NCBI RefSeq assembly: GCF_001194135.2
Contig: NC_068996.1
Location: forward strand, 25,415,328-25,474,534
DNA from: Octopus bimaculoides
Taxonomy: Eukaryota
Length of the DNA: 59,207 bases
Reading direction: 5' to 3'
Below, one piece after another: positions 1-59,207 of this stretch. A program made the translations under genes and the position numbers. Below the pieces are notes generated by a model. It worked only from the letters and a program-made list of their open reading frames with translations. It had not been told where the DNA came from and did not search any database. Every line of letters begins with the position of its first letter. Position 1 is the first letter of the stretch.

Positions 1-44
<44 letters not shown>
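1..44. repeat. (AT)n microsatellite
   Basis: Pure AT dinucleotide run at the window start. Confidence 0.95.
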
Positions 45-52
<8 letters not shown>

Positions 53-660
53 TCACTTTCCCTCCTCTTTTCACTTCACTGTGTCCCCATCATTTTTTCT
101 CACCCCTCCTTAATTCTATCCCTCTGCATCTACCTCTCTCTCTTCTTTTCCCACGTAACCAGTGTTCTGCCAAGCCTGACCTTTCTTTCTTGGTTCAGCC
201 ATCATCTGTGCAACATCTATATTCCTGTGCCTGTGAAATCTTGTATCCTTGCCATAAGGCTTTACTTTCACACACGCCAGTTTCATTTAATTTGTCCTTA
301 GTCGAAAGACACCTGTTGTTATGTCCAGTTATTTGTATTTGTGTAACATTCTCCGTTTTTTTGTCCATCCTTGTTTCCGTATATATTCACTGCTTTCTTC
401 CAAAGAATCTAATGCTCTTAGCTTAGTTTTTCCTTGGGGCTGGCCAGATTAGAGCAATCTTGAGTATAACCAGCCAAAATTGCAAAGATAATCTGGAACT
501 CGACTGAGGAAAGAAAACTCCGAATGACCCGTCCTTGTTTTCTTTGTATCGTCTATCTGGATGTTTTATTGTCCCTTTTTCGTATCACCTAACTGTCTGG
601 ATGTTTTGCGTTCTTGTCCCATTTTGTATTTTTTATATATAATACATATATATACATACA

Positions 661-710
<50 letters not shown>

Positions 711-712
<2 letters not shown>

Positions 713-1092
713 GTTATATTTCAGGATGGTCATTTAAAAAATTTCTTGCCAAGTAAACACATGCACTATGTATTCATTCATCACTTGTTTATTATTGTTC
801 TTATTTTATCTTCTGTTCATTTTCTGGATATCTTTCATCACATATCTGTGACCTCTTTAGCAGCTCTTCTATCCCATGTGTATCGTCCTGTTTTGTTTAG
901 TTCATTTTCTAATGCACTAAGCAGAACAGGAGGATACATGTGGATGGAAGAGTTGTTGAAGAGGTCACAGATGTGTGACAAAAGATTTGCAGACAATGGA
1001 CATAGGATAAAATAATAAACAAGTGATGAACAAATACATTGTGTGTGTGTTTACTTGGCAAGAAATAGAAAATGACCATCCTGAAACATCAA
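711..1092. mobile_element. Foldback / MITE-like imperfect palindrome (~380 bp)
   Basis: tttcaggatggtcatt...cttgccaagtaaacac (~719-760) is the reverse complement of gtgtttacttggcaag...aatgaccatcctgaaac (~1047-1087). Inner segments also pair (catcacttgtttattatt/aataataaacaagtgatg; atctgtgacctctt/aagaggtcacagat). Centre near 909. Confidence 0.8.
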
Positions 1093-1231
1093 TATGTCCA
1101 CCAATTACATCTCTACTGAGGCTTTCCCAATAGTATGTATGACTCTGTGTGTATGTGTGTGTGTGTGATTTTTATTTTAATATATACACACTATTGGGAA
1201 AGCTTCAGTAGAAATGTAGGTGGTGGGCATA
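1093..1231. repeat. Small inverted repeat (~42-bp arms) around a TG microsatellite
   Basis: tatgtccaccaattacatctctactgaggctttcccaatagt (~1093-1134) vs actattgggaaagcttcagtagaaatgtaggtggtgggcata (~1189-1230). Confidence 0.75.
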
Positions 1232-2314
1232 ATTCCTTGAAATTCACTGAAGATGATTGGCAAGTCTGCAAAAGATTTTTCATTGTCTCTATTCAGATTG
1301 CCATGTCATCTGCTAGATGCCTGCTCCAATTACAGTCACACTGATGTAATCTACTAGTTACCTACTCCTATTACATTCATTCTGACATCATCTACTAGTT
1401 GCTCGCTCCTATTGCAGTGACTCTTGACATCATCCACTTGATTAGTCATATAACTGTTTGAATCTCTATAAAATTCATTCAATATCATTTATTTACAGAC
1501 AAATCACTGGCACCACATTCCACCCCACAACAAACAGGATTTCATATCTGAAATGCTTTTGATCATGTGTCTATTCGTTCAGTCTAACCTGAAGCCAAGC
1601 AACAACATCTTTACATGCGTGATCGAATTTGGGAGCTTTTCTGTGGTCCAGCTAGAAACAGGATCCAAATCTCCTTCAAATCATACCTTACTGTTTTAAA
1701 ATTAGAACATATTAGATGGTGTAGTCCTAGATACTCTATTGTTCATTCATTTACTCGGCAAAGTTAACATGCAAATAAATAAATAACCTCAGTGGGATTC
1801 GAACTCAGAGCGTAGAGAATTGGAAAAAATACTTCAAGGCATTCTATCCAACACTAACGACTTGACCATATCATTGCCTTCATAATCCTGCTTAACTGTT
1901 TTCATATCTATCCACCTGAAACTGACTTGGTTCTATGATACAAACTTTCAGTTTTAAAGTAATTTGATAATACATATTCCAAACATCAGCTCTTCATTAT
2001 TTTCAAAATAATTGAAATATGGTGTAAAAGTTTGATAGTTGTTATATTTGTCATAGAGACTTTAGTCTCTCTCTATCACCATTCAACAGCATTATATATG
2101 AAGAGACATTAGAACAATTAACAACATAATAAAAAGGTTTTATTTATGACTATGATACTTGGTTTCACAATTTCTGTCATTCAGCTTAGCAGCCGCTGAT
2201 TAGGTTGTAGTTTGGTAATGGAAGGTTAAGGGCTTCCTTGATGCCTGCAAGAGAACGGTGTAAAAGTGCTTCGTGGAGGAGCGAGGTGTTGTTACGTAGA
2301 AGGTCTCAGGCTCA

Positions 2315-2460
2315 ACTCACCGAGATAATGAAAGTAACTGCATAAGTACGAGTTTTACTACGTATGCGCAACTTGAGGGGCTTCCGGTGGTGAAGTCCCC
2401 TGCGCATGCGCAGAATAGTACTTCCTCAATGGCGGCTATAATTTCACGCCACTACAATGG
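2315..2460. promoter_or_regulatory. Candidate CpG-rich promoter (NRF1/ETS/YY1-like motifs) with a minus-strand first-exon donor
   Basis: Perfect palindrome TGCGCATGCGCA 2401-2412, CTTCCGGT 2381-2388, AATGGCGGC 2428-2436, and a minus-strand donor CG|GTGAGT at 2315-2320. CpG-rich island in AT-rich flanks. Confidence 0.45.
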
Positions 2461-2479
2461 TAGCAAAAAGGTTAAAGAA

Positions 2480-2730
2480 GTCTATATTAAAACCTTCCAT
2501 CAAAATTCCATGTGAATTTGTTTTCAGTACAAGAATAATGTCAGAGTTATTTTATTAAATTCTTTGTAATTTTCAAAATTAATTGAAACAAAAGCAGTAT
2601 TTCAACAAAAATATGGTTATAAAAGAGTTAAAGCCTTCCATTAGAAATTCAATGGTCCTAACACCAGATTAATAATGACAAGGTTGTTTTACTAAATTCT
2701 TCATGATATTTGAAAATTAATTGAAATAAT
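2480..2730 (+). mobile_element. Two tandem fragments of a piggyBac-like MITE family
   Basis: aaaaccttccat...ttactaaattct...aattgaaacaaaagcagt...aatatggt..aaaagagttaa recurs here and at 31802-32029, ~32130-32265 and ~34770-34890. Confidence 0.55.
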
Positions 2731-2864
2731 TGAAGTAATATTATTAATCAATTCACTAAAATTTTCACATCATCAAATAATTATTTATAATTAGATTTTT
2801 TCTTTTTGATTTTAATGCTCCCTACATCAAATAAGTTAAAAATAAATAAAGCACCCTTCTCAAA

Positions 2865-3040
2865 CCTTATGGATTCATAAGGGCTGGTTTCCTTGTTTCT
2901 GTGGCACACAGACACACACACACACACACATATTTACCCACTGGATGGAACATCAATTCATTGCAGGATTATTTATGTTTGACAGCTGAGTGGATTGGAG
3001 CAACATGAAATCAAATGTTTTGCTCAAGAACAATACACTT
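2865..3040 (-). mobile_element. Degenerate tRNA-derived SINE (Nin-domain-like core)
   Basis: The reverse complement contains ttgagcaa...ttgctccaatccactcagct...aatcctgcaatg, matching the plus-strand copy at ~50045-50290. Confidence 0.5.
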
Positions 3041-4119
3041 CATATTGCCTGCTGTAATACAACTTGTATGTATTAAATGGGCAGAGAAACAGATGCACAC
3101 ATGTGCACACATGTACACACACATGCACATACTCATATGTGCATGTGCACACATACACATAAACACACACATGATAATATACGTATTCCTAAAACAATGT
3201 TTAAAATGTCATGTAGCAGCAATGATTTTCAATAAAGATATTCAGGTTAGTACCACACCCAATACATGAGTCATATTTTTATGTCTACTGTCACACAGTA
3301 AAAAAACATAAATAAAATACTTTTGGTTGCTGTATTTTCAGCCATAAGTAATGACATTAAGATGCCTGATGTAATGTTGTATCCAATGGCAACATAAGCT
3401 ATCCACGGTTACCATTGATAACAAAAGCAAAATCTGTAAATGAAATTGAAAGCAAAATAAACCGAAGTCAGAGAGTTTCTTTTGTGTGATTTTATTATGT
3501 CGGTCAGGGAAGCCTGGTTCAAGTCTTGGGTAGTGTTTTTTCAGTTCAAGAGTTTTTTTTTTTATCTAATTTATTATGAACTATTATTTATTGTTACATT
3601 CACATTAAAGATACTTTATACGTAAAAGAGACTTTTTTTTAATATGTTCTAAATATAAACAAACTTCTCTCATTTGTATGATTAATTTGGGCAGTAGAAA
3701 GTATGAGAATTTCTTTGAAATAACGGCATCATGACCACTCAGAATATGATAAATGTAAGGTTTGAATCCTGCTGGTAACTGTCCCGTTTTCATATCCAAG
3801 CACTAGTGAGGCCTGAAAGACTGAGATCCTCATTTGACTGAGTGGGCCTTCAGTAGAGAGTAGGGTGACTTTATGTTATCATAGATAAGAGATTAAAGTG
3901 TGAAAGAAGGTGCCAGAATAGAACAGACTTCCAGCTGTAGAGGAGCCACATAGGTACTCATGTTATGGAAGAGAAGGTGGAAGCAATTAAAGCAGAGATG
4001 GAAAGAGATAAAGATAGTGGTGATGAGGTGTCAAAGTGGACATCAAAAGTACAAGGTGAGTAGAAATGAGAGGGAGATAGGAGAGGAGAGAGGTAGGAGA
4101 GGAGGGAGATAGGAGAGTG

Positions 4120-4990
4120 TGTGTGCTGGGTGCTTTTAACATGGCACCAGCATGAGCACTTTTACATGACATTGACACAAGTGCTTTTTATGAGGTACTG
4201 GCACAGGACTCTTGTAGACCAACCCTCTTCCCCAGGGGGTGTGGCCTTAACATTTCTCCTGTGGAGTATGGGTCTTCTTGAGTACCACAAGGTAGCAGGT
4301 ACCTCAGTCCTTTGTCATCTCATCTGAAAGGTTCAGCATCCTGAGGTTGTACCTCATCACATGTCTTCCTGGATCTCCCTCTTCCATGAGTTCCATCCAC
4401 TTTGAGAGATTGGCACTTCTTTATGGAGCTGACAGCATCTGTCCACATCACATGAACAAACTAGCACAGTCTTCTCTCTTTCACACTGCATCTAATACCT
4501 CTTATGCCTAACTTTTCTTTCAATACACTAGCACTCTGTCAGACAAGTACACTTAGATCACATGTCCAGTGGAGCATACTAGCTTCATTCCTCTCTAGCC
4601 TTCACATGTACTCTGCATTCAGGGCCCGTGTCTCATTTCCATGCAGAATTGCTGTTTGTATACATGCATCATGTAATCTTCCTTTCACTTGGAGAGAGAG
4701 AGACCTTTGGTTGCCAACAGAGGTAAAAGCTCTCTGAATTTTCTCCATCCTATTATTACTAATTTGGTTCCCCAGGTAGCAGAAATTATCCACTACCTCT
4801 AATGAGCCTCCAGGCTTTGAAGGACCCTTGAGAGCTTCCACAACCTCCTGTTCCATATAAGCTTGTGTCTCTGGATCCTTCTGGAGCGAAGACTGAAGTC
4901 ACTAGCCATTAGCTTATGTTGAGTTGTGCATTCTTCACCTGGGAAAGATTTTGCATTTATGAGCATAGACCTGTCCCTGTGTCTGGTGAG
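4120..4990 (-). mobile_element. RTE-clade LINE remnant, internally deleted
   Basis: Minus frames give the endonuclease C-terminus (KSFPGEECTTQHKL..SDF) joined near 4815-4830 to the post-RT region (LEVVDNFCYLGNQIS...RLHDACIQTAILHGNETRAL). Same family as 54580-54800 and 57545-58440. Confidence 0.75.
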
Positions 4991-5529
4991 GTGGAGTTGT
5001 TAGCTTTGAGCAAAGAAATATTCTATATAGCTTCTCATGCGCTATGCACAACACCAGCTGTGCTCTCTCCCCACCTTTCCTGCAGCCTTCTCAACCACAT
5101 ATCAGCTTGTTAACTATATCCTTATTACTATCCCCCTGCTCCACCTCCCACTCTCTTCTGTATCTGTCTACCTTACATGACCAATGCACTATTGGTCAGT
5201 CCCTATTCTTTATCCATCACCCCTTACATACATCCTTCAACCTTACCCAATCTTTACCATTGTTGCCTGCCTTATCTACCTTTTATCCCATTCCCCTATC
5301 TCTTACTCCTTAATCAATCACACTCTTGCAATTCTCCATCTGCCAACATTCGTAGTTCCTCTGTCCTCCTCACTCACTTCTACTCACCCCATACATTCAG
5401 GAGCCACCCCAACATCTCATCATGAAGCATGGACGTTAAATGATAATGATGGTGATATATACATACACTTATTCATATACACACATATATATATTAAATA
5501 TGCATAAATACACAGGCTCACATGTGGGT

Positions 5530-6250
5530 TACAAAGCCTGCTCTTGATCTACAGCAGCAATGATGTCTGCTGCATGTGGAGCTAATTGGGACGGACACCT
5601 TTATCTTTGTGTTATGGGCGATGTCATGGCATCTCCATAGATGCTTCTAGAGAGAGCCAAAAGTCTTTGTAGCAGATTGAATTTGTCTTTCAACTATGAG
5701 GTTAGATGAGTCAGAACAAGTCACTGTGCTGGTGAGATAGGTAAAGGCCTTGGTGTACTTAAGGGGCTCTCTGTTGACTGTCACTGGCTTGAGTTTTCTC
5801 GATCTATTAGAATATTTTGGTGGGGGCTGATAGAGCAGATCAGTCTTCAAAGTGTTCATTTTGAGACCAAACATGACTGCTGCATCATAGAAGTGGTCCA
5901 CAATGTGTTGCATATTGTCAACAACTGGAGTCCATGAGAACTGAGTCGTCTGCATAGAGAAATTTCCTGATTTTGGTAGATGCACAAACACAGGTTAATT
6001 TAAAATGCTTCTTGTCTGTTCAGGTGAAGATGAAAACCTCTTTGTGCAGATCAACCCTTATGTGTCAAGTACATCTGCAAGTTACAGAGGGGAGAATGTG
6101 AAGGCATGCAGCATCCATGCTTCACACCATGGTTGACTGCAAATGCTTCACTAAATTCTCTGCCAACTGAGGCTAGCTAGTTCTTTCATTCTTGTGTGGA
6201 ACTGCTTGATGATGTTAACAGGATTCTCTCCAACAGTTTCCAAAAAGCTT
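5530..6250 (-). mobile_element. RTE-clade LINE RT fragment (pseudogene)
   Basis: HGVKHGCCMP (RT motif), FGLKMNTLKTDLLYQPPP, FTYLTSTV, LWRCHDIAHNTKIKV; disrupted by stops and frameshifts. Confidence 0.75.
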
Positions 6251-6329
6251 GTTGACCCAACTGTTCAATTTGTCTCAGCATAGAACATGGAGGTTAAATT
6301 ATGATAATGATGATCAGGTCAAGTCAGAT

Positions 6330-6770
6330 TTTGGGGTATGGCTCTTTGTGTACTTATTCAATGCAAGCAGAGCTTTAAGCAGGGGCTTCTTGCAGCCTAT
6401 GTTGATCTCTGCAAAGTGTTTGACTCAGTTAACAGCAATGTATTTCGAGGATTCAGGAGCTGTGTGGTATACCTATTCAACTGGTTGGGCTGATGATGGC
6501 CTTATACACGAGAACAGTCAATGCTGTTTGGATTGGGGGCTCAATATGACTTTTGCTAGTTAGATCTGGGGTCCTTCAGAGGCATCTTAGTTCCCACTCT
6601 GTTCAATGCCTGCATTGGATTGGACACTTGGATTTGATACTTGGCTAAATGATGGCTTGATTGAGTTGTGGTGCACTCATTGGTGAAACTAGGATTGCAG
6701 ACCTAGATTTTGCTTATGATGTAGTTATTCTTGCTGAGTCTCTGGATGTCTTAAGGAACACTCTCTTTTT
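6330..6770 (+). mobile_element. LINE (RTE-like) reverse transcriptase fragment
   Basis: Plus frames: LAAYVDLCKVFDSVN, LVPTLFNACI and RIADLDFAYDVVILAESL (degenerate FADD motif). Confidence 0.7.
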
Positions 6771-6859
6771 GGTGAGTGAGAAAGCAGAACCACTTGACCA
6801 TAGTCACTTTGGTTAAGACATGTAGAGATAAAGTACACATGTACACACACACACCAGTA

Positions 6860-7050
6860 TATCTTTTATCTTTTACTTCAGTCATTAGACTGTGGCTATG
6901 CTGGGACACCATCTTGAAGTTTCAGTTGAATGAATCAATCCCAGTACATTCTTCTACTTATTCTATCGGTCTTTTTTTGCTGAACCACTAAGTTACAGGG
7001 ATGTAAGCACACCAACACTGGTTGTTGAGTAGACAAACACACACACACAT
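6860..7050 (-). mobile_element. SINE 3' fragment
   Basis: ttcagtcattagactgtggctatgctgg...ttattctatcggtc...ccactaagttacagggatgtaagcacacc is the reverse complement of the SINE at 51008-51395. Confidence 0.7.
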
Positions 7051-7055
7051 ATATA

Positions 7056-8349
7056 GTGGGTCATCCCATAAATAATGCAGTTTTTTCAATTGCATGAACT
7101 AAAAGTTGGAGGGGGACAGGATAAACTACCTGCATCAACATTCAATAAAAAGTAGTAATTTTATCAGGTAGTAATTTTACCTTGTCCTTATTCTTAGTGC
7201 AAGTTTTGAAGAGTGCAGTTCGATTTTAACGGTTATTTTTTTCAAAGCTATAATGGAAGTGACAAAGGAGCATATTTGGCATATTTTGCTTTATGAGTTC
7301 AATAAAGGCAACAATGCATCAGAAAGTACAAGGAATATTAATGAAGTATATGGGGATTAGACAATAAGCATAAGACAGTTTCAACGGTCGTTCCAGAAAT
7401 TCCAAGCCAGAAACTATAGCCTAGAAGACAAGCCTTGTCCTGGAAGATCTGTAGAGCTTGACGAGGACGTCCTGCAAACCCTAGTGGAACAAAATCCATT
7501 GTAACTGTTGAGGAACTAGCAGAGAAGCTTGGATTTGGTCATTCAACCATTCATCAACACCTGTGTGTCATCGGAAAAGTCAGCAAATTGGGTCAATGGG
7601 TTCCTCACAAAATTTCTGAGTCTAATCATGTGCTGAGAGTGAATGTGCGCTCTTCCTTGCTGTCACATCTCATGAATGATGTTTTTTAGACCAAATAGTG
7701 ACTGTTGATGAGAAATGGGTTCTCTATAAAAATGTCATGGGCTGAAGACAGTGGGTAGGGTAAGGAGAAACACCAGCACCCCAGGCTAAAGGAGGTCTTC
7801 ACCCACATAAGGTGTTGTTATCTGTTTGGTGGGATATGAAAAGTTTAGTCCACTTTGAACTTTAAAACTCAAACCAAATGATAACAAAGGAGATCTAATG
7901 TGAGCAGCTTGAACAGCTTAAGTCAGTTCTAGAAGAAAAACGACCATCTTAGGTTTCACGATGAAAGGTGTTCTTTCATCAGGATAATGCTCAGCTACAT
8001 ACAGCGAAGATGACATTCCAAAGGCTGGAACAGTTTGAATGGGAAACGATGTCCCGCCCACCATATTTGCTGGACATTGCCCCATCTTATTATTATTTAT
8101 TCTGCAGTCTTCAAAGTCATTGACAGAAAAAATATGAATTCTGTAGATGAGGTCAAAACAGTAGTGGAGGAGTATTTTTCCTCACAGACAAGTGAATTTT
8201 GGAAGAGGGGCCTTACAAGTCTACCAGATAGATGGAAGAGCATTGCAGAAAATGAAGGAGAGTATATTTTAGATTAAAAAATAACTTTATCTTGATTTTG
8301 TAAAATAAAAAAAATATCAAAAAACTGCATTATTTATGGGATGACCCAA
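7056..8349 (+). mobile_element. Full-length mariner (Tc1/mariner, DD34D type) DNA transposon
   Basis: ~30-bp TIRs gtgggtcatcccataaataatgcagtttttt / aaaaaactgcattatttatgggatgacccaa, TA flanks at 7054-55 and 8350-51, length 1294 bp. Confidence 0.95.
7253..8277 (+). pseudogene. Mariner transposase pseudogene
   Basis: MEVTKEHIWHILLYEFNKGNNA..., WVPH (~7597), VTVDEKW, HQDNA, DIAPSY (third catalytic Asp appears as Tyr) and the C-terminus LPDRWKSIAENEGEYILD*. In-frame TAG near 7357 plus frameshifts. Confidence 0.92.
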
Positions 8350-8790
8350 TATGTATCTACAATAAGCTTTTTTCAGTTTACAAGGCTTTGGTCAACCTAA
8401 GGCTTGCTTAAGGTGTCATGCAAGAACCATGAGGTTGGGAAGCAAGCTTCTTACCACACAGCCACACCAATGCCAATATATATATATATATATGATGATT
8501 TCTTCATCTTGACAGATGATAGCCATCCCAGTAACACACACACTTCACACAACATCCCTCCATTGATGAGCCCTCAAATGATTCTTAAGACCAGTTACTG
8601 ACTGATAGATATCATTCAAATTTCTTCTATATCTTTGCCCTTTGGAATCTGATTCTGAACATATGTCTTTTTAAGTTCAGATATTGTCTGTGATTTATAC
8701 GTTTTGTGATATATGACTCAAGTTGTAAGAGGTGGTTGGGGTTCCTGCCTGGGCATTTCGATTCTCATGTCCTATACGTATATATATATA

Positions 8791-9088
8791 NNNNNNNNNN
8801 NNNNNNNNNNNNNNNNNNNNNNNNNNNNNNNNNNNNNNNNNNNNNNNNNNNNNNNNNNNNNNNNNNNNNNNNNNNNNNNNNNNNNNNNNNNNNNNNNNNN
8901 NNNNNNNNNNNNNNNNNNNNNNNNNNNNNNNNNNNNNNNNNNNNNNNNNNNNNNNNNNNNNNNNNNNNNNNNNNNNNNNNNNNNNNNNNNNNNNNNNNNN
9001 NNNNNNNNNNNNNNNNNNNNNNNNNNNNNNNNNNNNNNNNNNNNNNNNNNNNNNNNNNNNNNNNNNNNNNNNNNNNNNNNNNNNNNNN
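8791..9088. other. Assembly gap (other gaps: 12437-13228, 15954-16045, 20455-21074, 45729-46199, 47109-47601, 48962-49266)
   Basis: Runs of N. Confidence 0.99.
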
Positions 9089-9272
9089 CGTGCGGGTGAC
9101 ACGTAAAAGCACCCACTACACTCTCTGAGTGGTTGGCGTTAGGAAGGGCATCCAGCTGTAGAAACTCTGCCAAATCAGACTGGAGCCTGGTGTTGCCATC
9201 CGGTTTCACCAGTCCTCAGTCAAATCGTCCAACCCATGCTAGCATGGAAAGTGGACGTTAAACGATGATGAT
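9089..9272 (+). mobile_element. RTE LINE 3' end with (GAT)n tail
   Basis: ...ccaacccatgctagcatggaaagtggacgttaaacgatgatgat; near-identical reverse complement at 55281-55480. Confidence 0.8.
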
Positions 9273-10011
9273 ATATAAAATCAAAATAAGCAACAGGATA
9301 TTCAGTAGTGATGCAGTAAAACCGTTTCAAACGGCTCCATTTAATTGAACAAGGCAATCATTACATCAATTTAAATGCAGTGTTATTATCTTCAGCTTCA
9401 CGAATAAATAAATGGAAGTTTAACAAGTAGGACACATTAATGTAATTTTTCTTAAATATTTTAACAGAGCAAGAAGATGTAAGAAATTCATGTTGTTGCT
9501 ATTGTAGCTAAGAATAGACCACAACTTCTAAGAATTGCATGGAGCATAGTGGGATCATAGGATTGTAATTCATTTATCTCATTACCAATACTAAATCTAA
9601 GACTAAAAGACTGTGTCTATTTTGAACAAAGGATAAGAGTGAGTTTACAGCTTGTGGCTAGGTATGGTCATGAATATTAGCACGTGTATCACTTTTCCCC
9701 AAGGAGGAAATGAGACATTAGGAGTAGTCAGTTGGATATAAGTAACTGTCTATAAAAAGAGGCAGGGTAGGAGTAGACTTTAAATCATGATGTTAATTAT
9801 CAGTTAAAGGGGTAAGATGCTAAGAAACCTATGATGTTAATACAGAGGAAATTTTATTTAAAGGCACTATGGGGGATTGTTTATAAACAACATTATGTTG
9901 TATAAAAATAAAATTTAAGAATTAAAAAAATGATATTGTAACCAAAATAGATAAAAGGTGTATATATATCAATTATAAACATTAAAAAGGAAGTTCTATA
10001 TTTAAGCCCAT

Positions 10012-10101
10012 GAGTATATGGTGTAGTGGTTAAGAGCGCGGGCTACTAACCCCAAGATTCCGAGTTCGATTCCAGGCAATGACCTGAATAATAATAATAA
10101 C

Positions 10102-10142
<41 letters not shown>

Positions 10143-10146
10143 CAAC
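10012..10146 (+). mobile_element. Short tRNA-derived SINE with (AAT)n tail
   Basis: A box TGGTGTAGTGG (10019-29) and B box GTTCGATTCC (10064-73), followed directly by (AAT)n/(AAC)n. Confidence 0.8.
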
Positions 10147-10159
10147 AACATATATATAT

Positions 10160-10738
10160 CCCACTAGTCTCCTGAAGGAATGTAGACACCAACTTGCAGT
10201 CCCTCTGACCAACCTCTGGAGGAATTCTTTAGACTCAGGTTATATACCCAAACAACTCCTATCCCAGTCTGTCATCCCGGTTTTCAAACAGGGAAACAGA
10301 TCCCATACTCTCTTCCTTCAGGGGAACTGCTTACAGCATCTAATAATATCAGAGACCTAGGAGTAATTGTTGATAACAATCTCAGTTGGAGTGTCCACTT
10401 CAACAATAAGGTCGATATAGCTAGTGGGATGAGCTCCTGGATCTTAAGAACCTTCCGGTCCAGAGAACAAGGTGTTATCATTCCACTTTTCTCCTCCTTT
10501 GTACGGTCACACCTCGAATACTGCTGCCCTCTGTGGTCTCCCCAGACAAAACAAAACATCTCGAAAATTGAATCACCCTAAAGAGCATTCACTAAATGAA
10601 TTAAGGGTATGACTGATCTCAATTACTTGGACTGCCTTAAAGCCTTGAAACTACTCTCTCCAGGGCCGCTGTGAGCGGTACATCATTTGCATGAGGTGGA
10701 GAATATACTGCCAGCATTACCCAAACAACCTGAACATT
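10160..10738 (+). mobile_element. CR1-like LINE remnant with RT core deleted
   Basis: LKECRHQLAVPLTNLWRNSLDSG..VIPVFKQGNRS joined near 10302 to RDLGVIVDNNLSW..FVRSHLEYCCPLWSP. Confidence 0.8.
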
Positions 10739-10865
10739 AGCCCATGACACTGTATGGACCCTAAGTAAAGCATGTGTAAAATTTGAAGGAAATCGGTTGA
10801 GTAGTTCTCGAGTTTTAGTGATGCGCACATACAGACACACAGATGCTCAGTTTTATACATATAGA
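10739..10865 (+). mobile_element. Helitron/Helentron-like non-autonomous 3' end
   Basis: aaatttgaaggaaatcggttgagtagttctcgagtt...catacagacacacaga...ttttatacatatagat resembles rolling-circle element ends (recognised by pattern only). Confidence 0.45.
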
Positions 10866-12133
10866 TAATAAGAAATACACATGAACAACATATAAAGTGA
10901 TAGGGGATTAAAATTAGAGGTAGGGAAGAGATAAAGGTAACTCGAAAAGATGGGGTGATAGGTATGGAAGTAATGAGGGCAGTTAAAGGTATTCAGACCA
11001 AAGAGATTTTATAAGTTGTAATGTTACAGGTGTTATTGGGTGTATGATTTTATAGTTTCTAGGGGGTATATGATATAGTCAAAAGGAGACTTACTTACAT
11101 GAAGTCACTACAAATATACATAATATGATCAGTATTGTAGAATCTTATAGAAAGGAAAATAGTGTAATCACCAAAGTAGTATGAAGTCAGACGAATTAGG
11201 CAGGGGTTATCATAGGATAGTATTATATATAGTACATCACATACCACAACACATAACATATGTAATGCATTATAATTCACCATATAACATAATATCCCAT
11301 GATTTTTTATGTATTTAATACTGGAGGGTAAGTTTACAATGGATACGACACCAAAATTAATTTCCACCATGAAAGTTCAACTATGGTAACAATAATCGTT
11401 AGTTTCGAAAACACTTAAATGTTCGGGTGACGCTATGCCTTTATGATACTCTTAGGTTCAATCTATTATTAATCAGGTTGTTTTTGTCCATATACTTAAA
11501 AATATAATATAAACATACAGAAGTAGTGGGAGTATAGTGATGTTGAGGGAAAAAAATTTTAGAATAAGATAATCTTCTTGGAATTTTGTCCTAAAATTTC
11601 GACCTTACTGAAGTTATCTTCCTTGAGTGCTGTCTTTAGATTTTTTAGTTTTCCAACATGTTGCTTACTTCAAGCAAGAACATGAAGCAACTAACGGAGA
11701 TCCTACTGTAGTTAATATCTATTTAAGGGAGACAAGTGGAGATAAAGCTATCATCTTATCCGAGTTATCTTCCCTGTTTAGTTGCTTGTAGCTTTTTAAA
11801 CATCCTGGATAATCCCAATTGATCATACATATTTTGTTCTTATGTGAAGTTATATGTAACAATTTTAACATTAAATAAAGGATCACTTCATATATTTTAG
11901 TAGAATGCATATTAACTTTTACAAGATTGACAATGACTGACGTTTCAGGTTGCTCAACCTTTCCCTTGTGGAAGTTAATTTGTGTATGTGTGTTTCTGTT
12001 TAGTTTCCAGGACATTCCCTTGAGGCATTTTCCTTTCAGCCATATTATAGATAATAAGGCGGAGGTAAAGGATGTGTACACTACCCGTTTTCGGTGTTCC
12101 TTTATTATTTTTTTTTTTTTCAAAACTTTTTTT

Positions 12134-12290
12134 TCGGATTTCGATGTAGGAGACTATGATTTTGCCCCAAAATCACGTTTTCGAAATTTTATCTCCCTCA
12201 CCTTATTTTTTCCTAAAATTTCTTCGGGTTCGTGTTTTCGATATAGGTGATTAGGATTTTGCCCAAAAGACACGTTTTCAAAATGTTAAT
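12134..12290. repeat. Degenerate ~97-bp tandem repeat beside a gap
   Basis: ttcgatgtagg..gattttgccccaaaatcacgttttcgaaa and ttcgatatagg..gattttgcccaaaagacacgttttcaaaa. Confidence 0.5.
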
Positions 12291-13670
12291 AACCTTAACC
12301 CTCCCCACCTTAAATTTTTAATTTTCAACGTTTTTCGAAGTTTTCTTTTTTAATCCACGTAGAAAAATAGAAATTACGAATCTTTAAGAATTGAACAAAA
12401 AAATTGTCTAAAGGAACGCTCAAATCCTCTTCCCCANNNNNNNNNNNNNNNNNNNNNNNNNNNNNNNNNNNNNNNNNNNNNNNNNNNNNNNNNNNNNNNN
12501 NNNNNNNNNNNNNNNNNNNNNNNNNNNNNNNNNNNNNNNNNNNNNNNNNNNNNNNNNNNNNNNNNNNNNNNNNNNNNNNNNNNNNNNNNNNNNNNNNNNN
12601 NNNNNNNNNNNNNNNNNNNNNNNNNNNNNNNNNNNNNNNNNNNNNNNNNNNNNNNNNNNNNNNNNNNNNNNNNNNNNNNNNNNNNNNNNNNNNNNNNNNN
12701 NNNNNNNNNNNNNNNNNNNNNNNNNNNNNNNNNNNNNNNNNNNNNNNNNNNNNNNNNNNNNNNNNNNNNNNNNNNNNNNNNNNNNNNNNNNNNNNNNNNN
12801 NNNNNNNNNNNNNNNNNNNNNNNNNNNNNNNNNNNNNNNNNNNNNNNNNNNNNNNNNNNNNNNNNNNNNNNNNNNNNNNNNNNNNNNNNNNNNNNNNNNN
12901 NNNNNNNNNNNNNNNNNNNNNNNNNNNNNNNNNNNNNNNNNNNNNNNNNNNNNNNNNNNNNNNNNNNNNNNNNNNNNNNNNNNNNNNNNNNNNNNNNNNN
13001 NNNNNNNNNNNNNNNNNNNNNNNNNNNNNNNNNNNNNNNNNNNNNNNNNNNNNNNNNNNNNNNNNNNNNNNNNNNNNNNNNNNNNNNNNNNNNNNNNNNN
13101 NNNNNNNNNNNNNNNNNNNNNNNNNNNNNNNNNNNNNNNNNNNNNNNNNNNNNNNNNNNNNNNNNNNNNNNNNNNNNNNNNNNNNNNNNNNNNNNNNNNN
13201 NNNNNNNNNNNNNNNNNNNNNNNNNNNNAATCGGATCCTCCATAACCAAAAACGTGGGATTCCGTAAAAAAAAAAAAAAATCAATATATATCCATTTTAC
13301 CCGAAGTTATGACGGAAAAATCGGATCTTGTGAATTTTCCGAAACTCCCCTCCCCATCTCCAGGGTCGTCAGCGCGCATTTTTCTTTTTATATTCGTTTT
13401 TCATACACTTGTTAACACACTCCAGGCTGGTTAATTTTTTTTTTTGTTCCCGGGTGAAGGTCTTTATATTGACCAATTACAATTATAAAGAAATTTGTGG
13501 GAAAAATCTTTTTCGAGGGGGTGTTGCATATCAATCTCTGTGTGCGCTACTAGATCACAATCATCTGCATACATAAGGTCTCTTATGATAGAGGTAAGTA
13601 CCTTTGTTTTTGCAGCAAAGCGCGTGATATTAAATGTGCTGCCAAAGGTTCGATAATGGATGTAAACACC

Positions 13671-15427
13671 TTATCTGAAGTTTCTTAATGCAATACAGAA
13701 GACCATCGCAAAATATATGGCAAATAGGGTCGGTGCCAGAATATCCCCCTGTTTCACTCCATTTTGTATTGAGATAGACTCCGACATTTTACCACTAACA
13801 TTAACCCTACCCTTCATGTCTTCATGAAAAGACCTAACCAAAGCAAGGAACTTTTCAGGACACCCAAGTTTCTGGAGGACTTTCCATAGTGCATTTCTTT
13901 TAACGGTCGACAAAAACCTGATATAAATCCAGACCCTGTTCCACACACTTCTCCTGAAGCTGTCTAGCTGAAAGATCACATCAGCAGTGCCGCGTCCCAC
14001 ACGAAAGCCAGATTGACTTTCTGGAAGAACACAATCTGCAACGTGTTTCAGCAGACGATCCAGAAGTATCCTGCGTAAAACCTTTCCTACGACAGAAAGC
14101 AATGATATTCCCCTATACCACAATCATTCCTGTTGCCCTTTCCCTTATATAAGACCACCATTACTGTATCGCTCCAGTCCTCAGGTACAGATTCACTATC
14201 CTATATCCTACCAAACAAAGAGTTTCTCACCACTATGCTGTAACAACTCCGCATGTATGCCATCCATACCCGGAGACCTACCATTATTCATGCTTGAGAC
14301 AGCTACTGCAACTTCTTCCAACTTTGGTGGTTCTGCGAGAGCCGCCTTCACAGGTAATCCAGGGATGAGATTGAGAATATCCTCACTAACTACAGACTGC
14401 TGATTAAAAAGTTCATCAAAGTGTTCTCGCCACCTTCGTAGAATTCCTTGTGAATCATTAAAAAGTTCTTTACCATCTCTGCTTCGAAGTGTTGTCATCA
14501 GAGAAGTCGGTCCATAAACTTCTCGCAAGAGACCATACAACAGCTTTGTGTTATTGGAATCCGACGCCGCCTGTATCTCATCAGCCTTCTTACTCCACCA
14601 GGTATCCCTCATTTGAGAGAGCCTCCTCCGCCTCACACGTGATTTCACATCCTTGAGTTCTCTATGTAATACACCTCTCTCCTGTTGACAAATAGCGTGA
14701 CAAAGTAGGTCTTTTATCAGCCAATAAATCATCTATATGTTCATCATTTTTTTAAAATCAATCTTGATGCTTTCTTTGTATCAATCCCAGAACTTTCTTG
14801 CCTATATCATAAACTGACTTTTTAAGGGTCGGCCAATCCTCCCCAATATCTGCAACATTCATTTCCTCTCGTAAAGTTCTCTTCACACTATTACACCTAA
14901 AACGATCAACATTCAGTCTTTTAGGCAGGGTGATCCCTGCAGACCGGATTTTACGTTTTGTGACTAATTTCACTTTTGCACGTTCTAGGCGGTGGTCAGT
15001 CCAACACTCAGTCCCACGAAGAACACGAACACACTGCACATCTCGTCTGTCACACACCCGAACAAGGATATAATCCAGAATATGCCATTCTTTAGATGCA
15101 TGTGGTCTTAAACTTATTCTTTTGTTGAAACATGGTATTGGTAACACACAGACGCAGCTCCTCACACATCTGCAGCAGAAGCATGCCATTACTATTACAC
15201 TTTCCCACCCCATGCTTTCCAGTTACAGTTCATGTGTTAAAATCCCTGCCCACTCTAGCATTAAAGTCACCAAGTACGATGACTTTCTCTGCCCGAGGGA
15301 TATTTCTTGTAATGCCCTTCAAAGCATGGTAGAAAGAAACTTTTTCGTCATCAGCATAGCATATAGTTGGAGCATACACACTCACCAAGGTCACATAATT
15401 TCCTTTAACCAAAGGAATTCTCATTAA
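13671..15427 (-). mobile_element. RTE/BovB-like LINE fragment: APE endonuclease plus N-half of RT, frameshifted
   Basis: VSVYAPT..VLGDFNARVG, WHILDYILVR..WTDHRL, YRGISLLSVVGKV..LPESQSGFRVGRGTAD..GVKQGDILAPTLF spread over four broken ORFs. Confidence 0.93.
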
Positions 15428-15529
15428 TCATGACTGGAAATTCTTTCAACTTGTCCACAAGAGTAGTCTTAACAGCAAATGCTACTCCAGCCTCTCCTCT
15501 AAACTCTTCATGGATCTTTCTGAATTGGA

Positions 15530-16400
15530 ATTGACGGGCACCACTTATTTCCTTAACGAAACACTTTCAAACGTGGGAGACTGGTAGAATGTGTCATATA
15601 AAACATCTTTTTCTCTTAGCCTTCTTAACAAAAATTTGTACATCGCAAGTTATTTCATGTTAAAGTTGTCGTATTTCTGTAATTTCAACCAATCACTGAT
15701 GTCTATTCAGCTGAATACAGTTACTGCTGTTTTGTAAACAATAATTTTTGCCGGTGTCAAGATTGTTATTCCCTGTTAATTATATCGTTATTCCCTAGTA
15801 AGGGTTTAGGGTCTTAGGGTTAGGGTTCGGGTTTTAGGGTTAGGGTTAGGGTTAGGGTTATGAGTTATAGGGTTTTAGGGTTAGGGTTATGAGTTATAGG
15901 GTTTTAGGGTTAGGGTTAAGGTTATGAGTGAGGTTATGGCAAAAATAATCATANNNNNNNNNNNNNNNNNNNNNNNNNNNNNNNNNNNNNNNNNNNNNNN
16001 NNNNNNNNNNNNNNNNNNNNNNNNNNNNNNNNNNNNNNNNNNNNNCCCGAACCCTAACCCTAAAACCCTAAAGCTGAAACCAGTACAAACGCACGAACGA
16101 TGTCAAAAATAACAGTACCACCGATAGTTGTTGACAAACAACGGCACTAATTTTATTCAAGGGAAAAGATCCCATGACACCGTTAGAACATGTTGTTTAC
16201 ATTCCACGGCAGTAATTGTTTTCACCTCAATAGATGTCAGTGATTGATTGAAATTACCGAAATACGACAATTTTTTTACATGAAATAACTTCGAATATAA
16301 AAATTTATTATCTGTTCTATAACACAAAATATACAAGTATACGAAGTTTGAAAGTGTTTCGGTACCAAAAACACTACATAAAACACAAATGAAAAGTGGT
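15530..16400. mobile_element. Foldback element with central telomere-like repeats
   Basis: Arms ~15560-15750 and ~16200-16360 are reverse complements (gaaacactttcaaac; gttatttcatgt..ttgtcgtatttc.gtaatttcaa.caatcactga..tctatt). (TTAGGG)-like 15799-15935, gap, then (CCCTAA)-like 16046-16072. Confidence 0.75.
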
Positions 16401-17620
16401 GCTCGTCAATTCAGAAAGATCCCTCTTGAGCATGATGACGGCCGGGTTCAGACTGTGATGCTCTGGAGCTCCTGCCCAGCCAGACTCTTTCATCTGATGT
16501 GGTTCCAGAGTTCTTACTGCTATTTATTTTTTTACTGTTTTGGTACATCATTGATTATTTGCTTTTTAAGACTAAATCCAGCCATTCAGTTGAGACTCAC
16601 AGCGTTATCAACATTCATGAATTAGTTAATCAGTTTAATCAATCAATCAATCAATGTTGTTATCGTGCAATGCCTGTGCAAGAAGATTTTTTAAAAAACT
16701 GAGGTAAGGCTGTGCACTGAGTCAATCCCACTCACTAAGCAACAGCAGCCTTAACTCGAAAAGAAGAACAAGTCAATATCATCGGTAACCACTGAGCCGC
16801 AGGTTTTATGTCGGAGTTATCCCAGTTACTTGAGTTGCCTTCTCCTAGAAGGATGTCCTAACAAAGGCTAGGGGTCCTTCACTCCCAACGGTTTAACCAC
16901 GCGATCGGGTATTCAGTTCGATTATTTCTATGTCCCCGTGCAAGTAACAGCCATAAGCTGGATAAAATAGATATAAGGAGAAAAAAAAAAAATACGATAT
17001 ATAAAAATATTGATATACAAAATATACATAAAATATACGATATGAAGTTTATAAAAATATATATATATATAAAATATATATGATGAGCAAGCTATAAAAA
17101 TATACAATATATGAAATTAGTGAGAAAAAGGGGGATATACAGCAAATATATATAATTACACATACATATATTGGATGGCCGCTGACTCTCAAGAGTTCAT
17201 CCGCCCTTTGACGGGTTTTGTTCTTCATTCCGCAGGGTGTCCAATAAACACCCTCCTCACCAAGCAAGCTTGGTGGGGTTGCCTGTTCAATCGCCGACGG
17301 CCCGACCATGCGACAGGTTGTACTGGGTTACGTGTTACCAGTAGCACTCGAAAGTGACTTGACATAAATACATACATAACAATCTCTCTCTCTCTTTTAC
17401 TCTGTCAATCACTCACACGTTCAATCACTAAAAAAAGTAAATACACGTGCACATAAACATGTATGCGTACAAAAAACATACATGCAATAGGTGTACGTAC
17501 GTATGTTTTGTGTATGCGTGCGTGTTTGATGGGGTATGCGAGACAGAATGTATGTATGTGAAGAGACAGAGAGAGTAATGTTGCTGGTGTGTGTGTATGT
17601 GTGTGTGTGTGTGTGTGTGT

Positions 17621-17684
<64 letters not shown>

Positions 17685-17699
17685 TGAAATTTTGCGTAT

Positions 17700-18395
17700 T
17701 GTATTGTATTGTCCCCTCTCTGTGTGTCATTCATTGACAAATAAAGAAATAAGTTAGTGAGAGCGACCATCAGTGAATATAATTGATGGATGGGACAAGT
17801 GTTCATACGAAGGCTGCAATTCTTTAACTTGGGGTCAGCAATTGTAAAGGTAGTGTTTTTAGTTGAAGTTGAGGGTCACTAATTGTAACGGTTAAACAAT
17901 AATTGATAAACAATAGGATGGAACGTCGGAATCGTCACCAATTGTAACAGTTGTAGTTAAAGTGTTGGTTGCCAGCATGCGTGATGGAAGAAGAACAGTG
18001 ATTGAAGTTGTAAAGAGATATTTATTTACCGTTACTTTGTATATATCCAAAACTACGACGGGTTGGTATGTATAATTAGTAAATGGAAAAGCATGCGAGG
18101 AATAAAGAGTTAATTTCGGCCTGTACGCGATCTCATAGTAGTATATATAGAGAGATATGGTAATGTTCCAAAGAAAAGAAAGTGAGTCAGTGAAAATGAG
18201 AGAGTCGAGGGTAGTTGTCTCGCATAGTCGCTGATTGTAACTTTCTTTTCCCCACTGGCCGTTTGATTTCTCGTGGCTACCTGCTTGTGGCCATGACTCT
18301 AGTTGTTCGTCCACATTCACTGATGGTCGCTCTCACTAACTAATTTCTTTATTGACACTTCATGGCTTACATAGAGGGGACAGCACAAGGACAAA
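17700..18395. repeat. Inverted repeat formed by two LINE 3' ends plus a shared ~30-bp flank
   Basis: aataaagaaat(a/t)agttagtgagagcgaccatcagtgaat at ~17740-17778 (+) and ~18315-18353 (-); weaker similarity extends outward (tgtcccctct..). Confidence 0.8.
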
Positions 18396-19700
18396 ACAAA
18401 CACATTTAGGGACTGGGGTTATACATTAGTAAGTTCATATAAAAAGTCAGATATAATGAAATCGAATGAATTTGAAAAATACAATGAAATCAAAAAGAAT
18501 TAAATGACTTAAAGATTAAATGATAATATATTTTTCCAGGTTTGTGTTCGACCCGCCGGTTTCTTTTTTAAAAAACTCTTTATAATAAATTTTCCTTTTT
18601 TTTCTTCCGTTTTTCCCTCTTTACCGTTCAGACCGGCTACACTAACGAGGCCCAATTCACTCTCAACTTCCTTACGACATTTGTCCCTCTTTTCTCAAAC
18701 GTTTTTTAAGGCAGGCACCTCATCTCCAGACTGATCTTCCTGGACAGGTGGTAGCTAAAAAAAACTAACAATCCGTGTCCGCAGATAAAGTTGCCTGTCT
18801 CAATTCCTCTTCCATGCGTCACCCATACTTTCTCTTTCAATACGGCTACTACGCACCTTGTTAAAGGAGGGAGGCGGCATAATCTTGATGATTGACTCAG
18901 TTGATAACCGTACTCTTTCCGTATCTGACACCAGTTGTTCGACATAGGTTATCAATCCCCTCAGTTCCTCACAATGTACGAAGGCGTGCGTGACAGTTTC
19001 GCTGACACGTCCGCACCTCGGGCATATGGTTGGGGTACTAGCACCATGCCTTGACAACCTCTCTCGAACTGGCAAAGCTGATCGGTAGCACAATCAAGCC
19101 AAGGATTTCTGGAAGTTGTCCAGGTACCGCGCCCCGAATGTTCTTCCGAACAGGTTGACAAGCTGTTCCTCATCGAAGCCTAGAGTCTCCCCCAGGACGT
19201 CGTCGGACATGTGCTCTACCAACCCTCTATAAAAATCCGCAGTGGTAGCCCCGCTGACGGTATTGCTCGCTCGAGAGAACAGAGCGGGTGCACATCTGTA
19301 CCCCTTCTGCAATTCGCTCATTTTCGGTCTCCGAGTGATCCATGCGCCTACGTCCTGCAGGGACGTCAATTGTGGCAAGAACTTGACATGCGGTGACCAC
19401 ACCCGTTCACCATCCAAGTAGAGCCAGAGGTGTCTCAGCCTCAGCGCATCATCAGCCAAAGCATGCCTAATCCACCCTTTAACGGTTTCTGGCAGCAGAT
19501 GGAACGCCTCACAAGTGGTGGTTTCCTATTCCACAAAAAGCGGAAACGGATCCGTTCCAGTTTGGTCAGTCACACACCAGGGCAAGGCACAACGGTTAGG
19601 CGGTAGGTTATCACAGAGGCTATAAACACCTGTGCAACCTCAGCCCTCTATAGCAAGGATAGCGACCTCCCAGAACCCGAGCAATTTAACCGGGCGGCTT
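18345..19700 (-). mobile_element. L1/Tx1-clade LINE, 5'-truncated (post-RT region, zf-RVT CCHC, 3' UTR)
   Basis: RFLWNRKPPLVRRSICCQKPLKGGLGM, then CPRCGRVSETVTHAFVHC, then a T-rich 3' UTR ending tgtcAATAAAgaaa. Confidence 0.88.
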
Positions 19701-19954
19701 ACGGAGTTCTTGTTTTTATTGCTATCCAAAACCAGCCAGAAGGATAGACATATTGTTGAAAACATTAGATTTCGTCGGAGGTCTGTGATATCTCTATTCT
19801 AGCTGTTGGTGAAATAGAAAGGTCAAGTGGCGAAAACATTATTCAGGCTTAGCGAAGGCATCTTGCAAATGTAACTGCTGTAACTCACAGAAAAACGATT
19901 GTTTTACCGTGAAAAAAGTGCTGTTGAACTTGTAGTAACGCCTTAATAGCAGAC

Positions 19955-20065
19955 GACATTTCCGGTAAGCTTATCCACGCATGCGCAGGGACTAGTTCCG
20001 GAAGGAACACGGGAAGAGTCTCATGCGCATGCGTGGTCATTCGAGATACAAGCTTCGCGCCCTTA
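19955..20065. promoter_or_regulatory. CpG-rich NRF1/ETS-like motif cluster
   Basis: cgcatgcgca, catgcgcatgcg, ttccggaagg and tttccgg within ~100 bp. Confidence 0.3.
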
Positions 20066-20378
20066 TTCATTCTCTTTTCTCGCCGGCAGTCTGTCTCCAA
20101 CATTCCAACTCAGGAAACAGCTCTTTCCAACATTCCAACTCTGGAGCTAGACAAATAACCGACCAACATCATTGACGGCGTCTCAGCAACCAAAGGGCGA
20201 AGTACTGCCTATTTCCTCTGTAAATAAATATTGTTGTGTTGATAGTTCAGAATGTGCGTTCCGTTGTTTCTTCTAGAAATTTAATGTACGGAAGCGGTGT
20301 ATAACCACTTACCTACAAACTGTTAAGGGAAATTTGGCTATCGAGGATTGAATCCACGCTATGCCTGCATGAACCACT

Positions 20379-20415
<37 letters not shown>

Positions 20416-21718
20416 GTAGAAGTAAGGACCCGAAGCCTTCAAAGGGATGTTTAGNNNNNNNNNNNNNNNNNNNNNNNNNNNNNNNNNNNNNNNNNNNNNN
20501 NNNNNNNNNNNNNNNNNNNNNNNNNNNNNNNNNNNNNNNNNNNNNNNNNNNNNNNNNNNNNNNNNNNNNNNNNNNNNNNNNNNNNNNNNNNNNNNNNNNN
20601 NNNNNNNNNNNNNNNNNNNNNNNNNNNNNNNNNNNNNNNNNNNNNNNNNNNNNNNNNNNNNNNNNNNNNNNNNNNNNNNNNNNNNNNNNNNNNNNNNNNN
20701 NNNNNNNNNNNNNNNNNNNNNNNNNNNNNNNNNNNNNNNNNNNNNNNNNNNNNNNNNNNNNNNNNNNNNNNNNNNNNNNNNNNNNNNNNNNNNNNNNNNN
20801 NNNNNNNNNNNNNNNNNNNNNNNNNNNNNNNNNNNNNNNNNNNNNNNNNNNNNNNNNNNNNNNNNNNNNNNNNNNNNNNNNNNNNNNNNNNNNNNNNNNN
20901 NNNNNNNNNNNNNNNNNNNNNNNNNNNNNNNNNNNNNNNNNNNNNNNNNNNNNNNNNNNNNNNNNNNNNNNNNNNNNNNNNNNNNNNNNNNNNNNNNNNN
21001 NNNNNNNNNNNNNNNNNNNNNNNNNNNNNNNNNNNNNNNNNNNNNNNNNNNNNNNNNNNNNNNNNNNNNNNNNNACCTCCCCTGTTAATAATTATATTTC
21101 TTCTCACAAATACGCCCACATTTTTGTTGGTCTTTTCACGTGCTCTTTGTCAATAAAAAATACGATTCCTTCGTAATTGTTTAACGAAACTATGACACGT
21201 TTCGGTTTAAGAATGGTTACTTTTTTTTTTTTTTTATTCTTTATGTTTAAGTCAAAGGTGGGGAGATTAAGAGAATTGTGCAGCAAATACGGAAAGATAT
21301 ATCCACTTCTTTTTTAAGGATGCTAATATATGGTTTGAGTGGTATTTGGCTGCTATTTCTAGAGTGCCTACTTAATGTTTTTACGAAACACAAAATGTGA
21401 AGAAAAAATAAGACTAAAAAGTCTCCGGAAAAGTTCAATAAGATAACTGATTTAATACATTTTTCTGTTGTTCCATTGTTCTGTTTATAAGATGTTGAAC
21501 ATAACGTGATTTGTGTGTGCGTGTGTGAGTTAGTGTAATGCCATCATTACAAAAGCTGTATTTGCAATTGTGTACACTATGTAACGTCAGTTAATGAGTA
21601 GAGCGTAATATTTAAATGACGATATTTTTTTTCTTTTGCCATTTACCACTAGCTCATTAGGACGTTGTTTGGTTATCAATGACACTCAGTAAGAACTGTG
21701 AGGTAGAAGAAGGTAGCC

Positions 21719-21780
21719 AAGACTAATGATGCAACTATAGTCGGTGGTAAGACTAATGATGTAACTATAGCCGGTGGTAA
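21719..21780. repeat. 30-bp tandem duplication
   Basis: aagactaatgatg(c/t)aactatag(t/c)cggtggt x2. Confidence 0.85.
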
Positions 21781-22059
21781 GATCTAGCAATTGTATAGAA
21801 GTTAGCAAGTCGTATCGTGTTGACCCACGAATAAACGCCATTAAAACACGGGCACACTGGGAGTAGGGCGGATATCTAAGCCCTCATTGGTTATCGATGT
21901 ATACTGTGATTGTATATGCAAGGGTTCCAGTGCATTGCTTTGCGAAGTGGTCTCAAATGCTGTTGGTGGCCGTTCTTTTCGTTGTTGTTTAGTCTCGAGT
22001 CAAAACTTGTAGAGCCTATGTTCCAAAACATTATAGCTATGACTACCCTGTCTTTCCAG

Positions 22060-22787
22060 ACAATAACTAGCGAAATTCCCCCTCACAGTATCCTAAAATT
22101 TTATGTATGTCCAACTTACAGGGTATGGATATTTGCTAAAAGTAGCCGATAAACCACATCTTACTACTTCTCTTCGAGGTCGCCCGATCTTCTAGCAATA
22201 ATAATCTTGCCTCGAACCACACCACATTTATCTCTGAAGTGCCATGGTTACATCTTGTACAACCTTCTGCAATGTTTTTTCAATGGGGTCATAAGGTCTT
22301 TGGGAGTTGACGAGGGATGCTCTACATAGTCGTTGGAATTGGTAGGAAAAAAGCAATTAAATTTCCCTCAAATAACTACTGATTATCTTATGAATGCATG
22401 GACCAATCAGAGACTTTTACAGTGGTAACCCAACCTCTTAATAGCAACCGAATCTTCTCAAACCACCCCTTATTAATTTTACGTATGTACGCACCAATCA
22501 GCAATCAATTTTCCCTTGAATAAATATGAGAGCAATATCTCCCTCTTGCATGTGTGTAAATTAATAAAGAATCCTTATATGGTTACTCAGCCTGTTAGAA
22601 ATAACAGTCAAGTCCTCCTCACAGTATCCTAAAATTTTATGTATGTCCAACTTACAGAGTATGGATATTTGCTAAAAGTAGCCGATAAACCACATCTTAC
22701 TACTTCTTTTCGAGGTCGCCCGATCTCCTAGCAATAATAATCTTGCCTCGAACCACACCACATTTACCTCTGAAGTGCCATGGTTAC
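22060..22787. repeat. ~170-190-bp direct repeats ~540 bp apart
   Basis: cctcacagtatcctaaaattttatg...ctctgaagtgccatggttaca at ~22081-22250 and ~22617-22787, only a few mismatches. Confidence 0.9.
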
Positions 22788-23081
22788 AGTATACACCGAT
22801 GTCAGTATGTTTCATTTTTCTTTTGCGCTTTCTCCAAGACTTTTTCATGAGATTTCTTCTCTTTTTGTTCTTTTTCACTCCCTGTCATCCAACTGATTCA
22901 GCAATCTGCGGCTCTCCTTCGTTGAAATAAGCAGTGTAAAATGTTACAACGTAAAATCCGGAATGTAAGGAAATAGATGGTAGCCTGTCCTCACCATATC
23001 TCTCCCATTTCAGCCGCTCTGGTTTCTGCTACACATTCTTATCTTTCTCTCCGCACCTACTTTTGCTATATTCATTTGCCT

Positions 23082-23210
23082 TAGGCGGCAATTTGGTAAC
23101 AGAATCGTTGGAAAGTTGAAAAGAATGCCATGCATTATTCGTTCCGGTTCTCTGGGTTCAAATCCCATCGACATCAACTTTACTTTCGAGTTCGATGAAT
23201 AAAATAAAAG
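23082..23210 (+). mobile_element. SINE (aggcggc.../gggttcaaatcc family)
   Basis: aggcggcaatttggtaacagaatcgtt...gggttcaaatccc..gacatcaactttacttt; related minus-strand copies at ~42335-42570 and ~52330-52590. Confidence 0.6.
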
Positions 23211-24112
23211 TCTGCAATGCTAGCAGGAAATGCAGTGTCACGGGGGCGATGCCATCAGAAGTAAACCTCTTTTATTCCACTACGGTAACAGCCTCTATAT
23301 TCTTTCAGTTTTGAGGAAAGAAAAATGTCCGAAATGTCGGATTTTTTTCTCACTTGCCATGGTAATTCTATAAGTTATTAATTTTTATAAGCGTTAAAGT
23401 TTGTCAATTCCAAATAGGATAAAACAGTGAAAGTCAAGTACGGTAATGTCAAATGAAGTTGACAGCTGATCCACCGACCTTTCAATGAGATTCACCAATG
23501 CCATTTTGTTAATATTTATTTTTTTATATTCAAGGTAAAATGTATTTAAGTTCATCACAATCACGTCTATGGAGAGACGAATAAGGCATTTACGGAATTT
23601 AAAGTTAATACAAACTGTTGGATTAATCTAGAAGACCTATGGACAACGACTTTCCAACTATGGCCGTCCATTTTAGATATAGGACATTTACTAACATGGG
23701 TCCCGTCGATTTATTTTCGTTCTTTAAAATATTATAAATGTGATGATATTGCTTGGGTTAACAAAAGCAATCTTGCCCCCAAATAAAATACATGAATCGA
23801 TGAAGGAATTATTAATATTTTCTTTTCGTATCTGTTAATGATTCTTGGCAAACATATTAAGTCCGCCTATTTATGTTTACCCATATTTTCTCAAGATCTT
23901 ACGTAAAATGGCTTTCGTATAGCTTCCAGGAAAATCCAGCATAGTTTTGGATTTTGTTGTTTCTTAGCCCTAAGTCAACACTTTTCTAGGAGACCTATGA
24001 TCATAGCACAGGCAGTGATCAGAGCTACTTTATAGTCTAATTTATCTTCCTTTATTTTTAAGACTATGGTGTGGCTCGCTATTTCTTGCACGTCTGGCAA
24101 AACCCTATATAT

Positions 24113-24370
24113 CAGTGCTACTCAAAGTGGTGGTCAGGGCGCCATCAGCTGCCGGTACGCAGTGAGTTTCCGGAAAAGAAACATTGTAAAAATGCTTATG
24201 TAATATTGTATTATTTGTTTACAAAATAAATATAAGTTTAAAATAATTGTCAGCTTTTATTATATTCATTATATACATTGCTTCTGGTATGAATTAATAT
24301 TACTAGTCCTTGGTGCATTGGGGGGAAAAAAACTGCCGGTGCGCCACATCATATAGTTTGAAAAGCACTG
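24113..24370. mobile_element. hAT/Charlie-like MITE
   Basis: Termini cagtgctactcaaa / tttgaaaagcactg. No intact 8-bp TSD seen. Confidence 0.5.
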
Positions 24371-27300
24371 CCCCCGGCATCCATGTATTACATATGATAC
24401 ACATTACCAATTTTTCAAACACCAGAGAAACTTGGGAATTATCAAAGGAAGCTATATTTCTCAGAATGTATTAAACAAAGTTTAACTAAATGTCTGAAAA
24501 CAAGTGTAGGACAAACTTATGAAAATTATTTGGTTAAGTTGGATTTTCGTTATCAAAATGTTTTTAACTTAATAACAATGTGACTACTATTAAAAAGGTA
24601 TAGAATCAAAAAGCGCCTTTCATATTTTAGTATTTAAAGAACGAAAGTAAAGGGTGTATTTGTTAAAAAAAACTTGAATCGATAAGTGCTAAAATTTATC
24701 GAAAACTACACGTTGTCAAATGTGTTCTTCCTTTACTTAATACCATTTGAGGGAAATTTCGCTGCTATTTCTAGCACTCTATGTGTTCGAGTGACCACAT
24801 AGAAGCGTCGTTTTACAAAGTGAAATAGGAAATGAGTTGCCGATTTATTAAAAAAAAAAAAAAAAAGTTCAGTAAGTTCCTGACTTTGGGTAAAAGAAAA
24901 TACAGGAGGATTAGTTAATTATGATTTTATTCAGTATCTTCCCCTCTCAGATTCACACACTTATTGCAACGATCCTTCAGTTTTTTCTAAGCCCTGTAAA
25001 AAAACACGGAAGGTTGGGCCTCCAAACAACCTTTCGCGCAGCACCCTCTCGGATGTGCTGTTTGATATTCGAGAGGGGAACGTCTTTGATTAGTAAGTTT
25101 AATCGATTTGTGTTGACCTGGGGCTAAATAAAACACTACAACCATTGCGACCGTAATGATTATACCAAGCCAACATGGGACCTCTACGCGGTCGTACGAC
25201 GTACTAGAAACAGCAGTAATATCGCTCCCTCTACAGTCATAAGTACAGGACACACGAGATAACGTATTTCCAATATATCTGCAATAAGTTAAATCAGTCG
25301 TGACTGGTATGCGTTTGCCGTGTTGAACCTAAGTGTACGCAACAACAATGCCATCGACCATAGATATGCGGATACATGAAATCATATTTTTAGCGGGACT
25401 GCGACACAACTTCGGATACGAAACTAAAATTGAAGGCTACAGTTTAAGCGCGCTTTTCCTGTCATTAAAATTTATTACATAATTCAATTGTTATGAAAGA
25501 ATCTAAATTGTTTAAAAATATTTTTGTCACTCACTTTTAATAAAACCTAGATTATATTAATTTTTAATTAACTAAAATTAATTGTTGCCAATGTTTTATG
25601 AATAATATTTCTTGGTTATTAAAATTTTCCGGCCATATTGAATAATAGTTAAAATGGAAACGATTTAACATTTATTAACTCTACTGAATATAATTATTTC
25701 AGCACAAACACACTACCTAATAATACTCCATTTGTTGCTACTCAGAGTTTTTTTGTTTGTTTTTGTTGTCACACACGTATATGACAAAAATTTAGAGGAA
25801 TGCTTTCAAATTTCTTCAGATATATATATACACACAGCGAATTGTGGGGAACACAGGTTATAATTTAATTGTTTGATTTCTGAGGTTTATAATAAAATGA
25901 GTGAGTGGTCGAATGAAAAATATCTGGTGAAAAATATATCCTCATCACTACAATACTTATACTATTTCGGTACTGAGAGCATTGTGTCTTTTACATCGTA
26001 ACATGTTCTTGATTTAGATTATATAGAATATTTAGTTAATATATTACTGACAAAGCAGTTTTATTAAAGCTCTTAACAGACTAATCATGCACAGGTAATG
26101 CATATGCGCACAAAATAATAGAGATTTTTTTTTCTGATATATCGACACCTAAAATGAAATTAGTAATTTATTGCTTAGGAGTGAGACAGTTAATCACTCG
26201 AAAGGTAAAGTAGTCGTCATTATTGATGCAACATTGCAAATAAAAATATATTAAGCAGTTTCATCTGGGTGTGCTTAGAAATAATGTAGTTGTAGCACTA
26301 GATATAACGATTTGATTAAATGAAACTTCAGAAATCAAATTAAATTCAAATACTTTACTATTTCTCGTTTTGTAGGAAAGTGAATTAAAAGAAATAGTTT
26401 CAAGAAATTTTTTCTGCCCTAGTGGTTTTAATATATCGCTAATGTTGTTAATACGTCACCATTTTTTTAAAAATTCGCTTTCAAATGCACAGAGTATTAA
26501 TTATTAGCTAATAATAATTATAATCTTTATTAATAATTATTATTTATAATTATTTATCGAGCGTGTTATAATCGTTGCAATGAAATACGAAAATAATGAT
26601 GACTTTCTTCCATCAATCCATTGTTGACATGGCAATTTATTGCGGAAGTGATGGTCAGTATTTGAGGCAGCAGGTTCACATACAGGTAGGTCTGTCAGCT
26701 AGGGTTTTTCTCTTTTCTATTTATCACTGGATAAAACATTTTTCTATAAACAAAATCTGACAAAGGGAAGAAAACGAAGATCATAATTCACTTTATATTG
26801 CCAATTTTGATCGTGCGTTGCATTATAATTTATCGGTCGTGTTGCGAAATCACTTTCGATTTAAAACTCGACGATGATCGATTTCTGGTGTATAATATTG
26901 CTTAACGCTCATTAACAAAAAATGCTTGATTAATTCATGAGTATTATGAATAAAAAAAAAAAAGAACGTTTGATCGATTTGTGGAATCAAACGAGGAAAA
27001 CTTCCTCAAAAGCAGATGCACCAAGTCTCCATTTTGACATGAATCAAAAGGTAATATGTGGTTGTATTATAGCAACTCACCTCATGAGGGTTAGATTGAA
27101 TAATAATTACTATTATTAAGTTTATCCTGTCTATTTACACCAGTTTTATTACAGTTGCAAGCACTTTACTATCGATATCAGTTAATTTAACATCTCAACC
27201 TTCACACCCAAAATAATTTTCTCTCCAGAACATTCTCTCTCTTCCTCCCATCCCCCCGCGGTTTTTGTGCGGCATTGAATGTCTCTCTTGAGAGTAATAC

Positions 27301-28287
27301 CACACCAGGACGGTTTTTAAGTAGACATCCAAATAATATAAAGATATCTATATTACTGAAACAAACAGTCATTATATTTGTGCTGATAAGGCCTCACTTT
27401 TAACGAGCTGTCAGTCTCATTTCATTCACAATCCTTAGCCTTGTTCAGACGACGTAATTGCCTTGTGTCTTAATGGCGGGATTTGTTCAACCCATAATTA
27501 TAATTAGAATAACGTTTGTCAGCAGACATCCACAGGTAAAACCTATTTGCTCATTTATTATATACCATTCCATAGTTTGTTACTTTTATAACAGTAACAC
27601 TGGTAATTGTACAGATAATTTATTTAATAAACCCGCGTGCGCTTGTATGTATGTGTGTGCGTATGAGAGACAAACGAAAGAATTGTAAAATATGTTTTAA
27701 AAAGACCGACAATACCAATGTTTAGTCAGACTAAAAACTTATTGCTAATTCTAATTAGAATTTTCTCCCCATGGAATTATATAATTACATTAATTTGAAC
27801 TCAAAGAGAGATAATACTCCTTTTCTTGAAAAGCATTGACAGGCTAACTCGTGACCCAACCAACATATTTTGCAACCATTTTCCCTCCAATAATTTTTTA
27901 CTGTAACTTCCATCTATTCAATGTCATAGATTATATATATACACACACACATACACAAACCAATGTTAAAAATTATTGTTATGCTGTTTATTCAGTTGAG
28001 AATAACCAAGTCTAATCTAAATTCTTTCTTTTTCAGAACATGTCAAACACCACGACAACGCGCTTTCATAAAATACGTTGGAAGATAATTTGATATATGC
28101 AAGATAATTATAGAATATTTATTCCATGTATATTGTTACACAAGTCACATTTTAGACTTTCAAATGTTTTGGTTAATCTATAAAGAAACAATAATAACCG
28201 ATAGACAAAGTTGACAGTATGTTCAACAGATGCTGATGATGATAATCTAAAGTAACTTTAAAAATCTTTTCTTCCTCGACTTCTTCC

Positions 28288-28380
28288 TTAGATTGTGCTG
28301 TCCTCCAATTCAGCAGGGTCGTTAGTAGGTTCCAAAGAGAGCGATGGGGAAATTCTGCTGGGATCATCAAACAAAGTTTC
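28288..28380 (-). CDS. Membrane-protein gene, terminal coding exon: ETLFDDPSRISPSLSLEPTNDPAELEDSTI*
   Basis: Strong acceptor ttttgttttcctctttag, phase 0 matching the upstream exon, ends TAA. AATAAA on the minus strand at 28118-28123. Confidence 0.8.
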   Translation of the reverse strand, partial: ETLFDDPSRISPSLSLEPTNDPAELEDSTI

Positions 28381-29771
28381 CTAAAGAGGAAAACAAAAAT
28401 AATTTACAATTTATATTTTGGGAGAGAATTTTGTTAGAAGCAATAAACCAATATGTAAGTAAGATTTGGCAAAGCTACAGGATGCAACAATAGAGTTATT
28501 TATTAATTTAGTGAAATATGAACTTTTAGTGTAATGTAAGTGAAGTTTAGTGCCAATTTTTAAATATTTTTTGTAAAATTTTAATTATCATTATTTCTTC
28601 ATTATAAATAACGATTCAGTTGCTAGTAGGGACCTCAACTCTTTTGCATAAAAAGGGTTTGCAGGACTTTATAGGGATGTTTTCTAATCTTACTTAACTA
28701 TCAGCATCATTATTATCCAAACTGCTATAAATAATTTTATTTGTAGTTAAGGCCCAGACACACATACAAAATTTGGGGAATATACGAAATAATCACAGTT
28801 GTACATAATAATTATTACCTAATAATGTATCATCATCATCGTTTAACGTCCGCTTTCCATGCTAGCATGGGTTGGAATACAGTTTATAAATAATATATAT
28901 TCACACAAAACTGTTACAAAGCAGTTGTTAACATACATTATTATACCAGATGTTGCTCTACAATATGTGTATATTTATGTGTATATATGTATATATATGT
29001 GTGTGTATAAATGCATGTATGTATGTGCTGCATTTGTGTTAGATGAATGTATTATCTGTCTTTGTTCTATATGTTTGTTTGTGTTAATAAAAAAGAAAAA
29101 TGTATGGTAAGTGATTCCATTGTTTATTTTTAACAAATAACTTACTTGGTTCAAATCTGAACTATAAAGTGGGTTATTGAATTCTTGGTTGTTGTACGCA
29201 TTATTTGTATTTCCTCCACTGGCTGAGCGGTTAGTTGACTAATCAAAGATAATGGAAAAACAATTGGTAAGTACTATATTTCTATTTTTAAAAAAAAATA
29301 TATTTCTTAGTAAAGTGGCACAGTTTTAAAGTTTACCAGATATGGTTTGAATAAAGTAAAAAAAAAAAATTAGAAATCATTTGAAAATTAGCCTGATATT
29401 ATTAAGCAGAAAACATTTCATAATTTTCATGTAATATTGTATAATAAAATAAGTTTTGGACATTAAAAATAATTTATATTTCAAATCATTCTTTAACTTA
29501 AAACTAATGCCCCTTTCTTTGAAATTCTTGAAATTTCAATAAAATGTAAATATTTTCAACTATTTTTGGTTAATGCTAAAATTTTCATTTACAGGTTTGG
29601 TAACAAAGACAAAACCGAAAAGCCACATGTAAGTTAATTTTCTAACCAGACTATTTAATTTAGCTAATTGAACAGTTATTGTAAACTGATTTATTTTCGT
29701 GTGATTAAAATACTAAGAGCTGCTAGACTATTTTATTTAACAACTGTTGTGGTTTTGAGGTAAAATTTTTG

Positions 29772-29792
29772 TTAAATTTCTCCTTCAGTAAT
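29772..29792 (-). CDS. Possible alternative terminal exon ITEGEI*
   Basis: Acceptor cctttctctaataattag, phase 0 compatible. Very short, so chance occurrence is possible. Confidence 0.25.
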   Translation of the reverse strand: MTEGEI

Positions 29793-30355
29793 CTAATTAT
29801 TAGAGAAAGGTTTAAAATAGTACAATTGTGTTTGTAATATGATGTATAATGCAGACATTACATTTTGTTCTACTACATTTCTTGTATATATGTTTATATT
29901 TTTCAGGTATAAAACAGTTCAGTCCTAAGACCACATTTGAGACTTCTAAATAGTAGTTTAGATAAAATAATATATAGGAATTTAGCTTTGAGTAAATATT
30001 AAGCATAGGGATAAAAGTCTTCAGAAGTCTTACATTTATAAAGGAAATCATTTAACTCTTAATTACAATTCAGCCTCAGACCACATGTATTAAGTATTCA
30101 TATTCAAATTAAATTCTTGATCAAAATCTCATCAGTTAGTCAACACCAAAATAATGACCAATATATATATATATAAACAAATAGTTACAGATATCCTACT
30201 ATATCATTTCAAAATGCTGATTATACTGAAAATTGAAACACACTGATAGAAATAATCATGAAAGTGTATAAAAATTACATTAAAAATATGGTGCATTTGA
30301 CCAAGAAAATTCATTTCTGAAATACATTCATTGAAAGAATATTTATTGAACCTAC

Positions 30356-30506
30356 TTCAGCACCATAAACTGGATTTTGGAATCCTCCTTCATTATGATA
30401 TGTTGGACTTGGTAGATCATCTAATGGGACAGTGTCTTGATTAATAAATCTGCTGTGAATGTTAGGGAAGAATTGTCCTGATGTAAACGGATTGGCAAAA
30501 TTACGC
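30356..30506 (-). CDS. Cytoplasmic-tail exon: RNFANPFTSGQFFPNIHSRFINQDTVPLDDLPSPTYHNEGGFQNPVYGAE
   Basis: ttttcag acceptor, GAA|GTAGGT donor, 151 nt, phase 2 to 0, open frame with FQNPVY. Confidence 0.88.
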
Positions 30507-31228
30507 CTGAAAAATATACAAACATGTATTTATTACATATTTATCCAGAGTGAGAACCAGGCTACAAATGCAATGCATTACGAGCTTAATATTATAAGAG
30601 CAATTAAGAAAGATTTTAAGATGATTTCAAGTTGTTTTATTGGAATATAGAAGCATTTTTAAGCTGTTGTAAACTATTTTTGTATGATGCAAAAATCTGA
30701 AGTATTTATCCATTACAATTTGATTTTCAGTCTATATGTAGGTAAAAATTATTCACATATGCTTTTGTCAGAGAAATGAACTATACTTGGACTAAATGGC
30801 TCAACACAGAATGGATCCTCTAATAGCATCCAAGTTGGTAGTGTTTTACATCCATACAATTTCTTTTTATCAAATTACACTCATAAGACACTAATTCTCT
30901 TGAGGATAATGTTGAAGACACTTGCCCAAGGTGTTGTATTCTTAGATTGAACCCGAAATAAAGATATTTGCGAGACAAAACTGCCTAACCACACACCCAA
31001 GCGTGCTGTGTCCACAAATAGCAAAGCACTTTTGTTTTCTTTAATATCGAAACTTATGAATTAATAGCAATAGGGTTAGTATTTGGTTATTCATTGAATA
31101 TGGAAGTGAAACAATGAAATATAAAATTAAGGTAAGTGCAAATAATTTTAATACAGATTTTGAAATTATCATAATTTAAATTGTTCATGAAAAATAAAAA
31201 CTAATTTCTTTTCTTTCCTTCTCTACAG

Positions 31229-31750
31229 GTTGTAAGATCATTGGGTAATAACAATAGGAAATAGTATTGTTATAAGTGGCTGACTGGACTTACATGTTAC
31301 CTCTTCTGTAGAGGAGAAGTAATATAACAATCAATAGAAGCAATATCAAACTGCCCAAAGTGAATCCAAGGACTGCAGCAGTTGAAAATCCACCTGGGAA
31401 GAAGAAGAATAAAAGGACTGTATATTAGAAAATATGAGTTGATGTAAAATCATTAATGTGTTTATATGTTGTATTATAAAATGTTTTTTAAAGAAGTAGA
31501 TTAAAAAAAAAAAGTATTTTTGATGGTAAGAAAGATTATTTTTCTATGTGTAAGTATAAATTGCGAAAAAGATGAAGAAAGGAAACAAGAAAATTAGGTG
31601 AGTTGAGTTACTTGATAATCTTATCATACCGATCTTAAAATGACCTTTTCCTGTTTTTCTAATTCTCTTTCTGTTTTATTGCAGGTATTGTATAAATACT
31701 GGTTCTGTTCAGAAATAGAACTAGGTTGAATGCAGAAATTGTGAAATAAA
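31229..31750 (+). ncRNA. Candidate spliced antisense RNA exons (31229-31597, 31685-31750; also 29595-29628)
   Basis: Paired consensus plus-strand sites: AAG|GTAAGT 31132, ttttctttccttctctacag 31228, TAG|GTGAGT 31598, ttctctttctgttttattgcag 31684, AAA|GTAAGC 31751. No long ORF. Confidence 0.4.
31294..31393 (-). CDS. Transmembrane exon: GGFSTAAVLGFTLGSLILLLLIVILLLLYRRGNM
   Basis: ttcttcttcttcccag acceptor, AT|GTAAGT donor, 100 nt, phase 1 to 2. ~22 hydrophobic residues followed by an RR stop-transfer. Confidence 0.92.
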
Positions 31751-31801
31751 GTAAGCCAACAATACAATTTTAAACACTATCTTGTTTCAAATGGCTTTTA
31801 A

Positions 31802-32029
31802 CCCTTTTGATATCAACCCACCTGAGACATGCTGTTGGTCCTAGGATACAAAATTCCTGTTTTAACATTTTAATCTAAGTTAAAACTTTCTATTGAAATT
31901 TCATGTCAATTTCTGTTCCAAATACCAGTTTAATAATGATAAAGTTATCTTACTAAATTTTTCGTTATTCTCAAAATACATAAACAACAAAAGCAGTGTA
32001 TTTTTCACAAAAATATAGTAACAAAAAGG
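31802..32029 (+). mobile_element. piggyBac-like MITE
   Basis: TTAA-CCCT... at 31798-31805 and ...AAGG-TTAA at 32026-32033. A second partial copy ends agggttaa near 32265. Confidence 0.6.
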
Positions 32030-32577
32030 TTAAAAACTGTTTCTCAGCTATTATGATTATTTGGGTAGCTCAGTTTATATTTTTTATGCCTGTCAGAGAC
32101 AGCTCTTGATGATATAAAAAACAAAACAAAACCTTTCATTAAAATTTTATGATAATTTATGTTCGTAAAACCAATTTGATAAATTCTTCCTTATTTTCAT
32201 TCAAAATTAATTGAAAAACAAAGTTATATATATAAGCAACAGAAATTGGTAACAAAAGGGTTAAATATAAACAAAAAATGGTATAGATTGTATTGCTATA
32301 GCCTTTGTTTTGATATGAGCGAAGTCTTTAACATAATTTTCCAAACTATGTTCTGACAGCATAAAGTGTTTATACATTTCCTTTTAATATAATTACTATG
32401 TTATTATCACTGATATACTGTTAATAATAATGATAATGTACCCAACCCCCAAATAATGTATCCAATTAATAATAATGATAATGTACTCAATCCCCAAATT
32501 GTAAATATTTTAACGTATATTTTTTTTTTTACTTTCAGCTAACAAAAACTTCCTTCTTGTTATTTTTGTAACATTAC

Positions 32578-32880
32578 CTGTAGGTTCAACTTTTATGTTA
32601 CGACCACTCTCAGGTTTACCATAGTCCTGTGCAGTTGTCTTTTGACTTGTTCTTTGTGTTGTTGTTGTTGTTGTAGTAGTACTGGTTGTTTTTGTTGCTG
32701 TTGTCCATGTTTGTTTTGTCTTTTTTGTAGTTGATGACACTGTTGCTGGTGTTTTTGTTGTTGTTGTTGTCAATGTTGTCGATGTCTTTGTTGTTTCCGA
32801 AGGTCTCTTGTTTCTTGGCGTTCCAGAAACTTTTATCTCAACTGCTGAAAATATGTATTTGTAACCTCCATGCGTTATGT
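32578..32880 (-). CDS. Thr-rich mucin-stalk exon: DITHGGYKYIFSAVEIKVSGTPRNKRPSETTKTSTTLTTTTTKTP...QDYGKPESGRNIKVEPT
   Basis: ttttctctcaaaacag acceptor, CAG|GTAATG donor, 303 nt, phase 1 to 1. An in-frame alternative acceptor exists at 32844. Confidence 0.88.
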
Positions 32881-35479
32881 CTGTTTTGAGAGAAAATGAT
32901 TACATTTAGAATTTACTGTATCAAGGCATTGTATCAATATTTTAAAAAAGTTTTGATTGTGAAAATTGAAGAGAAAATAAAATTATGCTTCTTTGTATTA
33001 TTCTTTATTTATAAACATGGACAAAACTGGCTGATTTACAGCATTTTAAAATTATATGTTTCAGTTTGTGTAAAATCATGTGAATATACGCATGTTGTAG
33101 AGCAATGTGGAATATGTATGTTTGTAGACAAATGAAAAACTTGTTTTGATATTCTAATACTTTAGAGAAACATTTAACAAATTAGTTGAAGGACTAAATT
33201 TCTAACAGCTGTAATTAAATTTACATATATTATTGTTAACTGTGCCTTCTTGATTGTTAATACCTTCCATGAGATCAATACGTACACCCTTGGTAGATCA
33301 TATGTATAGACTTTGTACTGATTCTTGGGAAAGTGGGAAAAGAGAGAGAGAGAGAGCAATACACTTATAACCAGAATTTATATCAGAAGTAAAAAATAGT
33401 AGTAGTAGTGTTTCTTTTAATTGGCCACTTAGCAAATTAGTTTGGGAAATACCTATAGAAAATCAAATAATGTAAGAATTCTGTTAAACATTTTTCATGG
33501 CAATTACTAATTTTAAGCTTGAAAAAGAAACAAAGATATAGCTGACTCAACTATAAATTTTATCTTAATATGTTTTTAATGTTATTTTCTTATCTTATTT
33601 GCATATAGTTACCTGCACATTTCCTAATAGGTTATTGTTTCATTCTGAAAGTGACTAAATGGACTTTATACTTAGAAGGAAAAAAGAGAAATACTCCTCT
33701 CCCTATATCACCATCAATAGTTTTGGAGTATTTTTCTCATGAGCAAAGTTTATTTTTTGATATATACTTAAAATGTTAGATACAGTTCTTCGAAATTTTA
33801 TTAAAACCAGTTTAGCTCTTTGCTTCTTAAGACTTAGATTAACTAAATAAATTGTTTTTTTAAATATTTGCTTGGTTTTTCAACTTTGAAGCAGTTATAA
33901 TTGAGGTAGTAATTTATTTTAAATTAAATAAGATATTTCATAAACATTTATCTCATTTGTTTTGTCTTATCTAACATTAAGTTTCCTTAAAAGTTAATTC
34001 ACTGGATTTGGTTCAATTAACATTAAATGCTAAATCTTTCTCATATTGGTTTTCTAGCAACATTCTGTTCCATTTGGGAATGGGGAAATTAAAAACTTTC
34101 ACATTAACATTGCTTAAGTGAATGAAAAAAACGTCTCAAATAACCACAAACGATTGTTTAGCCACCATAATTTAGGGGTATGATTTGAAGGAAATCTGGT
34201 CTGCTATTTCTAGCAGACCAAGCAGTATTGTAAAATGTCCCATGTTCACAAATGCCATAAACCGAAGAAAAGTTACAAGGTTTAATAGAACTACTACCAA
34301 TCTTGAAAGTCAAGATTTATAAAATATCTCAATTGCATTTAATTTCCTTAGTCTACTAAACTAAATTTGAAAAATCACTTTAATTTTGAAATGTAACACT
34401 TGAAGTACTGTTTATCTGCGGGAGTTTATTACAACCATTGAAATCCCAACCAAACTTCATCTAATGTTATGACTAAATTGCGTATAATACTTTTTCCTAA
34501 ATTTTTTAATAATTATGTTATTCTCTTGCATTTTTAAGAGAATTCACTAAATATCAGTAGTTTCTTGATATAATTTACTGTACAATAGGTTGGCATATCT
34601 AATATTTTATCAGTTGCAGAGCATAAACTCTGTTTCACACTGTATTGACTAAATGACTTCAATTATGTTAGAACTGAAATGTAACAAATCAGTTTTTTTT
34701 TTTACTGTTTTCATACTAACCATGCTGTAACTGCTCCTGGTTCTATAAATCACACTTCCTGTTTTAAAGTGATTCAAATTAAAACCTTCCATCAAGACTT
34801 GATGTTAATTTATGTTCCAAACATTAGTTTAATAACTAACAACAGTTATTTTACCTAATTCTTCATCAGAAATATGCTAATAAAAGAGTTTGCCTTTCTG
34901 ACTTTACTCCTTCTATACGATGACTACATTAATTTACATGTGACATTTTTACGGTTTATTCCTGCCAATATTATTGCAATATAGTTTTTCTTTTCTTTTT
35001 TTTCCTCTTTAATATGCATGACTGACCTATGTTGAGATTGCTAGTATTACAGTCCTTTTGTGTATTCAATATCTTTTATTTTTGCCCTTTCTTTCTTTGC
35101 TACCACAAATCCCCAATAATGAACAACTTGTTCTCTCTATCCTTTTTCTCTCTTTGTAGATCTGAGCACTGATCTTTAATTGCAGTCATTATTTTGTGAG
35201 TGTCAATCTCACTATGCTGCTTCCCTCATTCCTCTTCACCCACTGTTTCATGTTTCAAGTGCTTTTTATTGTCCAATTCACACACCTTTTTCTATTTCAG
35301 CCTCTTATATTCTTCAGTTTATGTTTAGCTCACTACTATGAATTACCCAAAGTTCTGAGAACATTGCCTCAAATTAGGTAAAGTCTTTCACCTTTCAGAA
35401 TTGGTTAATTTGGCCAGGTTGACTCTTCTTTTTGTTTGAAGACTACTGGCTTCAATTTATTATCTTCTCTGAGTATTCA

Positions 35480-38400
35480 CATCACTTGTCTCTGTCTTAG
35501 TACACACTCTCTTATGATGTGTCCCAACTCCATTCCCTCTCCAACTATTTCACATTTTGTACAAGCTTAAACTATATTGTTTACTAATCTCTCTTATGAA
35601 GAGCACCAACCTTCCCTTATCTGAAGTGTACAAAATTTTTTTCCCCTCACAAATTTGCTGTCCTAAGATACAATATCTATTTCTTCCTTTAATCGCTCTT
35701 TTATGAGAGTTCTCATTCATAAATTTATTTCAGGAAGAGCACAAATTTTGTTTTCTATCTATTTGCTCTATCATGAGAATACTGTTTCCTCATTTTCTCT
35801 AATGAAGATAATGGTCCTTACATTCCCACCTGTATGAGCATTAACCCCATATTCTATCTGAGCTAATTTTTATGAAGTGACATGGCCCTATTCTTCCTCT
35901 CAGTTCACACTCATAGAGTATATACACCCCATTCTCTTCCAGTTCACTCTCTTATGATGTGTACTGACCCTCTCTCCTAGTACATTGACCTTATTCTTTC
36001 ACTGAGGTTTCTTATGAAGTGTACAGCTCCAGTTCTCTGTATTCCAGCCCACAGACCAACTTCTCTTCCCTGGACCTTTTTTATAAAGTGTAATGACCTT
36101 ATTCTTTCTCCTAAAGTGTGCATACTATTTTATCTCTTCCAATTGTACTGGCCAGCTACCCTTTCAGTTAACGCCCTTATGTATACAGATCCTATTCTTT
36201 GTCTTAGCACACACCCTTTATAATGTGTCCTAAAACCTTTTCTTTCTCTTGCCCAGCTCACTCTTATGAAGTGTACTGGTCCTTTATTCTTTATCTCAGT
36301 TAAGGCCCTATTCTTTTTCTTAGCACACTATCTTATGATGTACCCAAACTCCCTTTCTCTCTCACTCAGTTGATAATGACAATCTTATGTGAACAGGCCC
36401 ATCTCTCTATCTTAGTATACACACAATGATGTGTTTTAACCCCTTTCTCTCTCTCTCACAGCCCACTCTTATGAAGTGTTTGGTTCTATTCTTTCTCACA
36501 GTTCAATTTCTTATGAAGTGTGTACGTCCCCCCTCCCATCTCACTCTTTTTAAAGTCTACTAGCCCTCAGTTCACCTTTTTTATGAAGTGTACAAACCTT
36601 ATTCTCACTTTTCCAGTTCTCTCTTTTATGAGGTGCCCGGGGCCTTGTTTGGACACTATCCTCCTCTCAGTTCTCTCTCTTGTGTCCTGGCCCTATTCTT
36701 TCAGATCACTCTCTTATGAAGTGTACAAACCAAATCCTGTCTCTATCCTCTCTCTCAGGAGGTGTCCTGGGCCTTGTTTGGACCCCATCCTTCCTCTTTC
36801 AGTTCTCTATTATGCCCTGGGCCTATTCTCTCTCAGTTCACTCTCTTATGAAGTGTACTGGTTCTTGTACAAACCCTACACTCCCTCTCTTTTATGAGAT
36901 GCTTTGGCCATTATATAAAACCCCGTTTCCTCTCTCATGAGGGGGGTCTTGGCCGTATTCTCTCTCTCTCTCTCAGTTCCCTTTCTTATGAGGTGTACTG
37001 TCCTAATTCTCTCTCTTAAGTTCACTCTCAAAAGGTGTCCTGGGCCTTGTTTGGATCCCATCTTCCCTCTTTCAGTTCCCTCTCTTATGAGATGTCCTGC
37101 CCCTATTCTCTCTACAGGTCCCTCTTATGAGATGTCCTGTCCCTATTCTCTTTCACAGGCCCCTCTCTTAGGTGTCCTGGACCTAATCTCTCTCACACAG
37201 GTCCCTCTCTTACGAGGTGTCCTGCCATCTATCCTCTCTTATGAGGTGTCTTGGGCCTAATCTCTCATTCTGTTCCCTCTCTTATGAGGCTTCCTGGCCC
37301 TATTCTTTCTCTCTCTCATGCCCCTCTCTTATGAGGTGTACTGGCCGTTCTCTCTATCTCTCTCTGTTCCCTCTCTTATGAGGTGTCCTGGCCCTATTCT
37401 CTCTCTCTCTCTCAAGCTCCTCTCTTATGAGGTTTACTGGCCATTCTCTCTTATGAGGTATCCTGGCCCTATTCTCTCTCTCAGGCTCCTCTCATGAGGT
37501 ATCCTGGCCCTATTCTCTCTCTCTCAGGCCCCTCTCTTACAAGGTGTACTGGCCATTCTCTGGCCCTATTCTCTCTCTATCTCTCTCTCTCAGGGCCCCT
37601 GTTCTCTCTGTGAGATGTTTTGGCCCTATTCTCTCTCTCAGTTCCCTCTCTTATGAAGTGTCTGACCCTGTTCTCTCTTTCTCTTATTTCCCACTCTTAC
37701 AAAGTATCCTGGCATCTTTTCTCTCTCTCTCTGTTTCCTCTCCTACGAGGCATCCTGGCCTTGTTCTCTTTCTCTATCCCCTCTCTTACAAGAGTGTTCT
37801 GGCCCTGTTCACTTGCTCTCTCTCCCTCTCTTACAAGGTGTCCTGGTCCTGCTATCTCTTCTCAGTTCCCTCTCTTATGAGGTGTTCTGGCCCTTTTCAC
37901 TCTCTTTTATGAGGTGTCCTGGCCCTGCTCTCTCTCTCTCTCTCTCTCTGTTTCCTCTTAACCCTATTCTCTCTCTCTTTCTCAGTTTCCTCACTTACAA
38001 GGTGTTCTGGCTCTATTATCTCTCTTATGAGGAGTCCTGGCCCTGTTCTCTCTGTTTCCTCTATTATGAGGTGTTCTGGCCCTATTCTCTCTCTCTTCCC
38101 TCTCTTATGAGGTATCCTGGCCGTATTCTGTCTGTTAGTTCACTCTTTTAAGAAGTGTCCTGACCTTTGTACAGACCCTATCCTCCTCCTCTCAGTTCCC
38201 TCTCTCATGAGGTGCCCCATCCCCATACTCTTTGTTCATTCCCTTAAGAAGTACACAGCTCTATTCTCTCTTACTCCTAGTTCACTTTTATGAAGTACCC
38301 TGGCTCTATTCTCTTTCTCCCAGTCCATTCCTTCAGAACTATACAAATGCTATTCTTTCTTTTTCAGCATACATACACATGATGTACATTAGACCTATTC

Positions 38401-38950
38401 TTTCTCACAGTATCCTGATCCTATCCACTCTTTTTCCAGCTTTACACTTTTATCAAGTGTATTCTCTCTCTAGTTTAGGTTTAAGTGTTAACCCTACTCT
38501 TTCTCCTAGCAGACACTTTTAAAGTGTACATGCCCTATCCTCTTTAATCCTAGTAGACACACACAAATTCTTATGAAGTGTACTGGCACTATACTCCTCT
38601 CTTCTTGTAAGTTTAGACCCTTGTAAAGTGTACATGTCCTATTCTCTCTCTCTTTCTGTGTTACACATTTTGGTGTAGAGACTTAATTTTCCCTCTCATA
38701 GCACATACTTATATGAAAAGTTCTGGCCTTATTCTCTCTCCCAACCCACACAAAGTATTCTGGTATCATCTTCCTCTTAACTCACTTATGATTAATACTG
38801 GTCCTGTTACCTCCTCTCTCCATCTCTCATGAGCAATGCCACCTCTCTGCTCCTAAGTATACTTGTTCTTTTTCCCCTCTCTCAAACTAAGTGCAATGTA
38901 GTTTTCTCAGGCATGTTGCCTTTATGAAACACTACTACTCTTGATCTCTA
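35480..38950. repeat. Degenerate ~40-47-bp pyrimidine-rich minisatellite in a 9-kb intron
   Basis: Core unit ctcttatgaggtgtcctggccctattctctctctc recurs dozens of times; best conserved ~36560-38230, decaying outward. Confidence 0.9.
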
Positions 38951-40416
38951 TCTATGTGTTGTGTATTGTCTATTTCTTTTCTCAAGTACCCCTACTGGCT
39001 TGTTTTTATTAGAAACACCAACCCATATTTTCATTTCAATTGTTATTACCCCCTGAGAATACTGTCTTTCTGTGTTCACCTTTTTTAAAATCCCCACTTA
39101 TCTTTGAAAAAGCATAAAACCCTAAACTCTATTTTTTCCTCAAAAGCCCCCATTCCACTTCTATTTCAAGATTCCATGGATCCTCAACTTTTCTCTCTCA
39201 AAACTTTTTGCTCTTATTTTGAAAATACCAGCTTTTCTGGCATTTTAAAAAAGAGTACCAACTGTATTTTCTTAATATTTGCTCAAATAAAGAGCAGTGT
39301 TTTTTGTGATTCAGGCATATTCTTTATGTTCTATCCCTCAATAGCTCCATCAGTGGAGTAACTCAACTGCTACAACCCTGCCTTCTATCACCTACTACTA
39401 TAACAAAGAATCCAAACCCAACCATTTATCCTAAGGTGTTATCCATCTCGGTTGTTTTCCTCTGCCATTCCTTGTCCTGCTTTTTCCTGAAACCTAATTT
39501 TGTTGTTATCTGCTTAAAGTTACCATTTAAAATCACTCACAACTTTTGCAGTCAATCCTTTTTGTATTTGTTATTTTCATTATACTAACCAAACCTCAAT
39601 CTGTTCAATTGATTTTAGCACCTCTTGTGATTTTAATTCATCACTGCAGCCAACTTTCAATATTTGCTTCATTATTACAGTCTCATCGTTTTCTTCCCTT
39701 TCTCGGATAAAATCTGAAGTGACTGTTTCAAGTCAACTCCCTGTTAACTTCAGTTCTCTCTACTGACATTAGTCTACCCTTCATAATTCTGTTGATTAAA
39801 AAGATATTTTAGAATACTTGACTGTGATGCTATCTTTCTCATATACAATCATAATGTATATCATTGGTCTCAAGCATATGAAATCATAATTTTTTTTTAA
39901 TGCTTTTATGTTTTGTTTATGTTTAAAATTATGGGGAAGATTAATATTTTAAGTGATCATTATTTTTGTCATTGTCCAACTCTGAAGAGTACTTTTCTCC
40001 AATAAAAAAAACTTTTCACATACATTTGAAATCATAAAGCAACTATAAGTTTTAAAATATTTTCTATCACTGCTGCCACTGTAAGTGACTTGGTATTTAA
40101 AAATATTAACTATTGTAAATTATTGTGTATTATGTAATTATCAAAGGTTTTTAAATATGAATCATTGTATATCAAATTGAATAAAGTGTGATAAACTGAA
40201 TAAAGTTTCTTTTTCTTTTCTTTTTGTATTACAAATCAGAACTAAAAATGTATGAAATCATCATCACCATCAATGTCAGGTCAGGTTCCATACTGACATG
40301 GGTTGGTCAAATCTAAATATAATTTACCCAATTGTGATATATATATATATACACACATACATATCATACAAGAGTAGATAAATGAAAACTTTAGTTAAAT
40401 TGAAGAATATTAAGTA

Positions 40417-40475
40417 AAGACCCTGAAGAAACTGCACCAGTGTTATAGTTGGGTTGCAGCTGAAACGTAGGTCTT
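40417..40475 (+). ncRNA. Type-I minimal hammerhead ribozyme motif
   Basis: Stem I AAGACC/GGUCUU, core CUGAAGA (40423-29), stem II CUGCA/UGCAG extended by CCAG/UUGG, GAAA (40462-65), C, then cleavage triplet GUA (40467-69). Confidence 0.75.
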
Positions 40476-41019
40476 CGTAAAGTTATATATATATATATAT
40501 ATATATATATTTTAAAAGAATTAAAGGTAATGCTATGCAACTTTGTAATAATCCTTATTGTTGTTGATATATTATCATATGACAGCTGTCCATTCCTGAC
40601 TGAGGAAGACCAGCAATGCTTCTGCATGAAGTTACTGCACCTGCTATCAGTGGGTTTGCATCCACAGATTCCATGCCTACATGCTGCAGTGCCCTCTTAT
40701 TTGACTGGTCATCGTAAAGTTGCTTCCTCAGCGATTGCATAAGTCAAAATTTTAGGTCCAATAAGGCTTGTACAGCACCTCATAGACCCTCTCCACATTG
40801 GAGTGACTTTCTCCTAGAAGCATGCTTTAACAAGCTAAGTGTCTCACTCCCAGTGATCTTCCAACTTCTGAGGGCCTGTACTATAGCTAGATTGTTGTTG
40901 AACCTCACCAGGCAAGCTTAGTTGGGGTGTCAGTTTAGTTGCTGACAACCTGAGGACAAGAGGTATTGGACTCTATGTTAGCAGTAGCGTATATGAGACC
41001 TCACAAGTGACCTGACTCG

Positions 41020-41054
<35 letters not shown>

Positions 41055-41083
41055 GTATGTATATACATACATATATGTATGTA

Positions 41084-41124
<41 letters not shown>

Positions 41125-41145
41125 ATACATACATATATGTATGTA

Positions 41146-41185
<40 letters not shown>

Positions 41186-42046
41186 CATACAAAATGCTAA
41201 TGATAATTATGTAAAATTTCATAAGTGAGAACTTGAATCTGGCACTATAATGCATCTTAATGGCACCAAGATGATACATACTACTGACAGTTATGTAAAG
41301 ATTGTTTTAGCACTGTAACATGCTAGTTTCAGAAATATCTTTCACATTATCGATCTGAAGTTTATTATTCTAAATAATTAGAAACTTGTGGAAGTGTTCC
41401 ATCTCATGCACACAGTTTTTAATAAAAATAATTTCTACTGAATACTGTAAAACCACCAAGTTTACAAGTGAATTGTACTTCAGCTTTAGCACCCGGACAA
41501 ATAGGCTATACTTTCTTCCCCCTTCACATACATTTGTTCATCGATTTCTAGTTTCACTATACTTAACATCTACTTTTGACACAACTAATGCTAAAGACAG
41601 TTGGTCTCATGAAGGAAAGTATACCAATTAAGCAGTTACAACTACTACTGCTACAATCACCACCACCATCAGCTGCTTTATATACACAAGAAGCATATTT
41701 AAAAGTGATCACTCCAAATCAATCTATCCAATACATACTTTTATACTGTAAACTGAGAGAAGAGTTAAGTAGTAACTGCACACCCAATATATACACGAAA
41801 AAAAAAAAAAAAAAGACTAAACTGAAATGCATAAGTTCAATCTTCTCACAATTTTTTAGATTAAAAGTTAATGAAAATAAGAAAATATTGCAAACGAAAT
41901 TGTTTAAAATGTAAATATGAAAATATTCATTGATGAAATAAACTGATCTGAACACGCTGTACTGAACTATTTCACACCAGTCTGTATTGTATAAGTTTTT
42001 TTCCTCTCTGTATTTATAATAGTGTAAGTATAAACAATAAACTTAC

Positions 42047-42164
42047 CATCAATGATGTCCTCATATATTTTCTGACCAATAATCACACTATGTTCTCCAG
42101 TAATATCCATAAGCGTTAGCTGTATGTCATTATCGATTCTTGACACTATGAATTCTACATTAGT
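42047..42164 (-). CDS. Ectodomain exon: TNVEFIVSRIDNDIQLTLMDITGEHSVIIGQKIYEDIID
   Basis: ttctttctatctcaattctag acceptor, G|GTAAGT donor, 118 nt, phase 0 to 1, open. Confidence 0.85.
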
Positions 42165-42334
42165 CTAGAATTGAGATAGAAAGAAATTAAATATAAAAAC
42201 AGAAAACAAATATCATTTTGTATTTCAAGTTGAAAAAGATCAGAACACTCTATTTTCTACATGTTAGGTAAGTTAAAAAAAAAAAAATTTAGCAGGAAAG
42301 CTTAGCATAACCCACTACAGTGCTTGCAAGACTT

Positions 42335-42570
42335 AGCAGTAGCCAGTAATATGACACCTGGCCCAAATGGTTTCCACAGTGTAGACACTGATAAAAGCAC
42401 CCGTGGATGGATTAAGTCTACCACCCAAGTTGGCCAAAGCAGAATTTGAAACCAGCACGAATACTGCTAATGCATTGCAATTCTTACAGAGTTCTGCTAA
42501 ACCACCATTCTGGACAGATATTTTTACTGATCCTGAGAGGATGAAAAGCAAAGATGAATTTCTGATTTGA
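42335..42570 (-). mobile_element. SINE
   Basis: ggcagaatttgaa..agcacgaatactgctaatgcatt..ctaacagttctgc and gagaggatgaaaagcaaagatga..tgatttgaactcag; same family as 23082-23210. Confidence 0.55.
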
Positions 42571-43554
42571 ACTCAGGACTGAAAGGATCAAATAACAAGG
42601 TAATGTGATGTTCCAGACTGCCAATTCTCTACTTTTGAGATTAACTTCTTTTAGCATTATTAAAGTTTATTTATTTTCATAGTCAATAATAAATATTTTT
42701 ATATATTTAACCAATCAAGTATGCTTTTTTTAAACAGCTGACGTCAAATAAATTGCAAGATTTCTCAGTATCTGCCAAGTCAAACATGATCTGCAACCTA
42801 CCTAAATTCTAAGATTAATGAATGCAAATACCAGATTTTTTCTCTCTATGTAGTTAAAAATATATTGAAATTTATTTAGATTCATCAAAGCTTATGATAT
42901 TAGATAGAAGTGTACAATATTTGTACTATCAAGAAAGACCTGCATTCAACAGATCAAATATTTCAGACTTAATAACTTTTAACTGTGGGGAATTAACTTA
43001 AGGCCAGTATTATATTATAATTAACGGTCATTAACTTGTACAGCTGGTGATAGTTTGATACTTACATAAAATCAGCTTCCTTTTATCTATGGACTAATAT
43101 ATAATATTCTAAATACCAAGCATTTGTTACCTTCAAGAGAAAAATCTTTTATTTTTTATGTTTCCTGAAGCATTTGCACTGAATTTATTTACCATATATT
43201 AGTTTAATTATATAAAATGGTGATATATATATATAAAAAAAAGGAACAATTTGCGAAAATAAGTATTGATAATAGGAATATTTAACTCTAATGGAAAAAA
43301 AATACTCGCAAAGGGGGAAATAATTTGGTTACATAAATGGAAGGATTACTTCCCTTGTATCTTAACTATTACTTCACCGATAAACAAAAAAGCCACTCGA
43401 AGGCATAGGTTTCAAAACAGATGCATCTCAAAGGTTCTTTTGGAAGCATCATCAGTAATGTTCCTGGAGTCGTTGGTGGTTTCGAGGATTTTTTCAACAT
43501 CAAACAACGACAAAAAGTATAAAGGAAGTAAGAAAAATCCCGAAACTAACTTAC

Positions 43555-43640
43555 CGCATTCTGGAGGAATTTCTTTTTAATATCATCAACTAATCGATCA
43601 TAACTGAAACCATTTTCGTATTTGCATTTTAGAATAGCCC
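43555..43640 (-). CDS. Ectodomain exon: GAILKCKYENGFSYDRLVDDIKKKFLQNA
   Basis: tttatttttattttgtag acceptor, GCG|GTAAGT donor, 86 nt, phase 1 to 0, joins 42047-42164 in frame. Confidence 0.85.
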
Positions 43641-43937
43641 CTACAAAATAAAAATAAACAAATTTTAGAAATCAGACTTCAAAGGCTGAATGAAATAACA
43701 AAGCTGGAAGGAGTTCAAGCTATACTATTCCATTCAGATGATTGTTAATTTATCTTTCTACACTTGGAAGGTTCTTCAATATGAAACTTTTCACTAACAC
43801 AAATTGGCTGTTATGAAACTAAATTCATAATGTGTGTATGTGCATGTCTGTCTGTCTATATAAATATATATAACGAAGTCAAACCAAGTAACGATATTTT
43901 GAATGCACTTAATACATATATTTCAGATAATTTTTAT

Positions 43938-44246
43938 AGGCGCAGAAGTGGCAGTGTAGTAAGTAGCTTGCTTACGAGCCACATAGTATCGGGTTCAGTC
44001 CCACTGCGTGGCACCTTGTTTTTTACAAAGCCTTGTGAATGGATTTGGTATACGGAAACTGAAAGAAGCCCGTGTGTGTGTGTGCGTTTGTCCCCAGCCC
44101 ACATCGCTTGACAACCGATGCTGGTGTGTTTAGCGGTTCGGCAAAAAGGACCGATAGAATAAGTACTAGACTTACAAAGAATAAGTCCTGGGGTCGATTT
44201 GCTTCAGCATGGCCACAGTCAAATGATTGAAACAAGTAAAAGAGTA
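43938..44246 (+). mobile_element. tRNA-derived SINE (~300 bp)
   Basis: ggcgcagaagtggcagtgtagtaag..gggttcagtcccactgcgtggcacc..gaaactgaaagaagcccg..atggccacagtcaaatgattgaaacaagtaaaagagt; near-collinear with 51008-51395. Confidence 0.85.
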
Positions 44247-44749
44247 ATTGTGCAAAAGACAATGGACTTTCATCTCTTATGTAAAATCATCAGTTAATGT
44301 ATATCAATATATATACATACTCATACTTGAACCATCTCACTGCATGGACCAACTGGTGACAACATTAAATAGTGAGCATCCTATTTTTTTTTTTTGTGTG
44401 AGGGGTATAACCTCATTAGCACCACTGCCAAGATAAAATGCTGTGTAAAGTGGTTGCGGAACCAGTAGATAACAAAACCAAGAAGATCTTTTAGCCTATC
44501 TAGTACATTCAAAATTAGAAATGAAGTCAAATATGTTAGGCAAAAACTCTTTGTTTCATTTAAAGGAGCAGTAACTCTAAATAAGAACTGAACCAGACTG
44601 TGGTGACCTGTTCAACCTATGCCACTATGGAAAGTGAATGTAAAAATGACAATTTACTCTTACTTATTTCAGCCATTGGACTGTGGCCATGCTGGGATAC
44701 TACCTTGAAGGGCTTAGTCAAACAAACTGATCTCAGCACTTAGATATTA

Positions 44750-45050
44750 TAGGTGTAGTCATGCCTATCTAGTAAAGGAGTTTGTTTCCCAACCATGTAG
44801 TCCCAAGTGCAATCTCATTGTATAGCACCTTGGGCAAGCGTCTTCAATTACAGACCTGGATCAACCAAACCCTTGTTAGTGAATTTGGTAGACGGAAAGT
44901 GAAAGAAGCCAGCTGTATACATATATGTGTTTGTAGCTTTGTGTCATGATATACATAATTGTAAAAGAGCATCACCATCATACAAGCAGTGTCATTCATT
45001 CCTAATCTTGCATAGAAACAAATGAAGCTTGGTGATAGAAAGGCACCTGA
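44750..45050 (+). mobile_element. Older related SINE
   Basis: gcaccttgggcaagcgtcttc..aacccttgttagtgaatttggtagacggaaagtgaaagaagcc shared with 43938-44246. Confidence 0.65.
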
Positions 45051-45303
45051 ATGTAGTAAAATGGTTAACATGTAGTTTGAAGGAAAATGGAAAATTGCAG
45101 TAGAAACTGGAAGTAACAATAGAATAAACTTAGGCAACAATGTTGGACTAATGATGATTTATTTCCATTCATATCTTCATGAGCTTGAATAACAAAACAA
45201 ATTTAGAGCTTATGTATCATTGTGTGCATCAATGACTGTCATGTTTTCCTGTAAATGTGATTGTTACCATCTTACATTATAAAAGAGAAGCAGATCTCCG
45301 TAC

Positions 45304-45318
45304 CTCTGTTCATCACAT
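45304..45318 (-). CDS. Candidate 15-nt micro-exon (DVMNR-G)
   Basis: ccttctttccctcttaatag|atgtgatgaacagag|gtacgg; phase 1 to 1, compatible with exon 43555-43640. Confidence 0.35.
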
Positions 45319-47676
45319 CTATTAAGAGGGAAAGAAGGTGAGGAATCAAAATATAAGTCACAACTTATATTTAGAAGAGGAGGAGAAAAAGTTGCTGAGA
45401 GAAATACAGTGAGAAGGAGAGAGAGAGAGAGAGTGTGTGTGTGTGTGTGTGTGATAGATAGATAGATGAATATGTAATATTGTCACCATAGTCACTAACA
45501 AGTTTTCATAAAAACGCAGGAATTTCAAGTGCAAGTCTGTCAACACAACGCAGCTTTAAAAAGAAAAAAAAAAGCTTTCACTATATAACAGTATAGTTTG
45601 GTTTTTCTACATGGACAACGCAACACATACCTTTAAAAAAATTTCACTATGACAGTCTGCTGTGAGAGAAATTTAGAGAGAGTGTGTGTGTGGGAGAAAG
45701 ACAAAATTTATTTCAAGAAAAAAAACGGNNNNNNNNNNNNNNNNNNNNNNNNNNNNNNNNNNNNNNNNNNNNNNNNNNNNNNNNNNNNNNNNNNNNNNNN
45801 NNNNNNNNNNNNNNNNNNNNNNNNNNNNNNNNNNNNNNNNNNNNNNNNNNNNNNNNNNNNNNNNNNNNNNNNNNNNNNNNNNNNNNNNNNNNNNNNNNNN
45901 NNNNNNNNNNNNNNNNNNNNNNNNNNNNNNNNNNNNNNNNNNNNNNNNNNNNNNNNNNNNNNNNNNNNNNNNNNNNNNNNNNNNNNNNNNNNNNNNNNNN
46001 NNNNNNNNNNNNNNNNNNNNNNNNNNNNNNNNNNNNNNNNNNNNNNNNNNNNNNNNNNNNNNNNNNNNNNNNNNNNNNNNNNNNNNNNNNNNNNNNNNNN
46101 NNNNNNNNNNNNNNNNNNNNNNNNNNNNNNNNNNNNNNNNNNNNNNNNNNNNNNNNNNNNNNNNNNNNNNNNNNNNNNNNNNNNNNNNNNNNNNNNNNNG
46201 TAGCTTTAAAAAGATTTAAGAGATTTAATTGCTAACTCTAATTGGTCAAACGACGATGGTTGGTAGAATATCTAGAGGTCAGGGCGTTGGTTAGTAATGA
46301 CCCATTAACGCTTTGAGTTCAATTCCCATTGTTCGATCGATAGAGTAAAATATCAGATAAGAACAGAGATCGGTGGACATTGGAATTAGACACTGAGGGA
46401 AAATGGCTGTAACTTTTTTATTTTTTAATTTTGGCGATTTTCGTTTTCGATGTGTTCTATATGTCACGGTCATGCGACCCCCCCCCCCCACACGATTTTC
46501 ATTTTTGACATTGTGTTCTACATGTCAAGGTCGTACGAATAGCCTTCTCGCAACTTAGATGTGAAAATGAACGGGATCGATTTAGTATTCTTACAAAGCA
46601 TCCAATATGCGAATTTGCGAATGAAATTGTAATAGAAAATATGTAAAGAGAAGTATTCTTATTCTCCGTTAAGACTAATAATTAAAGATGGCGAACTATA
46701 TACATACGGCTGTGGCTGAATCTGCATATACTCATGCAATTAACACACATCTGTTTATTTATATATAGGCGATCTTTCGATACTAATATATATATATAGG
46801 CAATCTTTCATACATACACACACAAAAAAAATGGAATACAATTTTATTTTCATATTTTACATCAATTAGTCCTTTGGGTAACTAAGTGATCGCTCGACCT
46901 TTTAGAAGTACTAGCTAAATCTCTAATTATCGTCTTTTTTTTTCTTTTTTTGAAAAAGGACATTTTGACTAATGAAGTGCACAATAAAAAGGACAAAGAA
47001 ACCCTCAAAACGTTTCAGACTCAGTACACCATCCAGTCGTCCACCAGGGTTAAATTGGGGACGCACACACATACACATGCGTGTTTTGCCTGAATAATTT
47101 TTTTCTTTNNNNNNNNNNNNNNNNNNNNNNNNNNNNNNNNNNNNNNNNNNNNNNNNNNNNNNNNNNNNNNNNNNNNNNNNNNNNNNNNNNNNNNNNNNNN
47201 NNNNNNNNNNNNNNNNNNNNNNNNNNNNNNNNNNNNNNNNNNNNNNNNNNNNNNNNNNNNNNNNNNNNNNNNNNNNNNNNNNNNNNNNNNNNNNNNNNNN
47301 NNNNNNNNNNNNNNNNNNNNNNNNNNNNNNNNNNNNNNNNNNNNNNNNNNNNNNNNNNNNNNNNNNNNNNNNNNNNNNNNNNNNNNNNNNNNNNNNNNNN
47401 NNNNNNNNNNNNNNNNNNNNNNNNNNNNNNNNNNNNNNNNNNNNNNNNNNNNNNNNNNNNNNNNNNNNNNNNNNNNNNNNNNNNNNNNNNNNNNNNNNNN
47501 NNNNNNNNNNNNNNNNNNNNNNNNNNNNNNNNNNNNNNNNNNNNNNNNNNNNNNNNNNNNNNNNNNNNNNNNNNNNNNNNNNNNNNNNNNNNNNNNNNNN
47601 NAAAACTGTTTTAAAAGTGTAAATCGAACCCGATCTATAGTAATTGCTGAAACTGTCAGACAGAGTGAGACATTAC

Positions 47677-47694
47677 CTACGGCTGCGGCTGTAT
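47677..47694 (-). CDS. Candidate 18-nt micro-exon (DTAAAV-G)
   Basis: ttttttgtgtgagcag|atacagccgcagccgtag|gtaatg; phase 1 to 1. Paralogous segment at 46704-46721. Confidence 0.3.
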   Translation of the reverse strand: MQPQP

Positions 47695-47745
47695 CTGCTC
47701 ACACAAAAAATTCAAACTTACTATATATATATGCCGATCTTTCGA

Positions 47746-47788
<43 letters not shown>

Positions 47789-47846
47789 TGTGTGGTACCA
47801 ATTAAAAAAGAAAATATAAACCTGCCATAACCGATATATAAATTAC

Positions 47847-48150
47847 CTGACAAAAATGATAGTTGCACAGTAAATCCATTAAAATGTGAATCCTGATTTA
47901 GATCCAATATTTATAAATATCAGGTAATGGTAGAGTCCGGCAAATTACAACAACTATTGGAATTGGAACAGGTAGTGTACACGTTGAAGAAAAAATGAGC
48001 GAGGAGCAGCATTGTGATAAGAGAAAAAATTTTTAAGCGCTCCAGACGTTGGGTAAATCAAGCAGCCATATTTAAAATCGTCTTCCTCCAAAATACTGGA
48101 AATATGTGATAGGAGGAGTTGGTGACGTCATGAAAATGACAGGAAGCGGA
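47847..48150 (-). promoter_or_regulatory. Candidate promoter and first exon of the membrane-protein gene
   Basis: CRE palindrome TGACGTCA 48123-48130, ETS-like CAGGAAGCGG 48140-48149, YY1-like AAATATGGCTGC (minus, 48062-48073), donor CAG|GTAATT at 47841-47846. Confidence 0.45.
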
Positions 48151-48533
48151 GGAGAAGGAGGAGAGAAGTTCTGGGGTCAATGTATCATCAGGCAGTGTCA
48201 ATATGTGAATGTTACACACATGTTACTTTACATGTGTATGTACATTTACTCTTTTGTTAATACTTCACTACTTTTTTAAATGTCTTTTGCTTAGGTGTGA
48301 TTCTCTTGAAAGTAAAGGCTATTTCTGAACAATGAAAGGTTTTGCATATCTAATCTTTAATTTGTTTCAGTCATTTGAAGAATTTTCAGTTGAATGAATT
48401 GACACCAGTACTTTATTTTTTTTAAAGCCTGGTACTTATTCTATCGGTTACAGTTGCCGAACCGCTATTTACGGGGTCGTAAACACAACAACACCGGTTT
48501 TCAAGCGGTGGTGAGAGACTCTCTCACACACAC

Positions 48534-48904
48534 TGGCAATCCTTCGATATAACTCTACAAAACCAAAACAAACACTCGGCTGTTCCCGTGACAACTCGAT
48601 AATTCACTTGGGATATCTTCGTGACCTCCGTGACAGCTGTTGCAACCTCTGTGTGTGTGTGTGCTTGTTCTTGTCTCTGTGTGTGCCTGTTCTGTTTTTA
48701 TGTATTTATGTGTTGTGGAGTACAGATATAACGAAATTATGCCAGCAAAAAGCCTTGCATATTTGTTCTTACCTGCTTCGTGTGTGTCAGGTCACAGCAG
48801 CTGTCACGGAGGTCACGAAGATATCCAAAGTGAATTGTCGAGTTGTCACGGAAACAGCCGAGTGTTTGTTTTGGGTTTTGTAGAGTTATATCGAAGGATT
48901 GCCA
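48534..48904. mobile_element. MITE with ~110-bp terminal inverted repeats
   Basis: tggcaatccttcgatataactctacaaaacc...cttcgtgacctccgtgacagctg is mirrored at ~48797-48904. Confidence 0.85.
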
Positions 48905-50044
48905 TTCATTATTTTTTACTTGAATTTTATTTGACTGCCAAAACTCTGCAACCTCGTATATNNNNNNNNNNNNNNNNNNNNNNNNNNNNNNNNNNNNNNN
49001 NNNNNNNNNNNNNNNNNNNNNNNNNNNNNNNNNNNNNNNNNNNNNNNNNNNNNNNNNNNNNNNNNNNNNNNNNNNNNNNNNNNNNNNNNNNNNNNNNNNN
49101 NNNNNNNNNNNNNNNNNNNNNNNNNNNNNNNNNNNNNNNNNNNNNNNNNNNNNNNNNNNNNNNNNNNNNNNNNNNNNNNNNNNNNNNNNNNNNNNNNNNN
49201 NNNNNNNNNNNNNNNNNNNNNNNNNNNNNNNNNNNNNNNNNNNNNNNNNNNNNNNNNNNNNNNNNNAAATATGACCAACAGGAAAAGACATTTTTAAAAG
49301 ATTGTTATTGTCTTGACCCAAGTTTCTACAAAATACCTAAAAATCAAAAACATTCCAAACATAACTTTTTTTCCTAGATATATATTGTGAATCTTGAACT
49401 ACATTATTCCAGTGTATACTTCCTTTTGGGAAAAAAAAAAGATAAAAAATAAGGTATCATATGATGTAAACTGCTTTTTCTAGCAGGTCAAGCAACTGCA
49501 GAGGAACATCTGACGCTGTCATAGAGGAGCAGGAACAGTGTCCATGAATTTTGTAGACCTGACTGCTCCCTAGCAGATGAGATTGATGCCATTGGTTTTC
49601 AGGTTGATTATTTGTAGATCAATGCTTGCAGGAAATCTATGGGAGGTGGTTGAATTCGAGAGGGTCAGAGATGCAGTCCATGGGAAAAAAAAACAAGATT
49701 GGAAAAAAATAAAGAAAAGTATTTAGTATAGAACCTGGGAGAAGAAGAAACGGGTCAGATGAATGGATGTGGGTGGTCAGGGTCTGAAATTAAGCTAGTT
49801 CAGAGCTCATTTTAGTAATGATAGAAGAAAACAGAAATAAGAAATCATTGGCTAGACAGCTGTTGTAGTATGGTGTCTTGGGATGTGGTCTATGATACTT
49901 GTTTGTGTGTTTTGCTGCAGCACCATAGTAGGTCTTACTTGTAAATCACTGACATGTTCCTGAGATTATGTGATCTCACATTGTTTATGATGTGTCTTTA
50001 ATATGGCAGTGAATCATTTAATACCTTTACCTGTCTCATAGTGA

Positions 50045-50290
50045 AGACATATAGCTCAGTGGTTAAGGAGTTAGACTTACAATTAAGTCTTGGGTTCAAT
50101 TATCAGATGACATGGTGCACTGTTTCTTTGAGCAAGGGTCTTCATTTTGTGTTGCTGGAGTACACTCAGCTGAAAATTCATACCAGCTATATCTGAGGGT
50201 TAAACCCTATGATGGACTGGCATCTCAAACCATGGGGAGTTTTGTATTCTAGGGCCAAAATGTTTTGGAAATACAGATAAGCTTCAGACT
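50045..50290 (+). mobile_element. tRNA-derived SINE with Nin-like core
   Basis: tagctcagtggttaag (A box), gggttcaatt (B box), ttgagcaagg..ttgctggagtacactcagctg..aaaccctatgatggactggcatc. Confidence 0.65.
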
Positions 50291-50543
50291 CATGAGCTTA
50301 TAAACTTCTGCCAGACAGACACTTGTCCCATACTAAAAATAAAATTTGTGCAACTTCAAGGTAGTCTTTCTTGATGTTATTGGATTCCACCCTCAAAATT
50401 ATGGATAAAAAGGTAATTTTAGGTTGGATTAAATGCAACTGAATTTCATAGAGTTATACTGGAGAAGTCAACAGATATAAGACATTGGGATCAATCTAGT
50501 ACTAGGATCAATTTAATCAACTATGAATCAAGAAATGGAGTAC

Positions 50544-51161
50544 TTATTACCTCTGCCTTAATGAAGGTGGAGGTATTATTTTCAGTTGTGTTTGTTTGTT
50601 TGTCCATGGACAAGATATCTCAAGAACTGCTGGATGGATTTGGATGAAACTTTCAGAGATGTTTGGCCTCATGACTGGCACAAACTGATTAAATTTTGGG
50701 ATCAATCTGGTTCCAGACAAGGATTCTGAATTATTTGTTATATTTACTTTACTTTAAATGATTACGATCTTACGTTGACTTTCAAGTCTTTCTCAATTAT
50801 CTCTCTATAGGCTGTTTTCAAAGTTTTACTTTCATTTCTCTATTATTAATTTTACTCGCATCTCTATCTTAGTAGTAGAAACTGATGGATAAAGAAATCA
50901 AACTACATAAACAAACATCAGCAAATCCGTTCAGAAATTAAATAACACTAACATATTTTATAATATATATAATATATTTTACAATATATATATATATATA
51001 TATATATGCGCAGGAGTGGCTGCTTACCAACCACATGGTTCCGGGTTTAGTCCCACAGCGTGGCACCTTTGGCAAGTGTCTTCTGCTATAGCCTCGGGCT
51101 GACCAAAGCCTTGTGAGTGGATTTGGTAGATGGAAACTGAAAGAAGCCTGTCGTATATATG

Positions 51162-51194
<33 letters not shown>

Positions 51195-51879
51195 TTGTCC
51201 CCCCCCCCCAACATTGCTTGACAACCGATGCTGGTGTGTTTACGTCCCTGTAACTTAGCGGTTCAGCAAAAGAGACCGATAGAATAAGTACTAGGCTTAC
51301 AAAGAATAAGTCTTGGGGTCAATTTGCTCGACTAAAGGCAGTGCTCCAGCATGGCCACAGTCAAATGACTGAAACAAGTAAAAGAGTAAAAGAGAGATAT
51401 ATATTATACATACATCTATACATTGATTTAAAACAACAGGAATACTAAAGGAAGGCCACAATTTAAGAGAAGAGAAAACCAAAATGTCTCATGTTATTCA
51501 TTTAAAAATTCCTGAGTAGAACTTATTACTATTACCTCTACCTTTGAAACTATTTTGAATGGTGAATTTGTTAACTATGGCTTGTATTAGATAAAGATAA
51601 ACTATTTATTACTGTTACTAAATTTTCTACAGCCACTTTCACATTCCGTGACTATCACTGGAACTGATCAGGTACTGGATAAAGATTCTGGATTATTTTT
51701 CTGTTATTTTTTTTTTACTTTATTTTTGAGAGCAGTCGGGTTCATTTTTAGTATTCTCGTTTGTGAGAGCAGTTGAATTTATTTCAGATATTCTCATTTT
51801 AAAAATCATCTCTGGTTAATCATTGAGAGGATGTTGGTGTTGCCTTGGCAGAGGTTTGCACTCTCTGAGTGCTCTTGTT
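50544..51879 (+). mobile_element. Helentron-associated (HINE-like) element split by nested insertions
   Basis: 5' ttattacctctgccttaatgaaggtggagg hairpin; 3' ccttggcagagg sub-TIR plus hairpin gcactctctgagtgc (51858-72). Left part to ~50740, right part from ~51658. Confidence 0.6.
51008..51395 (+). mobile_element. Full-length tRNA-derived SINE
   Basis: gcgcaggagtggct..ccgggtttagtccc..internal (TA)/(TG) tract..gtcaaatgactgaaacaagtaaaagagtaaaagag tail. Confidence 0.88.
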
Positions 51880-52329
51880 ATTTATGTAATTATTAACTGT
51901 TGTAATCATTAGTTATTATTATACTGATGTACAATCCACAATTTACAATTTAAGTGGAGTAATAATACTGGTGTCAGAATATAAATCTTATTATTAGATA
52001 ACAGATGAAACACGAAAATGTAAAGCCTTTATCAGCTGTATTAGTATTTATTTGCATCCCCATACTTGTATTTTTTCTAATGTGCCTCTTGGTCGGGAAA
52101 ATTGCCCAGGGGACAAATTATCTGGGGCTAGTTGTCCTAGAATCATCTTCATGTAGAACAGGAGGCAATAAAATTTGCTCTGCAAGCTGTTACTACTAAC
52201 AGATAGGTAAACTGAATCCTTGACACAGCAGTGTGGGCTGGTAGTAGAATTCAAATTGATGAATGTCATGTTACCCAAGAGGGACAGTTACCCCACCACC
52301 ATCACAACTCAACCGTCAGGACCCAAAAA

Positions 52330-52590
52330 ATGAAAGGCAGAACTGCCCTCGACGGGATTTGAACTCAGAACGTACACAGCCGGTAGAAATACCACGAAAT
52401 GCTCAAACTTTAATATTGGTGTCAAATTTTTGGCACAAGGGCAGTAATTTCAGAGGAGGGTATTTATTTTATCAACCCCGAAACGATGAAAGGTAAAGAC
52501 AACCTCGGCGGATTTTCAGCTTAAAACGTGAAGATGACACTAAGTATTTTGCCCGGTGTACTTAATAATATTGCCAGATTGTCGCCTTAA
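52330..52590 (-). mobile_element. Two adjacent or nested SINE copies
   Basis: gatgaaagg..acctcggcggattt..gaactcagaacgta..ttttgcccgg..ttgccag..cgcctta. Confidence 0.65.
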
Positions 52591-53006
52591 CTAAAGGTGT
52601 AATATTAATTGCTATTGTAGTTTCAGAAAAAAAAAAAACACCTTCTAAGGGAGAATACTCTGAATTAGTTATCCGTTATAAATTTCTGGTTCGCCTGTAA
52701 TGACAGGAACTAATAATCGATGGAAAACTACCAAAGACACGAGTCAAATTACTCAATGCTACCACTGTTTACAACAGAAGCCTATTCCTTGGTACCTATT
52801 TACAGCTCAACTAACCGAATTAATGTATGCCAAATGTTTGGTGACAGGATAAACCAGCTTTCGGTGATTCAAGTTAACTCATTGCTGTCCATGAATATCT
52901 AAATGTGCATGCACACACGTGTAAATAATACATTCAAACACACAGATCTATGTATGCGTATATAAATACACACACACACACACACCTATCTACGTTTATG
53001 TGTATT

Positions 53007-53739
53007 CGAGAGGTACCCAAAAGTAACCAGAAACGTTCTCTGTGGGACAAACCAGTTGTAGTTCAGGCTTCCGCCGCTAGAAGTCACTTGATGCAATCCT
53101 AGGACATTAGTCTGTCGACCGGCGTCGTCGGCTGATGTCGTAATTCCTTGTGGTGCGTCTTTGTTTTGCAGTGCTTCTCCCTCTATTTGTTGATTTTTAC
53201 GCGAAGGCTGAAACGAAGGAATAATGTGCTTCCGCGAAATTCTGTTTTCTTCTGGGGAAAACGGCGGCCGAAACAGTTGTCATGCTTCAAACAGCTTACA
53301 AGGACGCTGCCATGAGCAAAACAAGTTTACAAGTGGTTTTCACATTTTAGGAATGGTCACTTGTTGCTTGAAGACCAACCTTGTTCAGGACGACCGTCGA
53401 CCTCCAGAACGAATGAAAACATGAAAATTCATGAACTGATCTTAAAGGAGCGTCACTGTATAATTGATGAACTTGTTGATATGACGAGTGTGTTCTCGCG
53501 CTCCTGCCAACGAATTTTGAGCGAGGAATTGCAAATGAAAAGAGTTGCAGCAACGATGGAGGCGTTACAAGGCATCACTTTGCAAGAGATCCGGCATTGC
53601 TTCGAACAGTGGAAAACGTGTCTGGACTGATGCATTGTTTAAATGGAGAATACTTTGAGGCGATAAAAGTATAAACATGTAAATCTTAGGTGAATAAAAT
53701 AACATTGCAAAATTCCTGTTTCTTTTGGGTACCCCTTCG
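53007..53739 (+). mobile_element. Internally deleted mariner element
   Basis: TIRs cgagaggtacccaaaag / cttttgggtaccccttcg plus TA. Transposase N-half (VYKWFSHFRNG..LEDQPCSGRPSTS..SEELQMKRVAA) is fused directly to the C-terminus (ALQGITLQEIRHCFEQWK..GEYFE); the DDD core is missing. Confidence 0.88.
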
Positions 53740-54579
53740 TATGTATGAACAAGTATAACTGTGTGGTTAAGAACTTAGAAATTTGTTTTATAGCTATGAG
53801 GTTTTAGTGTCAATCCACTGCACAGTGTTTATCCATCTTTTGTCTTCTTATATATGCACATATATATATATGTAGGTATGTATGTTAAAAAAAATAGACT
53901 CAAGTGAGATGTCTTAAGTATAGGACTATCAATTGAGATGTATTTCACTGTGCTACACCAGAGATCTCTTTTCCTGAATTTCTCTGTGTTTCTCCATTAT
54001 TTTTGCAAGCTCCCCAATTTCATGCTCTCTGGCTCAAGTAGTGATGTTAATATAGTTGTGTGGTCTTTATCCTTTCAAACTTAACATCTGATATGACCTG
54101 TTGTTCAGCACAATAGCAGTAGCCAGCAAAGCTCTTCTTGCATTGAGCAACAATGGTAGTTTGGTGGAATGTGTCCATAAAGTTTCTGTTTGGTCATGTG
54201 ACCACACCATGAGATATTTTGAACCTTCATGAGATGCTTGGTGTATGTATCACCAAAATGATCTTGAAGCTCCTCTTTCATAATCCAGATCCATGGAATA
54301 TAATATTCTCTTCAGATGCCCTAAAGAAAGCAAACCTTGTTGATTTTGTCAAATGTTGTGAAGATTATTAAATGTACTCTAGGTTAGTTCCCTCCATATA
54401 AGGAAAGCTTTCTTACTACCAGCAATGTAGGACTCAAATTTCTTGAAGTTATTGACATCCTTATGTTGTATGTTAATGTTGAAACAAGTGAGCAGGTGGC
54501 TTTCATCTTCATTGATGGTCATGGAATCAGGCCCTTTTGCATTAGAAAAACATACTAACTTTGGATGTTAACAGGTCTT

Positions 54580-54800
54580 GCACATCACAAACTTGATTAT
54601 AAGCATAGTCACACTAGGCCCCATTGCAGGTTTTTTCAGCTTCCATGTTTTCCTTCCCTCTATTGTCTTCTTTCTCTGTGTTTGCCTACTTCTGACTTTG
54701 AAGTCACTAACCACAAATCTATGCTGAGTTGTGCATTCTTCACTAGGAAAGGTTTTGGTATTTATAAAGGTTTGCACATCTATCCTGTTACCTGGTGAGA
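54580..54800 (-). mobile_element. RTE LINE endonuclease C-terminal fragment
   Basis: KTFPSEECTTQHRFVVSDFKVR..RKTWKLK; homologous to 4830-4990. Confidence 0.7.
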
Positions 54801-55136
54801 CTAAAATCTATCTGACCCTGGTGTTTGCCATGATGAGGTGATTGAATGTGTGTGTATATCAGAACTTAACTACAGCTCCTGGTGGTCCAAAGCAGATATG
54901 CAATTTGAGAGTCTTTTCAAAACATTATCTGGTTTAAAAAGCCACATCAGATGCCACGATGTTTCTAAGGTGTAGGTACAGGAGGCGGTCAAACTCTGCA
55001 TAAAGAGTAGACAACCACCCTACCATACACACACACACACACACACCTTTATGTTTGTTTTTATGTTCAGTTATAATGAAAGCAATTTTACATTAATCAT
55101 GTGTTACTCTATACTATTCTCATACAAGAATGTTGT

Positions 55137-55280
55137 TGACAGTGACTTTGAAGTTTCGGCCAGCTAGGCCATCATAGGACTATAATGCATTAGAATTAAT
55201 CATGCTTTTATATAGTCTCTAACTCTAATGCTTTGCAGTCTGATGATGACTTAGCTGGCCGAAATTTCAAAGTCACTTGT
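55137..55280. ncRNA. Inverted pair of hammerhead-like motifs (Penelope/retrozyme-type)
   Basis: Plus: GCAGU-CUGAUGA(55240-46)-U-GACU/UAGCU/GGCC-GAAA(55261-64)-UUUCAAA-GUC(55272-74)-ACU. Minus copy: AGU-CCUAUGA-U-GGCC/UAGCU/GGCC-GAAA-CUUCAAA-GUC-ACUGU. Confidence 0.65.
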
Positions 55281-55695
55281 ATCATCATCATCATCATCAT
55301 CATCGTTTAACGTCCGCTTTCCATGCTAGCATGGGTTGGACGATTTGACTGAGGACTGCTGAAACCGGATGGCAACACCAGGCTCCAATCTAATTTGGCA
55401 GAGTTTCTACAGCTGGATGCCCTTCCTAACGCCAACCACTCAGAGAGTGTAGTGGGTGCTTTTACGTGTCACCCGCACGAAAACGGCCACGCTCGAGATT
55501 GTACATCTTATGTGCCACCCGCACAAGAGCCAGTCCAGGGGCCCTGGCAACGATCTCACTTGGCTTGCCGGGTCCTCCCACGCACAGCACATCTCCAAAG
55601 GTCTTGGTCAGTAGTCATCGCTTCGGTGAGGCCCAATGTTCGAAGGTCCTGCCTCACCACCTTAGCCCAGGTCCTCCTGGGCCCACCTCTTCCAC
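55281..55695 (-). mobile_element. RTE LINE 3' end with (ATG)n tail, young copy
   Basis: Minus strand reads GRGGPRRTWAKVVRQDLRTLGLTEAMT then a 3' UTR; tail (CAT)n on plus; matches 9089-9272. Confidence 0.85.
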
Positions 55696-56859
55696 GTATA
55701 TATAGTGTGTGTGTTTATATACATGTGTGTGTGTGTGTGTGTTTACATCTATATATGTTTGTGTATGTGTGTATAAATCTTTTACTCATTTGTTTAACAG
55801 CCAGTTTTTCATGCTAACATGAGTTAGAGGAGGAGTTATTTGAAGCAGAACTCTACATCAAGTCCAGTACTTGACTGGCACTTTATTTTATCAACCCTCA
55901 AAAAAGATGATAGGCAAAGTTAACCTTGGTGGACTTCGAGTTCAGAATGCGCTAATACTTCTTCCAGCTCACCACCTTAGAATGACTGGTCATGATATTA
56001 ACAGGCAATCACTGCTTTGCTCATATAAGCAACAGCTACATCTCAACATACATGTGCATGTGCGCACACAAATGAACACACACGCATCAATATTATCATC
56101 ATCATTAACATCTTTTTTTCATGCGGGCATGGGCTGGATGATTCGCCATGAATGAATGAGCCAGAAAGCTGCACCAAGTTCTAATGTCTGCTTTGATATG
56201 GTTTCTACAGCTGAATGCCCTCCTGAATGTTAACTATTTCACTGAGTGGCCTGATTAGAAGTGGAAGAGGATACACTGAAAGTATTGTTGCTAGAATAAG
56301 AACTGGCTGGAGAAAGTTTAGAGAACTTTTATCTCTATTGGTAACAAAACATTCTCTCTCTCACAGATGCCTGAGCAGAAAACAACAATGCCATATAGTT
56401 TTGAAATTTGAGCTGTGAATGCGAAGACATGCAAAAACTAGTAAGAAATGTGACTAGCATGTTTCAATGTGTGTGTGTGAATCTACAAACAAACATACAG
56501 AACATCTAAGGGTGTATTTTTTTCCCTCTGAAGAGATTATGCTCAGAAATATGAATTTAAATATTTAATTAATTCCACTGTGTATAATTGAAACAGCTGT
56601 AAGGGATAATGATCGATTTGTTGCTGATAATAAACTATTATTAACTTCAAAATATCCATTTTCTTCTTTTTCCTTTATATATATATCAACTAGACATAAG
56701 AGGAATCAGATGAAAACATATTCCCCATTGGTTTGGAAAACAGGAAAATGGCGAGAAGGTGCTTTTATGCAATGTTTCTAAATATAAAGAATGCATAGGA
56801 GAAAAGAGAGGCTACCTCATACTGACCCTAGAGAAGGGCCACAAATTCAAGTTGTCAAC

Positions 56860-57510
56860 AGCATGGTAGATAAAGTAGTCAAACATATGAAGAGAGGGAA
56901 AGCTGCTAGCTGCTAGTTCGTCATGGATAGTTGTAGAGACTCAAAATATCTAAGCGAGTTAAAATACATGGTTACTACCAGGGAAGTAAATCTAGTTATG
57001 CAAGAATGCATCATAACTAATGATTAGTGTAGCAGTATTATAATAAACTACCACAAAAGCAAAGGAGATGCTTAAGAGAGATGAAATTTATAAAAGAAAT
57101 CAAAGTACAGGATCAGGTTATGAAGGTCAAGGAGAAAGTCATACCACAAATTGATCTGAAACAGAGTAGATCTAAATGAGGTGCAATCTGGTTTTATCCC
57201 TGGAAAAGGTACCATAGATGTAATCTTCTGAGTGAGACAACTGCAGGGAAAATATTTGGCTAAGAATAAACTACTACTAAAATTTGTTGACTCAGAGAGG
57301 GCTTTTGGTAGGGTACCACATACAGTAATCAAGTGGTTACTAAGGAAACTCACTGTTGGTGAACAGTGAGGGTTGTACCAGCCATGTATTGCATCGAGGT
57401 GTAAAGTGAGACAATGCATTCAGTGATGGATTTAGTGTGAGGTAAGAAGTCCATCAATTTTCAGTCTTCTCTTCAATTCTCTCCCATTTTTCATCAATGG
57501 ATTTAAGACT
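56860..57510 (+). mobile_element. RTE LINE RT N-terminal fragment
   Basis: KHMKRGKAA; LNEVQSGFIPGKGTIDVIF*VRQLQGKY..FVDSERAFGRVP. Confidence 0.75.
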
Positions 57511-57544
57511 GGATGATTTAGAAGTTGATGATCTAGTTCTCATA

Positions 57545-57601
<57 letters not shown>

Positions 57602-58440
57602 TTAACATCTGTTTTCCATGCTGGCATGGGTTTGACAGGAGCTGACCAGCTGAAGGGCTGTACAAGCTCCATGCCTGTTTTGGCATGGTTTTTATGGCTG
57701 GATGCTTTTCCTAATGCCAACCACTTTACAGAATGTACTGGGTGCTTTTATGCAGCACTGGCAAGGGTATTTTTTACATAGCCCAAGCACCTACAAGCCT
57801 GCAAGCTTAGTGATGCTCAGCTGGAGAGGGTTGCAGGGGACAAGCCTGTATGCAAGAGCAGCCATGGTTTTACTTGGCTTGACGTGTCTTTTCAAGCACA
57901 GTAAACCGCTCTCATCCCCTCCGTGAGTCCCAACATCTGTAGATCCTTTCTCACCACTTCGTCCCATGTCTTTCTGGGTCTACTCCTTCTGAATGTTCCT
58001 TCTACAATTAGAGATCAGCACCTCTTGATGCAACTGTCTTCATTCATACCCATTACGTGGCCATACCAACACAGTCTTCTCTCTTGCACACTACATCTCA
58101 TGCTACGTATACCCAGTTTTTCTCTCAAATCACTTACACTCTGTTGTATATGCACACTGACGTTACCCATCTATACTGGTTTCATTTCTTTCAAATCTCA
58201 GTAGTCACACCCCATATCTCACTGTCATGCAGCACAGCTGTTTGTACACAGGCATCATGCAATCTACTTTTCACTCTGAGTGAGTGGCTCTTCATTACTA
58301 ACAGAGGTAGAAGCTCTCTGAACTTCACCCAGCCTATTCCTATTCTAGTAACTATGCTTTTGGAACAACCACCCTCACTACTAACTTGGTCACCTAAGTA
58401 ACAGAAACTGTCTACTACTTTTAGGGATCACCCCTGGAAT
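57545..58440 (-). mobile_element. RTE LINE 3' ~900 bp with long (ATG)n tail
   Basis: VVDSFCYLGDQVSSEGGCS..IGWVKFRELLPLL..RLHDACVQTAVLHDSEIW; (CAT)n 57545-57601. Confidence 0.85.
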
Positions 58441-59164
58441 ATGAGGGAGTCTATTTCTTGTATATTCCTGGTGTTTCATGTACCTGCGCATCTGCCATTG
58501 AGATTTCATTACAAATCATTTTTTCTCTTTTATAATTAAATTTTAATGGGTTGACCATATCAACTAGAAAAGAAACCTCTCTGTCTATCTTTCCCCGACT
58601 TTGCTTTTCTTCTACTTTCTCAATTGTCCTGCTCTCTATCTCCTTCTTTTTCTCCTTTTCTCCAAAAAACAAAATTTTTTCCCCTTCTAAACAAACAAGG
58701 AAACCTCTCTCTCTCTCTGTCTATTTTTCCCCCCTCTCCTGTTTGTTTTTTTTTCTTGATTGTCCTGCTCCCTACCTTTCTCTCTTTCTCCCTTTCTTCA
58801 AAAAAACAAAAAAAAATCCAATTCCCATAAAAAATGAGGAAACATTTTTATTATCTTGGTTTTGATTTTTGTCTTGAAGAGTTCAGTTAAACAAACGAAA
58901 GCACTAATAAAGAATTATCCCAAATTCCCCCTTTCTCTCAATATATATATACATACATACCATAAATCCTCGAATGCAGGGGATTTTTAGGGGGCTGTAC
59001 CTCTGAAAAACCTAAACCTTGTGTATAATACGCACCCCTTCTCTAACTTGAGTCAAGGAGGTCTATATAACGTCCTTGGTTTGTAAACGTATATACAGTA
59101 ACATCCTTTATTATTATTGTATATATATAACATAATGCAAACGTGTCGCTTTTTTTGTGCCCGT

Positions 59165-59207
59165 TTCAGTCATTTGACTGTGGCCATGCTGGAGCATCAC
59201 CTTTAGT
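59165..59207 (-). mobile_element. SINE 3' fragment running off the window
   Basis: tttcagtcatttgactgtggccatgctggagcatcacctttagt. Confidence 0.75.

Follow-up and report, generated by a model that had tools for sequence, protein, structure and literature searches.

The minus strand of positions 28288-43640 almost certainly carries the last seven coding exons of the amnionless (AMN) gene of Octopus bimaculoides. These positions refer to the window, i.e. the whole stretch of 59,207 nucleotides that was analysed. In an exhaustive HMMER protein search, the peptide encoded by the seven exons matched RefSeq XP_014768313.1, "protein amnionless isoform X2 [Octopus bimaculoides]" (573 aa), with 100% identity over 313/313 residues (E 5.7e-201). 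Per-exon tblastn assigned residues 260-573 of this protein to the seven window exons, each of them 100% identical, the figure for exon 43555-43640 being lower only through two residues read beyond its donor. The gene had been called hidden in a preliminary description made from the sequence alone. It has in fact been annotated and named amnionless by NCBI RefSeq, and the locus is already known. Its significance beyond a correct annotation is slight, the locus being orthologous, in the octopus, to the gene of a thoroughly studied subunit of an endocytic receptor. An Rfam scan of the window gave no match.

Exon structure and splicing

The seven exons and one read-through region are listed from the 5′ to the 3′ side of the gene.

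43555-43640, minus strand: exon, phases 1 to 0; encodes (G)AILKCKYENGFSYDRLVDDIKKKFLQNA, residues 260-288 of XP_014768313.1, forming SEA beta1 and alpha1
42047-42164, minus strand: exon, phases 0 to 1; encodes TNVEFIVSRIDNDIQLTLMDITGEHSVIIGQKIYEDIID, forming SEA beta2, beta3 and most of alpha2
32578-32880, minus strand: exon, phases 1 to 1; end of SEA alpha2, beta4 (YIFSAVEI) and the Thr/Lys-rich, mucin-like stalk
31294-31393, minus strand: exon, phases 1 to 2; single transmembrane helix GGFSTAAVLGFTLGSLILLLLIVILLLLY, followed by the stop-transfer residues RRGNM
30356-30506, minus strand: exon, phases 2 to 0; membrane-proximal tail with NPF and the first endocytic motif, GGFQNPVYG
29146-29238, minus strand: exon of 93 nt, phases 0 to 0; encodes STNRSASGGNTNNAYNNQEFNNPLYSSDLNQ with the second endocytic motif, FNNPLY (residues 513-543, 100% match)
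28978-29145, minus strand: read-through of the donor of exon 29146-29238, giving the alternative C-terminus of isoform X1 (XP_052829582.1)
28288-28380, minus strand: last coding exon, phase 0 to stop; encodes ETLFDDPSRISPSLSLEPTNDPAELEDSTI, with the TAA stop codon at 28288-28290

None of the seven exons contains a stop or frameshift; they are intact and flanked by canonical splice sites. In the six exons of the preliminary description the AG acceptor follows a pyrimidine tract, and all but the last have a GTAAG, GTAAT or GTAGG donor. The 3′ UTR runs toward lower coordinates, where AATAAA occurs at 28123 and 27992. The preliminary description had chained six minus-strand exons through AG/GT sites with phases 1-0, 0-1, 1-1, 1-2, 2-0 and 0-stop, and its coordinates, frames and quoted peptide were exact. 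The chain is real and far beyond chance. Every exon matches RefSeq at 100%, and the Argonauta hians orthologue aligns across all of them. At the Argonauta locus, intron positions and phases are the same at the junctions compared; the counterpart of exon 43555-43640 has the same phases and that of exon 30356-30506 the same boundaries. The count of six did not hold, because a seventh in-frame exon, 29146-29238, lies between exons 30356-30506 and 28288-28380.

The reference protein contains exon 29146-29238, and so do all aligned full-length orthologues except one O. sinensis model, which reads through the donor of exon 30356-30506. Once the exon is left out, the Pfam Amnionless match of the tail is lost. 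A six-exon isoform skipping it would stay in frame, but no annotated isoform has this form, and a conserved motif would be lost; we treated the six-exon version as an omission. Isoform X1 (599 aa) ends ...LNQVSYLLKINNG...HIYT and matches the open frame 28978-29238. Its C-terminus is low-complexity intron sequence, which probably stems from a model with a retained intron and does not represent a functional tail. A 999-nt intron-free contig from a sequencing run of another species joins an S/T-rich stalk, the transmembrane helix, both endocytic motifs and the DSTI ending, an arrangement as expected of a spliced mRNA.

Family membership

XP_014768313.1 matched the Pfam model PF14828 (Amnionless) with 248 bits (E 2.2e-73), above the gathering cut-off of 30.4 bits, and five mollusc homologues scored 240-286 bits on the same model. 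Residues 21-326 align to profile positions 1-312, a placement consistent with the profile alignment to 6GJE and with the invariant cysteines. The 313 aa encoded in the window reached 24 bits by themselves (E 2e-5; profile positions 303-441 of 442). This falls short of the cut-off, as exons outside the window account for two thirds of the model; family membership therefore depends on the full-length RefSeq model, which the window exons match at 100%. A PDB search with a profile of the family alignment returned only 6gje_A, "Protein amnionless" (E 1.6e-49), in an alignment that crosses the SEA segment. By phmmer, the partial peptide and the SEA segment gave only weak, irrelevant matches in the PDB (LRP4 tail, annexin, tautomerase); the family profile was required to reach 6GJE.

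Named amnionless orthologues were found in O. sinensis (95%), Argonauta hians (69% to the full-length protein), Elysia and Owenia, and the family ranges from annelids to humans. The full-length match to amnionless, seen in the Pfam score, the RefSeq name and the 6GJE alignment, refutes, on the criterion set in the preliminary description itself, the earlier proposal of a lineage-specific receptor of no recognised family. The functional class of an endocytic receptor had been assigned correctly, and amnionless-type tails had even been named. Reading the sequence alone succeeded in exon chaining and in the inference of fold and motifs, and fell short in family recognition and completeness, with one exon missed and the 5′ half absent.

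The 5′ part of the gene

The exon chain had been taken for a complete gene and represents only its 3′ part. Residues 1-259 of XP_014768313.1, to which the sequence assigns the signal peptide, a pair of beta-helix domains and a Cys-rich region, have no match in the window and are encoded outside it. Exon 43555-43640 has a phase-1 acceptor and therefore cannot start the gene; it is the first amnionless exon in the window and not the first exon of the gene. The upstream Cys-rich exon (...HCCNIC) was not found in the window by a CC..C peptide scan, by tblastn of XP_014768313.1 or by a degenerate DNA pattern.

The amnionless gene of Argonauta spans 97.6 kb, and an intron of 37 kb immediately precedes its equivalent exon. 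With an intron of this size, the upstream 15.5 kb that the window contains is expected to lack the 5′ exons. The window also contains seven N gaps and much transposon debris, and a small exon could lie concealed in the gaps at 45729-46199, 47109-47601 or 48962-49266. Judged by the equivalent intron in Argonauta, the missing exons more likely lie beyond 59207 than within N gaps.

SEA domain, stalk and transmembrane helix

An AF2 model of the SEA segment, built from the alignment, had a pLDDT of 90 and a pTM of 0.82, with the elements E2-8, H14-25, E33-39, E42-48, H53-71 and E79-86. Its best Foldseek match in the PDB was 6gje_A (TM 0.71, probability 1.00), followed by generic ferredoxin-like folds. 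The fold search was confined to this model; the AF2 model of the whole protein was of poor quality, with a pLDDT of 46 overall and low confidence in the beta-helix part (pLDDT of about 30), and was left out. Neither the whole peptide nor the domain alone matched Pfam SEA (PF01390) at E <= 10, and no G/SVVV autoproteolysis motif was visible in the sequence. The fold is of the SEA type by way of AMN and not by way of the Pfam SEA family, and the domain is homologous to the SEA domain of AMN, not to those of mucins. The anatomy proposed earlier, with a SEA-like domain, stalk, transmembrane helix and tail, was borne out.

The Thr/Lys-rich stalk between the SEA domain and the transmembrane helix comprises about 80 residues; it occurs in octopods and is lacking in most other aligned orthologues. 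A degenerate 33-bp tandem repeat is located at 32689-32795, inside exon 32578-32880. The hydrophobic stretch STAAVLGFTLGSLILLLLIVILLLLY, followed by RR, forms the transmembrane segment, for which AF2 placed a helix at residues 433-458 of XP_014768313.1. In the full-length protein, a signal peptide encoded outside the window is present and a single-pass, type I transmembrane helix follows the ectodomain.

Cytoplasmic tail

The tail contains two FxNPxY motifs, both conserved in ten aligned lophotrochozoan sequences: exon 30356-30506 encodes FQNPVY, and exon 29146-29238 encodes FNNPLY. In the ortholog alignment, F504, N506, P507 and Y509 of the first motif are invariant or nearly so, and F532, N534, P535 and Y537 of the second are conserved. 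The C-terminal DSTI fits the class I PDZ-ligand pattern and is common to five mollusc sequences (Octopus, Argonauta, Elysia, Gigantopelta and the 999-nt contig, a putative transcript). A role of NPF as an EH-domain ligand, suggested in the preliminary description, is weak and unsupported, because the motif is not conserved even in Argonauta, which has NHI at this position.

Comparison with known receptors and predicted function

AMN is a type I membrane protein. As a subunit of the cubam receptor in vertebrates and Drosophila, it provides the membrane anchor and mediates internalisation. The other subunit, cubilin, bears the CUB domains that bind ligand and itself lacks a membrane anchor; a trimer of it is docked by the N-terminal beta-helix domains of AMN. 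The human AMN tail stops shortly after the second motif and is not known to have a DSTI-like ending. The octopus tail is longer, with DSTI at its end. Its motifs terminate in Tyr where the mammalian ones have Phe, so that the choice of adaptor could differ. The full-length octopus product matches the amnionless family model (PF14828; 6GJE) end to end, and the window encodes the same C-terminal module in the same order, with a membrane-adjacent SEA domain, a single transmembrane helix and two FxNPx(F/Y) motifs. The published architecture of AMN comprises two beta-helices, a Cys-rich region, a SEA domain placed immediately ahead of the transmembrane helix, and a pair of FXNPXF internalisation motifs in the tail (PMC6283879, PMC8710305), the motifs being described in PMC8710305. 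Whereas the human SEA domain directly precedes the transmembrane helix (PMC6283879), the octopus protein has its stalk of ~80 residues in between. The position of the stalk, between SEA domain and membrane and not N-terminal to the SEA domain, also distinguishes the octopus protein from mucin-type SEA proteins (MUC1, enterokinase, agrin; PF01390).

With the LDL-receptor family (LDLR, LRP2/megalin, LRP4) the octopus protein has in common the FxNPxY signals that PTB adaptors (Dab2/ARH) recognise, and megalin, too, has a C-terminal PDZ ligand. The window peptide weakly matched the transmembrane and tail region of LRP4 (E 0.026), but the octopus protein lacks LDL-A, EGF and YWTD modules. The likeness to LDL-receptor tails is limited to short linear motifs and the transmembrane helix, and is an analogy rather than family membership.

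The part encoded in the window is the membrane-proximal module of AMN. Judging from published work on other species, the N-terminal beta-helix domains encoded outside the window would dock a cubilin trimer in the octopus as well. FQNPVY and FNNPLY would recruit PTB-domain clathrin adaptors of the Dab2/ARH type, as the FXNPXF motifs do in mammals and flies, and this recruitment would lead to constitutive, ligand-independent endocytosis of the cubilin-AMN complex. A literature search on cubilin in cephalopods found nothing useful.

Alternative explanations

That the exons form a self-contained six-exon gene for a lineage-specific orphan receptor in endocytosis or adhesion, belonging to no known family, has next to no probability. 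The window peptide indeed found no match at E <= 0.01 in a word-indexed protein search, its Pfam Amnionless match is sub-threshold, and the ectodomain segment alone matches no Pfam family significantly. The word-indexed miss marks a sensitivity limit and not an absence, since the exhaustive search recovered the exact protein. The identity with residues 260-573 of an annotated amnionless protein, the phase-1 acceptor of a first exon that has neither start codon nor signal peptide, the seventh conserved exon within the span and a family known from annelids to humans all speak against an orphan gene. It is very improbable, too, that the locus is a duplicated or decaying 3′ fragment of amnionless, a pseudogene or partial copy outside any expressed gene. 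The 5′ exons are absent from a window with gaps and transposon debris, and we found no gene record with exactly the XP_014768313.1 product; yet the seven exons are intact, canonically spliced and equal to the RefSeq model, and the 37-kb intron of Argonauta makes the absence of 5′ exons expected.

Within the favoured assignment to amnionless, a true orthologue could have acquired a cubilin-independent or additional role through its mucin stalk and DSTI ending, e.g. PDZ-scaffolded apical retention or a function in the glycocalyx or in adhesion. The Thr-rich stalk of ~80 residues, lacking in most aligned orthologues and at a site where the human SEA domain directly precedes the membrane helix, is consistent with such a role, as is the occurrence of DSTI in five mollusc sequences; among titles and abstracts on amnionless and PDZ, none attributes a PDZ ligand to amnionless. 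We nevertheless consider this role unlikely: the full-length protein has kept the N-terminal half that docks cubilin, stalk insertions are a common neutral variation, and conservation of a four-residue motif has other possible causes. A further idea, tentative and rather unlikely, starts from the conserved class I PDZ ligand at the end of molluscan amnionless tails, to which octopod AMN adds a mucin-type stalk. Cubam in these animals might then be attached to an apical PDZ scaffold, in the manner of vertebrate megalin, and stand farther out from the membrane. If true, this would represent a variant of a known receptor specific to the lineage and not a new system. The Tyr-type motifs, the DSTI ending and the octopod mucin stalk may be of interest for studies of the evolution of cubam or of invertebrate nephrocyte-like and renal endocytosis.

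Exon structure of the locus

The DNA of the window is AT-rich and eukaryotic. A preliminary description had proposed a hidden six-exon gene on its minus strand. Rebuilding the exons, we found all six where they had been placed and reproduced their phase chain (1-0, 0-1, 1-1, 1-2, 2-0, 0-stop). A seventh exon of 93 nt, with phase 0-0, a TAG acceptor and a GTAAGT donor, lies between the fifth and sixth of these; it codes for STNRSASGGNTNNAYNNQEFNNPLYSSDLNQ, including a second NPxY motif. All acceptors consist of a pyrimidine tract and AG, and all internal donors are GTAAG, GTAAT or GTAGG.

Exons in the window, in order of transcription
43555-43640, minus strand, from the first set of six
42047-42164, minus strand, from the first set of six
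32578-32880, minus strand, from the first set of six
31294-31393, minus strand, from the first set of six
30356-30506, minus strand, from the first set of six
29146-29238, minus strand, additional exon
28288-28380, minus strand, from the first set of six

Since exon 43555-43640 opens at a phase-1 acceptor and contains neither an ATG nor a signal peptide, the seven-exon chain must belong to a larger gene, of which it forms the 3' part.

Identification as amnionless

The seven-exon peptide (313 aa) had no match in a word-indexed protein search and scored 24 bits against Pfam Amnionless (model positions 303-441/442, over the TM helix and tail), which is below the cut-off of 30.4 bits; this match disappeared altogether when exon 29146-29238 was left out of the tail. 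An exhaustive HMMER search found a 573-aa protein, P0001 (XP_014768313.1), with 100% identity across all 313 residues (E 5.7e-201), whose RefSeq title is "protein amnionless isoform X2 [Octopus bimaculoides]". By tblastn, its residues 260-573 map to exactly the seven exons with 100% identity, and residues 1-259 have no match anywhere in the window. P0001 scores 248 bits (E 2.2e-73) on the amnionless (AMN) family PF14828, and five mollusc homologues score 240-286 bits. Named orthologues occur in Octopus sinensis (95%), Argonauta hians (69%), Elysia chlorotica and the annelid Owenia. A profile built from a ten-sequence alignment had a sole match in the PDB, the human structure 6gje_A "Protein amnionless" (E 1.6e-49), aligned across the segment coded by the first three exons of the window. 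The locus is the octopus amnionless gene, already named as such in RefSeq/NCBI models, and what had been noticed is a real fragment of this known gene. Exons, fold and motifs had been read correctly in the preliminary description, while its view of a hidden six-exon gene, possibly lineage-specific and of no recognised family, does not hold.

Several other database entries touch the locus. Isoform X1 (XP_052829582.1, 599 aa) reads past the donor of exon 29146-29238 to a stop just below 28978, and UniRef A0A0L8HYG4 "Uncharacterized protein" is an older truncated model of the same protein. The O. sinensis amnionless isoform X1 (P0021) departs after ...NPVYGAE into VGSINTFKECISEMNF..., where translation continues past the exon-5 donor into intron; the corresponding stretch of the window, 30314-30355, reads GAEVGSINILSMNVFQK and a stop. 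This public model is probably an intron-retaining one, in which the genuine second motif and the terminal DSTI are missing. Two short database proteins derived from other assemblies (P0003, P0004) overlap single AMN exons and then run into intron (...EPTGNVTKITRRKFLL..., ...EDIVDGEFIVY...); they are incomplete gene predictions, made from unspliced genomic contigs of Octopus species.

Location of the 5' exons

Neither a CC..C peptide scan of the window nor a degenerate search for ...HCCNIC codons gave a match. The A. hians AMN gene spans 97.6 kb (locus L002). Its Cys-rich exon ends ...CAT TGC TGC AAC ATT TGT G/gtgaga (L002:36776; slash, exon boundary) and the following exon starts ag/GA GCA ATT CTT AAA TGC (about L002:74127), leaving a phase-1 intron of 37 kb, the phase also seen in the window; the counterpart of exon 30356-30506 has identical boundaries and phases. 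Upstream of 43640 the window extends for only 15.5 kb, and the most likely place for the octopus 5' exons is beyond position 59207. In principle, a small exon could sit within one of three N gaps upstream of 43640. The window contains seven such gaps of 92-792 nt (8791-9088, 12437-13228, 15954-16045, 20455-21074, 45729-46199, 47109-47601, 48962-49266), and the three at 45.7-49.3 kb belong to the intron that precedes the first AMN exon of the window.

SEA fold, stalk and cytoplasmic tail

The AF2 model of full-length P0001 was poor overall (pLDDT 46) and confident for residues 240-350, with a TM helix at 433-458. Modelled alone with its own alignment (n=10), the 93-aa segment coded in the window reached pLDDT 90 and pTM 0.82 (beta1 2-8, alpha1 14-25, beta2 33-39, beta3 42-48, alpha2 53-71, beta4 79-86). 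Foldseek against the PDB placed 6gje_A first (query-normalised TM 0.71, probability 1.00), followed by generic ferredoxin-like folds. Element order and top match bear out the earlier guess of a SEA-like/ferredoxin fold, which is a published feature of the amnionless family and not new. Although the window peptide matches no Pfam SEA domain (PF01390), the segment is SEA-type by structure, through AMN; the peptide contains no G/SVVV cleavage motif.

The Thr/Lys-rich stalk is present in all three octopod sequences of the ten-sequence alignment and absent from most other orthologues; Gigantopelta has an independent S/T-rich insert. In octopus, the stalk shares one exon with SEA beta4 and holds a degenerate 33-bp repeat.

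Both FxNPxY motifs of the tail (F504, N506, P507, Y509 and F532, N534, P535, Y537) are invariant or nearly so in ten lophotrochozoan AMNs. The C-terminal DSTI is common to Octopus, Argonauta, Elysia and Gigantopelta. It also ends the reading frame of P0002/L001, an intron-free contig of 999 nt (run SRR24189504) that runs uninterrupted from an S/T-rich stalk through the TM helix, both motifs, DSTI and the stop into the 3' UTR, like a spliced mRNA. Among the amnionless and PDZ matches listed, no title or abstract attributed a PDZ ligand to AMN. The NPF within RNFANPF, also found in O. sinensis, was given no weight because Argonauta has NHI at that position.

By analogy with other species, the octopus product most likely works as amnionless does elsewhere, in cubilin binding, adaptor binding and endocytosis. 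The N-terminal beta-helix domains, coded outside the window, would dock the cubilin trimer; the SEA domain, stalk and TM helix would keep the complex at the membrane, and the two FxNPxY motifs would link it to clathrin adaptors. AMN reportedly engages ARH or Dab2, according to a separate paper cited by the AMN motif study. Deletion of the FXNPXF motifs of AMN left cubilin reaching the membrane, with largely intact trafficking, and caused slit-diaphragm defects like those of blocked endocytosis (PMC8710305).

Repeats surrounding the gene

No second gene was found in the window and Rfam gave no match to it; what remains, on either strand, is made up of simple repeats and the debris of transposons.

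Repeat features of the window
13671-14123, minus strand, reverse-transcriptase fragment (RVT_1, 50.7 bits)
18803-19093, minus strand, zf-RVT fragment (31.7 bits)
about 36.0-38.4 kb, both strands, CT-rich degenerate 40-47-bp tandem repeat/satellite, consensus about CTCTCTTATGAGGTGTCCTGGCCCTATTCTCT
4605-4898 (minus), 5650-5994 (minus), 10186-10578 (plus), 58194-58427 (minus), short open frames with ...VVD.FCYLG...L..SV/RL.DAC.QTA.LH..E.W...
7462-7686, 8014-8274, 53316-53627, plus strand, open frames with '...GFGHSTIHQHL...' (HTH-like) and '...KWFSHFRNGH..LEDQPCSGRP...'
43937-44286 (minus) and 50941-51318 (minus); 8772-9209 and 55353-55817; 28846-28974 and 55310-55468, dispersed repeat copies

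Remnants of non-LTR retrotransposons lie downstream of AMN at 13671-15222 and 18803-19525 (both minus strand); two ORFs adjacent to the RVT_1 ORF had no match. The VVD.FCYLG frames resemble LINE-type reverse transcriptases in their C-terminal part, and those of them tested had no Pfam match. The three plus-strand frames, which we take to be pieces of mariner/Tc1-type transposases, matched nothing in Pfam at E <= 0.01. The CT-rich satellite, located inside the 9.2-kb AMN intron between 42047 and 32880, has very strong GC and AT skew and produces spurious long open frames on both strands. The dispersed repeats in the AMN introns and flanks are probably SINE-like; their common translated strings include 'FAEPL..NTPASVVK.C..G.N.HTH', 'LPNANHSESVVGAFTCHPH' and 'PTHASMESGR'.
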